The notes under the pieces were generated by a model. That model did no database searches and was not told the origin of the DNA. It saw only the letters and a list, made by a program, of their open reading frames with translations. This document shows, piece after piece, positions 1 through 64,000 of a DNA stretch of 64,000 nucleotides (positions are counted from its first letter, which is position 1; every line of letters starts with the position of its first letter). Source of the stretch: Methanotrichaceae archaeon (GTDB lineage Archaea; Halobacteriota; Methanosarcinia; Methanotrichales; Methanotrichaceae); assembly GCA_013178225.1 (NCBI GenBank), contig JABLXE010000015.1, positions 1-64,000 of the forward strand, in the 5' to 3' direction. Position numbers and translations under genes: made by a program.

Positions 1-328
1 GGTTCGAGGTTGGCGAAAAACTAGCGATGTGCCCGTCGGTACGATTATCAAGAAAACGGGGCGCACGACGAACTTCACAACCGGTAGGGTCGTTGCCATC
101 AAAGCAACTGTTGATGTAGGATATAGCGGCGGAAAAACTGCAAGATTTAAGGATCAGTTCATTGCTACCGGCATGTCCGCAGGCGGAGACTCCGGATCGC
201 TGGTCACTACCCAGGATAACATAGCAGTTGGACTGTTATTCGCGGGCTCAGCTACGTCGACTATCATGAATCCGATCGAGGCGGTTCGGTCTATGTTAAA
301 CGTGGAGGTGGCTGAGCAAATTCTGTGA
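1..328 (+). CDS. C-terminal fragment of a trypsin-like (S1 family) serine protease; gene begins upstream of the window
   Basis: The frame is open from base 2. The translation ends with a GDSGS motif (catalytic-serine signature of chymotrypsin-fold proteases) and the stop is at 326-328. Confidence 0.4.
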   Translation, partial: VRGWRKTSDVPVGTIIKKTGRTTNFTTGRVVAIKATVDVGYSGGKTARFKDQFIATGMSAGGDSGSLVTTQDNIAVGLLFAGSATSTIMNPIEAVRSMLNVEVAEQIL

Positions 329-404
329 TTTAAAGTGTAAGGTGACAGACTCATGATTATCTGGCGGTCAGAAAATTCGGAGGCGGTGCAAGGCAACTTT
401 CGGC

Positions 405-1060
405 TTAACTCACATCGGTCGAAGCATCGCTTTGATAGCAGGAATGCAAAACTTCTTTTGCCAGGGCATCTAGCGCTTCTTTGGTTTGGGGGAAGCGGTC
501 CAATTTATTGGAGGTCTCTTCATCCTTGTATAAGGAGCGTTTTACTTCGATCATGATGGAGGAGACTCTCTCATCTATACTCAGGTACTTTAGGGGCACG
601 CAGGTTCCCCTGAAGGGTTTGTCGAGAACAACCGATATTCTATTGCTTCGCAGAAGTGCATAACGGAGGAAATTAGCTCTGTGGGAGTGTGAAAGGGATC
701 GGTGCCGATGCAAATGTGCGGCAGGTTCGTGGATTGGTCCAATTCGTATGGTAGCGGCTTGGATGGGAAAGAATGGCAATCTATGATCAGGCAGCGCCCA
801 AATCGTTCGAGCATTTTGTGTACTTTAAGTTCTTGAGGAGCGTGGTACGGCCTGAAATAGGTAGATAGAAGCGTCTCTCTTTCTTCTGCGGTTGGATCTT
901 TTCTGAGGACTTGTTGATATGCCGTTCTTGCATAAATGGCTCCCATTCCTCTCGAACTCATTATTTCATCTTCGTCATTTTTCGAATCGCTCGGTATCGA
1001 CTACCAGTCGGCTATGGTTGTTTATGAGGGAGAGGCATGGATGAAGAGCACCGCTTAAGG
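405..1060 (-). pseudogene. Decayed N-formylglutamate amidohydrolase (FGase)-family gene, split across at least two frames
   Basis: ORF 590..961 contains LIIDCHSFPS, matching the DxHS motif of the FGase family. ORF 405..779 in a different frame carries the C-terminal-like stretch IEVKRSLYKDEE. The putative N-terminal part sits in a third frame that contains a stop. Confidence 0.35.
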
Positions 1061-1341
1061 ACATTGTTTATGAATATCTCAGAGTGAAATCACCTGGCTA
1101 ATGCTAAGAATTTCTTGAAGCATAGCTTTAAATTGTCAAAAAAACGTCGTATTAATAATAACCGATATGCTTCGACACTGTACAGCACCACAAAATTTAT
1201 ATTCCTGAATCTCCTACTCCGTCACGTGCCGAAAATCGCTACGGCACAAGTGTCGTATAGAGTGCGAGGCTTTTTCCATGAGGCCTGGCTTGGGGCAGCG
1301 CTCCATCCTTCCGTGGAGTCGTTTGCTGAATAGGTGGTAAC

Positions 1342-2286
1342 ATGTTCGAAAGAACGAGATCGAAGAAGACGTTCGCCATGGCGATGCTGGCTGCATTTGC
1401 GCTATTTATGATTTGCGCGGCCGCTTCAGCTCAGGAAAATACCACTGATTATGCAAAGAAAAGCGCTGATTATTGGTATAAAAGGGGTATAGAAGAGGCA
1501 AATATGGGCTCTTATGAAAAAGCCCTGGACAACTTCGACCAAGCTCTTTCGCTCAATCCCGATGATCCTGCTGCCTGGAACTACAAGGCTCGCGCGCTGA
1601 GGTCACTGGCCATCGAAGAGAAGGATACGGCGAGATATTGCGAATCCATTCAGGCCTATGATCGCGTATTGGGGCTGTACGACCAGATCCTGCAGAAAAA
1701 GCCCCAGGACATCAATGCCAATTATTATAAAGGCCTGGCCTTGAGCGATAAAGCTACGACTCTGAAGGCGGGGGAGATGATGTTCAACATCAGCGGAAAT
1801 GAGGCCGAAGCCACTAGCAGTTTTGAAATGGCCATCGATTGCTTCGATCAAGCATTGAACATCAACCCGCAGTACATAACCGCCTGGACCGGAAAAGGAG
1901 ACGCCCTTTACAGTCTGGAAAGATATAACGAATCTCTGCAGGCCTACGACAGTGCGCTAAACGTTTTCCCGAGCGACGGCATCACCTGGTATCACAAGGG
2001 ACTGGCTTTGTACGAGCTGGAAAGATATCAAGAGGCCATCTCATCCTACGAAACCGCGCTGCAGACTTTTCCAAAGAGCGCTGAAATATGGCTGAACAAA
2101 GGCAAGGCTTTTCTCGCGAACGGCCAGTACAACGAGGCCCTGGAAAGCCTGGATTATTCCTTGAAGATCGATCCTGCTTCAGCCGTGGCCTGGTATTATA
2201 AAGGAAAGACCTTTGAGAAGCTGGGGCTCAATACCAGTGCGGAGGCTGCTTTCGATAAATCTCAGAGCATGAGCCGGAGCAGATAG
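1342..2286 (+). CDS. Secreted TPR-repeat protein
   Basis: There is an N-terminal signal peptide (MLAAFALFMICAAASA) followed by about seven 34-residue repeats with the TPR W/Y..G.A consensus (AWNYKARAL, AWTGKGDAL, AWYYKGKTF). Confidence 0.8.
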   Translation: MFERTRSKKTFAMAMLAAFALFMICAAASAQENTTDYAKKSADYWYKRGIEEANMGSYEKALDNFDQALSLNPDDPAAWNYKARALRSLAIEEKDTARYCESIQAYDRVLGLYDQILQKKPQDINANYYKGLALSDKATTLKAGEMMFNISGNEAEATSSFEMAIDCFDQALNINPQYITAWTGKGDALYSLERYNESLQAYDSALNVFPSDGITWYHKGLALYELERYQEAISSYETALQTFPKSAEIWLNKGKAFLANGQYNEALESLDYSLKIDPASAVAWYYKGKTFEKLGLNTSAEAAFDKSQSMSRSR

Positions 2287-2394
2287 CCAATTATTTTTCT
2301 CCTAGCGATCTATTTCTGATTTCCCTTCGTCACTTTCTTTTGCCCTCCCAAGGCTTTATGAGAAATCACGGCTAAGGTTAACTAACGAAGCAAC

Positions 2395-3054
2395 ATGTGG
2401 TCTGCAATCGCTCATACTATCGAAATAACTGAGGTCAGCACCGAAGACCTCAGAAAGAGAAGAGATCGGTTCCTGCAGGATTTGGCCTGCCTTTTCGAGG
2501 AGATAGAGAAGAGATTCGAGAATCTGCCGGAAGGGTACCGGGAAAAATGCGGCCGGAGCGGAATTGCGGCAGACATCTCCCTCAAAGTGGATATGGGAAA
2601 GCGAGAGATAATTCTAAATAGATTATATAAATATTGCGAAATGGACGTTCATCTATTCAGAAATCTCATCCGGATCCTCCAACAGAACTTTCCGGAATAC
2701 AGCCTCGTCGTCCCCTCGCTGGAGGGCTTTCAACTGGCCGAGGAGATAAGCAAACACCTGGCTGGTGCCTTCATAGAGTGTCTATACCTCAAAGGCGAAG
2801 ACGATGAGAGGCTGCTGATGGGGGACTGCCTGAAGGAGGTTCGCCTTGAGGACATTCTGGACGACACGCGCCAGCACTATGCGGAAACAGGCGGAATTGA
2901 GATGAAGGAGGCAACGACCAGATGTGGCGGAGAGATCTCCATGTTCCGTCGAGGAGAAGAGGGCGATGAAGAAATCCTGTGGATGCAGCTTCGAGCACCC
3001 ATTTGCCCCTTCACCGCGACCGCCGTGAAACCGAGCGATTCAAAGAAGATCTGA
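2395..3054 (+). CDS. Hypothetical protein (219 aa)
   Basis: Long ORF with coding-like composition. I recognise no motif. Confidence 0.35.
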   Translation: MWSAIAHTIEITEVSTEDLRKRRDRFLQDLACLFEEIEKRFENLPEGYREKCGRSGIAADISLKVDMGKREIILNRLYKYCEMDVHLFRNLIRILQQNFPEYSLVVPSLEGFQLAEEISKHLAGAFIECLYLKGEDDERLLMGDCLKEVRLEDILDDTRQHYAETGGIEMKEATTRCGGEISMFRRGEEGDEEILWMQLRAPICPFTATAVKPSDSKKI

Positions 3055-3617
3055 TGAGGCTGGATTCCAGGCGAAATGGGCTTTTAATAAATGGACATTG
3101 GATGATATGGACATTAGAAGACATGAGCTGTCCCGGATTTAACATGCCGGAATGGCAGATCCAGGCCAGATTGGGGTTCGAGGGCCGGCAAAATTAGATG
3201 CGACACCACCGGCCCCAGGGGATGAACGAAGGGATGTTGGAGCCTTAGAACGCTTAGGGGATGGCTCCAATACATCACTTGCATTTTTAACTACTTAAGT
3301 TTAATTAAATATGCTCGGCGACATTACGGCCAAGCGATATCACATTGACGAATAGTGATATTAATAGTGATAGGCAGCGCCAAGGAATGTGTCTTCTCAA
3401 TCATCAGAGTCGCCTTGACGGCAAGCATTTCTCAGGACGTTGTTCGCGGGAGATCAGATCCTTCACGCCCGGCTTAAAGAACCAAAGGCTGAGCCCAGGC
3501 AGCAGAGGCCAAGCGCCAAAGCCCGGGAGCAGTACGGTCATGATATGCCAGCGATAGTCCCCGGAATTCCGGAAAAACAAGGGATTGATATAGTTTGTCA
3601 TCCGATTCGATTCTTGC

Positions 3618-4280
3618 ATGAACCCGCTTCAGAGGATCAGCCGGCTGGAGCTGACCGATCTGCTGCTGTCCTTGATCGCTCTTACCATCGGTTTTGCCAT
3701 AATCGGAGAAAGCGGCATTCCCGGCTGGGAGGTGTTCCTCATATCGGCCTTCGGCGTGGGCACCGGCTTTCTGCTGCACGAGATGGCGCACAAGTTTGTA
3801 GCCCAGGAATACGGCTACTGGGCAGAGTACCGGGCTAACCGGCTGGGCTTGATAGTAATCATCGTCATGGCCCAGCTGGGCTTCATCCTGGCGGCTCCGG
3901 GAGCGGTCATGATCAGAAAAGATTCTCCGGAATTTGCGCAGGATAATTGGTCCGGCTACGATGAGAGCGGTGAATATATGGAGAAGAAGGCTTCTTCGGA
4001 GATGCTGAGGATCTCCATTGCCGGTCCCATGACCAACATAGTGCTGATGTGCGCGTTCTTCGTGCTGCTGTCAAGCGGCCTTTTGACCAGTTATCTGTCC
4101 ATTGCAGCGGTTCGATATGCGTTCTTCATCAATCTGATTTTAGCCGGGTTCAACCTGATTCCGTTCGGCCCTCTGGACGGGGCCAAGGTGTACCAGGCCA
4201 ACCGTTTGGTATGGGCGGTTGTGGCAGTGCCGACGTTGCTGCTGGCTCTGCCGGTGTTCTTCGGGATCAGCTTAATCTGA
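3618..4280 (+). CDS. M50 / site-2-protease-like membrane zinc metalloprotease
   Basis: An HEMAH (HExxH) zinc motif lies within a transmembrane helix, and a later NLIPFGPLDG (LDG) motif is typical of the S2P family. The protein is multi-pass hydrophobic. Confidence 0.7.
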   Translation: MNPLQRISRLELTDLLLSLIALTIGFAIIGESGIPGWEVFLISAFGVGTGFLLHEMAHKFVAQEYGYWAEYRANRLGLIVIIVMAQLGFILAAPGAVMIRKDSPEFAQDNWSGYDESGEYMEKKASSEMLRISIAGPMTNIVLMCAFFVLLSSGLLTSYLSIAAVRYAFFINLILAGFNLIPFGPLDGAKVYQANRLVWAVVAVPTLLLALPVFFGISLI

Positions 4281-4862
4281 GAGAATTGGGGCATAGCAGC
4301 CAGAGAACCCACATTTCGCATGTTAACTTCTTAAATCAAGTATTTTTCCTGTTATCGATTTATTAAGCTTAATTATAAATTAACTATTAAATTTCATTGA
4401 TATTAAGCTGATGGGCCAGATAGCTCTCATCACGACAAATTTTTATCTCCTTACACTGTATCATAAAATCAACTTAATGCCAAAAAAAGCAATTAGAAAA
4501 TTTTATTTAATTAAATTATTTGTATCCTATGTTACGAAATCGATAGCTGAAAAAATACTAAATCCTCCGGCGCAAAGTGCGAAATGTGGGAGAGAATATA
4601 TGTTCCGTCGGATATTATAATTGTGCCGCGTTTGACCAGCTAAAGTCGGTTGAAGTAAATATTTCCAATAAAAAATAATTTATAATATCTTCCTCGAAGG
4701 AGCTAAATTTAATTTTTTGATTTTTGCTCACTTTGATTCAGATGCTATACAGAGATGCCACCGCCACATTTCCGGCCGCACATGCGCTTTTTCTGACACG
4801 AATCGTCCTGCTCCACGCACCATTGTTCTGAAACTTTCTGCCCGGCACAACCCTTTGTGATA

Positions 4863-6224
4863 TTATTCGTCACATTCTGCGCTTTTTTTACGACGTCTGC
4901 CTTCATCCGAGATCACCTCTTCGAAAAATCCATACTTCATCTTCAAGCTCAGCATTTCCGGAAGCATATACCTAATTTGCTGGCATGTTTCCTGAGAATT
5001 ATCATACAATACGCTATACGGGCAACCTCCCATGCAAATAGGCATAAACTTGCAGCCCTTGCATTTCTCTCTTTCAAATGGATCATAAGAAAGCCACCTG
5101 ATATACGTGTCATTCTTTTCCTTCTGGAGGACGGATCCTATTCTCTCCTGTCTCCGACCCACGCTATTCCAGCATTTTGATATATCTCCATTGGCGTCTA
5201 TGACGAAGCTGTCCATGCAATCCGCTGTGCAGTAATTCCCGTAGAGCTTGGGATTTATAGTAATGTCGAATCCTTTCTCTGCTGCTGATTTTGATAGTTT
5301 CAAAAAAATTCCTGCAAAATCCTCTTTTCGCAGACAAAACTTCTCTATTTCATGGCATATTTCCGTAAAAGGTTCAACCTTCGTAACTGATACAGATATC
5401 TTATCCGTCAACCCTTTCTCGTCCAATACATCAAGAAAATCAGGAACCTTTTCCCAGTTTCGGCTATCGATATTCACGCGAAGAAATACACGCTGGAAAA
5501 GATCTACATTTTCTAAAATATTTTTCAAAATCCTATCGAAGGTGCCTTTTCCATTTCTCAATGTGCGCCTTGCATCATGAATTTCCCTGATGCCGTCTAT
5601 CGTGACCTGCCAATTATCGACAGCAAGCTGCTCTGTAAGGATCTTGGCGTTTCGCCTGCTCATCAAATAGCCATTAGATATGATATCTGCAGAGTACTTG
5701 ATGCCCATCGTCTCGCAGATTCTGATGAATTTGGTTGAAAGATAACTGATCTTGTTCATCGCAAGAAGCGGCTCTCCACCATACCAGGTAATCCCAAGAG
5801 AATTCTTATCTTTCAGGTGAACTAATGTGAAATCATAAACCGCATCCATGATCCGCTGTGTCATAGATGTCTTTGCCGATCCCTCAAAGCAATAATCGCA
5901 ATTGAAATTGCACATCAAGGTCGGAGTTATTGTTAGGGAGAGGCTATTCACGTAAAAACGCCCAAGGCGGTTACGCACCTTCAGTTCAGCTAATTCATCT
6001 TTTGATTCATCGACTATGATTCCATTTTGAAATAGCACATCAATAACCGCCTCTGAACATTCGGAATTCCGGCACCAATCCTTGCTGCAATCGTAAACAA
6101 AAGCGATCGTCTCCTGATCAACTTCTAAAAGCGAATCACGAAATGTGTTATAAATGTAATGTCGATTTTCATTTTCAAAAATTATATTATATTTAGAGGC
6201 TTTAAACGAGCCCGATTGCATCAT
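4863..6224 (-). CDS. Radical SAM / SPASM-domain enzyme with an ~100-aa N-terminal extension; candidate peptide (RiPP) maturase, alternatively an anaerobic sulfatase-maturase-like enzyme
   Basis: CNFNCDYC (CxxxCxxC) sits near residue 105, followed by a WYGGEPLL glycine-rich motif. The C-terminus has a Cys-rich SPASM-like segment (CKGCKFMPICMGGCPYS). A GGTGA ribosome-binding site lies just before the ATG. The gene is AT-rich compared with its flanks. Confidence 0.8.
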   Translation of the reverse strand: MMQSGSFKASKYNIIFENENRHYIYNTFRDSLLEVDQETIAFVYDCSKDWCRNSECSEAVIDVLFQNGIIVDESKDELAELKVRNRLGRFYVNSLSLTITPTLMCNFNCDYCFEGSAKTSMTQRIMDAVYDFTLVHLKDKNSLGITWYGGEPLLAMNKISYLSTKFIRICETMGIKYSADIISNGYLMSRRNAKILTEQLAVDNWQVTIDGIREIHDARRTLRNGKGTFDRILKNILENVDLFQRVFLRVNIDSRNWEKVPDFLDVLDEKGLTDKISVSVTKVEPFTEICHEIEKFCLRKEDFAGIFLKLSKSAAEKGFDITINPKLYGNYCTADCMDSFVIDANGDISKCWNSVGRRQERIGSVLQKEKNDTYIRWLSYDPFEREKCKGCKFMPICMGGCPYSVLYDNSQETCQQIRYMLPEMLSLKMKYGFFEEVISDEGRRRKKSAECDE

Positions 6225-6554
6225 GATTCACCTGCTATCGTAATCCTAATTTAATATCTTATTGACTCTATATTGCACATTAGTTTTTTAATTTATCTTC
6301 TTATTAAGTTTATCGGTAGCAAAATGATAACATATAAACAAATTAAAATATGACAGTCCCTTCTTTTAATAATTTTGTTTGCAACTAAAAGAATAGTAAT
6401 ATTTTGTATGTAATTATCCAAATATCTCTTGGTAACATCCAAGGAAAAGCCTGATGGCATTAATATGTAAGCGGTCGAGCGGTAATGAAAGCATTAGTCC
6501 GAGACAAAATACCATGGGATGCTATGGAATTCTTGCAAAATAAATTAGACGACC

Positions 6555-6962
6555 TTACTTCGTCCATACGTCCATGGTCATGTCGTGATAAAGCTCGATC
6601 CTCTGCGGCAGGAATTTCAGGACCACGTAGTCGGGGTTTTCCGGCTTCTGGAAATACTGCTCCAGCTCAGGATGCCAGTACTTCTTCTTTGTCTCCAGAT
6701 CCTCATGCACCTCTGCCTGAGCCTCGATTACCACATAGGGATCGTTGAACTCCCTGCCGGACCAGATTGATATCGCAGCCGCAGGGTTCTTCTTGAGCTG
6801 GGAGACCTTGCGGAAGCTCTTCATGGTAGCTCCGATAAGAGTCAGGTCGTCCATCCCGGCCAGCAGCATAAACCTCACCGCCGGCCTCCCATCCCCAATG
6901 GTGGCCACCGCTGCCACGTGTTCTCCGCCCATTACCTTGAGTATGTCGTCTTTAAGAGCCAT
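6555..6962 (-). CDS. Pyridoxamine 5'-phosphate oxidase-like FMN-binding protein
   Basis: The translation (135 aa; VAAVATIGDGRPAVRFM...YVVIEAQAEV) resembles the PNPOx split-barrel family. Confidence 0.55.
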   Translation of the reverse strand: MALKDDILKVMGGEHVAAVATIGDGRPAVRFMLLAGMDDLTLIGATMKSFRKVSQLKKNPAAAISIWSGREFNDPYVVIEAQAEVHEDLETKKKYWHPELEQYFQKPENPDYVVLKFLPQRIELYHDMTMDVWTK

Positions 6963-7090
6963 AGCTTCCCCTGTTTTATCCGCCTGTTTATAAAATTATG
7001 ATAATAGTAAGCCAGAATCTGCGCTCCTTATCTGGTCCGAGCCAGGGCCGGGTGATCGAATGCGAACGACTTTGAGCCGCCCCGCCCAAC

Positions 7091-7549
7091 TCAGCCCGGG
7101 CCCTGGCCGCCTGTCTGCTGCCCGGCTACATCGAAGCCCTCCCGGTTCCAGCGAAAAATCCCGCCGGAAAGATTGTAGACCTCGGAAAAGCCTAGATCGG
7201 CCATGATCACGAGCGCCCGGCCGGACCGGATTCCGGTTCGGCAGTAGACCAGATAGGCCCTCTTTTTGTCCAGGTTTGTGAGGGAGTCACGGAAGGAGGG
7301 CGACCTGAAATCCAGGTTTGCGGCCCCTTCCAGATGGCCTGACGAATATTCCTCAGGGGTTCTGACGTCCAGTATGGCCAGGGGGAGGGAATCATCAGGA
7401 TATCTTTTCCCAGCCTTGCGGCTGTCTTTTCGCCCGCAGATCTGCGCTGCAAATGCGGAGCCGTTTGGGACTACAAAGGAAGGGCAGAGGTCTACGCCTG
7501 CTGCCCCAAGTGCAAATCGAAGGTTAAGATAGATTCCGACGACGGTCCG
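7091..7549 (-). CDS. Single-domain rhodanese (sulfurtransferase); start codon unresolved
   Basis: Manual reverse-strand translation gives ...ILDVRTPEEYSSGHLEGAANL...YLVYCRTGIRSGRALVIMADLGFSEVYNLSGGIFRW...*. This contains the rhodanese active-site loop C-R-x-G-x-R. The stop is at 7091-7093. There is no ATG, GTG or TTG within the 150 in-frame codons upstream, so the ORF is missing from the supplied track. Confidence 0.65.
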   Translation of the reverse strand, partial: RTVVGIYLNLRFALGAAGVDLCPSFVVPNGSAFAAQICGRKDSRKAGKRYPDDSLPLAILDVRTPEEYSSGHLEGAANLDFRSPSFRDSLTNLDKKRAYLVYCRTGIRSGRALVIMADLGFSEVYNLSGGIFRWNREGFDVAGQQTGGQGPG

Positions 7550-7888
7550 CTAACCCTGGAGCGCTGGGCGGTCCACGTTCCAATTGAGATCGATCTTCCG
7601 GCGGATCTGCAGCAGGCCGCGGAGGAGTTCTTCAAAGGCAGACGCCCCGGACCCTACAGCCCGATCGCCCTGGCCTCGGTGATCAGGCACAACTACAGCA
7701 ACTACGACGACCTGATATTCCAGCTGGAAAACAAATGTATGCAAAAAAACAGCCATCCCAAAGAGGTCATGGCCGCCTCGCAAATTCTGCGGGAGAGGTT
7801 CGACCGCCAGATATGCAAGGCTCTGGGACGCTGCCGCTGCAGCCAGATGCAGGAAGATAGCGAGGAGATGAGAATATGTCCGGATTAA
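7442..7888 (+). CDS. Zinc-ribbon protein (hypothetical); the track lists only the 7679..7888 portion
   Basis: The open frame reads ...[26 protein letters not shown]... (CxC...CCxxC) followed by a coding-like domain. It overlaps the rhodanese ORF antisense for about 100 nt, and the only start before 7679 is non-canonical. Confidence 0.3.
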
Positions 7889-8178
7889 AGCTCAGGCCGT
7901 TTCAGTTCACGGAAGCTGTAGGAGAAGATGTAGATCAGGCCTTCAAGAAGCTGGCCTCCGAGATCAATAAGGATGGCGCGCTTTCGGCCAAAGACAAATC
8001 CTTGATCGCCCTGGCCTGCGCCGTGGCTCTGAAGTGCGAATACTGCATAAAGGCCCATAAAGAAGCGGCTCTCCTGGCCGGAGCAAACCAGAAGGAGATG
8101 CTGGAAGCCGCCGCCGTAGCCGGTCTGGTTCGCATGGGCTCCGGGTTCACTTATGCGTCATACCTGCTGGATGAATAG
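7876..8178 (+). CDS. Carboxymuconolactone decarboxylase (AhpD-like) family protein
   Basis: The protein is 100 aa and carries a CEYCIKAH (CxxC...H) motif in an all-helical context typical of the CMD/AhpD family. Confidence 0.7.
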
Positions 8179-8184
8179 GGGCGA

Positions 8185-8571
8185 TTGAAATTGGCGAATA
8201 CCATAAAGTGCCAGAAATGCGGGACGGCGGTCCCTGAGGACGAGGTCATGATGACCGAAGGAAAGACGCTTTGCGAGGACTGCTACTTCGATATGGGACA
8301 CAAGATCCGGGTCTGCGATCCCTGGGGTGAGAGGTCCAAGAAGATCTTCCGGGAGAGCCACGGCCTCACGGGAACCGAGGGCCTGACCGATCTTCAAAAG
8401 GGGATCTACGAGCTGATCGAAAGCCAGGGGAAGGCCACCAGGCAGCAGCTGCAGGAGAATTTCTCTCTCTCGGCCACAGAGCTGGAAAACCAGATAGCGA
8501 TCTTGAGACACTGCCAGCTGATAAAGGGAAGACGGGAGGAAGACCAGGTCTACCTGGTCCTGTGGGAGTAA
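8185..8571 (+). CDS. Hypothetical zinc-ribbon plus winged-helix protein
   Basis: The N-terminus has CQKCG...CEDC (four Cys). The C-terminal part resembles a DNA-binding winged helix. Confidence 0.4.
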   Translation: MKLANTIKCQKCGTAVPEDEVMMTEGKTLCEDCYFDMGHKIRVCDPWGERSKKIFRESHGLTGTEGLTDLQKGIYELIESQGKATRQQLQENFSLSATELENQIAILRHCQLIKGRREEDQVYLVLWE

Positions 8572-8674
8572 AGACCCCCCTGCCTTCCTTTTGGTTTGGC
8601 GAAAGAGACCGAGACGAAATGTGACAGCCGAAACGAAGCCCCTAAACGGGCAATTGAGCTTTTACCATCAGTCT

Positions 8675-11092
8675 TCACTTCGCTGCGGAAATCTCTTTCT
8701 CCTTCTCCAGCACCTTCAGGGTGATCTTCATCACCGTGTCCGGATTGACCGATATGGAGTCGATCCCCTCCTGGACCAGGAACTCGGCGAAGTCGGGATA
8801 ATCGCTCGGTGCCTGGCCGCAAAGCCCGCTGTGTCTTCTGTTCCTGCGGGTCCCCTGGATGGACAGAGACACCATCTTCTTCACCGCCGGGTCCCGCTCA
8901 TCGAACTCCTGAGCCAGGAGTTCCGAATCCCGGTCAATTCCCAGGGTGAGCTGGGTCAGGTCGTTGGAGCCGATGGACATTCCGTCCACCAGCTGGCAGA
9001 ATTCGTCCACCAGAATCACGTTGCTCGGAATCTCGCACATGATGTAGATCCGAAGGCCGTCCTGGCCGCGCTTGAGGCCGTTTTTCTCCATCTCCTTCAG
9101 GACCTTTGAGGCCTCGTCCACCCTCCGGCAGAAGGGGATCATGACGATTACGTTGTCCAGGCCCATCAGCTCCCGGACGCGTTTTAAGGCTGCACACTCC
9201 AGGGCGAAGGCCTCCCGGTAGCGTTCATGATAGTATCGAGAGGCTCCTCTGAATCCCAGCATGGGATTGTTCTCGTCCAGCTCGAAGAACCTGCCGCCTA
9301 TGAGGTTGGCATACTCGTTGGACTTGAAGTCGCTTAACCGCACCACCACCGGCCGGGGGTAAAAGGCCGCGGCTATGGTCCCGATTCCCTGGGAGAGCTT
9401 CTCCACGAAGTATTCCTTGCGGTCTTCATAGCCGAAGGTCAGCTCGTCAATGGCCCGTCGGGCCTCCTCGTCCTTCACCTGATCGGGGTGAATCAGGGCC
9501 ATGGGATGAACTTTTATGTAGCTGCTGATGATGAACTCCAGACGGGCCAGTCCCACTCCGTCGTTGGGTATCATGGAAGTGGCGAAGGCCACCTCGGGGT
9601 TGCCCAGGTTGATCATGACCGCCGTCTTGGGCCGCACCAGGCCCAACAGATCGATCCTCTCCACCTTGAAGGGCAGGATTCCCTCATAGACATGGCCCAC
9701 GTCTCCCTCAGCACAGCTAACCGTCACCTCCCGGCCGGTCTGAATCTTGTCCATGGCCCCATCTGCTCCCACCACTGCCGGAATTCCGAACTCCCGGCTG
9801 ACGATGGCCGCATGGCTGGTGCGGCCTCCCTGGGAGGTCACCACTGCTGCTGCTTTCTTCATAACCGGCTCCCAGTCGGGAGTCGTGGTCGTCGAGACCA
9901 GGACCTCTCCTGCCTGAAACGCCGCGAGATGAGAGACATCCGGGATTATTCTCGCCTTTCCGCTGCCGATCTTTTCTCCAACGCTCCGGCCGGTGACGAT
10001 GATCTTTCCCTTCTCCTGCAGGTGATAGCTCTCTAAAAAGTCCATGCTCCTCTGGGACTGAACCGTCTCCGGACGGGCCTGGACTATGAACAGCTCTCCG
10101 CTTTTCCCGTCCTTTGCCCACTCCACGTCCATGGGCCGGTAGGCTCCCGCCTTTTTGGAGTAATGGTCCTCAATCTTGATGGCATAGTCAGCCAGTTTCA
10201 GCACATCGTCGTCGTTGATGCAAAACCGCCTCCTTTCATCGTCCGGCACCTCGATATTCCTGGTCAGGGCTTTCTCCGTTCCCTGACCGTAAATCAGCCT
10301 CATCTGCTTGGCACCCAGGCTCTTCTTGATGATAGGCCGAAATCCCTTCCTGAAGGTGGTCTTGAAGACGTAGAACTCGTCGGGATTGACCGCTCCCTGG
10401 ACGATGTTTTCTCCCAGACCGTAGGAGGCGGTGATGAACACGGCATTCCTAAAGCCGGTCTCGGTGTCGATGGTGAAGATGACCCCGCTGGTGGCCAGGT
10501 CGGAACGGACCATCTTCATGATGCCTATGGACAGTGCCACCTTGAAGTGATCGAAGCCCTGGTCTATCCTGTAGGATATGGCCCGGTCGGTGAAGAGCGA
10601 TGCGTAGCACTTGATGCAGGCCTCCTTCAGCTCATCGTAGCCCCGAACGTTGAGATAGGTTTCCTGCTGGCCGGCGAAGGATGCTGTGGGAAGATCCTCG
10701 GCACTGGCCGAGCTTCTGACCGCTACGTCCGGGTTGGGGCCGTACTGCTCTCCCAGGCGGTCGTAAGCCTCTTTGATCCCGGACCAGACCTCATCAGGGA
10801 TGCTGGCGCCCAGGATCAGGTCGCGAACCTTTCGTCCTCGCTCTGCCAGATCACGGACGTTTTCCTTGTCCAGGCCTGACAGTATCCGTTTCATCTCCGG
10901 CAGTACTCCTGCCACCTCCAGAACCCGCCAGTAGGCATGCGAGGTGGTGGCAAAGCCGTTTGGAATCTTCACCCCTTCTGAAGACAGTTCCCGGTACATC
11001 TCGCCTAAAGAGGCGTTCTTTCCGCCCACCACCGGAACGTCGTTAATGCCGATCTGGTTAAACCACAAAACGAATTTGTCATTTTTATCCAT
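8675..11092 (-). CDS. ppsA: Phosphoenolpyruvate synthase (pyruvate, water dikinase)
   Basis: The 805-aa protein has a PEP-utilising mobile domain with TSHAAIVSREFGIPAVVG (phospho-His), an N-terminal ATP-grasp-like region and a C-terminal TIM-barrel PEP/pyruvate domain. Confidence 0.9.
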   Translation of the reverse strand: MDKNDKFVLWFNQIGINDVPVVGGKNASLGEMYRELSSEGVKIPNGFATTSHAYWRVLEVAGVLPEMKRILSGLDKENVRDLAERGRKVRDLILGASIPDEVWSGIKEAYDRLGEQYGPNPDVAVRSSASAEDLPTASFAGQQETYLNVRGYDELKEACIKCYASLFTDRAISYRIDQGFDHFKVALSIGIMKMVRSDLATSGVIFTIDTETGFRNAVFITASYGLGENIVQGAVNPDEFYVFKTTFRKGFRPIIKKSLGAKQMRLIYGQGTEKALTRNIEVPDDERRRFCINDDDVLKLADYAIKIEDHYSKKAGAYRPMDVEWAKDGKSGELFIVQARPETVQSQRSMDFLESYHLQEKGKIIVTGRSVGEKIGSGKARIIPDVSHLAAFQAGEVLVSTTTTPDWEPVMKKAAAVVTSQGGRTSHAAIVSREFGIPAVVGADGAMDKIQTGREVTVSCAEGDVGHVYEGILPFKVERIDLLGLVRPKTAVMINLGNPEVAFATSMIPNDGVGLARLEFIISSYIKVHPMALIHPDQVKDEEARRAIDELTFGYEDRKEYFVEKLSQGIGTIAAAFYPRPVVVRLSDFKSNEYANLIGGRFFELDENNPMLGFRGASRYYHERYREAFALECAALKRVRELMGLDNVIVMIPFCRRVDEASKVLKEMEKNGLKRGQDGLRIYIMCEIPSNVILVDEFCQLVDGMSIGSNDLTQLTLGIDRDSELLAQEFDERDPAVKKMVSLSIQGTRRNRRHSGLCGQAPSDYPDFAEFLVQEGIDSISVNPDTVMKITLKVLEKEKEISAAK

Positions 11093-11399
11093 CTAATTCC
11101 ACTCCAGGGCTTAATTCACATTCTATAAATCGAAGTTCTCTGCTCAACGGTCTCGGTTCAAAATATTTACTAATATCATTATTCCCACCTCAGGTATAAG
11201 AAATTTTTTTGAAGCTTCAAACCCAAAATGAATTTCAGAGATGGCATCAGCAGTCATCACCGCCAAAAGATCTAATAATATTAGGGCGTTTATTCTGAGA
11301 ATTCCTATAAACCCACCCGTGACCTTGTTATGAAAAATTATATATACTAACAATACTATTCTATACTATGGATTCTTTTACTACCTGGATGTTGAGGGG

Positions 11400-12330
11400 G
11401 CTTAATGCGAAGCAAGGTAAGTCCGGTTGTCGCAGATATCCGATTTGATCGATTGGGTGCCAATTAGATATATACTTGACGAAATGTATAATAATAAGAG
11501 TGAAAAGGGTGGACGGCCCAACTGCGACGTTATTCTGATGTTCAAGATTCTAATTCTTCAACAATGGTACGGCTTGAGCGATTTAGAAGTTGAAAGGCAA
11601 ATGGCTGACCGAATTTCGTTCATGGCGTTTCTTGGTTTTCCGGACCCGTTCCCCGATTCGAGGACCATATGGCTATTCAGAGAACGCATGGCGAAGAGCG
11701 GAAAAGATGAAATCGTCTGGGCAGAGCTTCAAAGACAGCTGGACGCCATGGGGCTAAAAGTTAAGCGTGGAACGATTCAGGACGCCACATTCATTGAAGC
11801 AGATCCTGGTTCATCAAAGAAGCTTCGCGGCGACAATGCCAAGACTCGTCGCAGCCGAGATGGTACTTGGGCCAAGAAAGGAAATGAAACTCATTTCGGC
11901 TATAAGTTTCACGAAAAAAACGATATCGATTACTGTCTAATACGAGAAATTGAAACCACTACGGCATCGCTGCACGATAGTCAGGTTGATCTATCTACGG
12001 AAGGCGAAATTGTGCTCAGAGACAGAGGCTATTTCGGTGTGAAGGCGAAGGGTAATGATTTTACCATGAAGCGCAGAACTTCAGAACGGCCTCTTGATAA
12101 ACTCGATAAAGAACGCAATCGGTTGATTAGCAGTATAAGATCACCAGGCGAAAGACCTCATGCTGTGATAAAGAGAGTTTTTGGGGCAGGAAGAGTATTG
12201 GTTACTACAGTCAAGAGAGTTAGTGTTAAGATGATGGTTGCAGCATTTGCTTTTAACCTTTATCAACTCTGCACTCTGAAAAATGCCAGAATCATTTAAC
12301 TTAGCGGAAGCTATCGATGAATGATGTGGA
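11400..12330 (+). mobile_element. IS5-family insertion sequence (ends not resolved)
   Basis: The transposase gene sits alone between ppsA and unrelated genes. I could not identify terminal inverted repeats by eye, so the bounds are approximate. Confidence 0.4.
11427..12299 (+). CDS. IS5-family DDE transposase
   Basis: The N-terminal block (GGRPNCDVILMFKILILQQWYGLSDLEVE...SFMAFLGF) is IS5/IS4-type. DDE-region motifs DATFIEAD and DRGY are present. Confidence 0.8.
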   Translation: MSQISDLIDWVPIRYILDEMYNNKSEKGGRPNCDVILMFKILILQQWYGLSDLEVERQMADRISFMAFLGFPDPFPDSRTIWLFRERMAKSGKDEIVWAELQRQLDAMGLKVKRGTIQDATFIEADPGSSKKLRGDNAKTRRSRDGTWAKKGNETHFGYKFHEKNDIDYCLIREIETTTASLHDSQVDLSTEGEIVLRDRGYFGVKAKGNDFTMKRRTSERPLDKLDKERNRLISSIRSPGERPHAVIKRVFGAGRVLVTTVKRVSVKMMVAAFAFNLYQLCTLKNARII

Positions 12331-12677
12331 AAAAGGGTTATTCAAGGAAGTTGAGCGCGTTTAGAACGGAATTGGTGCCAACCTCTGAGATTAACTCCCA
12401 AACGCTTGGTAAATAGGAATCCTCTTCTGTCTTAGATCATGATCCTTCGCCCCATATTCCAAAGGCCGCTTCCCGAAGGCCTCAAGGAATTGCACGACCT
12501 GGCTCTGGACTATATGAGTTTATACCGCGCTCAGGTTCCTGCAGACCGCCCGGCAGGGGATTTCACCCCCAGGACCATCCCTCATCGTCCCGAGGTCAGC
12601 GTGCCCGGAGAGGCCGTTTGCATCCTGTGGTATAAATAGCATTATCGTGAACTTCTGTTCTATTCCGGGCATCAGAG

Positions 12678-13142
12678 ATGAATAGACCGCACACTCGTCC
12701 ATTTCCTGAGAGGCTGGACTCAGCTTTTCAGTCTGCTACCTTCCAGGCCCTGACCATAGGCGTTCCCTTCTGCGCCTTCAAGCTGCTCTTCGGCGCGCTC
12801 GCGCTGCGGACAGGTCTTATCATATTCGGATATCTGATACTTTTTTGGGCCGGCGCAGATCTGGCAATGAACCTGACCCGCATCATCTATGATCTGTCAG
12901 GCAGGGCCTCGCCTATCGAGTACTGCACCTTAGCCCAGGCGGGACGAATCTTCAGCCGGCCTAAGCTCTTCCTGGCGATGGACACCGGAATCTCATTCGG
13001 CATCATCTGCCTGGTCCTGTGGTCCGGCTGGATCAAGCTGCTGAGCCTCTCCGAAGCTTATCTGTGGTACGCGGCCACCACCCTCAACCTGATGGGAATC
13101 GCCGTCGTCAACGTCTGGCTGGAATACCGCAGGCGGAGCTGA
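12678..13142 (+). CDS. Hypothetical four-helix membrane protein
   Basis: Hydrophobic segments and coding composition. It lies directly upstream of tgt. Confidence 0.4.
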   Translation: MNRPHTRPFPERLDSAFQSATFQALTIGVPFCAFKLLFGALALRTGLIIFGYLILFWAGADLAMNLTRIIYDLSGRASPIEYCTLAQAGRIFSRPKLFLAMDTGISFGIICLVLWSGWIKLLSLSEAYLWYAATTLNLMGIAVVNVWLEYRRRS

Positions 13143-13221
13143 CCTCTGTCCTGGGGCCCTCCAGCCGGGGCCGGCCGGCAGGATAAAGGTTTAATCCTCC
13201 TTGAAAGATGTAAGCCCCTGA

Positions 13222-15194
<1,973 letters not shown>

Positions 15195-15410
15195 AATACC
15201 AGCCTCGAACCAACAAGCTGGCGGCCAGGCAAGCGGCTGCGATTAACGAAGTCTATAAAACTGGGGGGGTAGATCTGGGGGCCTTTTGCCACTTGCCTTT
15301 TCACGAAACCTGATTGGCCCTCCAATTTTGGCAGCCAGCATCTAAAAATGCCGGGTTAGTCAGCAAGCATTTCCCAAAACCTTTATCCTTTTTGATGACG
15401 CATTGCCATC

Positions 15411-16967
15411 ATGAAGTTGGCAGCTCTTCTAATATTGCTGGCAATGCTGTCGTTGCCAGCAGAGGCCGATGAGATTGACCAATTGATCAAGGGCCTCGAA
15501 GATCAGAGCAGTGATACCAGAGCAGCATCAGCCAGTTCTCTTGGTGATTTGGGCGATCCCGGAGCAGTTGTTCCATTAAGCGATGCCCTAAGCGATGAGG
15601 ATAGCTGGGTGCGAGCATCGGCCGCAGAGGCCCTGGGGAGAATAGGGGATAAAAGGGCCGTAGATCCTCTCATTGCAGCTCTTAAGGATGACGACTCATA
15701 CGTCCAAATGGCAACAATAAGGGCCCTGGGCAAGATCGGCGATGAGAAGGCTTGCACTCCTCTGCTTGCAGCTCTAATTGAGTCCATGAAGAATGACCAG
15801 GTTGAGGTTGCCAACGAAGCTGCAGATAACCTTGGCAGCATAGATGATCCCAAAGCAACCGACTCCCTCATTCAGGCGCTCGAGAGTGACGACTCAGGGG
15901 TTAGAACAAGGGCTGCCGCTACTCTTGGCGACATTGGAGATTCCAGGGCAGTAGATCCCCTGATCAAAGCTCTGGGAGATGAGGACGAGTGGGTCCGGGC
16001 ATTGTCCGCGGAAGCTCTTGGCATGATCGGCGATGCAAGAGCCGTAAACCCGTTAATCGAAGCCCTGTCGGACCGGGACAGAGACGTAAGGGCGAGTGCA
16101 GCAGCTGCTCTGGGCGAGATTGGAGACCCAAGAGCGGTAGATTCTCTCCTCGAAGCTTTTGAGAATCAAGATGACGACGTCCGAATTAGTGCGGCAATTG
16201 CCCTGGGCAAAATCGGCGATAACAAGGCCGCAGATGTCCTCACTGAGGCTCTTCGTTACGGGACTCCCAGTGATGTCAAGAGAGCTGCCGCAGAGGCTCT
16301 TGGCGATATAGGTGATCCTGAGACCACGAGCGCTCTAAACACCTACTGGACGGACCTGTGGCTCGTCGAGGGCACAGATGACTTTGATAAGATGGAAATG
16401 ATTTGGGTCGACTATTCTCTAGCGAAGCTTGGAGATGTAGATCACATTGAATATCTCACCGAAGATCTGGCGGACGAAGACGAGGAGGTTCGAGCTGCGG
16501 CCGTCCGAGCTCTCGCCAAAATCGGGGACCATGATACGTTTGCACTTCTCGCCGAGGCCTTGCTGAACGATAGCTGGATGATTCAGATGGCGGCTATATC
16601 GGCTTTTGGCGACAAAGGCGATCCTATAGCCGTAGAGCCCCTTATCAAGGCCCTTAACAGCACGGATTCGGATTTCCGGAGAAAGGCTGCGGAGGCTCTA
16701 GGTGACATCGGAGATAGTAGAGCAATCGAGGCTCTTTCAACCGCCAAGAGCGATGACGAAGCCGTGGTCAGAATGGCAGCTGCCCGTGCTCTTAAAAAGA
16801 TCAATCAAACAGAGATCGGGGATTCAAACACTTCGCTATACTCCGGGCCCCTGGATGACGGCAATGCCGCCCAGAGGCTCATTACCCTTAAGGGATTGCT
16901 GGATGACGGGCTGATCACAAAAGAGGACTATGACTCCAAAAAGGCCGAGATCCTAGAAAGCCTTTAG
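15411..16967 (+). CDS. Secreted PBS-lyase HEAT-like repeat protein with a C-terminal SHOCT domain
   Basis: A signal peptide is followed by more than twelve repeats of the pattern D..VR..AA.ALG.IGD..AV.PLI.AL. The C-terminus (LKGLLDDGLITKEDYDSKKAEIL) is SHOCT-like. Confidence 0.8.
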   Translation: MKLAALLILLAMLSLPAEADEIDQLIKGLEDQSSDTRAASASSLGDLGDPGAVVPLSDALSDEDSWVRASAAEALGRIGDKRAVDPLIAALKDDDSYVQMATIRALGKIGDEKACTPLLAALIESMKNDQVEVANEAADNLGSIDDPKATDSLIQALESDDSGVRTRAAATLGDIGDSRAVDPLIKALGDEDEWVRALSAEALGMIGDARAVNPLIEALSDRDRDVRASAAAALGEIGDPRAVDSLLEAFENQDDDVRISAAIALGKIGDNKAADVLTEALRYGTPSDVKRAAAEALGDIGDPETTSALNTYWTDLWLVEGTDDFDKMEMIWVDYSLAKLGDVDHIEYLTEDLADEDEEVRAAAVRALAKIGDHDTFALLAEALLNDSWMIQMAAISAFGDKGDPIAVEPLIKALNSTDSDFRRKAAEALGDIGDSRAIEALSTAKSDDEAVVRMAAARALKKINQTEIGDSNTSLYSGPLDDGNAAQRLITLKGLLDDGLITKEDYDSKKAEILESL

Positions 16968-17338
16968 TCCTTGAATCACGAGGGGACCGCGCCAGCACTT
17001 TTTGATCTTTCTAATTTCTAAATTATTGTAGCTTAAATACTATTGTTTGAGGCGATCTAAATTTTAAGATGGATTTCAAAGATGCAGTATTTCGATTCAA
17101 ATTATAGTTCAAAAAACCACCCATGAATCCCTAAATCACACCCGAAACATGAAAGCAGTATTGGCGCATAGAAGTCCTTGGCATGGGCGGTGCAGGCCGA
17201 GAATCTTTGTCTGGGACAATCGATCCCGATAAAAAACTGGCCTACGTTTCATGTACACCCGACTGCGTCTCTAGAACGCGAATGGTAATTCACTCAACAT
17301 TTTCGATCTGCCCATGCCAGGACCAGTGATATAATGTG

Positions 17339-17511
17339 ATGGACCGAGAAGTAGTTTGCGGGGCAGACATCCACAAGCAGTTTCTCTTAGCGACCGTCTT
17401 ATCCAAAGACAGTCAAAAGTTCTAGGACCGATTTGATACGAACTTCGAAGGGCTTCTGAATTTCAGACAATGGCTGCTAAATCACGGCTGCCGGAAATTA
17501 GCTATTGAATA
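17339..17511 (+). pseudogene. IS110-family transposase N-terminal fragment (in-frame TAG, then truncated)
   Basis: The translation MDREVVCGADIHKQFLLATVLSKDSQKF*DRFDTNFEGLLNFRQWLLNHGCRKLAIE matches the IS110-family N-terminal pattern (GIDVHK...F.NT..G...L..WL). Confidence 0.5.
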
Positions 17512-17558
17512 AAAGGAGGGATTATTCCGAGTATATACTTATAGCCCCATTTTCATAC

Positions 17559-18068
17559 TCATGGGTGCCCAATCGGGCATGAGAGTTTAGCTTGAAGTGA
17601 GTAGCCGCTTTCTTTCAGCAGCCGTCTCATCATATCATGACTTACTTTATGACCTTTTGATCGCAGTTCCTCAGCGATGGCATAGGTTGATTTGTATGCC
17701 CATCTGAGGAGACTCATAGGGTCGTCTGATGCGCTCTCGTCCATTATGGCTTTGAGGTCGATCGCTAGGTTTGGATCTCTATCCGCAGCTCGTCTTCGAC
17801 CACCACCTGGCTTACGAAACCTTTCAGGGAGTTTTAATTCCTCGTTGCTCTCAAGCTCTTGAATGCCCTTGTTGATAGTATTTCGTGAAAATCCGGTTAT
17901 AGCAGAGACTTTTGACACACCGCCCCATCCAATTTCAAGAGCTTTCACAGCAGCAAAACGCCTTGCCTAAATTGATTTTGCGTCAAAGACTAACGGCTTG
18001 CCAGACTCAAGCTCGGCTATTACTGATATCTTGAACTCTCGGTCGTAGCGTCGCCTCGTCTTCTTCAT
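17559..18068 (-). pseudogene. Composite transposase remnant: IS3-OrfA-like HTH (33 aa, ends in a stop) fused to an ISAzo13-family N-terminal region (129 aa, no DDE domain)
   Basis: MKKTRRRYDREFKISVIAELESGKPL is IS3 OrfA-like. The blocks RKPGGGRRRAADRDPNL...MDESASDDPMSLLRWAYKSTYAIAEEL...GYSLQA are ISAzo13-family N-terminal blocks. No downstream catalytic domain is present. Confidence 0.5.
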
Positions 18069-18296
18069 GCACTTCCCTCCAAGTTGACGTTGCTTAACTC
18101 ATTATCTACTCGGAGGGGTGCGCTCCAATCTGCGCTTCAGATCCTAGGAGTTACTGCGGTGATGAGATTCCACACCTTAGTCCTTCATTTGCTTATGTTC
18201 CTCCAATTAGTGGCAAGCGGTTATACATACACGGCCAAAGGTTTTTGTAAATATAGGATAATGATGCAGGATAGCTAAGCAGGAGGTGTATTTATC

Positions 18297-19781
18297 ATGA
18301 AAAGATATATAATATTAGCAGTCTTGCTCATAATGTTAATAGGAACCGGCTTTGCAGAGAATGTGGACATAGGTAATGTGAATGCCTTTAAACAAGCATT
18401 AGAAAAGGATGGGTTTACTGTACAACAAGGTGAGCTGGGTTTTTTTGATCTAATTAAACTCTATAATGCGGGATTGATACCATCATCATACGGAAACAAT
18501 CCTACCACAAAATATCTGGTATATTTCGTGCCGCCAGCACCAGGTTATAAAGTAAACGATAGATCGTCTAAAATAGCTAAAATGCTTGGCAAAAGCGGCA
18601 ACGCGACTGCCTACTGGAATCTTCGTCCAGATGAAGCCGTAATTTTCGTAGGAAGAACGCCCCCAGAATGTCGATTCTTCAATTTTGATGCTGATTTAAT
18701 ATTCAGGACGTATGGAAATGAGACTCGATGGATATGGGCCAATGTAGGCGATCCACTGAATCAGGATGTAATCAAGACAGCAGGAACGCTAAATGGATCA
18801 TCAGGGAATCCATTCAATCAAACTACAATGATAGTCGCTGCGGCCGATAAAGGCATAGATCAAAGGATACGCATCGCTGCAGAGTCCGCAGGATATTCAA
18901 ATGGCATCATCAATACCATGGTGCTTCCCTCACCCATGCTGAATATGGGAGTGGAGAATAATTCTGACACGTTTGGCATATACATCCGTCCAGCTCTATT
19001 TAAAAATAAGCAAGCTGGCAGCGATTATATCAATAATACGCCTGCGATTATTCTCCGAGTTACTCCAAATGAAACAGCACAGCTAGATCCATATAGCGTG
19101 CCGGAGCAGAGAGTCCGTGGAACTGGAAAAACAGAATTTAACTTAACGACCGATCTTGCTGAATTAAGGGATGCAATTCTCAATGAATACAGCGACTTGG
19201 AAGCCGCTGAACTTCCAACGAGTATGTGGATCCCAGATGGTAATGATGGTATCCAGAGAGGAATCAACATCTATGGACCTAACAACGATGCATGCTATCT
19301 ATGGACGGCAAATCAAACTGTCTCTTCACCGACACCACCTTTCAATAACATCTCGCTGTACTATGGGTTCTCGCGAAATCCACCAGTAACTTTGGGCAAC
19401 GATACTAATGACTTCATTATTGTGTATGGGGTTAACCATGTGGCCACAGGAAAGGCAACATACTCGAATTTCGCTATCTTTGGAGCCGATGTTTGGAATG
19501 GCGTTGGGGCAGTCACAGATCAAGACTTCAACGGAACCGCTGAGGCTTATCTACCCAACAACCCTGATGCAAAGTATCTTTATGTCTATAAGATAGCCAG
19601 GCACTCTAATGGCGATCCACATTGCTTTGAACTTCCTTACGGCCCAGATGGCTACGGCATAGGTCCAAACCAGCCGCTTTTCATTGCATTCAGGATTTAT
19701 CATGAAGAGGCTACGAAGACTGGGCCGTCCTATTCAGAGATCATGTACGATCGGGCCATAAAATTTAGCCCAAAGAAATAG
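18297..19781 (+). CDS. Secreted hypothetical protein (494 aa) rich in N-glycosylation sequons
   Basis: A signal peptide is present and there are many N-x-S/T sequons. GC content is lower than in the core genes. Confidence 0.5.
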   Translation: MKRYIILAVLLIMLIGTGFAENVDIGNVNAFKQALEKDGFTVQQGELGFFDLIKLYNAGLIPSSYGNNPTTKYLVYFVPPAPGYKVNDRSSKIAKMLGKSGNATAYWNLRPDEAVIFVGRTPPECRFFNFDADLIFRTYGNETRWIWANVGDPLNQDVIKTAGTLNGSSGNPFNQTTMIVAAADKGIDQRIRIAAESAGYSNGIINTMVLPSPMLNMGVENNSDTFGIYIRPALFKNKQAGSDYINNTPAIILRVTPNETAQLDPYSVPEQRVRGTGKTEFNLTTDLAELRDAILNEYSDLEAAELPTSMWIPDGNDGIQRGINIYGPNNDACYLWTANQTVSSPTPPFNNISLYYGFSRNPPVTLGNDTNDFIIVYGVNHVATGKATYSNFAIFGADVWNGVGAVTDQDFNGTAEAYLPNNPDAKYLYVYKIARHSNGDPHCFELPYGPDGYGIGPNQPLFIAFRIYHEEATKTGPSYSEIMYDRAIKFSPKK

Positions 19782-19875
19782 GTAAAAGGAGGGATATACA
19801 GGTTGGTCCGTATCCATGTATAACCTGTAAATCCATCCCTTCGTTTTTGGTTATCTTCAAAGCACGGGCACGAGG

Positions 19876-20514
19876 CTAAAAATTTCTTTGTAGTGCCTCG
19901 GCTGAGATATTTGGGAGCATTATTAAGGGAGAATCCTCGTATGCCTCTCTCGAAGCGAACTTCCAGCCGTTCTGTGTCTTTAGGAACTTATCCTGGTAAT
20001 ATCCTGTAAGTATCACGTTTATGCCTAATTCCATGGCTTTTAAAGGGCCAAGAGAAGCTGCAATGGTTTTGTTAGGGAAGGATCGCACTACACAGAGGTA
20101 CATCGTCGTTCCCTCTGCACCTGCTACATCAGTCTGGTTAAGGATGGTATTTGTCATGAAATGCCTGGTTTGATTGCCTTCAAAACTCGGCCCTAACAGC
20201 TGACGGCGCTCCTCGTTAGAGCTAGTCACAAGATTTGGAGTAGATGAGTCGCCATTGTAGACCGACCAAATTGCGTCATCGGTAAACAAATCGAGCCAGC
20301 TATCTAAATCCTTTGAGTCATAGGTATAACTGTAGCTGTAAATGAGATCCATGATCTCTTGGCGGTCAGCCGAGCTTAGAGTTGTATTAGAAGCTTCAGG
20401 GGATACGTTTTGCGCCACTACCATGAAGGATAGGATTCCAATTAATACCAACCAAGTTGATGGACTTGTTTCATTAAATTCCCTCCCTATTTTTGGTTTT
20501 AGGATTTTGCTCAA
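19876..20514 (-). CDS. Membrane-anchored or secreted SnoaL/NTF2-like fold protein
   Basis: An N-terminal hydrophobic helix is followed by DLIYSYSYTYDSKDLDSWLDLFTDDAIW (SnoaL-like). Confidence 0.4.
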   Translation of the reverse strand: MSKILKPKIGREFNETSPSTWLVLIGILSFMVVAQNVSPEASNTTLSSADRQEIMDLIYSYSYTYDSKDLDSWLDLFTDDAIWSVYNGDSSTPNLVTSSNEERRQLLGPSFEGNQTRHFMTNTILNQTDVAGAEGTTMYLCVVRSFPNKTIAASLGPLKAMELGINVILTGYYQDKFLKTQNGWKFASREAYEDSPLIMLPNISAEALQRNF

Positions 20515-20692
20515 CCTTGATTAATAGTTTGTCGGAGGCGCATGATTGACCTTTATCGTCTGCGTAGATCAAGCAAGGGAGTGCCTTGATACAGAGCCAA
20601 GAGCAACATTTCGATGTCGGACCTTATCGAGGGAATTTCCCATTATGACAATAACTGGATTTGAAACGCAATGATAATGTTCATAAGCTGTA

Positions 20693-23194
20693 ATGGTCTT
20701 GGATATATTGGAGGGATCCCCGATCGCTATCACTTATAGGACTATAGAGGTTGCCATGATGCTTTCTGCAATAATACTAGTGGCGACCTTTTTCAGCCCT
20801 GCCTTCTCTCAGGAGGCCGGTGGAACAGATAGCAACCAGTTGAACCAAAATTCTGATGAACCTAATCTGGCAAACGATGCCAATGACCTCCTCACAAACA
20901 GGAGGAAGCCCTTGACATCAGACTCTGGCCTGGACGATATAACAACAGAGGACGTAATCAACCCTGAGAAGCCAGAAAATGTTGTGGTGGTTACGGCCAA
21001 GTCGGAAAAGGAGTGTGAACCCGATGTAGGATTATCCTATAAGGATTCGAAGCCCTGCTGGCCTGAGGGAGTTCAGCCTCCAAAGGGCGCTCCTAACGTG
21101 GTGTTCATCGTGCTTGACGACGTTGGTTTTGGTCAGATAGGATGTTTTGGAGGGCCGATTGAGACCCCTAACATCGATCGTCTGGCGGCAGGTGGCCTGC
21201 GCTATAACAACTTCCATACATCTGCAATGTGCTCACCCACGAGGGCATGTCTCCTGACCGGCAGGAACCACCATTCTGTGGGGATTGGAACAGTTACAGA
21301 CATCCCCACGGGCTATCCTGGATATACCATGGACCTGTCCAAGAACGCAGCAACTATTGCAGAGATGATGAATGCAAATGGCTTCAATACTTTTGCTGTT
21401 GGCAAATGGCATTTAGCGCCCCCAGAAGCCTCAACTGCAGCAGGGCCTTTCGATAACTGGCCCACAGGAAGGGGATTTGACAAGTATTATGGGGTTCTCG
21501 GAGCCGAGACAAACCAATGGTATCCTGATCTCGTCAGCGGAACCACGAGGGTTGATCCGCCAGCAACGCCCGAAGAGGGATACCATCTATCCGAGGACCT
21601 AGTGGATCAAGCGATAGGATTTATAAAAGACGAACAGGCCGCAGAGCCCGGTAAACCCTACTTCCTCTACCTGGCATTCACGGCGGCTCATTCTCCTCAT
21701 CTGGTACCCCAGGAATACATAGATATGTACAAGGGCAAGTTCGATAAGGGCTGGGATACAGTCCGGAATGAGACCCTAGCAAGGCAAAAGCAAATGGGCA
21801 TAGTTCCTGAAAATACAGAGCTTCCACCCAGGAATCCCGACGTATCAGCCTGGGACGGCCTGAGCGCCGATCAGAAGGAGATCTATGCAAGGGAGCAAGA
21901 AGTGTTTGCAGGATTCCTGACCCACACTGACGCCCAGATCGGCAGGTTCTTGGACTATCTTGAGGGAACTGGGCAGCTCAACAACACCATGATAATCCTT
22001 ATTTCCGATAACGGTGCAAGCATGGAAGGCGGGGTGAATGGAACCTTAAACAATTATCACTTCTTTAACTACTTACCAGAGAGTTTTGCCTCACTACTCG
22101 ATAACATAGACGAGTTCGGAGGAACAAAGGCGTACAACCACTACGCTACCGGTTGGGCCATGGCAGGAAATACTCCCTTCAAAAGGTACAAGCAGAACAC
22201 CCATGAGGGAGGGATTCACGAGCCAATGATCATCCACTACCCCTCGGTAATTGAGGATGAAGGAAGGATAAGAAATCAGTACACACACGCAATTGACGTC
22301 GTACCAACAGTCCTGGACGTCCTGGGCCTTCAGGCGCCAAAGGATTACAACGGCTATGTCCAGAAGCCAATTGAAGGTGTGAGCTTTGCTAATACCCTCA
22401 CGGACCCAGATGCCGAGACCGGGAAACACGTACAATATTATGAGATGATGGGCAGCAGGGCCATCTGGTCTAATGGCTGGAAGGCTACGACATACCATCC
22501 GCCGGAATCCGGAGGGGACTTCATCAACGACACCTGGGAGCTTTACAACACTACTGCAGACTTTTCAGAAGTTCATGATCTCGCCACCGATTATCCCCTG
22601 AAGCTCAAGGAGATGAGATTCCTATGGTTCGTCCAGGCCGAGAGGTACAATGTGCTCCCATTGGACGATCGCTTGTTAACTAGGCATGCGCCTGGTCAAG
22701 TAACTGGAATTTTCACCTACTATCCAGGCACTGAAAAGATCCTAGGGCCGATGACACCAGACACATTGAACCACTCCTACAACATCACGGCTTACGTGGA
22801 TATACCTGAATCCGGCGCTGAGGGGGTTATTTTCTCCATAGGCGGGCGGTTTGGAGGTCTATCTTTCTTCGTCAAGGATAGGCATCTCGTCTACGATTAC
22901 AACTTCGTAGGCGATAGGCATTACAATGTCACATCGGCGTTCGAGGTCCCTGGCGGTCGATCCGTTCTGACGATGGCCTTTAATTTGAAGGGCCGTCATA
23001 CAGGCATTTCAACGCTGTATATCGACGGACAGGAGGTTGGTAGCACCGAAGTAGTGACCGTGCCAAAACAATACTCTATGGAGGAGGGACTTGAGATAGG
23101 ACGCGACCCCCAGACACCTGTAACTGAGATCTACGAGAGTCCGTTTAAGTTTAATGGGACTATAGAGAAAGTCGTACTGGAGGTGAAGGAATAA
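20693..23194 (+). CDS. Cys-type arylsulfatase-family enzyme, secreted, with a long C-terminal extension
   Basis: The sulfatase signature CSPTRACLLTGR (C-x-P-x-R, formylglycine site) is present, and there are N-terminal hydrophobic segments. The true start is probably the internal Met of MMLSAIILVATFF. Confidence 0.85.
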   Translation: MVLDILEGSPIAITYRTIEVAMMLSAIILVATFFSPAFSQEAGGTDSNQLNQNSDEPNLANDANDLLTNRRKPLTSDSGLDDITTEDVINPEKPENVVVVTAKSEKECEPDVGLSYKDSKPCWPEGVQPPKGAPNVVFIVLDDVGFGQIGCFGGPIETPNIDRLAAGGLRYNNFHTSAMCSPTRACLLTGRNHHSVGIGTVTDIPTGYPGYTMDLSKNAATIAEMMNANGFNTFAVGKWHLAPPEASTAAGPFDNWPTGRGFDKYYGVLGAETNQWYPDLVSGTTRVDPPATPEEGYHLSEDLVDQAIGFIKDEQAAEPGKPYFLYLAFTAAHSPHLVPQEYIDMYKGKFDKGWDTVRNETLARQKQMGIVPENTELPPRNPDVSAWDGLSADQKEIYAREQEVFAGFLTHTDAQIGRFLDYLEGTGQLNNTMIILISDNGASMEGGVNGTLNNYHFFNYLPESFASLLDNIDEFGGTKAYNHYATGWAMAGNTPFKRYKQNTHEGGIHEPMIIHYPSVIEDEGRIRNQYTHAIDVVPTVLDVLGLQAPKDYNGYVQKPIEGVSFANTLTDPDAETGKHVQYYEMMGSRAIWSNGWKATTYHPPESGGDFINDTWELYNTTADFSEVHDLATDYPLKLKEMRFLWFVQAERYNVLPLDDRLLTRHAPGQVTGIFTYYPGTEKILGPMTPDTLNHSYNITAYVDIPESGAEGVIFSIGGRFGGLSFFVKDRHLVYDYNFVGDRHYNVTSAFEVPGGRSVLTMAFNLKGRHTGISTLYIDGQEVGSTEVVTVPKQYSMEEGLEIGRDPQTPVTEIYESPFKFNGTIEKVVLEVKE

Positions 23195-23891
23195 GGCTGT
23201 TTGGGAAAAGCACGCAGTGCAATAATATATCTAAAACATCTTGGTCTCATATTGAATCAGGGCAGTCCCTTTAGGCTGCCCAGTATCATCATTTATGCTG
23301 ATCACTCTGTTAGGATAGAGTTACATTCGACTACGATACAAACACAAGGCAGAAATCTACGCGCTGGATTTGATGGCGATGTGCTACAAATATACCCAAA
23401 ATAGGTTACAGTTCATGAAAATCGCGATGCTTTTCATTCGTGTGGCGATATATATCTATTCCAGAGAATACTTAAGGAAAATATGGATCGCAAAATGGGC
23501 TGTAATATCTTGGAGCATCTTGGAGCACCAAATGCAGTTTCTGTGGACTTGCTTTTATACTACCTTGCTAAGGCCCTGTTGCGAGATAAAATGCGCATTT
23601 TCTCGGAGACAATAAGGAATGTAGTCGCTCATTGGTTGCGATTCTAAGTGAGGTGAAGCTTGGATTTGTGCGCGTTATTTCGCGGCAGGGACTAACTACC
23701 GGGCCGGCATAGAAGCGAGTGACTTGATGCTATCGATGTTAATTCCGATTTGGAACTTAATCCGAAATTTGTTGTTATAATTATAAAATATCTAGTTGAT
23801 CGATGTAAACAGGAGCCGGGCAGCAGAGTGGCGGATGCAGCAAAACTATAAATAGTTAACAATTGTCCGGGCTTTACTGTTAAAACAATCG

Positions 23892-25646
23892 GTGGTTATG
23901 GACTTGAGTCCCAGAGTAACGTCCGCTTCATTAATCGATCCTGAGAAGGCAAGACCACTCAGGTGCTTTGCAATTTTATTGATGGTCTTTCCCCTCTTAT
24001 GTTCAGCTTCAGTATTGCTGGCAGAGGGACGCTTTGAGGACGGCAGTTCCGCATTGAGAGAAGAACAGGTCGCACAGAAGTTCGAGGTCTTAAGGCAGAA
24101 CCCTGTGGAACTCAGAGCCTTCTTTCTGGGCATGCCCAAGGGAGGAGATATCCATAACCATTTGACGGGAGCTGTCTATGCCGAGTACCTCATAGATCAG
24201 GCAAGTGATGAGGATCTTTGCATCAATCTTGACAACTACACCGTCTCTGCCAATTACTGCGGGGCGGAGAACTCCGAGCCGGTAAAAGACGCCTACTCAA
24301 GCTCGAAGCTGTACGGCCAAATAGTCGATGCCTGGTCGATGAGGGACTCCGAATTGCTCGACGAGAGCAGTCATGACCATTTCTTCGACACCTTCGGAGT
24401 CTTCGGTGGAGCGACCAGCAATACCAGCGCTTTGCTGGCATATATCCGTTCCAGCGCCTATCTGGAGAACATTTCATATCTCGAGGTCATGACCGGCGCG
24501 GGTTCGGCGGCTGCTAACCTGGGAGGCAATGTGGGATGGGACGACAACCTGTCCCGACTCTATGACAAACTCGTCGACAATGGCCTTGATTCCGTATCCC
24601 AGAGCCTGTGCGATTACATAAACGGCACAGAAAGTGGTTCATTGAGTATTCTTGAGAACGAGGGTGACCCCGGCCGCAATGTGACCGTCCGCTACATTTT
24701 GGCCGCAACTAGGAGCCTACCCTGCGAGAAGGTCTTCGGCCAGCTGGCTGCGGCATTCGATGCCGCTAATCGATCGAACCTGGCGGTAGGTGTGAACCTG
24801 CTGAGCGCCGAAGATAACTGGAATGCGAGAGAGAATTACTCCCTGCAGATGGAGATGGTCGGGTTCCTCCACAGCATCTATCCTAACGTCAATATAGCTC
24901 TTCATGCCGGGGAGCTGAATCTGGGCCTTGTTCCTCCCGATGATCTGAGGTTCCACATTAAAGAAGCAGTTGGAGTAGCAAGAGCCTCCAGGATCGGCCA
25001 CGGAGTGGATATCATGTGGGAGCTTCACTCTGACCAGACCCTGGAAGAAATGGCTGAAGACCAGATAGCCATTGAGATCATGCCGGTCAGCAATCAGCTA
25101 ATCCTGGGGGTGGGCGGAAAGGATCATCCCTTCCCGGTATATTTCGACCGCGGAGTGCCGATAGTCCTGGCTTCAGACGATCCTGGCGTGTTGCGTACGG
25201 ATTTGAGTGAGCAGTTCGTGGTGATCGCTGAAGATTATCCGCAGGTCAAATACCAGGATTTCAAGAAATTTGTGAGGAACAGCATCGAATATAGCTTCTT
25301 GTCTGGCAACAGCATATGGGCCTCTAAAGGCGACTACACGAAGCTGGCCGATGAATGTTCGTGCTGCCAGCCGGGCTCGGAGGAGACCGATTCAAGGTGC
25401 AGCAAATTCCTCTATAGCAGCGAAAAAGCCAGAGCAGAGTGGAAACTGGAGGCATATCTGGCGGCCTTTGAAGAACGATATTCCGGGGGAGAGGCCGGAG
25501 CACAGCTTCAGAGATCAGATGCCGCACCTCTATATGAGCCCAATTTGCCACAGCCGCGCCAGAGGTCCTCTTGCTTGGATCCCTGCCGGGACAGGGCACA
25601 GGATTACTCTGCCATCGAAAGATGTCGCACTGGGTGTTGCGCATAA
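23892..25646 (+). CDS. Secreted adenosine/AMP-deaminase-family (ADGF-like) protein with a Cys-rich C-terminal tail
   Basis: The family motifs DIHNHLTGAV (HxHLxG), ALHAGE and ASDDPGV are all present, preceded by a signal peptide. The last ~90 aa contain about 12 Cys. Confidence 0.7.
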   Translation: MVMDLSPRVTSASLIDPEKARPLRCFAILLMVFPLLCSASVLLAEGRFEDGSSALREEQVAQKFEVLRQNPVELRAFFLGMPKGGDIHNHLTGAVYAEYLIDQASDEDLCINLDNYTVSANYCGAENSEPVKDAYSSSKLYGQIVDAWSMRDSELLDESSHDHFFDTFGVFGGATSNTSALLAYIRSSAYLENISYLEVMTGAGSAAANLGGNVGWDDNLSRLYDKLVDNGLDSVSQSLCDYINGTESGSLSILENEGDPGRNVTVRYILAATRSLPCEKVFGQLAAAFDAANRSNLAVGVNLLSAEDNWNARENYSLQMEMVGFLHSIYPNVNIALHAGELNLGLVPPDDLRFHIKEAVGVARASRIGHGVDIMWELHSDQTLEEMAEDQIAIEIMPVSNQLILGVGGKDHPFPVYFDRGVPIVLASDDPGVLRTDLSEQFVVIAEDYPQVKYQDFKKFVRNSIEYSFLSGNSIWASKGDYTKLADECSCCQPGSEETDSRCSKFLYSSEKARAEWKLEAYLAAFEERYSGGEAGAQLQRSDAAPLYEPNLPQPRQRSSCLDPCRDRAQDYSAIERCRTGCCA

Positions 25647-26212
25647 TTAATTAGGGAGCATTTGTGACAGAGAGGGCCAGGATAGTTTTATGCATGATTG
25701 AAAGCTCAAAAGCCTCCGCTGGAGGCAAGGCTTCATAGAATGAAACCCGCTGTATGTATGTTCAGGATATCCTGGACCAATAGAATGGTCTCAGCTTCTG
25801 GATAACGAAGTGCAAGCCCATCTTCATGAATCCGCATATTCAACTTTTGTCCGGCGTTCTTTAACGCAGACTATCCCCTTGCCTGCGCGAGGTTCGAATG
25901 CTAAAAAGACGCAGCACGTTCCATTGCAGATATATTCATAAGTTCTTTCTTGGGACTTCCTGAGTCGTTCGGAATCCTAATAATCGCATCGCCGATAAGC
26001 TGGCAGGGCCTCTTGTAAAACAGATAACCGGGTGTTTTGGATCATATGGTTACTCATACAGATCTTTTCTGATCGCGAGACATATCGGTTTTAGAAGAGG
26101 GCGGCCAGGAATAGGTCGACCATCGAATGCTACTGCATATCTATCTTCACCTTCTATGCCCTTCCTTCCGAGAATTATTTAATATATTGAACTCTAAGAT
26201 AGTCTCGCCTGA

Positions 26213-27753
26213 ATGGATTCAATTGATATCAAGAGGGAGGAAAATGAAAACACTATCAATTTTAGTGATTATGGTATTGATATTGACATTTCTGTCTCCT
26301 ATTCGTTCTGCCAATCGATGAACGAAAGTGCGGCAGAAAAGCTAAACAAGCTCGTTGATAAGGACAAGGATGATCTGATAAATTCGACCCAGGAGCTCGT
26401 CAGGATCAAGAGTGTAAGCGGCGAGCCTGAAGAAGGCGCTCCCTTCGGCGAAGGCCCAGCTCTTGCACTCGATAAGGCATTGGAGATCGCCAGAAGTCTT
26501 GGCTTTAACACTACTAATCTGGATGGCTACATAGGGTATGCTGAATACGGCCAGGGGCCCGATTATGTGGGAGTCTTGGCCCATGTAGATGTTGTAGCCG
26601 AGGGAGATGGCTGGAAATATCCCCCCTATGGAGCCGAGATCCATGATGGCAAGATGTATGGGCGCGGAACCATAGATGACAAAGGACCGGCTATGGCTGC
26701 GATCTATGCACTGAAAGCAGTTCGGGATTCAAACTTATCTCTCACCAAGAGGGTGCGGGTGATCTTCGGCAGCGATGAAGAAACGGGCACTGCCGATGTA
26801 GAGCATTATCTTGATATAGAGGCCCCACCCGTATCCGGCTTCACACCTGATGCCAATTTCCCGGCCATCTATGCCGAAAAGGGCATTCTCACCTTCGATC
26901 TGGCGAGAAATCTGACTACTAAGCCATCTGATATGAGGATTATGAGAATACTTTTCAAGAAGAATCTGACCGCCCTTCAAGGAGGAATAGCTTACAACAT
27001 AGTTCCCGATGAGGCCTCAGCAGAGATAATCACCAGAACTCCTTATCTAGTAGTAGCTGCATGCCGGAATTTCGCCAAAGAAACCGGCTATAATCTCACC
27101 GCAGAGGTAGCTAATGGAACCGTCTCGATCAATTCTGTTGGCCTGGCAGCTCATGGAAGTGTGCCCTACAAAGGAAAGAATGCTGTCATGCAGCTTTTTG
27201 CATTCCTGGGAACATTACCCCTTATCAGCTCCGATATGAAAGATGCTATAGACTTCATCAACGCAAAGATAGACATGGAGACTGACGGCAATCATTTGGC
27301 CTGGCTATGGAGGATGAGCCTTCCGGAAACATCACATTGAACGTAGGAATGGCGAGTATCACCGAGAACCGCATCGTCCTCGGCCTGAACATCCGATATC
27401 CTGTAACGCACACATCTGGTGAAGTGATGGATATAATTAACCAGACCATCGAGGGGTCGGGCTTTAGGGTGGAAAATATGCAGCAGGATCTAAAGCCTCT
27501 TTATTATCCCATCGACACACCATTGATCGTGACTCTGACCCAAGTTTACAACAATGAGACTGGACGAAACGATACGCCTATTGCTATAGGAGGAGGAACC
27601 TATGCTAAAGATATGCCCAACATTGTGGCCTCCGGACCTTACATGCCCGGGCAAGAAGAGGTCGAGCACCAGGTCAATGAGTACATAGCCATCGACCAAC
27701 TGGTAAACATTACAAAGATTTATGCTCAAGATATTTACGAGCTGGCAAAATGA
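26213..27753 (+). pseudogene. M20-family dipeptidase (PepV/Sapep-like) interrupted by a frameshift near 27285-27300
   Basis: M20 motifs HVDVV and GRGTIDDKGP are present. Two ORFs (26213..27340 and 27307..27753) abut in different frames. The downstream frame opens at 27286 and continues the family alignment (LAMEDEPSGNITLNVG). A signal-peptide-like ORF (MKTLSILVIMVLILTFLSP) lies in yet another frame immediately upstream of the catalytic start (26318). Confidence 0.65.
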
Positions 27754-27816
27754 GCTGAGCTCCTAGAACATTAGCCAGATGGGGCCGGCTAGATAACCCC
27801 TCTGGCTGTTCTAGCC

Positions 27817-30231
27817 TTAGCAGCGACCATTCGAGCAGTTGTTCTGCAGGTGCTCCTCGAAATAGTCAAAGAGGCGGTGAATATAGTACGGGTCGTAGCT
27901 CAAGTCATGGTTCCGATTGGTCATGACCAGCAGATCGAAGGGCCTGTCGGCCTCTATGAAGGCATTGACCATCTGCATGGTCATGCACGGATTCACATTA
28001 TCATCCACGTCTCCGGTTATAAGAAGCAGATCGCCGGTCAGGTTCCCGGCCTTTCTGGACGTTACCTGTTCAGTATAATTTGCATCCAATCCTTCATACT
28101 TCTCGCCCCAGAACGATCCGTAGAACCTGCTATCATAGTCTCCAGACGATGCCACTCCTACCTTGTAAAAGCCGGGATAGCTGAGCAAGGCCTGAGCCGT
28201 CATGAATCCTCCGGCCGAGTGGCCAAACATACCTACGCGGTTCAAATCCATATACGGTCTCTCCTTTGCCAGCACTTCAAGGGCATTAACGTGATCTGAA
28301 AGCCCGCCTGCATCGCCCAGATGGCCGTAGGATGCGTCGTGGAATTCCTTGGATCTGTAAGGTGTGCCCGGACCATCTATGGTTACCACAACGAATCCAA
28401 GTTCTGAGAGGGCTTGACCTCTCCAGAAAATTTTGTTCACCCAGGATTGGTCTCCTGGGAATGACTTGGATGTTACTATGGTCCAAGGTCCCGGGTAGAC
28501 CGTCTCAACCACCGGGTATTTCTTTGAAGCGTTGAAACCAGTCGGCTTGATCAGCAAGCCATAGAGATCTGTTTTTCCATCGAGGGCCTTGATGCTGAAA
28601 ACCTCGGGCGGCTTCCATCCCATATCGGTAAGGTTTCTTATATCACCCTCCTCTAAAGTCAGTGTTACATTGCCGCTCAAGCCTCTTAGCACGGAAACAG
28701 GAGGCAGATCAACTCTGGAATAGGTGTCCACAAATGCCGAGCCATCGGGTGACATCTGAATGCTGTGGTCTGCATTCTCCGGAGTAAGCAGTGTCAATTC
28801 CGAGCCATTCAAATTCACCCTATACAAGTGACGGAAATACGGGTCTCGGCCCGGCTCTCTGCCTCCAGCAGTAAAGTAAACTAGAGAACGATTCTCATCC
28901 ACGTGCAGAAGCGTCCTGACAGCCCAATCGCCCCTGGTAATGGCGTTTTTCTGTCTACCGTCGCTATCGTAAAGATAGAGGTGGCCGTAGCCGCTTTTTT
29001 CCGAGAACCAGACTACATCTCCATTCTTAAGAATCCTGGCATTGGGCAGGCTGGCATAGTCCAGGTTGGCCTCTACATACGTGGGGCCGCTCTCCTGCAG
29101 AAGGACTCTGGTCTGGCCGGTCTGCGGATCGGTCTCCAGCAGACGTAGGGCTTTTTCTCCCCTTTCTGCAAACAGGGAGTAAAGAGTCCGGCCGTCATCG
29201 CTCCACCACTGGAGGACATCGCTATCAGTATCCATAAGGGATACTTCGGGCTGCGGTTCGTAGGATACGGGCAGTACTGTCTTGTCCAGGACATCAATGA
29301 TCACAGGTTCGTAGATGGGCACATGCTCCTCTCCGGGCATGGCAAAACGATATTCCCAGGGCCTGGGCCTGGAATCGCTGTCGGGCACGTATTCAAGGAG
29401 ATAGAGCGGAGTTACGTTCCTCTGGTCCATGCGGAAAGTGGCAATCTTCCTGGAGTCAGGAGACCAGACCGCATAAGGTATCGTCGTCTCATTCAATCTT
29501 GCGACGCTTACAGGGTGCAGGACCGTCCCCGATCTTTCGGCATAGGCATAATCCTTCGATCCGTCGCTGGTAAGCCGATATTTGTCGCCAGTACCAGTTT
29601 CTTTCAGCCAGAGGTTATGATCCTCTACGTAGACCGTCAATTTACCATTTGGAGAGAGCAATTCGCCGTTTTTCGCCGCTGCAATCGCCCTTATTTCGGT
29701 CACTATATACGGCTCGTCGTGTCTGCGGAATTTGAAAAATCGAGGTTCCGACAGGGCGGTTGAGACTTTCTCAATAAAGTGATCCTTGAGATCATATTGC
29801 CATGTTCTATTCAGGACCGAGAACAGTATTTTCCCGTTTCGGAAGGTGAGATTGGATAACGCTAAATCTGAAGGATCAACTTCAGCGCCGGATACCAAGG
29901 CAAGTGCCTCTGCCAGCCTTCTGTGGTCAAAGGCGGGCGTCTTGGTTGCATTCTCCATATCTACCAGGACATAATTTTTGCCATCCCGGCCATCATGGAG
30001 GTACCAGAAATAATGAGTTCCTTCTATCCAGTTTGGTGTAACGCTCATATTATAGAGTGTCGGGACTACGCTGGCGGGCAGGAATTGCTCCGCCTGGGAA
30101 TAGTCGACATAGCCTTGTTGACAAGATGCAACAGGCAAGGGTAGGAATAAAGCTATTAAAATATAACAGCATAACGATTTCATAAAATTCCTCATTAATA
30201 ATTGATAGTCATTACTATTTAAGGGCATCAC
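27817..30231 (-). CDS. Secreted S9-family serine peptidase (prolyl oligopeptidase / dipeptidyl-peptidase type)
   Basis: The catalytic motif GMFGHSAGGFM (GxSxGG) is present, and the 804-aa length allows a beta-propeller plus alpha/beta hydrolase architecture. There is a signal peptide. Confidence 0.85.
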   Translation of the reverse strand: MMPLNSNDYQLLMRNFMKSLCCYILIALFLPLPVASCQQGYVDYSQAEQFLPASVVPTLYNMSVTPNWIEGTHYFWYLHDGRDGKNYVLVDMENATKTPAFDHRRLAEALALVSGAEVDPSDLALSNLTFRNGKILFSVLNRTWQYDLKDHFIEKVSTALSEPRFFKFRRHDEPYIVTEIRAIAAAKNGELLSPNGKLTVYVEDHNLWLKETGTGDKYRLTSDGSKDYAYAERSGTVLHPVSVARLNETTIPYAVWSPDSRKIATFRMDQRNVTPLYLLEYVPDSDSRPRPWEYRFAMPGEEHVPIYEPVIIDVLDKTVLPVSYEPQPEVSLMDTDSDVLQWWSDDGRTLYSLFAERGEKALRLLETDPQTGQTRVLLQESGPTYVEANLDYASLPNARILKNGDVVWFSEKSGYGHLYLYDSDGRQKNAITRGDWAVRTLLHVDENRSLVYFTAGGREPGRDPYFRHLYRVNLNGSELTLLTPENADHSIQMSPDGSAFVDTYSRVDLPPVSVLRGLSGNVTLTLEEGDIRNLTDMGWKPPEVFSIKALDGKTDLYGLLIKPTGFNASKKYPVVETVYPGPWTIVTSKSFPGDQSWVNKIFWRGQALSELGFVVVTIDGPGTPYRSKEFHDASYGHLGDAGGLSDHVNALEVLAKERPYMDLNRVGMFGHSAGGFMTAQALLSYPGFYKVGVASSGDYDSRFYGSFWGEKYEGLDANYTEQVTSRKAGNLTGDLLLITGDVDDNVNPCMTMQMVNAFIEADRPFDLLVMTNRNHDLSYDPYYIHRLFDYFEEHLQNNCSNGRC

Positions 30232-30709
30232 TATTTAACATTTCAGCAGCTATTGCCGGGAGTGATAATTTTTTTCAAAATGTTCAAAACGTTCGTCTGC
30301 TTAAGACAGATTTGATGATTTGCCATGACAAGATCTGGAATTGCCAGTTTTTCCGCTGCACACTTTCTTTAGGAAGGACAAGACCATCTAAAGCCTCACC
30401 TTAGCCGCATCCTGAGTGGCGCTTGATCCAGCCCTCCTGGTTTGGCAGTCGGAATCTAAAAATGTAGGTATTTCGCAAGCATTTCCCCAACAATCACTTT
30501 TCCGGTGCACCTCAGCCAGAGGTGGATGCGGTCAGTACCATAGATAATGTTGACTCTCTGGCCTCTGGCACCTTTTCCGTCCATGCTTCCGGAGGGAAAA
30601 AGTTGGGGTGGCGATGTTTTCATTCTCGATTGCCTCGAATATCTCTTGAGTCGGGTTTCAGCCAGGGATTTCATGAAAAGCGTTCTTCATCGCCTCCATT
30701 CCGATCCTT

Positions 30710-31561
30710 TTATTGCGATAGTCCTTTGCTCGGTGTAACGTCCAGGAAGGGCATGCCAACTGTGGCGCTGGGCAGGTGGCCATCCCATCTCTCTATCGCC
30801 GCTCTCTGTGCATCGATCTTTCTCAGCTCAACGAGTTCTGGAGTCAGCGCTGACTTCTGTCTCTCAAGCGCTCTGGCTTCGGCATCGGCCTTCACGTAAG
30901 TCATATTGGCCTCAATCAGCGTCCTTTGATAGTCCCTCTCGGCCTTCAGTTTCTGCTGTTCTGCTGTGACTTTGGCCTCAATTGCATCCTTGAAGGCCGG
31001 CGAGAACTCAAAATCGATTATCGCTATCTCCTCCACATCTATGTTGAATTTTGCAAGTCTCTCTTTTAGCAGATTCTGTATCATATCTTTGACATCGGCC
31101 CGGTTTGTTATGAGTTCCTCAGCACTGAACTTGGCAGTGCTGGCCTTCACCACCTCCTGCACTGCGGGTTGAATAATTCTATCGGCATAATAATGCCCGA
31201 GTTCAGTATAGATAATTGGAACCGCCTCGGGGTTGAGCCGGTAGTTTACCGCTATCCGAGTGCTCACCGTCTGAAGATCCCTGGATGCCGCGCTGGCATC
31301 CGTTTCGTACTTCTGAGTCTTTACGTCGAATATCTCCACGGATTGCATCCAAGGCGTCTTGAAATGAAGCCCGGGCTCGACTGCGTATGTTGCAGGCTTT
31401 CCCCACGTCAGGAGCACACCCCTCTCGCTGGCATCTATGATGTAAAAAGATCCGAGAACTGTTCCGAGAATTGTCAGGGCAAGGACCACCAGCACTGCGA
31501 TCTTCAATAGCTGCATTGCCGAGGTCAGGTAATCGTCTTTCAGCTCTTCCATTGATAGCAC
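30710..31561 (-). CDS. SPFH/band-7 (prohibitin/HflC-like) membrane protein
   Basis: An N-terminal TM anchor is followed by an SPFH domain and a coiled-coil, Ala/Glu-rich C-terminus. Confidence 0.8.
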   Translation of the reverse strand: MLSMEELKDDYLTSAMQLLKIAVLVVLALTILGTVLGSFYIIDASERGVLLTWGKPATYAVEPGLHFKTPWMQSVEIFDVKTQKYETDASAASRDLQTVSTRIAVNYRLNPEAVPIIYTELGHYYADRIIQPAVQEVVKASTAKFSAEELITNRADVKDMIQNLLKERLAKFNIDVEEIAIIDFEFSPAFKDAIEAKVTAEQQKLKAERDYQRTLIEANMTYVKADAEARALERQKSALTPELVELRKIDAQRAAIERWDGHLPSATVGMPFLDVTPSKGLSQ

Positions 31562-31831
31562 CCATTTGGCTCCTGGAAATTGATCGCCCTTTTATATAAA
31601 GTGGTTTGGGATGCGGGCGCTCCATCAGGCCTAGAATTCGATGCCTTTGGGAATGGATCCTGAATCGCTGTTCAGAATCCCTAAGCCCCCGAGGAAAAAG
31701 TTTTTAAATTACTGCCACGCCTCCCTGAACACAGTTGTACATCATAGCACATAAATGGGGAACGATTATAACATGAATCCAACTATGAGCCCGAAAAGCG
31801 CCCGCTCCGGGGCCTCAGGCAGGGATCGGTA

Positions 31832-31927
31832 ATGGCGGTCCCGCTGCCCTATCTGGCCCTGTTAGTGTCCATTGTGGTCATGCTCTCTATTACTCTCTTC
31901 ATCACCCTTCGGAGGTCTCATGCTTAA
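31832..31927 (+). CDS. Small (31 aa) single-TM peptide overlapping the symporter start
   Basis: Manual translation gives MAVPLPYLALLVSIVVMLSITLFITLRRSHA*. It overlaps the symporter ATG at 31920 by 8 nt, and a GGAGG ribosome-binding site for the symporter lies inside it. Confidence 0.35.
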   Translation: MAVPLPYLALLVSIVVMLSITLFITLRRSHA

Positions 31928-33350
31928 CCAGCTGCTGCTTGTGGCCTATGTGGCTTTAATTATCATCCTGTCCATAAAGCTGCGGCAGGGAACCCTTACC
32001 GGGTTCGTCCTCTCAGACAGAAACATCGCCTACCCGGCGGTAATCGGAATTGCCTACACCGCAGCCTACTTCAGCGCCGCGTCGTTCCTGGGAGGCGGCG
32101 GCTACGGACTGGTGGCCGGCCTTCCCTGGGTGGTGTGGGCTGCGTTCTTCCACGTGGCCTTCGCCTGTCTGGCCTGGCTGATCGCCCCCCGGATCTGGCA
32201 GATGGCCAAGCAGTACGAGGCCAGGACCGTCCCCCAGCTCCTGGAACGCCGCTACGGATCGCCGGGCGGAAAGATCATACTGGCGGCGATCATGCTCATC
32301 CTCTACGCCGTGTACCTGGTTCCGATCTTCAAGGGATGTGCCAACCTGTTCTCGGGCCTGATAGGCGTCACGTACGTCGAAGGGCTGATGATCGCTGTGG
32401 CCATCGTGGCCATTTATTATGTGATCGGCGGACTGCCGGCCATCATCTGGATAGGATTCATCCAGGGAGTTCTGATGATCGGCGGATCGATCCTACTTTA
32501 CATGGGGCTTCTCAACGCTGGCGGAGGCATGAACGCAATCTGGGAAAATATTCCTGCAGCCGTGACCAGCATGAGCGGCGACATTGTCCCGTGGCAGAAG
32601 ACCTTCGGCATGGCGTTTTCCATTAGCCTGGGGCTTCTGGCGCTGCCTGACCTGCTCATAATGATATTCTCGGCCAGAGATACCCGGGTGGTGCGCTTTG
32701 CCGCTCTGTACGGGCCGCTGTCCATTGCCATTTACGCGGTATGCATCTTCTCGCTCGGAATTCTGGCCTACGGTGCCCTGAGCCCTGAGGCTCTGCAGCC
32801 CTTCATCAGCAATCCCGACGGCCTGGTGCCTTTCCTGGCCACGACGCTGCTCCCGCCGGGATTTGATGCCCTGATACTGCTGGCAGCCATATCGGCCGCC
32901 ATGTCCACCATCTCGGCCATTGTGCTGGTGACCACAACATCGCTCACTGCCGATATCATGCGGTTCTTCCGACCGTCGATCTCGGACCAGAAGGTGCTGC
33001 TCTTGACCCGCGTAATCGGCCTTTTCATACTCGCGGCGGCGGCGATTGCTGCGGTTGACGTTCCCCAGCAGATCGTGCCTCTGGTATCGGTGAGCATGGG
33101 GGTTATCGCCTGCTGCGTATTCGTCCCCCTGATCTTCGGGCTGTACTGGAGCCGCGGCACATCTACCGGCTTTGTGGCCAGCCTCCTGGCATCCTTCGGA
33201 TCGGTAGTCCTCTGGCAGTTCTACGGCAACCCGCTGATTCACCCGGTCTTCGTGGGCCTCCTCTGCGGGACGGTGGCCTACCTGGGAGGAAGCCTGATCT
33301 CCGGCCACCCAACGGGAGGCCCGGAGTCCGAGAAGTCAAAAGCCGGCTAG
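31920..33350 (+). CDS. Sodium:solute symporter (SSS) family transporter
   Basis: The protein has about 13 TM segments with the SSS-family glycine-rich pattern. I prefer the ATG at 31920, which has a GGAGG ribosome-binding site 5 nt upstream, over the track's TTG at 31872. Confidence 0.8.
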   Translation: MLNQLLLVAYVALIIILSIKLRQGTLTGFVLSDRNIAYPAVIGIAYTAAYFSAASFLGGGGYGLVAGLPWVVWAAFFHVAFACLAWLIAPRIWQMAKQYEARTVPQLLERRYGSPGGKIILAAIMLILYAVYLVPIFKGCANLFSGLIGVTYVEGLMIAVAIVAIYYVIGGLPAIIWIGFIQGVLMIGGSILLYMGLLNAGGGMNAIWENIPAAVTSMSGDIVPWQKTFGMAFSISLGLLALPDLLIMIFSARDTRVVRFAALYGPLSIAIYAVCIFSLGILAYGALSPEALQPFISNPDGLVPFLATTLLPPGFDALILLAAISAAMSTISAIVLVTTTSLTADIMRFFRPSISDQKVLLLTRVIGLFILAAAAIAAVDVPQQIVPLVSVSMGVIACCVFVPLIFGLYWSRGTSTGFVASLLASFGSVVLWQFYGNPLIHPVFVGLLCGTVAYLGGSLISGHPTGGPESEKSKAG

Positions 33351-33402
33351 CTGGCGGAAAAAAGAAAGGACGGGCCTCGATCAAAGGCCCGGGGATTATT
33401 TT

Positions 33403-33603
33403 TATTGGCCTCCTCGCTATTAAGTATGGGTGAACTTTTATCGCAATATCTCTGTGTCTCCGCGTCTCTGCGGTCAACCGCGATGCTCTAGCCCAACCAC
33501 AGAGACGCAGAGGCACAGAGGCTGTAATCTTTGAGGGCCTCACCCACACAATTCAGCGAAGAGCCTTTTTATTGGACTCCTCGCTATTCAGCATGGAGTG
33601 AAT
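33403..33603. repeat. Non-coding composite repeat: two ~34-bp direct repeats flanking a 21-bp-arm imperfect inverted repeat
   Basis: The direct repeats are TTATTGGCCTCCTCGCTATTAAGTATGGGTGAA (33403) and TTATTGGACTCCTCGCTATTCAGCATGGAGTGAA (33569). The inverted repeat is CTCTGTGTCTCCGCGTCTCTG (33449-33469) against CAGAGACGCAGAGGCACAGAG (33500-33520). Confidence 0.6.
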
Positions 33604-33864
33604 CCGCTGCTTTTTCTGGCCCAGGGAAGTATCAGCGAAATGCGGGCCTCCTTCAGGATAGTCATGAGCTGGAAGACTGTAGAGCCTCTGCGGATCTCCA
33701 GCCCCCAGAACTGCGGCTCAAGCGGGTGAAAACCATGGAGTAGTTGCCGGTGACACACAGCACTTTGAACCTCTTGCAGGTCCGGGCTGCGTTTCAAGGC
33801 CTGGATGAAAAGATCCCCGGAGCCCAGGAGGGCATGATTCCGGGAAGAGCCGCAGAGCCCCGCA

Positions 33865-34992
33865 TCATCCCGCAACCTCATCGGCAGAGGAAAGCTGGAT
33901 CATCTCCTCCAGATGCTCCAGATGTCTTTCAGGGTCTGAATTTTGTTCTGCCACCCAGGATCTGAGCTTTTTAAGGGGGCGACCACTATCGATGATCTCA
34001 GCTGCTCTTTCTACTCCTTTGCCGAGGTCGGAGACGTGGCCGGCAATGTAGAGCACTGGGCTCGCATTCAGGCAAACAATCTCCCGTCTCGGCCCCTGTT
34101 CTTTTCCAGAGATAACTCTCAACAGACGCAAAACCTCGTCTTCGCGCTCTCCCTGGTGAATGATATCTATCTCATGGGCTCGGTTAATGCCAAGCTCTTC
34201 TGCTGAGATCGTGTATTCATGAATTTCTCCGTCTTTTCCAAGCTCGGCCACCGCAGTTTTGCCCAAAGTCGATATTTCGTCCATTCCCCGGGTGCCGTCG
34301 CCGCCTTGTCCATGTACCACGAATGCCCTCTTGTACCCGATCTCACGCATGCACCGGGCCACGGGCAGGATCATATCCTGAGAGTAAACGCCGCGCACAC
34401 CGTGAGTGGGAAGTGCCGGATTGGCCAGCGAACCTGCGATGTTGAGTACAGTCCCGAATCGGATCTGGGAGAGTATGCGGTAAAGGGCCTGAGGATGCAC
34501 TCTTCCGCTCATGCCGTTGAATATGCCAATTCCTGCCCTCTCGATGCTTCTCTTGACCAGGGAGGCATCGCAATCCACATCCACACCCAGAGCTTCGAGC
34601 ATGTCCACAGCTCCGCAGCGTGAGGTGATGGCCCGGGCGCCGTGCTTTGCCATCTTGACTCCGTCGGCGGCGGCAACTATTGAGGCTGCAGTGCTGATGT
34701 TAAAGGTCTTTATGGTGTCCATTCCCGTGCCGCAGTTGTCCACTAGAGGGCCATCCACTTGCGGGAAAACCTTGACCGTATCGATCTCATAAATCGCCTC
34801 CCAGATGCCGGCGATCTCCTGGGGACTTGCGCCCTTGGCAGTGATGGCGGCCAGAAACGCACCCTGCTGCAGGTCTGGCTGCTCGTTTTGCAGAATCTCT
34901 ATGAATGCGTCACGAGCTTCGGATCTGGAGATGCACTGGCCTCGGATAAGCCTGTCAATAATGGCTCCGAAATGTCTCAATCTGTCTTCCAT
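33865..34992 (-). CDS. Anthranilate phosphoribosyltransferase-family (TrpD-like, glycosyltransferase family 3) protein with a degenerate GTGGD motif
   Basis: KHGARAITSRCGAVDMLEALG and CGTGMDTIKTFNISTAASIVAAA align to TrpD blocks, but the canonical GTGGDG reads GTGMD. No other trp genes are in the window. Confidence 0.65.
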   Translation of the reverse strand: MEDRLRHFGAIIDRLIRGQCISRSEARDAFIEILQNEQPDLQQGAFLAAITAKGASPQEIAGIWEAIYEIDTVKVFPQVDGPLVDNCGTGMDTIKTFNISTAASIVAAADGVKMAKHGARAITSRCGAVDMLEALGVDVDCDASLVKRSIERAGIGIFNGMSGRVHPQALYRILSQIRFGTVLNIAGSLANPALPTHGVRGVYSQDMILPVARCMREIGYKRAFVVHGQGGDGTRGMDEISTLGKTAVAELGKDGEIHEYTISAEELGINRAHEIDIIHQGEREDEVLRLLRVISGKEQGPRREIVCLNASPVLYIAGHVSDLGKGVERAAEIIDSGRPLKKLRSWVAEQNSDPERHLEHLEEMIQLSSADEVAG

Positions 34993-35002
34993 GAAAGGTC
35001 AC

Positions 35003-36037
35003 CTACATGCAAATGACGGATTTCAGACCTCGTCTCTGTCCAGAATAAGCAAAAGCATCATGAATTTCTGACAAGGATGCCCTGAGGGTTATGATCCAGT
35101 CGGCGTCTATGGCTCCACTGCCGAGCAACGATAGAGCCTCTCGATTATGGCGGCTGGAGCAGCCGTAAGCTCCCGTAAGAGTCAGCTCACGATAGTGAAT
35201 AGGTTTCAGGTCCATCAACTGCATGTGATTCTCTGGTCGAGGGCCTGAGAACACGCACAGCCTGCCTCCCGGGGAGAGAAGGCGCACAAGAGCACGACTG
35301 ATTTCCGCCTCCGGAGTGGCAGTGAGAATTACATCCACTTCAGGGACATCTATCTCAGAAGCAAGCGCTTTCTGCAATGGCAATGATTCTTTGACCTGTA
35401 AAACCTGGGCCGAGGTGTTATCTCTGATAGCCTGAATGCGGCTGTCAAGCCTTTCAGCGACTATTATCCTCTCTGCTCCGCGCATTTCGGCCAGCAGCGC
35501 ATGCAAACAGCCGATGGGCCCGCCGCCCAAGATGAGCACCGAATCTCCTTCTGACACCTGGGATCGCTCCTGGCCGTTGAGGCAGCAGGCCAGCGGTTCA
35601 GCCAGAGCCGCGAGGGACGGATCAAGCTCTCGCGGCAGCAAGTTCAGGCCTCGTTCGAGGCTTTGCGGAGGAAGGGCCAGCATTTGGGCCAGACCACCAT
35701 CTCTGCTAAATCCCAGGATGCCGATCTCCTGACAGCGATGGTCGTCTCCTCGGCGGCACTGGCGGCATTGGCCGCAGGCGATTCCCGGCCACACCTGCGC
35801 TAGGTCGCCTTCCTGAGTGGTGCTGTTCCCGTCGATCTCAACGATTATTCCTGCCATCTCATGGCCCAGCACCCTCGGATAAGCCAGATCTCTGTGACCA
35901 GCTTCCAGCATCTTGACATCGGTTCCACAGATGGAGCAGGCTTTGATCCTGATCAGCGCGCCGCCTTTGGGGCACTCCGGATCGGGCAGGTCGTCCAGCA
36001 CCAGCAGCCCAGGCCCCTTTAGAACAGCAGCTCTCAT
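35003..36037 (-). CDS. Zinc-dependent medium-chain alcohol/polyol dehydrogenase
   Basis: The catalytic-zinc motif GHEMAGIIVEIDG, a structural-zinc Cys cluster (CGQCRQC) and a Rossmann GxGxxG (ILGGGPIG) are all present. Confidence 0.8.
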   Translation of the reverse strand: MRAAVLKGPGLLVLDDLPDPECPKGGALIRIKACSICGTDVKMLEAGHRDLAYPRVLGHEMAGIIVEIDGNSTTQEGDLAQVWPGIACGQCRQCRRGDDHRCQEIGILGFSRDGGLAQMLALPPQSLERGLNLLPRELDPSLAALAEPLACCLNGQERSQVSEGDSVLILGGGPIGCLHALLAEMRGAERIIVAERLDSRIQAIRDNTSAQVLQVKESLPLQKALASEIDVPEVDVILTATPEAEISRALVRLLSPGGRLCVFSGPRPENHMQLMDLKPIHYRELTLTGAYGCSSRHNREALSLLGSGAIDADWIITLRASLSEIHDAFAYSGQRRGLKSVICM

Positions 36038-36059
36038 GTGCGTTAATGAAGCTATTCTT

Positions 36060-37094
36060 TTAGGGAAGCTCGACCGTCATCAGCACCCGATCCGTCTCCT
36101 CGACCAGCTTTTCCCTGGGCACTCCGAAGAGGCCGGCCAGGAGCGAAGCTCCTCCCATCCCGACGCCCTCCTTCACGTAGCCCTGGGCGTAGATCTGAAC
36201 CGGCGGGATCCGGGACATCTCCAGTCCGGGGTCCACGTAGTAGTAGGGCCGGCCGATCTCCTCTACGATCTCCCGGAAGTGGGCGCTCTTGTCCTCAACG
36301 ATGTACTTGGTGGTGGCTATGGATATATCCCCCTCGATCTCCAGGGCCTCTGCCAGGGCCAGCACCGCAGCCATCTGCGTTCCTCCGGCCAGGACTACCT
36401 TGGTTCCTTTGAGGCCGCGAAGAAGGCCGAGCGCTGCCGGCATCATGGGATCGCCCAGCTCAGCCATAGCGCGAAGCGGATCCTTTCTCAATTTTCCCGC
36501 TTCCGCTCCGGCCCGCCTCATGGCCTCCTCCACGACCCTGATCTTGAGATCCAGAGGATTGGAGCAAAAGCTGCTGCTCACGTTGCCGTTATAGCCCAAT
36601 GCTCGCAGCACGGCCATGGCGGTGGTGGTGCCGCCGGCGATGGACTCGCCTATGAAAACGCAATCGGAGAGGCGGGCAAGCTTCTTTCCCAGAAGTGAGG
36701 CCTTCTCATAAAGAGCGCGCGCCTCGGGAACTGCACTTTGCAGCCTAATGTCGCTTCCGGCTGAGCCCCCCAGCTCTACGTAAGGGACAGCCGGCTTCTT
36801 GCGGAGACCGGAGGCTACGAACATAGAAGGAATCCCGGTGAGGTTCAGCGCGGCTTTAGTCACAATTGCCGGTGTGGGCGATCCTCCGGGGGCCTCCGGC
36901 AGCTCGGGCATGGTGATGATCCGGTTGGTCTCCACCAGCTCGGCATCGGCTCCCGGAGTGTAGTCGGTCAGAGCCGGAGAGGTACCGGCGGCGCTGATTC
37001 CTGGAATCTTGCCGGTATCGGTGTTGGAGATGACGCAGAGGAAGAGCGGCCTCTCCGGCTTAAACTCGAAATCGGGATAGATCCATTTGGTCAT
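36060..37094 (-). CDS. UPF0284 / archaeal-type CobT-like (nicotinate-nucleotide--dimethylbenzimidazole phosphoribosyltransferase-like) protein
   Basis: The N-terminal block FLCVISNTDTGKIPGISAAGTSPALTDYTPGADAE resembles the archaeal CobT (MJ1598-type) family. Length (344 aa) and composition fit. Confidence 0.45.
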   Translation of the reverse strand: MTKWIYPDFEFKPERPLFLCVISNTDTGKIPGISAAGTSPALTDYTPGADAELVETNRIITMPELPEAPGGSPTPAIVTKAALNLTGIPSMFVASGLRKKPAVPYVELGGSAGSDIRLQSAVPEARALYEKASLLGKKLARLSDCVFIGESIAGGTTTAMAVLRALGYNGNVSSSFCSNPLDLKIRVVEEAMRRAGAEAGKLRKDPLRAMAELGDPMMPAALGLLRGLKGTKVVLAGGTQMAAVLALAEALEIEGDISIATTKYIVEDKSAHFREIVEEIGRPYYYVDPGLEMSRIPPVQIYAQGYVKEGVGMGGASLLAGLFGVPREKLVEETDRVLMTVELP

Positions 37095-37223
37095 GATCCA
37101 TATCCTGACCGTTCCTGTATATTAAATCAACGCAACATTATTTAATTCAAGTTTATTTGATAGGCAGTAAAGCCCCATTTAGTCTCAGTTTCAGGCTTCA
37201 CCACAACTGCTTCTCCGCATAAT

Positions 37224-38198
37224 CTAGATCAATCGATGGCGTGAGGGCAGAACGCTTGCCGCAACCGCCAGTATCGGTCCTAGGATCAAGCCTGCACCGA
37301 TCAGCAGGGTGATCGTCCCGATGACCGCCAGGAGCGAGCGCTGCAGAATTCCGGCCTCTCCTCTGGCCAGCCTGAGGGCCAGCACCCCCAGCAGAGCGGG
37401 AACCAGAGCCAATACCAAAGTCAGAGCCATCTCCTGTCCGGTGGCAGGCGCGTGTATAAGGCTGAAGATCATCTGAGAGAGAATGGATGCGCTGGTTCCG
37501 ATGAAAAGAAACGCTGCCAGGATGCCTGCAGACATATAAAGCGTTCTCCTGCGGCCTCTGATGACGATGAGCGCTCCAATTGCAAAGGCCACGATCCAGG
37601 GCATCAGAACGGTTGTCAGGCTCTGACCTTCCCACCTGTAAACCGAGATCATTCGCAGGGGGTTGATGATCCGCTCCATGAAGCCGAATTCCTCCCGGTA
37701 TCCTATAACCAGGCTGTAGTGTCCTGGACTTGAGCTGTAAGCGGCCACATAATAGATGCCCGATTCGGGGGCGCTGATATTCAGCTCTGCCTGCCGATAG
37801 TAGCTGCCCGGACCGAAAGGCTCGTAAAAAGCCTCTTCGGGTCCGACTCCCTCGACAGCCAGCGCTCCGTAGCCTTCCGGCAAATTCACAAATTCGGGAA
37901 GTGCTCCCTCAGAGGCGATCCCTGGCCCCATCAGAGCCATGCCGGGCCTGAAGTCATTCTCCTGGGGGTTGGTCGAGGACAATAGGGAAAGGCTGATCCT
38001 TTCGCCCTGCTTTACATAAAAGCCGTAATACTGCGGCCTATGGGGCTCAAGCATGCCATAGGCTGCCCAGGATTTGGCCGGATCGCCGATTGGAGTCGCT
38101 GAGGACAGGTTGTCATTTCCTTCCGGGATCAGAGGGACATGGGCCGAAGCGGTGAAGGTCAGCCAGAGCAATGCCAGCAGGGCTAGGGGAAAGATCAT
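37224..38198 (-). CDS. Hypothetical secreted domain with a four-TM C-terminal anchor
   Basis: A signal peptide (MIFPLALLALLWLTFTASA) at an internal Met is followed by an extracellular domain and C-terminal hydrophobic helices. The track's start at 38300 adds an unlikely 34-aa extension. Confidence 0.45.
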   Translation of the reverse strand: MIFPLALLALLWLTFTASAHVPLIPEGNDNLSSATPIGDPAKSWAAYGMLEPHRPQYYGFYVKQGERISLSLLSSTNPQENDFRPGMALMGPGIASEGALPEFVNLPEGYGALAVEGVGPEEAFYEPFGPGSYYRQAELNISAPESGIYYVAAYSSSPGHYSLVIGYREEFGFMERIINPLRMISVYRWEGQSLTTVLMPWIVAFAIGALIVIRGRRRTLYMSAGILAAFLFIGTSASILSQMIFSLIHAPATGQEMALTLVLALVPALLGVLALRLARGEAGILQRSLLAVIGTITLLIGAGLILGPILAVAASVLPSRHRLI

Positions 38199-38458
38199 GA
38201 AGTACTGCTTTTCTCTGACGATATTCAATATTTCGCCTTTGGATCTTTTCCCGAACTTCGATTCCCCTTCAATCTGGTGCCCTTCTCTCCAAGGCGGCAC
38301 TCCGGCGAAGAACGAAGGAGATCAAAGGAGGTTAAAAGGGGATGTTCGGGCCTCAAAATGGCGAAGATAGCCTCATTCTTGGCACAATATGGACAGGCGG
38401 AAAGCCTTATATTTCGTGAATTAGGTTGATAAGATAAACAAGGAGTGGTGGTTGAAAT

Positions 38459-39409
38459 ATGAGTTTTAGAAGCTTGCGCCTTCTATCTATTCTAGTTGCT
38501 GCAGTGGTGTCATCGGCTTCTTTTGGCCTGGCACAGGAGAATGAGACCACAAGCTACGGCATAATGGACGTGGCCGGTGATCTGGGCTTGGCCGCGTTTT
38601 CCTCGGCCCTCGATAGTGCAGGCATGGCAGAAACGCTGGATGGCGATGGCGTGCTGCTGTTTGGAAAGGGCTTGTTTCTGGTATTTGCTCCGAACGATCT
38701 GGCCTTTTCCAACGCATCTGCGAGCATGGCAGAGCTGATGGACAACCAGACTGAGCTTAAGAGGATCCTTAGCTATCACCTGGTCTGGAACGACGGCCGG
38801 TTTGAAAATCTCTCCGATCTCACGACCGTTGAAACCCTGCAGGGAGAGAACCTGTCCATCAATGCCTCGGACGGTCTTACGATCGACGGGGCCAGAGTGC
38901 TCGAAACCAAAGACTACGACAGCGGAACCGTTTATGTGCTGGATTCCGTTTTGATGCCCAAGGGTCAGGGAAGCCTGGGCGTCATAGAGGCTGCCGGCGA
39001 GATGGATGACCTCAAGAAGTTCACCTCCGCCCTCAAGGCTGCGGGGATTGCTGATCGCTTGAACGGCCAGGGACTGCTGGGAATAGGAGAGCTGTCTGAG
39101 GGACCGTTCACCATCTTTGCCCCCAGTGATGCTGCCTTTGACGCCGTCCCCAAGGCTACCATGGATGCCATCGGCAAGAGGCAGGACGGCATGCTGCAAC
39201 TTCTTAGCTACCACATGGTCGAGGCCTCTGCCCTCAACGGCACCGATTTCAGCTCGGTCAAGACGCTGATGGGCGACTCCCTGGCAGTTGATACTGCACA
39301 GGGTTTGGTGGGCGGGGCCAGGGTGCTGAGTTCCCAGAGGTACGACAACGGCATAATCTACGAAATCGATCAGGTCATAATTCCACTCAGGCTTTCAATG
39401 GGGGCATGA
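38459..39409 (+). CDS. Secreted protein with two fasciclin (FAS1) domains
   Basis: A signal peptide is followed by two copies of the FAS1 pattern (LFLVFAPNDLAF...VLDSVLMP and FTIFAPSDAAF...EIDQVIIP). Confidence 0.8.
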   Translation: MSFRSLRLLSILVAAVVSSASFGLAQENETTSYGIMDVAGDLGLAAFSSALDSAGMAETLDGDGVLLFGKGLFLVFAPNDLAFSNASASMAELMDNQTELKRILSYHLVWNDGRFENLSDLTTVETLQGENLSINASDGLTIDGARVLETKDYDSGTVYVLDSVLMPKGQGSLGVIEAAGEMDDLKKFTSALKAAGIADRLNGQGLLGIGELSEGPFTIFAPSDAAFDAVPKATMDAIGKRQDGMLQLLSYHMVEASALNGTDFSSVKTLMGDSLAVDTAQGLVGGARVLSSQRYDNGIIYEIDQVIIPLRLSMGA

Positions 39410-39689
39410 GCCAGAAAAGCTTCCGTGAAAAAGAGATATGCAGGTTGGAGACTACCTCCATTTTTTCTGATACAAAACTACAACAATAAATCTGTTTTTC
39501 CTGGGATATTCCGGCTTTTTTTGATGTCGCTCTGACGTCCCGAACGATTGTTATGCCTCTTTCTTCCTGCAGAAATCTTCGAGAAAAATTTATATTTGAT
39601 AAATTGCTAAGATTTGAATTCGAAGAGAAATGCTGGTGGTAGGATAAAGAATATAAAGGAAAAGGCATAAAAGTGTGACAGTTCAATAT

Positions 39690-40030
39690 CCTAGTAACAG
39701 CCGTTGGAGCGGCTGGTTTGACCGAAACCTGCGGTGAGCAGGGACTGTTTGCCGTCTTTGCAACCCGGTGATTGCATCTTTGCCAGAATTTCCAAGGCCA
39801 CAGTTGGTGTAATGCTAAAGAACGAGGCCCAGTTGACGCGGATTTCGACTATCAGCAGTAGCCGAAAAACTGATGTCCAAGGACGTCTTGAAGATGAAAT
39901 GGCTAAAGATCTTTCAGGGCAGCAGCCTGAACGTTGATGATAGAGGCAGAGCTGAAATCGAAGGAAGCCGGGCAATCCAGCCGGTCATCCTGGTCTCTGA
40001 CGGAAGTGTGCCAGGTGATTGACACTGTCC
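39690..40030 (+). pseudogene. Decayed third fasciclin-domain gene between the two intact paralogs
   Basis: Manual translation finds FAS1 fragments in two frames: GLFAVFATR* and NDAFAKISKATVGVMLKNEAQLTRI, ending ...[10 protein letters not shown]. The annotated antisense ORFs in this interval are spurious. Confidence 0.5.
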
Positions 40031-40058
40031 TAATGCCCAAATAGTCGGAGGGAATTGG

Positions 40059-40556
40059 ATGAAGAAATTGGTAGAATTAGCAGTTGTGATCCTGTCGGCC
40101 TTGATGTTGGCCGGGATCGGCGCTGCCGCTGAGAAGACGAATGCTGAGGAGATGGATATCGTGGACACGGCCATTGCTGCGGGCAACTTCACCACCCTGG
40201 TGCAGGCGGTTCAGGAAGCCGGGTTGGTGGATACTCTGAAGGGCGAGGGTCCGTTCACAGTCTTTGCTCCCACAGACGAGGCTTTTGCCGAGATTCCTGA
40301 GGATGAGCTGAATGCTTTGCTGGCAGATAAGACGAAGCTTGTAGCCGTTCTCACTTACCATGTGATCCCGGCTAAGGTTATGTCTGCTGACCTCGCAGAT
40401 GGAATGGAGGCCACTACCGTCGAAGGAAGCAATCTCACCATATCGATCGACGATTCCGGTGTCATGGTTGATGGCGCAAAGGTGATCCAAGCCGACATCG
40501 AGACCAGCAACGGCGTGATTCACGTCATTGATGCCGTCATAATGCCGCCCGAGTAA
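40059..40556 (+). CDS. Secreted single-domain fasciclin (FAS1) protein
   Basis: A signal peptide is followed by [22 protein letters not shown]...YHVIP...[15 protein letters not shown]. Confidence 0.85.
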
Positions 40557-40640
40557 TTTTCCCGGGCAGGCAATTTTTTCTCATCTCTTTTTCATGCACA
40601 TCCGCGTGACATCTGATTGGCGAGGGATTTTGCGTGAAGA

Positions 40641-41802
40641 ATGAGGCAACTTTTCGCACAGGGATCGAAATCGGTTTCCAGCGAGGTATTCGAGGTCGAT
40701 GATGGTCTTCCGGTATTGAAGATGCTGATCGAAGGGCGTTGGCAGGAGGCTCTGGATGGCACTCGTATCGATGTCACCACTCCTATTGGCGGCTCTATAT
40801 TTACCAAAAGTCCCGCAGGGATCGGCGAAAAGATGTGGAGCGTGCGGCCAGATTGGCCATAGAGGAGCGCAAAATCAGGGACCTTCCGGCTATCGAGCGC
40901 ATTGAGGTCTTCAACTGCGCGGCGGCGATGATCGAGCAGCACAGGGAAGAGTTTGTTGCGCGCGCTGCAGCCGGAGGCTGGAAAAACCTTTCGGGACGTG
41001 GTTGGCGAGGTGAAGCCCCCAATGGGGAGAGAATGCCGCAAATAGCGAGGATGGAACACTCTACCTGGAGCTGGGAGGCATAGCCGTACGCTCTGGTGCT
41101 GCTGGATGCCGACCAGGATCTGGCTGCGAAGAGGTGCGTTTGTGAGTCGCTGGAATTCTCAGGCCAGCGGTGCGATGCGGTCAGAGCAATGCGGGCTGAG
41201 GATCCGATTGTTGATGTCCTGAGCGAGAAGATCCTTGCTGGAGGTCGATAGATGGAAGATCGGAGATCCGCGTGATTCATCGGTCACTATTAGGCCGGTA
41301 ATCGAACGAGTGTAGGCCTCAAGAGTTCATGATCCGGTCACGAACGCAGTGCACAGCGGGACCAACTTCTTCGGGGCGGCAGGTTCGAAGGACCTACTTC
41401 CAGCCGACTGTTCCGGACCATGTCCCCTTTAATTCAGAAATCGCGAAAGAAGAGATATTCGGCCCGATGGTATCTATCGTCCGGATCCGGGATATGTCCA
41501 AGGGCCTGGAGTTGCCCCAAAAGTCACGTTACGGCCTTGAGTCCTGCATCTTTAGCCGGGACTTCTACAAAATGTGGCAGGCTGCCAAGGCTTTGCAGTG
41601 CGGAGAGGTGGCGATCAACGACTTACCCCATCACGGCGTGGGCTATTTTCCCTTTGGAGGGATCACAAACTCCGGAACGGGACGGGAGGCGATCGGCTAC
41701 AGAATTGAAGAGATGATTAATACCAAGACCATTTGTCTTCAATCTGGCCGCGGGCGGTTTGGGAAAAATGGTGCAGGATGCTGGGACCTGCAACAAGGAT
41801 GA
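40641..41802 (+). pseudogene. Degraded NAD(P)-dependent aldehyde dehydrogenase (multiple frameshifts plus an internal deletion)
   Basis: An N-terminal piece (LIEGRWQEALDGTRIDVTTPIGGSIF, 40641..40862), a middle piece in another frame (40739..41083) and a C-terminal piece (EEIFGPMVSIV...YGLESCIFSRD...PFGGITNSGTGRE, 41329..41802) together span about 1.16 kb, against about 1.45 kb for an intact ALDH. Confidence 0.7.
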
Positions 41803-41804
41803 GG

Positions 41805-43169
41805 TTAGCGGACAACAGGGCACTTGACCGACTTCCAGCCCGATAGTCCCCCCAGAATTACCGCCAGATTCTCCCAGCCTCGGGCCTCTAGGTAGCTGGC
41901 GGCAATCGTGGAACGCATGCCGCTTCCGCAGAAAATATAAACCTCCTGATCCCGAGAAACCTCTTTGTGCCTCTCCGGGATTTGAGTCACGTGAATATGC
42001 TGGGCTCCGGAGATGCGGCCGTTCCGCAAAAGCTCCTCATCGGACCTGACATCCAGCACCGCTGCTTCATGGCTTTGATCGATTGCCCGGCAGAACTCCT
42101 GCACGGTCACCGTCTTCAGAGAGCGGCTGTCCTTTCCGGACATGTGCCAGGCCAGCATTCCTCCGGAGAGGTACCCGGCGATGTTATCGTATCTCTCTCT
42201 GATCAGTATCCTTACAACTTCTTCAGGGTTGTTGCCCTCAGTCAGGAGAAGTATGGGCTGGTCGTAGCTGAGATACCAGCCGGCAAAGCTGGCCAGGCCG
42301 TCGGCCCAGATGAACTGCGAGCCGGGCACGTGTGCTGCCGAGAATCCCAGCTCCGTCCTGGTGTCCAGGACCTGCGCCCCTGCTGCCAGGGCCTCGAACT
42401 TTTGGGGAGAGAGAGGATTTGGAGTCGGCAGCCGCTCCATTAGCGGCTCACCTTCCAGATTCACTTTCTCCATCATGTTGAAATATGGCGGCTTCTCGGG
42501 CTGGGTTTTGGTCTGATTGGAGACGAACTCATCTTTGTTCCTGACCTGCAGCCTGGGGTTATGCTTGCGCTCAATTCCTATGGCGGTCCACAGTCGATCA
42601 GCAATGGACTCTCCGCAGACCGAGCCCGCACCGTGAGCCGGACAGACTATAACGTCGTCTCCTAACGGAAAGAGCCGGGAAAAGATGCTCTCGTAAAGAA
42701 GCCCGGCCATCTCTATAGCCCGGTCCCTGCCCAGGAGATCGGTTCTGCCCACGTCCCCGGCAAAGAGCGCGTCTCCGGAAAACAGAATCCAGGAGATGCC
42801 ATCAGCATCTCTGAGCAGATAGCTCATGCTCCCGGGAGTGTGTCCGGGGGTGTGCAGGGCTTCTATCTCCAGACGGCCGATCTTCCACCGTTGTCCGTCT
42901 TCTGCTGCTCTTCCGTATTCATACTCCCACTGATCATCAGCGTGCCAGATCTCGGCTCCCGTTGCCTGAGCCAGGGCAGAAGACCCCACGAAATAATCCT
43001 CGTTGCGGTGCGTCTCCAAGATGCGGGCGATCTTCATCCCCTCAGATGCGGCTTTTTCTATATAGATCTCGAAATCGCGTCTGGGGTCGATTGCCACTGC
43101 TGAGTCTTTATCGCCAACCAGGTATGAGTAATGGGCCAGGCCTTTGGATACTATTCTCTCGAAAAGCAT
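41805..43169 (-). CDS. Metallo-beta-lactamase-fold / rhodanese fusion protein (persulfide dioxygenase-sulfurtransferase-like)
   Basis: An MBL HxHxDH-type motif region (THRNEDYFVGSSALAQATG...LHTPGHTPGS) is followed by two rhodanese-like modules. The preferred start is the Met of MLFERIV at 43167-43169, which has a GGAGG ribosome-binding site 7 nt upstream. The track's 43310 start overlaps the next gene. Confidence 0.8.
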   Translation of the reverse strand: MLFERIVSKGLAHYSYLVGDKDSAVAIDPRRDFEIYIEKAASEGMKIARILETHRNEDYFVGSSALAQATGAEIWHADDQWEYEYGRAAEDGQRWKIGRLEIEALHTPGHTPGSMSYLLRDADGISWILFSGDALFAGDVGRTDLLGRDRAIEMAGLLYESIFSRLFPLGDDVIVCPAHGAGSVCGESIADRLWTAIGIERKHNPRLQVRNKDEFVSNQTKTQPEKPPYFNMMEKVNLEGEPLMERLPTPNPLSPQKFEALAAGAQVLDTRTELGFSAAHVPGSQFIWADGLASFAGWYLSYDQPILLLTEGNNPEEVVRILIRERYDNIAGYLSGGMLAWHMSGKDSRSLKTVTVQEFCRAIDQSHEAAVLDVRSDEELLRNGRISGAQHIHVTQIPERHKEVSRDQEVYIFCGSGMRSTIAASYLEARGWENLAVILGGLSGWKSVKCPVVR

Positions 43170-43188
43170 GATTCGCCTCCAAAGATGC

Positions 43189-44160
43189 TCATTTGCGGCT
43201 CTCGCCGACGATGGTCGAATTTTCGGGATGAGATGACCATTCCGTGAACGACCCTTCGTAGATCCTGACCTTCTCGTGGCCGAGATAGAATTTGAAGAAC
43301 AGGAACTCATTGGTGGCCTCGCGCCCCGTGCCGCAGTATATGATGAGGGTCTTTTCCGGCGTGATATCGAACCTGGATATCAGCTGCTTCAGCTCGGAAT
43401 CCGGCTTCATCAGCTTGGAGTTCTCTTCGGCCATGAGCGAACGCCAGGGAAGGCTGTTGGCCCCTGGAATGTGGCCTTTCTTGATCCACAGGCCTCCCTC
43501 CTTGTAGAACTCAAAGGGACGGGCATCAAAGAGGATCACGTCAGAGCGGTCTTTGAGCTTTTTGAACTCATCATATTCCACAAAGAACTCGGATCTGACC
43601 TCGACCTTGAAATCCGATTCCTGCCATTGCGGAAATGCTTTCGTAAGCTCTCCACCCTCTTCTTTCCACTTCTCAAGTCCGCCGTCCAGGATGAAGATCT
43701 TATTGTGACCAAACCGGATCAGGGAGTAGGCCATCATGGTCTGCTCCAGGCCGTCGCCAAGACCCGAGGTGCACTTGCTGTACCTCCCGGTGGCGGAATA
43801 GATTACTGTTGCGCGGTCGTTGTTGACTCCTGCGCGATCCAGCACTGGCTTTAGGGCCTCCGGTTGAACGTACATAGAGGGCAGCCGGTTCCAGGCAGAA
43901 CGGAGCAATCCTTCATTTAGATACACTGCATTGGGAAGGTGACCCATGATGTAATCGTGGACATTTGGCTGAACGTCCAGAATAGTGAGATCTGGATCGT
44001 TCACATGTTCTGCCAGCCATTCTGTTGATACCCATTTAACGAGGCTCTCACCCGAAGGAAAAGGATAGCGCTTCATGCATATCTCCACCAGTGATAAATT
44101 TTCGAAAGAGATGCTTGAAGACAGAAAGTCTACATGCATCGGTACGATATTATATTGCAC
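43189..44160 (-). CDS. Tandem-rhodanese sulfurtransferase (thiosulfate/3-mercaptopyruvate sulfurtransferase-like)
   Basis: There are two rhodanese domains. The C-terminal one has the active-site loop IIYCGTGREATNEF, and the N-terminal one is the inactive type. Confidence 0.8.
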   Translation of the reverse strand: MQYNIVPMHVDFLSSSISFENLSLVEICMKRYPFPSGESLVKWVSTEWLAEHVNDPDLTILDVQPNVHDYIMGHLPNAVYLNEGLLRSAWNRLPSMYVQPEALKPVLDRAGVNNDRATVIYSATGRYSKCTSGLGDGLEQTMMAYSLIRFGHNKIFILDGGLEKWKEEGGELTKAFPQWQESDFKVEVRSEFFVEYDEFKKLKDRSDVILFDARPFEFYKEGGLWIKKGHIPGANSLPWRSLMAEENSKLMKPDSELKQLISRFDITPEKTLIIYCGTGREATNEFLFFKFYLGHEKVRIYEGSFTEWSSHPENSTIVGESRK

Positions 44161-44325
44161 TTTTCTAATTTATCTAATTATCCCGACATCATCAATATCA
44201 ATCGGCCAGCCCGTCAGTCGGACTTCGCCAGATTTATGCTTCATTCTTCGATATCAATTGACTTCAGTTAACCTGACCCGGATCGATCCGGCTTTCTTCG
44301 GATTTCGAAATTCTCATGGGAAGCC

Positions 44326-44814
44326 TCATAGGTTCAGCCACCAGATCGAGATGTTGAGGAAGGCGGCGAAGCTTACCCATAGGATATATGGTACCATAAG
44401 AAGTGCTGCGGCCCTGGATATCGGAAGAAATCTGATGATGGTGAGCAGTATCAGCGCCCATAAGATCAATATCACCACTATCCCCGCGAGCGGCGATTTC
44501 AGTCCGAAGAAAGCCAGGCTCCAGAGCACATTTACTACCAGCTGGAGGGCGAAGATGATCAGCGCTGCCTTGACCTCAGGCTTTTCTGTTCCTTCTCTTA
44601 TCACCAGAAATAATGCAAGGCCCATCAGAGTGTACAGGATTATCCAAACCAGGCCGATGAACCATCCCGGTGGAGTGAACGCCGGTTTGATCAGTGTTGG
44701 GTACCAGCCCTCTAGCGAGCTGGCGGTGAAAAATGATCCCGCAATTCCTGCAGCCTGACATATCAATATGCTCAGCACGAGCTTAGGGATTTCCCCCTGT
44801 CTGATGTCGTACAT
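44326..44814 (-). CDS. tspO: TspO/MBR (tryptophan-rich sensory protein) family membrane protein
   Basis: The protein is 162 aa with five TM segments and a W/F-rich pattern (GWYPTLIKPAFTPPGWFIGLVWIILY...NVLWSLAFFG). Confidence 0.75.
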   Translation of the reverse strand: MYDIRQGEIPKLVLSILICQAAGIAGSFFTASSLEGWYPTLIKPAFTPPGWFIGLVWIILYTLMGLALFLVIREGTEKPEVKAALIIFALQLVVNVLWSLAFFGLKSPLAGIVVILILWALILLTIIRFLPISRAAALLMVPYILWVSFAAFLNISIWWLNL

Positions 44815-44873
44815 AATGCAAAACCTCGGGTCTATTAAGCAAATTTGTTAGGAGTGTTCTATGGACCTGGATT

Positions 44874-45260
44874 CTAATTTAATTTTTCCTGTGCTTCGAA
44901 TCTCAGCTCCTCGTCTTCAGCCCTCCATCTGGGAAAAACTATGCATAGAAATCTCAGATCTTCTGCGCCGTTATTTTCCAGGTGCTGCCAGGAGCCAGGA
45001 GGAATGAATGCCGCCTGACCAGCCTGGATGAATTCCTCCTGCTCATCGATAGAGATCCTGGCCTTTCCCTGGATGATGAAATATACTTCAGATGATCCTT
45101 TCAGACGATGGGCCAGAGAAGATCCTCCTGGACCAAGAATGGCATAGGCAATGCTATATGGGATTTCGATCTTTTCTCTGTCCGGATGCATGAGTTCGCA
45201 GATTGAGGTTTTGTCCAGAGCTTCAAACCATCTACATTCATTTTGATCTTTAATAATCAT
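44874..45260 (-). CDS. Cupin-domain protein
   Basis: The protein is 128 aa with a beta-barrel cupin pattern (HPDREKIEIPYSI...GSWQHLENNG). Confidence 0.55.
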   Translation of the reverse strand: MIIKDQNECRWFEALDKTSICELMHPDREKIEIPYSIAYAILGPGGSSLAHRLKGSSEVYFIIQGKARISIDEQEEFIQAGQAAFIPPGSWQHLENNGAEDLRFLCIVFPRWRAEDEELRFEAQEKLN

Positions 45261-45503
45261 GGATATCTCTCGCTAATCAGCTCTTGAGGATGAGCATGAC
45301 TCAGACATAAATTTTCCTGAGGATCGAAAATGAATCCTGATTCGGATCTTAAAGGCTTGGTTTTGCTGATTGTAACCCTTCAATTTTTGGTTATTATTTC
45401 GTCTACTGATTTAAGATTTGAACCACCTTTTATTAGATACTCTTAGGAGAATCTATTCCTACTGCCTTATAATAAATACGGTATAACTTTTTAATAAAAA
45501 TTC

Positions 45504-46469
45504 ATGGGAGGAGATATGAGATATATATTGGCGACCATGGCTATGCTGGTTGTCCTTTTCTCAGCAGGCGCAGCTGCCGATGAAAAGATTGTAATCCCCA
45601 GCATACCCAGCGTAGCTGCCACAACCAGCACGTATGTTATGCCCGATGTGCCAATGCCAAGCATAACCAGTTGCGAGAACCCGACCAGCTCTAGCTGCCC
45701 GACTACTTGCGGTTGTATTACCAGCCTTGGATGTCCGAGCGGATCCACCTGTCCAACCGGGTCTGGATGCCCCACCGGTTCGTACTGCATTTCAGGTCCC
45801 GGTTGTGCTTCAGGTCCTGGCTGCAGCACCAACTCCTACTGTCCAACTACTTGCGGCTGTGCGACAGGGGCCCTCTGTCCGACAGGATGCGATTGTGCAA
45901 CCCAATCAAGCTGCCCTACAGGCCCAGGATGCACAACCAACGCCAACTGCCAGACATGCTCTGACTGTCCAACCGGCTCGTCCTGCCCGACCGGGGGAGA
46001 ATGCACAACCAGTTGCCACTGCCAGACATGCTCTGACTGTCCAACCGGCTCGTCCTGCCCGACTGGAGGAGAATGCACAACCAGTTGCCACTGCCAGACA
46101 TGCTCTGACTGTCCAACCGGCTCGTCCTGCCCGACTGGAGGAGAATGCACAACCAGTTCCTACTGCCAGACATGCTCTGACTGTCCAACCGGCTCATCCT
46201 GCCCGACCGGGGGAGAATGCACAACCAGTAGCCACTGCTCAACGTGCTCCGAATGTCCAACTGGAACCAAATGTCCAACTGACTCCGGCTGTCCCAGTGG
46301 TGTAAGGTGTCCGAGCACCAGCAGGTATCCAACAGCTGGGGAGTGTCCCACAGGTTCGAACTGTCCCAGCGGCGGCAGATGTCCCACAGGGACGGGTTGC
46401 TGTGTTTGCGGCCTGTGTCCTACCGGGAGCGGATGCTCGACATCGTGCAGTGATTATCGGTCCGGCTAA
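45504..46469 (+). CDS. Secreted, extremely Cys-rich CPTGS-heptad repeat protein (about 20% Cys)
   Basis: A signal peptide is followed by about 250 aa made of C-P-[TS]-G-[SG]-x-C style heptads, including four near-identical 24-aa units (CQTCSDCPTGSSCPTGGECTTS[CS][HY]). A purine-rich ribosome-binding site (GGGAGGAG) precedes the ATG. Confidence 0.7.
   Translation: MGGDMRYILATMAMLVVLFSAGAAADEKIVIPSIPSVAATTSTYVMPDVPMPSITSCENPTSSSCPTTCGCITSLGCPSGSTCPTGSGCPTGSYCISGPGCASGPGCSTNSYCPTTCGCATGALCPTGCDCATQSSCPTGPGCTTNANCQTCSDCPTGSSCPTGGECTTSCHCQTCSDCPTGSSCPTGGECTTSCHCQTCSDCPTGSSCPTGGECTTSSYCQTCSDCPTGSSCPTGGECTTSSHCSTCSECPTGTKCPTDSGCPSGVRCPSTSRYPTAGECPTGSNCPSGGRCPTGTGCCVCGLCPTGSGCSTSCSDYRSG
45951..46238 (+). 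repeat. Four tandem copies of a 72-bp unit inside the Cys-rich protein gene
   Basis: Units start at 45951, 46023, 46095 and 46167 (CAGACATGCTCTGACTGTCCAACCGGCTCGTCCTGCCCGAC...). There are no more than 3 substitutions per unit. The unit is in-frame (24 codons). Confidence 0.9.
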
Positions 46470-46547
46470 CCCGACCAATAGAGCTAATATTTTTTTTTAA
46501 AAATTATAATTTAAATTGTGATGAATTGAGGTCCGTTCCAGCGGTAA

Positions 46548-46886
46548 TCAGGTCCTGAGTCTCGCCAGAAGAACGCAAGCTGTCCGTCCACCTGAGTAGA
46601 ACTCCAGAGCGGCCCTGGCCACACTCGAGCTGAATTCAGGACGAACCCTGATGCAGACTCCAATCCCTTTGCCGCAAATGGCGAAGGCCACTGCCAGATG
46701 CCCCAGATCGGGGTACACCTGAGCGTTGTTTCCCAGGGTGCAGCCGGATACAGCCTGTACTTCGTCGGCAAAGCAGGCGTTAAACTCTACCAGGGCCAGA
46801 TTTCGCTTTAAATCTCCCATTCTTCTATCTTCTGCGGAGATTTGTGGTGGTTCCGTTTCGCTCAATCCAACCATCTCTAAATCCAA
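46548..46886 (-). CDS. Small FmdE-domain-like protein (C-terminal-half motif only)
   Basis: NACFADEVQAVSGCTLGNN matches the FmdE-family C..D..Q...TGCT.GK motif. The HxCPG half is absent. Confidence 0.35.
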   Translation of the reverse strand: MDLEMVGLSETEPPQISAEDRRMGDLKRNLALVEFNACFADEVQAVSGCTLGNNAQVYPDLGHLAVAFAICGKGIGVCIRVRPEFSSSVARAALEFYSGGRTACVLLARLRT

Positions 46887-46896
46887 CCGTCTCTGA

Positions 46897-47418
46897 TTAA
46901 AGTTTCCTTAGCTCGTCTACCGCTCTCAGGATTACGGACCTGATCTTCTCCCGATCGGTACCAGTCTCCAGGAGATCAGCAACCTGGTGAATCAGTAGAG
47001 CGAGCAGCTCCATATGTTCATTTACGGGAACTCTCATTCCTCGGTGAAGGTTATGCATATCTTTCATCAGATCCTGAACATCGCCCTCCTCGAATGTTTC
47101 GCTGGCCAGGGCTATGGATCGATGAAGCTTATTGATAAATTCATGTTTGGCGTCATTTATCTGAGCAACGTGTTCCCGGCCGGTATCCGTCAGGCTGTAG
47201 TAGGTCTTGCCATCCTCCATCCTTCCCGATATCCAGCCTTCCCGTTCCATCTTCTTCAATAAGGGATAGATCGACCCTGTGCTGGGTTTCTTGCCGGTAA
47301 TCGCTTCCACTTTCTTTATTATATCGTAGCCGGATGCCTCACCATCCTTCATAATGTGAAGCATAATCATCTTCAAGATGCCAGTTGCCATTAGATCTGT
47401 ATCGCTATATCGATGCAT
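46897..47418 (-). CDS. PadR-family transcriptional regulator
   Basis: The N-terminal winged helix (ILKMIMLHIMKDGEASGYDIIKKVEAITG...PSTGSIYPLLKKMEREGWISG) is followed by a C-terminal dimerisation helix. Confidence 0.8.
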   Translation of the reverse strand: MHRYSDTDLMATGILKMIMLHIMKDGEASGYDIIKKVEAITGKKPSTGSIYPLLKKMEREGWISGRMEDGKTYYSLTDTGREHVAQINDAKHEFINKLHRSIALASETFEEGDVQDLMKDMHNLHRGMRVPVNEHMELLALLIHQVADLLETGTDREKIRSVILRAVDELRKL

Positions 47419-47527
47419 ATATCGCTGTTGGTTATTCTTCCAGTCGGTCTATTCACTCGATCAAACCTTTACATCATATCGATTTAGACATATCTATACA
47501 GATACATATACTTTTTGAGCCAACCGT
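47401..47527 (-). promoter_or_regulatory. PadR upstream region: TATA-like element plus ATATCGAT palindrome boxes
   Basis: ATATCGAT occurs at 47406 and 47477, an ATATCGCT variant is present, and TACTTTTTGAGCCAACCG is shared with the promoters at 48714 and 51123. Confidence 0.35.
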
Positions 47528-47609
47528 GCTATAAAGTATAATTATTATCCATAAATTTCATAATAAATAGAAGAAAAGATGGAAAAGATTGCCATCTCGT
47601 CCAATTAGT

Positions 47610-48695
47610 TTAAGAAGATTCAACTCCCAGCACCTTCAGAGGATTGATGCCTGCGCCCTGAAGGACCTGGAGATCGTTCAAGCTCTCCAGATGAAACTCC
47701 TTTATTGTAGAAACGAAGTCCTCGGGGGAGTTGGCTGAGTCCATCAGAATCTCGTCCATCTTCAGCCTCCATGCCCAGGCGGGCCAGGTGTCGGAGTGGC
47801 TCATGTTAAAGCCCTTATCAAGGTCGAATCCCAGCACCAGGCCGTCACCTGAATTGGACGACGCATTCCAGCGGACAAATATTCCGGCCACGCTGGTATT
47901 GTATTTTTTCTTCAAGGCATTGGTCTCGTCTGTGGTGAGGTATTTGACGAACATGCCGCTCTTTCCGGGGGTGCAGTCCCATGCTGCCAGGAAGTAGTCC
48001 TCTTTGCACCAGTTGGGACAGCTTATAACCTTGTAGCTCTGGTTATTATAATCGGTAATCGGGAGCTTATCCTCGACATACTTTGCCTCCAAGAAGCCGC
48101 TGGAGATTCCAGGGCAGAGGTGATCGTGCAGCTCGACCGCTTTCATGAATATGTATGTGGCATTTTCGTGGGCCCACATGTTGGCGATGGGAAGCATGTG
48201 ATCAAAGAATCCCGGTTTCCAGGTATCCTTATTGGCCAGGACGTGGTCAATGTTAATCTTATCCGTTTTCTGGACCTCAAAACCTGTAGCGTTAGCGTTT
48301 ACCTTCATGTAGACAGCCTTGCCGGTGCTCTTATCAAAAAAGCCAAACCATAGCGGTTTCCATGGCGGACTTTGTACATCGACGAGGTTTTCCTTGCCCG
48401 GTGTGCAACCAGAAATATCCATCAATGCATCCAGGCACAAATTTGTGGTCTGACCATTGATCACCGGATATCCGGCATTGGTGAGCGTCAGCACATTCAC
48501 ATCACCCTTCTCGAATCCAAGCTCATCCATGGCATGGTTCGCGGCATCCGCGCCCAGCTGGTACATATCCACTTCGCTGCAAAGAGCCATTCCAGGCAGC
48601 ATAGCTATTATGAGCAGAATTGATACTGCAAATCGATCTATTCTCACATTCTCACCTTTTTGTCTCCTTTCATATGAATATATCTTTATCGACAT
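47610..48695 (-). CDS. Secreted FmdE-domain protein, paralog A
   Basis: Both FmdE motif halves are present but in permuted order (LTNAGY...CLDALMDISGCTPGKENL, then HDHLCPGISSG and a second pair CPNWC). A signal peptide (MSIKIYSYERRQKGENVRIDRFAVSILLIIAMLPGMALC) is present, with a start at ATG 48695 or GTG 48644. It shares HDHLCPG...YKVISCPNWCKED with the 57308..58366 protein. Confidence 0.7.
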   Translation of the reverse strand: MSIKIYSYERRQKGENVRIDRFAVSILLIIAMLPGMALCSEVDMYQLGADAANHAMDELGFEKGDVNVLTLTNAGYPVINGQTTNLCLDALMDISGCTPGKENLVDVQSPPWKPLWFGFFDKSTGKAVYMKVNANATGFEVQKTDKINIDHVLANKDTWKPGFFDHMLPIANMWAHENATYIFMKAVELHDHLCPGISSGFLEAKYVEDKLPITDYNNQSYKVISCPNWCKEDYFLAAWDCTPGKSGMFVKYLTTDETNALKKKYNTSVAGIFVRWNASSNSGDGLVLGFDLDKGFNMSHSDTWPAWAWRLKMDEILMDSANSPEDFVSTIKEFHLESLNDLQVLQGAGINPLKVLGVESS

Positions 48696-48740
48696 GTCTA
48701 TGAGATATAAATATGTTTTGACTAATTCGTAACCATAATT
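48672..48740 (-). promoter_or_regulatory. Promoter of FmdE paralog A: TATA box plus operator-like box
   Basis: On the minus strand TTTATATCTCAT reads as a TATA box, with TATCGACATGTCTA just downstream. The approximately 90-bp block ATGAGATATAAATATGTTTTGACTAATTCG...ATTTCATAAGAATTGATCCAAGG is about 85% identical to 51109-51190. Confidence 0.4.
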
Positions 48741-48819
48741 ATGATTATTTAACATTTATTTCATAAGAATTGATCCAAGGGACAGGAAAGATTTAAATTT
48801 TAAAAATTAAAATTATTTT

Positions 48820-49833
48820 TTATTTTTTAGCTATATCAATATCCATCGGCCCCCACCCAGTTTGGATGGTGCGAGACCGTACCGATCTGAATCCGGCCTT
48901 CAGCATGGCATCGGCAATGAAGCCCTGCTCGAAGGCCATCATCGGCCCGTTCATGGCCCAGCCCACAGTACAGAGCACATAGAAGTCCGGCTTCGTTCCC
49001 TCATCAGTAAGGCCTTCAGAAAGGTTCACGAAAAGGCCGCCGGGATTGAGGGCCTCGTAGATCTTCTTCATAACCGCGTCCATATTTTCTCGGGCGAAGT
49101 TGAGGGTGGCACTTGCCCAGATGAGATCGTAACCCTCACCGATGGGATCAAGATTGTAATCTCCGGCAAGAACCTCCATCCGGCCTTCCATTCCATACTC
49201 TTTGATGAACCTCTCCGCAACCTCGACCACAGGCTTTCGGTCAAAGATCACTCCCCTCATAGTGGGATGCTTTGCGACCATTGAAATTCCGAAGATGCCA
49301 GGACCGCCGCCCAGATCCAGCATCTTTTGAAATGATGAGAACCCCGGCTGCAGAGAGACCAGATCGGACATCTGCTGGGCAATTCCTGCTCGTTCATTAT
49401 TGGCCATCCAGGATGCAAACTGGCTCCATTTTTGAGGATCGGCATCGTCCTCCTCAGACTTTGCCGGCGGTCCCTCTCGGATCATCTTTGTCAGGTTTGT
49501 CAGCATCGCATCGGTCATGGAGGCCTGATGGGCAAACCCTTCTCCCAAATAGGTCGGGCTTCCCTCAACCAGAAAAGCCTGCGCAATTGGTGCGTTCCGA
49601 TAGAGGCCGTTATGCTTTTCTATCAGGCCGCAGGCGGCCAGGCCATTTAAAAATAGCATGGTGTTCCGGGATTGACCTTCGATCTCCTTCGCCACGTCCT
49701 CTGCTGATTTGGGCTCGGATAGCTGGTTAAAAACTTTTAGCTCGATTCCACTCATCAGCAGCTTGGCTTTAATAGGAGCATAAAGCATCCTGTAAAGCTC
49801 CTCGCAGCTGACATTTACCTCTGGCAGATTCAT
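48820..49833 (-). CDS. Class I SAM-dependent methyltransferase, O-methyltransferase family-2-like (N-terminal dimerisation/winged-helix plus MTase)
   Basis: Motif I is LDLGGGPGIFGISMV. An acidic residue after beta-2 (VIFDRKPV) is present, and the length fits the plant/bacterial OMT-type fold. Confidence 0.65.
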   Translation of the reverse strand: MNLPEVNVSCEELYRMLYAPIKAKLLMSGIELKVFNQLSEPKSAEDVAKEIEGQSRNTMLFLNGLAACGLIEKHNGLYRNAPIAQAFLVEGSPTYLGEGFAHQASMTDAMLTNLTKMIREGPPAKSEEDDADPQKWSQFASWMANNERAGIAQQMSDLVSLQPGFSSFQKMLDLGGGPGIFGISMVAKHPTMRGVIFDRKPVVEVAERFIKEYGMEGRMEVLAGDYNLDPIGEGYDLIWASATLNFARENMDAVMKKIYEALNPGGLFVNLSEGLTDEGTKPDFYVLCTVGWAMNGPMMAFEQGFIADAMLKAGFRSVRSRTIQTGWGPMDIDIAKK

Positions 49834-49887
49834 TGAGATTTCTCCTATTTCTGAAGTTGTATTGGGCGATCACTTGACAAGGTCAAT

Positions 49888-51060
49888 TCAGGTTATCTCC
49901 AGGTAGCGCAAAAGCTGCGCGTCAATAAGCTCGTTTGCCTTCTCATCGTCCACGTCGTAAAGCTCTCTGAAGTAATCCTCGATCCACTCTTCGAGATCGA
50001 TGTCCTCGAAACGATCTGGATATATTGCCTTCGCCGCTATCATCAGATGTATTGGAAATTCAAGCCGTTCATCCCTGTAAGGTGTAGCCGCAAGTGAATG
50101 TACCCGTTCGTCTTTTAGGGCTTTTAGCTCCTGGACTTTTTCAAACTGGCTGCCGTTATACATTACACTGGGAGGATGGTAGCCGGAGTATGTCGGCAAT
50201 ATTATCACATCGGGATCTATGGATAAAAGGCGCTCAGCTGAGATGAGCTCTGTATTGGTGCCGTCATAAGCGTTCTTGGCATTGATTATGTCCTCCAGGA
50301 ATGCTGATTCGATGGTGTCTGTGCCAAAGGCATAACCTGCGCCTCCTTTGTCCTTCGCGTAAGAGGACGCACCGAAGTACAGAACACGGGGACGATCTTT
50401 TTCTGAAACATCATTTGTCCTCTCCCTGATCAGCTCCACCTGTTCTTTCATGAGGTCAACGATCTTCTCTGCCTTCTCCTGTTTTCCAAATACCTCTCCC
50501 AGGAGCCTGACCTCTTCATAAATGGTGCTGACGCTCACATCATCATAGCAATCGGGATACTTCAATACCACAACGGGTATCTCCAGCCGCGACACTGCGT
50601 CCAGGAATTTAGCAGTATTTTCATCATCTGCACCCTGATCCCTCATTATTAAAAGATCCGGATCAAGTGAGGCTACAACCTCTACGTTGGGTGCAACTCC
50701 AAGGGGCCCGCCAAAAGCTCCTACATTGGTGAGATTTCGATACTCCGGATTGAGCACAAAGGAGATAAAAGGGCATATGCGATGGATTTCATTGTCATAA
50801 GTATAGTTGCCGTATCCATTGTCCTTATTGTATATGCTTCCGCCTACCAGCTTATCCTGCACGCCGAATGCATACATGGTCGTGTCTATAATTCCTCGGC
50901 TGATCGCGATGACCCTCTGCGGATCCTCCGGGATCGAAACCTGGACTCCGCGCATGTCGGTTACTGTCTTATAATCCTCTGCGACAACCGACACCACCTG
51001 CATAGCGACTATCGCCATTAAGATAGATAAAATCTGCATTCTTTTGGATTTTGTGATCAT
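49888..51060 (-). CDS. ABC-importer substrate-binding protein, FecB/BtuF (iron-siderophore/corrinoid) type
   Basis: A signal peptide is followed by a class III PBP pattern (two lobes linked by a long helix). LSIDPDVIIL and VVASLDPDLLIM are typical FecB blocks. Confidence 0.8.
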   Translation of the reverse strand: MITKSKRMQILSILMAIVAMQVVSVVAEDYKTVTDMRGVQVSIPEDPQRVIAISRGIIDTTMYAFGVQDKLVGGSIYNKDNGYGNYTYDNEIHRICPFISFVLNPEYRNLTNVGAFGGPLGVAPNVEVVASLDPDLLIMRDQGADDENTAKFLDAVSRLEIPVVVLKYPDCYDDVSVSTIYEEVRLLGEVFGKQEKAEKIVDLMKEQVELIRERTNDVSEKDRPRVLYFGASSYAKDKGGAGYAFGTDTIESAFLEDIINAKNAYDGTNTELISAERLLSIDPDVIILPTYSGYHPPSVMYNGSQFEKVQELKALKDERVHSLAATPYRDERLEFPIHLMIAAKAIYPDRFEDIDLEEWIEDYFRELYDVDDEKANELIDAQLLRYLEIT

Positions 51061-51075
51061 GGTTTCCTCCTGATA

Positions 51076-51140
51076 TATCGATACAGACGTGTCGATAAAG
51101 ACGTATCAAAATGAGATATAAATACTTTTTGACTCAATCG
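51076..51140 (-). promoter_or_regulatory. Promoter of PBP 49888..51060: TATA box followed by two palindrome boxes
   Basis: The boxes ATATATCGATACAGACGTGTCGATAAAG contain the 8-bp palindrome TATCGATA and lie between the TATA-like element GAGATATAAATAC and the start codon. Confidence 0.4.
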
Positions 51141-51252
51141 AACAGATATAATATGAATATTAAGCATTCATTTCACAAGAACTGATCAAGGCACCAAAAG
51201 GCTCAACCGATTTTGCAGATAAGGCGAGGGTCATAGGTCAAAGGCCAAAAAG

Positions 51253-51290
51253 CATTTATATCTATATCGATATGTCTGCGTCGATATATC
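51253..51290 (+). promoter_or_regulatory. Promoter of the 51351 operon: TATA box plus ATATCGATAT palindromes
   Basis: The sequence is CATTTATATCTATATCGATATGTCTGCGTCGATATATC, an inverted copy of the 51076 boxes, sitting in the divergent intergenic region. Confidence 0.4.
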
Positions 51291-51350
51291 AAATTAGCAA
51301 ACTTAAAGCAAGTGCACTTGCTTAAAATATCTAATGCAACTCGGATGTGA

Positions 51351-52613
51351 TTGAAGGTGATCCAAATGAGATATCTTGTGATATTGGCATCGTGCATTTT
51401 AGCGGCTTTGTCCGCTAATGCATACGATTTCACTTTGAGCGTTTTTGGAAATGCCAATATGGACGACATCATAGATAATAATGATATAGCATATGTCCAG
51501 GGCATAATCGATAGCAGCAATGGAGCTACTGATCTTGCGGATGCAAATTGTGATGGCCATATCGACGAGAATGACGTCAATCAAATTGAATCGATAATAT
51601 CTGGCAAAGCGGTAGAGCTTACTCTCATTGATAATGAAGGCGTGACGGTTACCCTAAACGCGCCTGTAGACAGCGTTGCCACTTTATTTTTAGGAGCTCT
51701 AAGGCCGGTTATTCATCTCAAAGCTATCGATAAGATAATTGGTGTAGGAAGCAATACCCTGGCCAGGCCCGACAATGTGGTGGAGTTGCATGCCCATCCT
51801 GAGCTGAGGGGGCTTCCAGGAATAGGGACCACAAGCGACCCTTCAAAGGAGACCATAGTCTCACTTAAGCCGGATGCGATCTTTGGGACCCTTCACACGG
51901 ATAAGGAAACTTCAAAGGCCGTTTCTCAGAGCACAGGCATTCCTTTTGTATATGCCAATCCGTCGAAAGAGGTATTTCGCGAAGAAAATGGCGCTTTTGA
52001 GACCTGGAGGTTGCTGAGCCTAATATTAGGAAAGGACGAGCAAAAAAGATCTGAAGAGCTGATAGATTACTGCGATGAGAAGATCAACGAAATTGTGGAA
52101 GTCGTCTCTGAGGTCCCTGATGAAGACAAAACCAGGGTTTACATTGCCTGCACCAGCAAATCAGGCATAACCAGTACCGCCAATGTCTACGAGCCTATAG
52201 AAATCGCCGGCGGTAAAAACGTTGCAGAAGGAATGGCCGGGAGCGATTCCTGGGGGCACGTCGATGTCTCAAAGGAACAGATCATCGACTGGGACCCGGA
52301 GATAATTCTGATCACCTGCTATTCCAAGGAAAACTGGATAACTGTGGACGAAGTTTTATCTGATCCCGCGTTGCAGACCGTCAGTGCGGTAAAAAATAAG
52401 CAGGTCTACAATACGAAGGGCTGGTATGCAGGCTGGGATCCTGCAACGGGTCTATGTGAATGCCTATACATGGCCAAGCTGTTTTATCCCGAGAAATTCG
52501 AGGACCTTGATGTCGAAGCAGAATGCAACGAGGTGCTTGAAGAGTTCTACGGAGTCAGCGGACTGTACGACTGGATGCTGGAGAACTGCGGGGATTACTG
52601 CACCTGGAAGTAG
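51351..52613 (+). CDS. FecB-type substrate-binding protein with an N-terminal dockerin-like double repeat
   Basis: The signal peptide is followed by two EF-hand-like repeats of the type seen in type I dockerins (NANMDDIIDNNDIAYVQGIID and DANCDGHIDENDVNQIESIISG). After these comes an FecB-type periplasmic binding fold. Confidence 0.75.
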   Translation: MKVIQMRYLVILASCILAALSANAYDFTLSVFGNANMDDIIDNNDIAYVQGIIDSSNGATDLADANCDGHIDENDVNQIESIISGKAVELTLIDNEGVTVTLNAPVDSVATLFLGALRPVIHLKAIDKIIGVGSNTLARPDNVVELHAHPELRGLPGIGTTSDPSKETIVSLKPDAIFGTLHTDKETSKAVSQSTGIPFVYANPSKEVFREENGAFETWRLLSLILGKDEQKRSEELIDYCDEKINEIVEVVSEVPDEDKTRVYIACTSKSGITSTANVYEPIEIAGGKNVAEGMAGSDSWGHVDVSKEQIIDWDPEIILITCYSKENWITVDEVLSDPALQTVSAVKNKQVYNTKGWYAGWDPATGLCECLYMAKLFYPEKFEDLDVEAECNEVLEEFYGVSGLYDWMLENCGDYCTWK

Positions 52614-52639
52614 GCGAAAAAAAAAGCAAGTTGTGAAAT

Positions 52640-53713
52640 ATGTCGTCTCAATCAAAAGTAATTGAACTGGATATAATCGAGGCACAGTACACGCAGTTCC
52701 TAGGGAAGAGGTACCTCTTCCTCCTCGTCCTGGCCCTCATAACCATTGCGCTGGCAGGCACGGCCGTTACACTTGGCGTGATCAAGCTTTCGATCGGACA
52801 GGTCTACGAGGCAATTCTTCATAACTTCCTTCCCGATCAATTCCAGGCAACCGAGGAAGCCCAGCGAGTGGTCTGGAACATCCGGCTGCCTCGAATACTT
52901 TTTGGGATATTAGCCGGCATGGGCCTGGGGATAGCAGGAGCAGTTATGCAGGTGGTTCTCAAGAACCCCCTGGCCAGCCCTTACACACTGGGCATATCGT
53001 CCGCAGCCGGATTCGGAGCTGCGGTGGCCATACTCCTGGGCCAGGGTTTTTTCGGCAGCTATCTCATTGCAGGAAACGCCTTTGTATTTGCCCTCCTCTC
53101 ATCGATGATCATTGTGGCCATAGCCAGACATAAGGGTGCCACTCCAGAGATAATGGTCCTGTCGGGAATTGCCATCATGTACTTCTTCTCGGCCTGCACT
53201 ACACTGCTGGAGTACTTTGCTGACTCGGATGCGGTCAAAGGCGTGGTCTTCTGGATGGTCGGAAGCCTTAGCAAAGCATCATGGAACGAACTATATGTGC
53301 TCTGTTTCGTGCTGGCGGTTTGCATTCCCATCCTTGTCTGGAAGTCATGGGATTTCAACGTCATGAGTTCAGGGGATGAGACGGCGAAAAGCCTGGGAAT
53401 AGATGTGGACAGGACGAGAAACCTGTCAATGATTATCTCCAGCCTGATAGTGGCAAGCATCGTGGCCTTCACAGGGACCATAGGATTCATCGGTCTGGTG
53501 GCCCCTCACATCGCCCGCATGGTCGTAGGGGGAGACAACAAGTTCGTCCTGCCGGGATCAGCGCTATTGGGCGGACTGCTGCTGGCAGGAGCTGATGTTG
53601 TGGCCCAGCATATCATGCCGCCTGTCATCCTTCCTATTGGAGTCATGACTGCCTTCATGGGAATTCCCCTGTTCTTCTATCTGATAATGAGGCGGAGAAA
53701 GGGGTACTGGTAG
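52640..53713 (+). CDS. FecCD/BtuC-family ABC importer permease
   Basis: The protein has about 10 TM segments. The conserved FecCD blocks RLPRILFGILAGMGLGIAGAVMQ and LSGIAIMYFF are present. Confidence 0.85.
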   Translation: MSSQSKVIELDIIEAQYTQFLGKRYLFLLVLALITIALAGTAVTLGVIKLSIGQVYEAILHNFLPDQFQATEEAQRVVWNIRLPRILFGILAGMGLGIAGAVMQVVLKNPLASPYTLGISSAAGFGAAVAILLGQGFFGSYLIAGNAFVFALLSSMIIVAIARHKGATPEIMVLSGIAIMYFFSACTTLLEYFADSDAVKGVVFWMVGSLSKASWNELYVLCFVLAVCIPILVWKSWDFNVMSSGDETAKSLGIDVDRTRNLSMIISSLIVASIVAFTGTIGFIGLVAPHIARMVVGGDNKFVLPGSALLGGLLLAGADVVAQHIMPPVILPIGVMTAFMGIPLFFYLIMRRRKGYW

Positions 53714-53738
53714 AAACCATTTATACAACGAGACGATC

Positions 53739-54509
53739 ATGGTGCTCAAAGTCAAAGATTTGGTCTTCGCCTATTCCGGCGTGAAGATCCTGGATCGAGT
53801 ATCGCTGGAGCTGGAAAGGTCAGAGGTCCTGGGAGTTATAGGACCAAACGGGGCAGGCAAATCCACCTTGATCAGGTGCATGAACAGGGTGCTCAGACCT
53901 CAGAGCGGGAAGATAACACTGGACGGGATCGATATCAGAGATATGGATAGGATAGATATCGCTCGCAGGATGGGATACGTCCCGCAGGCCTCCAAAAACT
54001 CCTTTCCGGCCACGGTCTTCGATACGATCCTCATGGGCCGGAGGCCCCACGGAGGATGGAAAAGCAGCTCAAGCGACGTTAAGAAAGCTCTGGAGGTGCT
54101 AAAGCTGGTTAGTTTGGAAGATCTGGCCATGAGGGACTTCACTGAGCTTTCCGGAGGGCAGCAGCAGAAGGTAGTGCTGGCTCGAGCCCTGGTCCAGGAG
54201 GCGGAGGTGCTCCTGCTGGATGAGCCCACCTCAAACCTGGATATCAGGCAGCAGCTTGAAACTATGGAGATCATCAGAAGGCTGGCTAAAGAGAGGGGCA
54301 TATCCGCCCTGATGGCCGTACACGATCTGAACCTGGCGGCGCGATACGCCGACAGGATAGTAATGCTCAAAGGCGGCCGCGTCCTCGATGCAGGTGATCC
54401 TTTTTCGGTGTTAACTGCAGAGAACATCAAAGCAGTATATGGAGTGGAGGCAGCGGTGAAGGAAGACGACTGCAGACCCTATATTTTGCCGAGAGGTTCT
54501 GTGAAATAG
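53739..54509 (+). CDS. ABC transporter ATP-binding protein (FecE/BtuD type)
   Basis: Walker A (GPNGAGKST), the signature LSGGQQQKV, Walker B (LLLDEPTSNLD) and an H-loop are all present. Confidence 0.9.
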   Translation: MVLKVKDLVFAYSGVKILDRVSLELERSEVLGVIGPNGAGKSTLIRCMNRVLRPQSGKITLDGIDIRDMDRIDIARRMGYVPQASKNSFPATVFDTILMGRRPHGGWKSSSSDVKKALEVLKLVSLEDLAMRDFTELSGGQQQKVVLARALVQEAEVLLLDEPTSNLDIRQQLETMEIIRRLAKERGISALMAVHDLNLAARYADRIVMLKGGRVLDAGDPFSVLTAENIKAVYGVEAAVKEDDCRPYILPRGSVK

Positions 54510-54839
54510 AGCAGAAGCATCACTGGAATCCAGAGCCCCATTTCTGCATAAACCCCTCTGCAGTGTCCGAGAATCGGGTGATGGCACTTCATAGAATAGA
54601 AGTCCATTGCCATCGAGTTCATATTTTAAATTCTAGATATATCTTAATCACATCTCGTCATGGCTATAAGTATCTTTCAAGCACAACTTCCGAAATTGAG
54701 CCTCGTGGCGCTCTTTTCACCTATGAATTACCAAGAACTGTTTTGCATACCGATAGCTTTATGACAAGATGTGTAAAAGCGTGCTTCATCATCCCGGAAT
54801 GCTGAATGGTCGGTAACAATCAAACGGCAACAGGATACG

Positions 54840-54915
54840 ATCTCCAGCAGGGCGGGAGGGCACCCGGTCATCCTGCGGGACAGGGCGTTTTGTGACCGGT
54901 GTTCAAATCGCAGCC
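54840..54915 (+). other. GC-rich nested-hairpin element followed by a T-tract, downstream of the ABC ATPase gene
   Basis: CACCCGGTCA pairs with TGACCGGTG around an inner CCTG/CAGG hairpin. A TTTTG run follows. Confidence 0.25.
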
Positions 54916-55247
54916 GCCCCCCCATTCTGAGGGAAGAATATTCCGGAGAAAGGCAATCGTGATCCAGCCAAGCTGGATTATCCAGTGCTGCCCCGCGGTT
55001 ATTCCTGCAGCAGAGGCATCTTCCGCTGCTCTATTGAGCCGCCATCCAGTTACACATTGACCGGCTAAATGCTGAGGAGAGAAAATGAATAATACCCATC
55101 GATACAGGCCGACGGTTTATTTGCTCTGGCATTTGCCGTTACCTGGATCAACGGCTTCTTTCTGGCAGTGCAAAGCCACCAGGGCGGCGATAAGAACATC
55201 GTCAATCTGCTTTAACCTACCTGGGGCCGCTTATTGCTGCCCTCATT

Positions 55248-55952
55248 GTGATGTACGTATTTGCCGATCAGGCATTCCGGGCCGATTTCAGGAGAAGGAT
55301 CTTCGACCTGGGGCTGATAAACCAGAGATATCTGCCTTTCGTCTTATTCTTTCTGCCTCTGGCCATGGCGACATCCATTATTATTTCAATAGCCTTAGGG
55401 CAACCGGCAGGGCAATTGCGCTTTGCCGAAGAATTTAAAATTTTCGAAGGCGAGGCCATCTTAAGCATATTAATTTTGGTCCTGGTTCCGGTGCTGGAGG
55501 AGCTGGGATGGGGAGGCTACGGCGTTGACAGTCTGGCCAGCAGGTTTTACCTATTTGGAACAAGCATAATTTTCGGGGCCTTGTGGGCCCTTTGGCATTT
55601 GCCGGTTTTCTTCATCGAGGGTTCATACCAAATGTCCTTGCTGGAACAGAATCCCTTATTTGCCCTGAACTTTTTCGCAGGCATCATTCCGCTGGCAATA
55701 ATTATGAATTATTTGTATTATAAGAATCGACGCAGCATCGCTTTGATAGCTCTATTTCATGTCATGGCAAATCTTTCAGCCGAACTTTTTGGGGCCAACC
55801 AGATCAGCAAATGCATTTTCACGCTCGTCATAACACTGGCCGCTGCAATTATAATAATCAGAAATAGGAGCTTCTTCTTTGAGGAGAAGATGAACCTGGA
55901 CTTCATCGATCCGGCGAGCAAGGAGACCCAATTGACGGTCGTGAATGGCTGA
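55248..55952 (+). CDS. CPBP-family (CAAX protease/Abi) intramembrane metalloprotease
   Basis: The conserved EELGWGGY (EExxxR/G), FGALWALWHLP and H...N motifs are present. Confidence 0.7.
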   Translation: MMYVFADQAFRADFRRRIFDLGLINQRYLPFVLFFLPLAMATSIIISIALGQPAGQLRFAEEFKIFEGEAILSILILVLVPVLEELGWGGYGVDSLASRFYLFGTSIIFGALWALWHLPVFFIEGSYQMSLLEQNPLFALNFFAGIIPLAIIMNYLYYKNRRSIALIALFHVMANLSAELFGANQISKCIFTLVITLAAAIIIIRNRSFFFEEKMNLDFIDPASKETQLTVVNG

Positions 55953-55979
55953 CCTGAGGGATAATTCGGGGATAATTCA

Positions 55980-57268
55980 ATGACCAACGTCTTGTCCATT
56001 CGTGATTTCAGGCTACTGTTTGCCGGGGTATCCGCCTCTCTTTTGGGGGATCAGTTTGCCCTGATCGCAACTCCCTGGCTGGTACTGCAGCTTACCGGCG
56101 ACCCGCTGGCCTTAGGAATTGTGCTGGCGCTAGAGGGCGTTCCCCGAGCGTTGTTTATGCTCTTTGGAGGCGCAATTACCGACCGCTATTCTCCTCGAAT
56201 TATATTGCTGGCTTCAGACATAGTGCGCTTCGTGCTGGCAACCCTGATGGCCGTGGTGGTCTTTGCCGGAATAGTGCAAATGTGGATGCTGTATGCCTTC
56301 AGCCTGGGTTTCGGACTGGTGGCGGGCTTCGCCCTGCCGGCTGCAAATAGCATCGTCCCCATGCTGCTGGAAGAAAAAGATCTAAGGACCGGCAATTCGC
56401 TCGTTATGGGCGTGGGTCAGGTGGCCGGATTTGTGGGACCCGTTGCTGCAGGAATTCTGATCGGCAAATTCTCCGAATCATTTTTCGGTATAGGTTTAGC
56501 CTTCGGCATCGATTCCGTGACCTTTGCCATATCGGCCCTTATGCTGTGGCCGATGCACAGCGGCGGAAAACTTCCCTCTTCGACCCGGACCTTCAAGAAG
56601 GAGAGCATCCGGACGTCCATTGTGGCCGGCCTGAAATATGTTTGGGACGACGGTGCATTGCGGCTGATATTTCTGGTAATCGCCGCCGTTAACTTCCTGT
56701 TCGTGGGCCCCATTCTGGTGGCAATTCCGGTACTGGCCAATCAACGCTGGCTGAAGGCGCGGTGGCCTTCGGATTGCTGATGTCCGGGTCTGCGGTCGGC
56801 CATTTGGGCGGCTATCTGCTGGCAGGCATCCTCCCCAGGCCCAACGGACGGGATATGTGCCTCCTTTTGATTGTTCTGCAGGCCTCCTTTGGGATGGCCA
56901 TGGGAATAGTGGGATTCGTCACCTTGACCTGGGTGGATGTCGCATTGATGTTTTTGCTCGGTCTGGGCAATGGTTACGTCAGCCTCATCCTATTCACCTG
57001 GATTCAAACCAGCACCCCCAAAGCAATGCTGGGCAGAATCATGAGCCTGCTCATGCTCTCAAGCACCGGACTGGTTCCCGTCTCTCAAGCCATATCAGGG
57101 GCAGTCTGCTCCTGGAACCTGAACCTGCTGTTCGTCTCAGCAGGTGTTTTGATTGTGCTGGTCACAATCTGGACTGCCTTTCAGCCGGCTCTTTTCGCCT
57201 TCAGCGAAAGCTTGACCGCAGAGGCGCCGACTCGAATAATTTTGGGATCGGAGAAAAAGATGAAATGA
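55980..57268 (+). pseudogene. MFS transporter split by a frameshift near 56745-56760
   Basis: ORF 55980..56780 (TM1-8) and ORF 56762..57268 (TM9-12) are contiguous halves of one MFS protein. Joining them needs a 1-nt change in CGCTGGCTGAAGG to read ...ANQR-LAEGAVAFGLLMSG. Confidence 0.65.
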
Positions 57269-57307
57269 GCTGCCGGAGGGCAGTCATCTTCGTTTTACGA
57301 AAAAAAA

Positions 57308-58366
57308 TTACAGTACCCCGGCAACCTTTAACGGATGCATGCCGGCGTTCTGCAGCTGTGACAGCGTGGCCTGGTCCACCTTGAACTCCTTGATGGTTGA
57401 GACGAAGGCTTCAGGGGTGTCCACATAATCCATGAGGACCACGTCGGATGCCAGCTTGCTTCCCCAGGAGGGGCCGGTCCAGTTGGTCTTCGCAGCGCTG
57501 GAGTTATAGCTCAGAGCCAGTGCGTCGCCCTCATTGGTGGTGCTGTTCCAGCGGATGAAGATGCCGGCAATTCCGGGAATAGCCTTCTTCTCAGTATCGG
57601 TCAGAGCCATCACGAACATGCCGCTCTTTCCAGGGGTGGCATCCCAGCGCATCTGCAGCAGGTCTTCTTTACACCAGTTGGGGCAGGAGATGACCTTATA
57701 GCTCTCGCTGCTGCTGTTTATGGGCAGCTTGTCCTCGACGTACTTGGCCAGGAAGAGGCCGCTGGTCACGCCCGGGCAGAGGTGATCGTGGAAACAGGTG
57801 GCCTGTATGAAGTCAAACGACCCGCCGCGGGCCCAGACGTTGGATATGCCGGCTAAAGAGAACTCATTGCCGTTGAAGACCGCCTGGTTGAAGGTCACAT
57901 TTCCTTCATCGGTGTGGTTTTTCAGATAGTCGATGTCCACATTGGCCCTGGAGATGGTGCTGAACACCGTCTTTGCAGGCAGGGCCTTGAAATCGTCCAG
58001 GCTGGCGTTCAGTGACTGAGGATCAACCTCCATATAGACTGCTTCGCCGGTGGCCTTGTTGAAGAAATAGAACCACAGCGGCTTCCAGAAAGCCCGCAGG
58101 ACCTGGAACAGGTTACCGTCACCGATGCTGTTTCCGCTCTCTTCGGTCAGCCCCTTGATGGCCGCCTGGGTGGTCTGTCCATCCACCATGGCGTGTCCGG
58201 CATCGGTCAATATCAGGACATTGGCATCTCCTTTCTCGACATCGAGCTGCTGCATGGCCTCCTTGGCCGCCTTGATGCCAAGCTCTTCCATAACCGCGTT
58301 GTCGGCCAGGGAAAGCCCCGGAACCAGTGTCAGGAAAAGAACCGTGGCAATCGATACAACTTTCAA
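57308..58366 (-). CDS. Secreted FmdE-domain protein, paralog B
   Basis: A signal peptide (MKVVSIATVLFLTLVPGLSLA) is followed by the same permuted FmdE motifs (LTDAGH...; HDHLCPGVTSG; CPNWCKED). It aligns along its length with paralog A. Confidence 0.7.
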   Translation of the reverse strand: MKVVSIATVLFLTLVPGLSLADNAVMEELGIKAAKEAMQQLDVEKGDANVLILTDAGHAMVDGQTTQAAIKGLTEESGNSIGDGNLFQVLRAFWKPLWFYFFNKATGEAVYMEVDPQSLNASLDDFKALPAKTVFSTISRANVDIDYLKNHTDEGNVTFNQAVFNGNEFSLAGISNVWARGGSFDFIQATCFHDHLCPGVTSGLFLAKYVEDKLPINSSSESYKVISCPNWCKEDLLQMRWDATPGKSGMFVMALTDTEKKAIPGIAGIFIRWNSTTNEGDALALSYNSSAAKTNWTGPSWGSKLASDVVLMDYVDTPEAFVSTIKEFKVDQATLSQLQNAGMHPLKVAGVL

Positions 58367-58781
58367 ATTCGTTACAATACCTCCTATGACTTTGGAATTG
58401 TAATTTCTTATTTATGAATATTTCTACTTGAAGTATTACTAAATTGCAATATGCTTTTCGCATCCAATTTTTCACATCCAATCATAGATCCCAAATACGA
58501 CGGCCCATGAATTATCTGCCTGCTCAGAGATTGATAAGCTTGTTTGATATACGAAAATAAATTAAAATATGTTTAATACACATACCATTATGAAAATCAA
58601 AGCAAAAAGTCATATATATGCAAATAAAAATTAGAAAAATTATGCGCTCAATTCATTTCATAGAATCACGCAAAGCTTCGCGCAGGAGCCCCTGATCAAG
58701 CCATGACCCGGCTCAGATATTTCCGGAGGCGAGACCATCCCTGCGTATTCGATTGAGACCCACAATCTGACCAAGAAGTTC

Positions 58782-59618
58782 GTGATACGAAAAGGTCTTT
58801 CTCACCTTCTGAAGAATCTGCATAAAAGCGATGTTATAACCTCGCTTGATTCCGTAAGCATGAAGGTTCGGGAAGGAGAGGTAGTCGGCCTTCTCGGCCC
58901 CAATGGGGCAGGCAAATCCACTCTGATTAAGATCCTCTGCACGCTGATCCTGCCAACGTGCGGCGAGGCTTGCATCAACGGCTACGATGTAGTAAAAGAG
59001 AGCAGACGGGTCCGGGAATCCCTCGGCTTCGTCACCACCGATGAGAGAAGTTTCTACTGGCGGCTGAGCGGGAGAGAAAACCTCCAGTTCTTTGCCGCTC
59101 TACACAATATGAGGTCTATTGACGCTCAAAGAAAGGCGGATGAGGTACTGGATGTCGTCCACCTGAAGAACAGAGCCGATGAGCTTTTCTTGAACTACTC
59201 GGCAGGGATGAAGCAGCGCATGGCCATTGCCAGAGGACTGCTAAATGACCCATTAGTCCTGTTCATGGACGAGCCCACCCGGAGCCTGGACCCCGGATCG
59301 GCAAAGAGTCTCAGGGACTTCATCAAGGAGATCATCGTAAAGGAACAGGGAAAGACGGTCTTTATCTGCACCCATCAGCTGGACGAGGCCGAGCAGTTGT
59401 GCGATAGGGTGGCATTTCTCGATGAGGGCAGGCTCAAGGCCATTGGAGATCCGGCTGAACTGAAGAAAGACCTGGGAGATGGCTCCTCGCTCTGCGATGT
59501 ATTCTCCCATTATACAGGAAAACGGTTCGAAGACGAATGCCCTTCACAATTTCCGCTAATGGGCCGCAGAGATGGCATGCGTCATAGGGGATTTGGGATG
59601 AGGAGACGGGGATTGTAA
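58782..59618 (+). CDS. ABC transporter ATP-binding protein (ABC-2 exporter type)
   Basis: Walker A (GPNGAGKST), a signature variant (YSAGMKQRMAIA) and Walker B (LFMDEPTRSLD) are present. Confidence 0.85.
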   Translation: MIRKGLSHLLKNLHKSDVITSLDSVSMKVREGEVVGLLGPNGAGKSTLIKILCTLILPTCGEACINGYDVVKESRRVRESLGFVTTDERSFYWRLSGRENLQFFAALHNMRSIDAQRKADEVLDVVHLKNRADELFLNYSAGMKQRMAIARGLLNDPLVLFMDEPTRSLDPGSAKSLRDFIKEIIVKEQGKTVFICTHQLDEAEQLCDRVAFLDEGRLKAIGDPAELKKDLGDGSSLCDVFSHYTGKRFEDECPSQFPLMGRRDGMRHRGFGMRRRGL

Positions 59619-60436
59619 TGGAGCAGATCTTGCTTTTTGAAAAGGCCCGCTGGTTCATAAAGAGGGGTTATCTGCTACAGATGAGCTACAAATTCGATTT
59701 CTTCTTGCGATTATTCTTTATGTTCTTCAATATCCTTACCTATTACTTCATTGCCAAGATGATCGGAGATGCGGGCTCGCAGTACCTTCAGTCCTACGGA
59801 GGCGACTATTTCTCATTTGTGCTCATAGGAATGGCCTTCTCCGGCTACCTCCAGATCTCCCTTCGAAGCTTCTCAGAGAGCGTCCGGGACGAGCAGATGA
59901 TGGGAACCCTAGAAGCCATGCTGGTCACTCCCACCAGCACATCCACCATCATCGCTTTATCATCTCTTTGGAGCTTTATCTTTGCCTCATTCCGGGTACT
60001 GGTCTATCTCCTGATCGGCGTTTTCCTGGGCGTAAACATGACCAACGCCAATATTGCAGGGGCACTGGTAATTCTGGTTCTGACCATAATGTGCTTCAGC
60101 GGCATCGGCATATTATCTGCGAGCTTCATTATGGTCTTTAAGAGAGGAGACCCGATAAACATGCTGCTCATGGGAACGTCCGAACTCTTCGGAGGCGTGC
60201 TGTTTCCAATTGAGGTCCTTCCGGCGTGGCTGCAGAGCATATCTCACCTCCTTCCCATGACCTATGCCGTCAACGGCATGAGACATGCTCTCTTGCAGGG
60301 ATATTCTCTGCAGGAATTGGCCCCCGAAATCCTGCCCCTGGCCCTATTCTCTCTCATCTTGCTACCTATTAGCCTGGTGGTTTTTGATCGTGCGGTGATG
60401 AGGGTCAAGGCTTACGGCGGATTGGTCCAATATTAG
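59618..60436 (+). CDS. ABC-2 family transporter permease
   Basis: The protein has six TM segments. Its start overlaps the ATPase gene stop, consistent with an ABC-2 exporter pair. Confidence 0.75.
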   Translation: MEQILLFEKARWFIKRGYLLQMSYKFDFFLRLFFMFFNILTYYFIAKMIGDAGSQYLQSYGGDYFSFVLIGMAFSGYLQISLRSFSESVRDEQMMGTLEAMLVTPTSTSTIIALSSLWSFIFASFRVLVYLLIGVFLGVNMTNANIAGALVILVLTIMCFSGIGILSASFIMVFKRGDPINMLLMGTSELFGGVLFPIEVLPAWLQSISHLLPMTYAVNGMRHALLQGYSLQELAPEILPLALFSLILLPISLVVFDRAVMRVKAYGGLVQY

Positions 60437-60585
60437 CATAATTCCCCTCTTATTTCTCTATTTTATTTCGTGTTATTTTTTATAGTTGAAAATCAAAATG
60501 CTTTGAAATAAATAATCTAATTCAATAACATATTAACGATAAGTCTTAAATATGATTTAATAATTAACACAAAACTTGTGCAAAT

Positions 60586-61785
60586 ATGAATGAAGGCCGT
60601 AAGAGGCCTGCCAATCGTATCACAACGAGCACGGAGAGAGAACGAATGCGCATCATTAACCTGTCAAATAGGGCATTGCTGCTACTATTATTATGCTCCA
60701 TATTTTTTTTGAGCTTATCAGCAATGGCATCGTATCCCAAGACCTTTACCGATACTCAGGGCCGGGAGATAACGCTTGATGAGCCGGTGGAGAGGATAAT
60801 CACCCGGGCTCCGGACGAAGCCAGGGTGATCATTGCCCTGGGATATGGAGACAAGCTAATTGCAGGAGAACAGGCCACCAAATCCTGTCTCTGCCCCATG
60901 ACCTTCGACAATACCACAGAGGGATGCTCGGACTGCTTCAACACCATCATCGGCGGCCGCATGCCGGATCTGCCCGAGATCAGCACTCGATATGACATCT
61001 ACTTCGAGCAGATAGCTGCCCTCAAGCCTGACATCATCTTCTGCGGAAACCTGAAAGATGCTGAAGCCTTCGAGGAGAAGATCGGCTGCCCGGTGGTCGT
61101 TTTGGGAGGTTCAGGCTGGGACTTCGATGACGGCGGATGCATAACCAGCATCAAGGTGGCCGGGGAGGCCCTGGACTGCGAAGACCGGGCTGACGATTTG
61201 ATCGATTTCATAAACGGCAAGATCGATATGGTGAAATCGGTATCGGAAAATGTACCTGAGGACGAGAAACCCACGGTCTACTTCGCATCCCGCGGCGCGA
61301 CCAACGCCTTTTACGACCCCAAGGAGGGACGGGACTTCACCCGAACCGAGCCCTCGTATGATCCTCTGCTGGCTGCAGGCGGCCATAACGTGGCCTCTGA
61401 GATCAACGGCTCCACAGTGAACGTGGCACTCGAGCAGATCATTGCCTGGGACCCGGACTACATCTTCATATCCAACAGCCAGGCGGGAAACAACACCGGA
61501 CTGGATTTCATCAAGAACAGCCCTGAACTTCAATCCATAAATGCCATCAAGAACGGCAATGTCTACAACTGCTTCTATCCCCACTGCCGCGGCCAGCCTC
61601 CAGACCGAAACCTCCTGAACATGCTCTACATGGCCAAGATCCTCTATCCGGAGGAGTTCGAGGATATGGACCTGGAAGAAGAGGGCAATGAGGTCTTCAA
61701 GGCCTTCCTGGGAGTGGACGGAGTCTTTTCGGACTATGCCGATTACCTGGTTTGGCCCAGGGAATACCTGGACAGCCTGAAGTAG
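60586..61785 (+). CDS. FecB-type substrate-binding protein (lipoprotein-like signal)
   Basis: The likely start is MRIINLSN...LLLCSIFFLSLSAMAS near 60646. The FecB blocks ALKPDIIFC and IAWDPDYIFIS are present. Confidence 0.75.
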   Translation: MNEGRKRPANRITTSTERERMRIINLSNRALLLLLLCSIFFLSLSAMASYPKTFTDTQGREITLDEPVERIITRAPDEARVIIALGYGDKLIAGEQATKSCLCPMTFDNTTEGCSDCFNTIIGGRMPDLPEISTRYDIYFEQIAALKPDIIFCGNLKDAEAFEEKIGCPVVVLGGSGWDFDDGGCITSIKVAGEALDCEDRADDLIDFINGKIDMVKSVSENVPEDEKPTVYFASRGATNAFYDPKEGRDFTRTEPSYDPLLAAGGHNVASEINGSTVNVALEQIIAWDPDYIFISNSQAGNNTGLDFIKNSPELQSINAIKNGNVYNCFYPHCRGQPPDRNLLNMLYMAKILYPEEFEDMDLEEEGNEVFKAFLGVDGVFSDYADYLVWPREYLDSLK

Positions 61786-61795
61786 GGATTCGGAT

Positions 61796-62635
61796 ATGAC
61801 TGGAGTCATAAACTGGAACGAACTCTGGAAGGTGAGCCACCATAACGGCTTTCACCATCACGGCGAAGATCTTGCCGATCACTGGGATCGCAGAGCCCGG
61901 GAGTTCAACCGTATGGTCATGCGGCACAAAGAGAGGGCAGAGGCTCAGGTTTCCTCTCTGGGCTTGAGCCACGAGGACACGGTTTTGGATATAGGTGCCG
62001 GAACCGGTCGCCTGGCCATCCCCATGGCCAGGATAGCCAAGTCCGTAACTGCCCTGGACCAGTCCGGCGGAATGCTGGCCTGCCTCAAGGAAAATATGGA
62101 TAGAGAAGGCCTATCCAATATCCAGATAGTGCAGAAGAGCTGGCAGGACCTGAGCCCGGACAGCCTTCCGGGGCACGACGTGGTTCTCTCATCCAACTCC
62201 TTGGGCGTTTCCGACTTGCAGGAGGCACTCTCCAAGATGGACGGCCTGGCCAAAAAGGCCGTTTACATCTTCACCTTTGCAGACCGGAAGAGGGACGAAG
62301 GATTTCACGACTTTCTGGGGCAAAAGCATCATCATCATCATCATCGGGCCTCCAACCTTCCGCCAGACTATATCATAATCTATAATCTGCTCGCAGAAAT
62401 GGGAATTCTCGCCGACGTGAAGATCGTTGAGTGGGAAGCCCAAGAGCACTACTCAAGTCTCGAGGAGGCAGTGGCTAGCTGGAAGGAGATGCACGAGATT
62501 TTACCGGAAAAAGAGCCGCAGCTGAGGGAATTTCTGTCCCAGAAGCTGGAAAAAGACGACCAGGGACTGTGTATGCACCGGCGCTCCAAGCAGGCCAGGA
62601 TATCCTGGCAAAAGAGCCTGGAAGGTCCCGCCTAG
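61796..62635 (+). CDS. Class I SAM-dependent methyltransferase containing a native His6 tract
   Basis: Motif I is VLDIGAGTGRLAIPMA, motif II is HDVVLSSNS, and an internal GQKHHHHHHRAS run is present. Confidence 0.7.
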   Translation: MTGVINWNELWKVSHHNGFHHHGEDLADHWDRRAREFNRMVMRHKERAEAQVSSLGLSHEDTVLDIGAGTGRLAIPMARIAKSVTALDQSGGMLACLKENMDREGLSNIQIVQKSWQDLSPDSLPGHDVVLSSNSLGVSDLQEALSKMDGLAKKAVYIFTFADRKRDEGFHDFLGQKHHHHHHRASNLPPDYIIIYNLLAEMGILADVKIVEWEAQEHYSSLEEAVASWKEMHEILPEKEPQLREFLSQKLEKDDQGLCMHRRSKQARISWQKSLEGPA

Positions 62636-62645
62636 AGGGGTTAGC

Positions 62646-63425
62646 ATGGTTTCCATACCCCTTCTAGCAGGATCAATTTTTTTGATAGCTGTTATAGCCG
62701 TCAGCACTAAGGTGGTCAAGCAGTACGAGCAGGCGGTGATACTTCGTCTGGGCAAGATCCAGAAGGAGAGAGGACCAGGGCTCTTCCCGCTCGTGCCCCT
62801 GATGGACAAGATGGTCAGAGTGGACATGAGGTTAAGAGAGCTGGACGTGCCCAAGCAGACGGTGATCTCCAGCGACAACGTCACCCTGGAGGTGGACGCA
62901 GTGATCTACTACAAGGTCAAGGATGCCACCCGGGCCATCATCGAGGTCGAGGACTACGAAGCTGCGACGCTTCTGCTCGCCCAGACCACTCTGAGAGACA
63001 TTCTGGGACAAAATGAGCTGGACACCATTCTCTCCGACAGAGACGACCTCAACAACAGGATCAAGGAGATACTGGATGCCGCAACCGAACCCTGGGGAAT
63101 GCATGTGGCGATGGTTACCATGAGAGACGTGGCCCTTCCCGAGAATATGCTGCGGGCCATTGCCAGACAGGCGGAGGCGGAGCGCGAGAAGAGAGCCAGG
63201 ATCATTCTGGCCGAGGGAGAGTACCAGGCCTCCCAGATGATGAACGATGCTGCCAGCATGTACGAGAACAAGCCCAGCGCCCTGAAGCTGCGAGAGTTCC
63301 AGACTCTGACCGAGATCGCAAAGGAGAAGAACCTCATCGTCGTTTCCACCGGATCCGATAATGGAGCAAAAACCTCTGAGATTCCCATACTGATGGGACT
63401 TTCCAAGGCGGCTGCAGATAGATGA
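62646..63425 (+). CDS. SPFH/band-7 stomatin-like protein
   Basis: An N-terminal TM anchor is followed by the stomatin signature region (QAVILRLGKI...RVDMRLRELDVPKQTVISSDNVTLEVDAVIYYKV). Confidence 0.85.
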   Translation: MVSIPLLAGSIFLIAVIAVSTKVVKQYEQAVILRLGKIQKERGPGLFPLVPLMDKMVRVDMRLRELDVPKQTVISSDNVTLEVDAVIYYKVKDATRAIIEVEDYEAATLLLAQTTLRDILGQNELDTILSDRDDLNNRIKEILDAATEPWGMHVAMVTMRDVALPENMLRAIARQAEAEREKRARIILAEGEYQASQMMNDAASMYENKPSALKLREFQTLTEIAKEKNLIVVSTGSDNGAKTSEIPILMGLSKAAADR

Positions 63426-64000
63426 CGGACTACAGAGCGTTCTTCCACGGCAAGCCCGAACAGAAGCTGTCCAGGTCCAGACGGGTCAAGAAGAAGAGCC
63501 AGATGGAAGAGGCTCACGAAAAGTTCAAGTTCGTCCGCATTTTCTTCGTGCTTTCCGTGCTCGGCCTGCTGGTCCTTCTAATTGGCATCATAATCACCCT
63601 GGGACCCCTCAACATCTCTGTAAGCGAGGCCTATTCCGCTCTTCTCCAGAAATTCTTTCCCGCTTACTTCCAGGTAGAGGCCCTGACCTCTCGCGTGGTC
63701 TGGAACATCAGGTTTCCCCGCATCCTGGGCGGAATCATGGCCGGCTTCGGCCTGGGGATGTGCGGATGCGTGATGCAGGCCGTCCTCAAGAATCCGCTGG
63801 CAAGCCCCTTCACCCTGGGAATTACCGCCGGAGCGCAGTTCGGCATCTCGACCGCTGCGGTCCTGGGCGTAACCATTCTGGGAGGGCCGTACCTCCTGGT
63901 TGGAAATGCCTTCATCTTCGCCCTCCTCTGCTCGATGATCATCGTTGCCCTGGCAGCCATTAAAGGGGCCACCTCCGAGAATCTGGTGCTGGCGGGAATC
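63422..64000 (+). CDS. FecCD/BtuC-family permease, partial (runs off the window end)
   Basis: Its ATG overlaps the stomatin TGA (ATGA). The translation contains RFPRILGGIMAGFGLGMCGCVMQAVLKNPLASPFTLGI, homologous to the 52640 permease. It is absent from the supplied track because no stop falls inside the window. Confidence 0.8.
   Translation, partial: MTDYRAFFHGKPEQKLSRSRRVKKKSQMEEAHEKFKFVRIFFVLSVLGLLVLLIGIIITLGPLNISVSEAYSALLQKFFPAYFQVEALTSRVVWNIRFPRILGGIMAGFGLGMCGCVMQAVLKNPLASPFTLGITAGAQFGISTAAVLGVTILGGPYLLVGNAFIFALLCSMIIVALAAIKGATSENLVLAGI

Follow-up and report, generated by a model that had tools for sequence, protein, structure and literature searches.

Repressors of archaeal genes typically sit on or downstream of the TATA box and over the transcription start site. 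MDR1 of Archaeoglobus fulgidus, which reportedly was described by Bell et al. in 1999, is said to be a DtxR-type autoregulated repressor that blocks the recruitment of the polymerase, with tandem operators located over the start site of an ABC metal transporter operon. Methanothrix (Methanosaeta) ranks among the major methane producers that live on acetate; to our knowledge, almost nothing is known about gene regulation in this group. For the PadR family of regulators, the published operators read ATGT/ACAT with a spacer of 8–10 nt (PMC3506622) or TGT-N8-ACA (PMC7145548), and the canonical DNA-binding triad consists of two tyrosines and one basic wing residue, which are Tyr20, Tyr42, and Lys64 in the B. 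subtilis protein (PMC5728393). The motif of RosR from Halobacterium salinarum (hsRosR) is a palindrome that was established by experiment, TGT-N10-ACA (PMC7145548).

In the 64,000-nucleotide stretch of Methanotrichaceae DNA analysed here (the window), four promoters carry a common set of inverted-repeat boxes, which, judging from sequence comparison, are probably the operators of the adjacent PadR protein, acting as an autoregulated repressor of its own gene and of a few genes that would serve the uptake of a metal chelate or cofactor. This would make it a well-defined and fairly ordinary repressor–operator system of the known PadR type in a little-studied archaeon. Literature searches yielded no publication that deals with this subfamily of archaeal PadR proteins or with its motif.

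The PadR protein and its candidate target genes

The PadR-family gene (46,897–47,391, minus strand) encodes 164 amino acids, with the start (MATG at 47,391) assigned from the alignment of orthologues, and matches Pfam PF03551 with E = 3e-16 and a score of 59.6 bits, the cut-off being 27. The protein is 100% identical to an NCBI protein from a Methanotrichaceae MAG, and an exact database look-up with the 164-aa sequence gave no match because the databases carry a 173-aa annotation; the present analysis corrects the start codon annotated for this PadR family. Its sequence matches in the PDB are PadR proteins without exception, and the best Foldseek matches of its model are LmrR, PadR, and Rv3488 (probability 1.00), with LmrR as the best fit. 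The recognition helix GKKPSTGSIYPLLK is invariant among orthologues, and Tyr22, Tyr42, and Lys62 align with the B. subtilis triad, which is likewise invariant in 18 orthologues (Y31, Y51, and K71 in P0001 numbering). In the predicted structure the winged helix–turn–helix is confident and is followed by three C-terminal helices, with a pLDDT of 42–60 over residues 100–140; past the winged helix–turn–helix the model superposes poorly on 5X11 (TM 0.40, rmsd 13.8).

The gene calls of the original prediction for this region (PadR, FmdE, O-methyltransferase, two Peripla_BP_2 proteins, FecCD, and an ABC ATPase) were borne out by Pfam. Directly downstream of PadR lies a truncated FmdE-domain gene (46,548–46,886, minus strand; PF02663, E = 4e-10), of which tblastn aligns only residues 81–152 of a 261-aa orthologue, and which is a remnant of a conserved PadR–FmdE pair. 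FmdE-A (47,610–48,647, minus strand; PF02663) has a signal-peptide-like N-terminus and comprises 345 amino acids from a GTG at 48,647, the start being assigned from a Shine–Dalgarno sequence, the N-terminus, and the lengths of orthologues. The genes for PBP1 (49,888–51,060) and an O-methyltransferase (48,820–49,833), located 54 nt apart on the minus strand (together 48,820–51,060; PF01497, PF00891, PF08100), presumably form an operon. On the plus strand, an import operon assigned by Pfam (51,366–54,509) encodes PBP2 (51,366–52,613), a FecCD permease (52,640–53,713), which resembles BtuC/FhuB-type permeases below the NCBIfam cut-offs, and an ABC ATPase (53,739–54,509). NCBIfam searches with the regulon genes gave only sub-threshold likenesses (siderophore, B12, heme, nickel, and ArsM-like), so that no substrate can be assigned to them. 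FmdE adjoins PadR in every Methanotrichaceae case and is fused to it in some genomes, as in locus L015, and a fusion of FmdE to a transcriptional regulator has been described in three Methanosaeta assemblies (PMC11237513); FmdE may therefore share in sensing.

The putative operator unit

It had been predicted that the 8-bp palindrome ATATCGAT is enriched at the four promoters, and the word indeed has 10 occurrences in the window, both strands counted, against 2.28 expected (sd 1.39; none of 100 shuffles reached 10), with half of the copies in those promoters, at 47,407, 47,476, 51,075, and 51,264 on the plus strand and at 51,266 on the minus strand. Of the positions originally given, 51,264 was exact, while 47,406, 47,477, and 51,079 were off by at most 4 nt, and the degenerate or partial copies at 48,686, about 51,091, and 51,280 are present as described. 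The remaining five copies (5,466, 11,923, 40,440, 53,928, and 61,222) are singletons within long ORFs, none of which matched when scored with the operator matrix described below.

The predicted boxes are thus real, but the palindrome is only a portion of the functional unit. The whole unit is an inverted repeat of 16 bp, AT(A/G)TC(G/T)-N4-(C/A)GA(C/T)AT, i.e. T(G/A)T-N8-A(C/T)A, present in tandems of two to three units that overlap by 2 bp via a common AT and hence follow each other in a 14-bp phase. As a binding unit, the 8-bp palindrome was rejected, being too short for a winged-helix dimer and missing from numerous conserved sites, among them AGACATGTCG at FmdE-A and those of L006, L014, and L018. 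The symmetrised consensus is ATaTCGaTAtCGAtAT, and the promoter-proximal sites read ATGTCGgTnTCGATAT, with the same T(G/A)T-N8-A(C/T)A core. Over 17 aligned sites, one dyad correlates with its reverse complement at 0.89 and the other at 0.62, and the direct correlation in the 14-bp phase is 0.71. A model of pure 14-bp direct repeats of CGATAT, which explains the phase (r = 0.71), was superseded by that of overlapping inverted repeats, since it fails on the 16-bp abutting arrangement of L022, the strong dyads, and the match to PadR geometry: the operator has the ATGT/ACAT inverted repeat with an 8–10 nt spacer that is typical of PadR-type sites.

A symmetrised 16-bp operator matrix was built solely from 12 PadR promoters outside the window. 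When the 64 kb were scanned with it, the best nine matches all fell within the four promoters, and six of these nine scored 18.7–24.5 against a shuffle maximum of 16.7; as a negative control, 1.1 Mb of unrelated bacterial PadR loci contained no match scoring 16 or more.

Architecture of the four promoters

Upstream of PadR, the distal operator consists of the two overlapping 16-bp sites GTATCTGTATAGATAT and ATGTCTAAATCGATAT (47,476–47,505, minus strand; matrix scores 19.4 and 21.8), adjoined by the BRE/TATA-like element AAAAAGTATATGTATCT (47,500–47,516, minus strand), which was placed by the alignment of the four promoters and, like the other BRE/TATA elements below, by consensus only. A weaker proximal pair of boxes, ATATATGCATCGATAT and ATAGCGATACAGATCT (47,393–47,422, minus strand; 14.8 and 10.7), abuts the PadR start codon; it is kept in L011, L012, L013, and L016 and is the counterpart of a leaderless-type promoter in other orthologues. 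The FmdE-A operator (48,680–48,699, minus strand; 21.3) combines the palindrome AGACATGTCG with the full site ATGTCGATAAAGATAT, is kept in L011, L016, and L127, and lies next to the element AAAACATATTTATATCT (48,703–48,719, minus strand). At PBP1, the overlapping sites ACGTCTTTATCGACAC and ACGTCTGTATCGATAT (51,075–51,104, minus strand; 13.2 and 19.4), kept in L001, L002, and L016, accompany the element AAAAAGTATTTATATCT (51,114–51,130, minus strand). At PBP2, the element AAAAAGCATTTATATCT (51,247–51,263, plus strand) is followed by two sites that overlap each other, ATATCTATATCGATAT, which also reaches into the TATA box, and ATGTCTGCGTCGATAT (51,258–51,287, plus strand; 24.5 and 18.7), an operator that is almost identical in L002 and L016. 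The PBP2 leader also contains a perfect 18-bp palindrome, AAGCAAGTGCACTTGCTT (51,306–51,323, plus strand), present as a single copy in the window, with its stem kept in L002 and L016, which is possibly outside the PadR system. The module 2 promoters (58,367–58,781 and 60,437–60,585) contain no operator boxes, which places the paralogous genes there outside the regulon.

A TATA-like element had been predicted at all four promoters; TTTATATCT is found exactly at three of them (48,703–48,711 and 51,114–51,122 on the minus strand, 51,255–51,263 on the plus strand; 0.3 expected), while the PadR promoter carries the variant GTATATGTATCT. The boxes do lie between the TATA box and the start codon, but the idea of a TATA box separate from and upstream of them fails at the PadR and PBP2 promoters, where the 3′ portion of the TATA box falls within the first unit and the box itself makes up one half of that site. 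The half-site at the TATA box of the FmdE-A and PBP1 promoters is shifted out of register (N3 and N5), and TATA occlusion would accordingly not be a general feature. At all four promoters, one unit spans the predicted start site, about 26 nt from the TATA center, both the TATA box and the start being placed by consensus only.

Conservation and association with PadR

Fifteen orthologous loci (L010–L024) were chosen by PadR protein similarity alone, and all 15 (36–91% identity) have a double site no more than about 40 nt upstream of the PadR start, with the boxes between the TATA element and the start codon. These loci span Methanotrichaceae, Bathyarchaeia, and Thermoplasmata, the latter two at 36–46% identity; a further PadR locus at 29% identity (L025) is without the double site. 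In the reverse direction, a DNA-only scan of metagenomes for the double site, using a pattern derived mostly from PadR promoters and hence biased toward them, returned 41 loci, 29 of which adjoin a PadR gene (a PadR of this subfamily starts beside the match in 27, a distant PadR in two), and the remaining loci look like eukaryotic or satellite chance matches. An automated count of sites upstream of each PadR start was excluded as a statistic, as N-terminally extended queries confound it. Together with the window-free matrix and the published geometry, these comparisons support the reading of the boxes as repressor operators with PadR as their regulator.

Alternative explanations

That PadR binds the boxes and activates its targets, or plays a dual role, is unlikely, even if some PadR-like proteins, PrhP for example, are reported as positive regulators (PMC6804342) and the TATA box at FmdE-A and PBP1 is not in an in-register site, since no site lies upstream of the BRE and all are positioned on the TATA box or downstream of it and over the predicted start, and the autoregulated PadR–efflux operon of the distant orthologues resembles that of an LmrR-type repressor (PMC3506622). 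It is less probable still that the boxes are the true operator of another factor, such as a DtxR-like, MarR-like, or FmdE-containing protein, with PadR being merely a member of the regulon. DtxR-type and MarR-type genes adjoin the PBP2–FecCD–ATPase operon in L002 and L004, and the constant company of FmdE and PadR in Methanotrichaceae, as well as their fusion, would fit such a factor; however, no DtxR or MarR gene lies near the boxes in the window, the site geometry is of the PadR type (PMC3506622, PMC7145548), and the motif tracks PadR across phyla into loci without DtxR, MarR, or FmdE, such as the PadR–ABC ATPase–ABC2 permease operon of Bathyarchaeia and Thermoplasmata.

The likeness of the promoters could in principle be the trace of a local duplication, or an AT-rich chance pattern, with boxes devoid of a regulatory role. 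The block 48,692–48,780 matches 51,101–51,190 at 76% (71 of 93 columns) rather than at the roughly 85% originally claimed, against a mean of 54% and a maximum of 61% for shuffled sequences, and a third copy upstream of PadR is 66–67% identical; three promoters thus share about 60 bp upstream at 66–76% identity, which shows common descent. An upstream conserved element was aligned on the minus strand as copies A (TTATTATGAAAT...AATTATAC, 47,536–47,566), B (48,738–48,769), and C (51,150–51,181; containing ATGAAT-N7-ATTCAT and lying between the divergent PBP1 and PBP2 promoters), and exact matches to TTNTTRTGAAAT are confined to the three promoters on the minus strand. The half-sites, however, are kept while spacers and flanks diverge, boxes of this kind also precede PadR in lineages where the surrounding sequence is unrelated, and the observed scores are never reached by shuffles, all of which makes this explanation very improbable. 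Equally improbable is an action of the palindromes in RNA, as leader hairpins affecting stability or translation: although transcripts from the PBP1 and PBP2 promoters would contain the 18-bp palindrome as well as the downstream box, the boxes of leaderless-type PadR promoters lie between the TATA box and the ATG, directly abutting the latter and upstream of the predicted start, and would thus act untranscribed at the DNA level, their conservation tracks DNA half-site symmetry and not stem pairing, and Rfam returned no family match over 46,000–52,500.

Proposed mechanism and significance

In the autoregulated-repressor model, which we favor, one winged-helix PadR dimer would bind each 16-bp unit through two successive major grooves, in the way that B. 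subtilis PadR binds TGT-N8-ACA, and, with units over the TATA box or the predicted start site, bound PadR would block TBP/TFB binding, the recruitment of RNA polymerase, or both. PadR would thereby repress its own gene, FmdE-A, PBP1–O-methyltransferase, and the PBP2–FecCD–ATPase importer until a ligand frees it from the operators, with ligand sensing perhaps helped by an FmdE-domain partner or by a His/Met-rich insertion in the PadR C-terminal domain. Neighboring overlapping sites have a central CGAyATGTCG in common, which would leave about 3–4 bp between the inner monomers of two dimers; for both sites to be filled at once, different faces or a distortion of the DNA are needed.

A more elaborate and rather doubtful version of this model has PadR and FmdE as a two-part sensor in which FmdE would be the ligand- or metal-binding module. 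A Methanothrix-specific regulon, comprising UbiE/ArsM-like and TrmO-domain methyltransferases, MatE, NikA-like and siderophore/B12-type binding proteins, and secreted FmdE, might then, under the control of this sensor, make, export, and re-import a metal chelate or cofactor, and the 14-bp-phased sites might be filled cooperatively by pairs or arrays of dimers, with the TATA box as a half-site.

With its defined 16-bp site, small regulon, and conserved architecture, this candidate regulator–operator pair is among the cleanest in the Methanothrix group, and, since the pair is also present in uncultured Bathyarchaeia and Thermoplasmata, one binding experiment would be transferable to many genomes. 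The regulon ties secreted and cytoplasmic FmdE-domain proteins to siderophore/B12-type importers, a link suggestive of a route that supplies methanogens with trace metals or a cofactor.

Comparison with known systems

The B. subtilis PadR/padC operator complex (PDB 5X11) shares with the archaeal system a winged-helix PadR protein, which would act as a dimer here too, a palindrome of TGT-N8-ACA geometry (PMC5728393, PMC7145548), and the conserved Tyr/Tyr/Lys triad; a two-domain (subfamily 1) architecture of about 165–190 aa and a release of the repressor by a small ligand may also be common to both. It differs in that the archaeal half-site is extended to AT(A/G)TC(G/T), the base contacts of His38-Ser39-Gln40 are replaced by Thr-Gly-Ser, the archaeal sites are tandem, overlapping, and extend onto the TATA box, and the presumed targets are uptake genes instead of a decarboxylase. 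LmrR of L. lactis (lmrR/lmrCD) is likewise an autoregulated PadR-family repressor with an ATGT/ACAT repeat and an adjacent ABC transporter (PMC3506622), as in the operon headed by the distant orthologues; it is, however, a short (subfamily 2) bacterial protein, whereas in Methanotrichaceae the predicted regulon has come to include genes for an importer, FmdE, and a methyltransferase. hsRosR, also an archaeal PadR/MarR-like winged-helix dimer, matches in fold, but has a spacer of 10 nt instead of 8, about 15% sequence identity, and dispersed targets as a regulator of oxidative stress. MDR1, a member of the DtxR protein family with another operator sequence, offers an analogy of mechanism only.

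Candidate operator unit in the four promoters

Set in the direction of transcription, the promoters of PadR, FmdE-A, PBP1-O-methyltransferase and PBP2-FecCD-ATPase each have boxes at a 14-bp phase, preceded by a BRE/TATA element (AAAAAGyATTTATATCT). The consensus of 17 sites aligned from the window and its orthologues, aTATCGAcATGTCggTnTCGATATAaT, contains two dyads (correlation to the reverse complement 0.89 and 0.62), and the aligned sites show a direct 14-bp phase (r=0.71). Because a single 16-bp inverted repeat, AT(A/G)TC(G/T)-N4-(C/A)GA(C/T)AT, in which tandem neighbours share the terminal AT, accounts for both dyads and for the phase, this repeat is read from the alignment as the candidate operator unit. 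A fixed 14-bp direct repeat does not agree with a Thermoplasmata locus (L022), where two units abut without overlap and produce a 16-bp phase, as suits the inverted-repeat unit.

The boxes of the original prediction, described there as 8-bp palindromes, are real and placed correctly to within 4 nt, with the 8-mer ATATCGAT representing the end of the spacer plus most of one half-site. Its over-representation was borne out, with 10 copies on both strands of the window vs 2.28 expected and none of 100 shuffles reaching 10; half of the copies fall in the four promoters and the other five are single copies within ORFs. The element TTTATATCT, proposed to be common to all four promoters, is exact at three (0.3 expected) and present as a variant at PadR, while the block shared by the FmdE-A and PBP1 promoters measures 76% identity instead of about 85%.

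A symmetrised 16-bp matrix was derived from 12 other genomes, whose PadR promoters supplied 24 sites, the window being left out against circularity. Its nine top-scoring matches in the window all lie within the four promoters, at 51258 (score 24.5), 47476 (21.8), 48680 (21.3), 51075 (19.4), 47490 (19.4), 51272 (18.7), 47407 (14.8), 51089 (13.2) and 47393 (10.7), with the tenth match scoring 10.4 and shuffled windows giving a mean maximum of 12.7 and none above 16.7. Among unrelated bacterial PadR loci totalling 1.1 Mb, a 24-nt version of the matrix returned no match of at least 16. The paralogous module 2 (57308-62635), encoding FmdE-B, the ABC ATPase and ABC-2 permease of an ABC-2 exporter, a Peripla_BP_2 protein and a methyltransferase, is without PadR boxes, though its promoters are AT-rich, and is presumably under different control.

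Association of the candidate operator with PadR across genomes

The link between operator and regulator was examined in both directions. A protein-based scan with one genome per species yielded 15 orthologue loci of 36-91% identity, seven from Methanotrichaceae and eight from Bathyarchaeia, Thermoplasmata and a single bin with the label Acidoferrum. At all 15, a double site accompanied by a TATA-like element lies no more than about 40 nt from where PadR starts; the site reads CTATATCGATATGTCGGTGTCGATATG in a Bathyarchaeote, for instance, and AATCGACATGTCGGTAGAGATATAATG in the L006 locus. The next more distant PadR (L025, 29% identity) is without a double site. In many orthologues the double site runs up to the ATG, which implies a leaderless or near-leaderless transcript with the boxes untranscribed and so speaks for a DNA-level mode of action.

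In the reverse direction, 241 million metagenome records were scanned with the DNA pattern ATATCKNNNNMGAYATGTCKNNNNMGAYAT alone, returning 41 loci. A PadR of the subfamily begins beside the match in 27 of these, two are high-GC bacterial contigs with triple boxes followed by a 25%-identical PadR, and the rest are apparently eukaryotic or satellite sequence in a number that chance predicts. This comparative evidence strongly backs the operator reading with PadR as the probable regulator.

Three 14-bp-phased boxes (for example ATATCGACACCGATATGTCTAGACCGATATGTCGAATTCGTCATG) stand directly 5' of PadR on the two bacterial contigs, of 69-72% GC (L094 480-600, L122 1790-1900). Since boxes of the same type accompany a bacterial PadR of only about 25% identity, the operator type may predate the archaeal subfamily and extend beyond it.

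Promoter anatomy and proposed mechanism

Transcription start sites are predicted at a distance of about 26 nt from the TATA centre, near 47480, 48682, 51090 and 51284. The first unit at the PBP2 and distal PadR promoters includes the 3' portion of the TATA box (ATATCT or GTATCT), and the second covers the predicted start. FmdE-A and PBP1 have promoters with the TATA half out of register (N3 and N5); their full units extend over the predicted start and the bases transcribed first. PadR has a further, weaker box pair at its ATG (47393-47422). This pair is the counterpart of the leaderless promoter in other orthologues and may serve as a roadblock or as a second promoter.

We consider it likely that PadR binds these boxes; simple repression, a reading based on the position of the sites, is held with somewhat less assurance. 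In this mechanism, the most probable one, bound PadR would occlude TBP/TFB, RNA polymerase, or both, and would repress its own gene as well. Adjacent units have CGAyATGTCG in common, so that two dimers would have to sit on different faces of the DNA or distort it. Both DtxR and QacR are known to bind overlapping sites as paired dimers.

Another conserved element, TTnTTrTGAAAT-N12-14-ATTCATA-like, occurs 45-75 nt 5' of the TATA boxes of PadR, FmdE-A and PBP1 (47536-47566, 48738-48769 and 51150-51181, all on the minus strand, the only exact matches in the window), the last copy being flanked by the divergent promoters of PBP1 and PBP2. It is kept in close Methanotrichaceae orthologues, is absent from the L006, L008 and L014 loci, and is a candidate upstream activator site. 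The PBP2 leader contains an 18-bp perfect palindrome, AAGCAAGTGCACTTGCTT (51306-51323), about 20-40 nt 3' of the predicted start and found once in the window; its stem is retained in the L002 and L016 orthologues with a different centre (TGCA to TAAA). An RNA hairpin is one possible role, a site for a second regulator another.

Genes of the locus and regulon content

The gene labels of the original prediction agree with Pfam: a short FmdE remnant (46548-46886), PadR (46897-47391), FmdE-A (47610-48647), the O-methyltransferase (48820-49833) and PBP1 (49888-51060) on the minus strand, and PBP2 (51366-52613), FecCD (52640-53713) and the ABC ATPase (53739-54509) on the plus strand. The importer is of the siderophore/B12/heme class, with every NCBIfam match below cut-off. 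The window belongs to a Methanotrichaceae (Methanothrix/Methanosaeta) MAG, and its PadR matches an NCBI MAG protein (72.5-kb contig) at 100% identity. Alignment of orthologues places the conserved PadR start, MATG, at 47391; the database annotation begins at 47418 (MHRYSDTDL...), and this extension over 47392-47418 is the proximal boxes read as protein, an N-terminal artefact seen again in many PadR orthologues. In the interval 48645-48755, the longest FmdE-A ORF begins at 48755 and engulfs its own promoter. The start is likely GTG 48647, 3' of a ribosome-binding site (GGAGA); the N-terminus then resembles a signal peptide, and the protein has 345 aa, in agreement with orthologue lengths of 345-348 aa.

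In Bathyarchaeia and Thermoplasmata the operon has the classic PadR-efflux layout, PadR-ABC ATPase (DrrA-like)-ABC-2 permease. That of Methanotrichaceae reads PadR-FmdE-(UbiE/ArsM-like methyltransferase with TrmO domain)-MatE-NikA-like binding protein, with further boxes at the PBP1/O-methyltransferase, PBP2-FecCD-ATPase and FmdE-A promoters. The window's operon 3' of PadR (44800-46886) is truncated to an FmdE fragment aligning to orthologue residues 81-152 only; the UbiE/TrmO methyltransferase, MatE and NikA-like protein are absent from this interval, and a 321-aa ORF at 45504-46469(+) has no Pfam match.

A natural PadR::FmdE fusion of 405 aa (L015 709-1926; PF03551 at residues 21-87, PF02663 at 187-330) hints at a joint function of PadR and the FmdE domain, with FmdE possibly the sensing module; three Methanosaeta assemblies are listed with this fusion in a survey of archaeal fusions (PMC11237513). 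L002 1-40 (also L004) holds a strong double site, TACAGACCTATCTGCATCGATATG, about 160 nt 5' of a BcrAD_BadFG/HGD-D-type activase-like gene (1342 aa, at the contig end), which is possibly an additional regulon member in that genome.

Comparison with known PadR systems

The recognition helix region, GKKPSTGS(I/V)YPLLK, is unvarying in all orthologues, as would fit a conserved operator. The structure model has a confident wHTH matching LmrR and PadR and a poorly defined C-terminal domain, in which a His/Met/Asp-rich insertion, EEGDVQDLMKDMHNLHRGMR (residues about 102-127, low model confidence), found in the orthologue alignment only in the Methanotrichaceae clade of the subfamily, is a possible metal or ligand site.

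A literature search found nothing on this archaeal PadR subfamily, its motif or its regulon; one structural paper describes archaeal PadR-like proteins mainly as segregation factors (PMC5728393). The observation of shared boxes is confirmed with minor corrections, and their interpretation as putative PadR operators is supported. The logic of regulator and operator is ordinary; new are four features, namely the lineage, what the regulon contains, the partnership of PadR with FmdE, and tandem sites that overlap and include the TATA box.

The B. subtilis PadR triad Tyr20, Tyr42 and Lys64 (PMC5728393) corresponds to Tyr22, Tyr42 and Lys62 of the window protein, whereas the base-contacting residues are Thr-Gly-Ser in place of His-Ser-Gln, a change consistent with a modified half-site. 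The unit reads T(G/A)T-N8-A(C/T)A, which is the geometry published for PadR proteins, namely, for PadR, LmrR and relatives, ATGT/ACAT separated by 8-10 nt (PMC3506622) and, in the B. subtilis PadR crystal complex, TGT-N8-ACA (PMC7145548; PMC5728393). The window protein shows those defining PadR-family features that could be tested, and the geometry of its putative operator is the family's canonical one.
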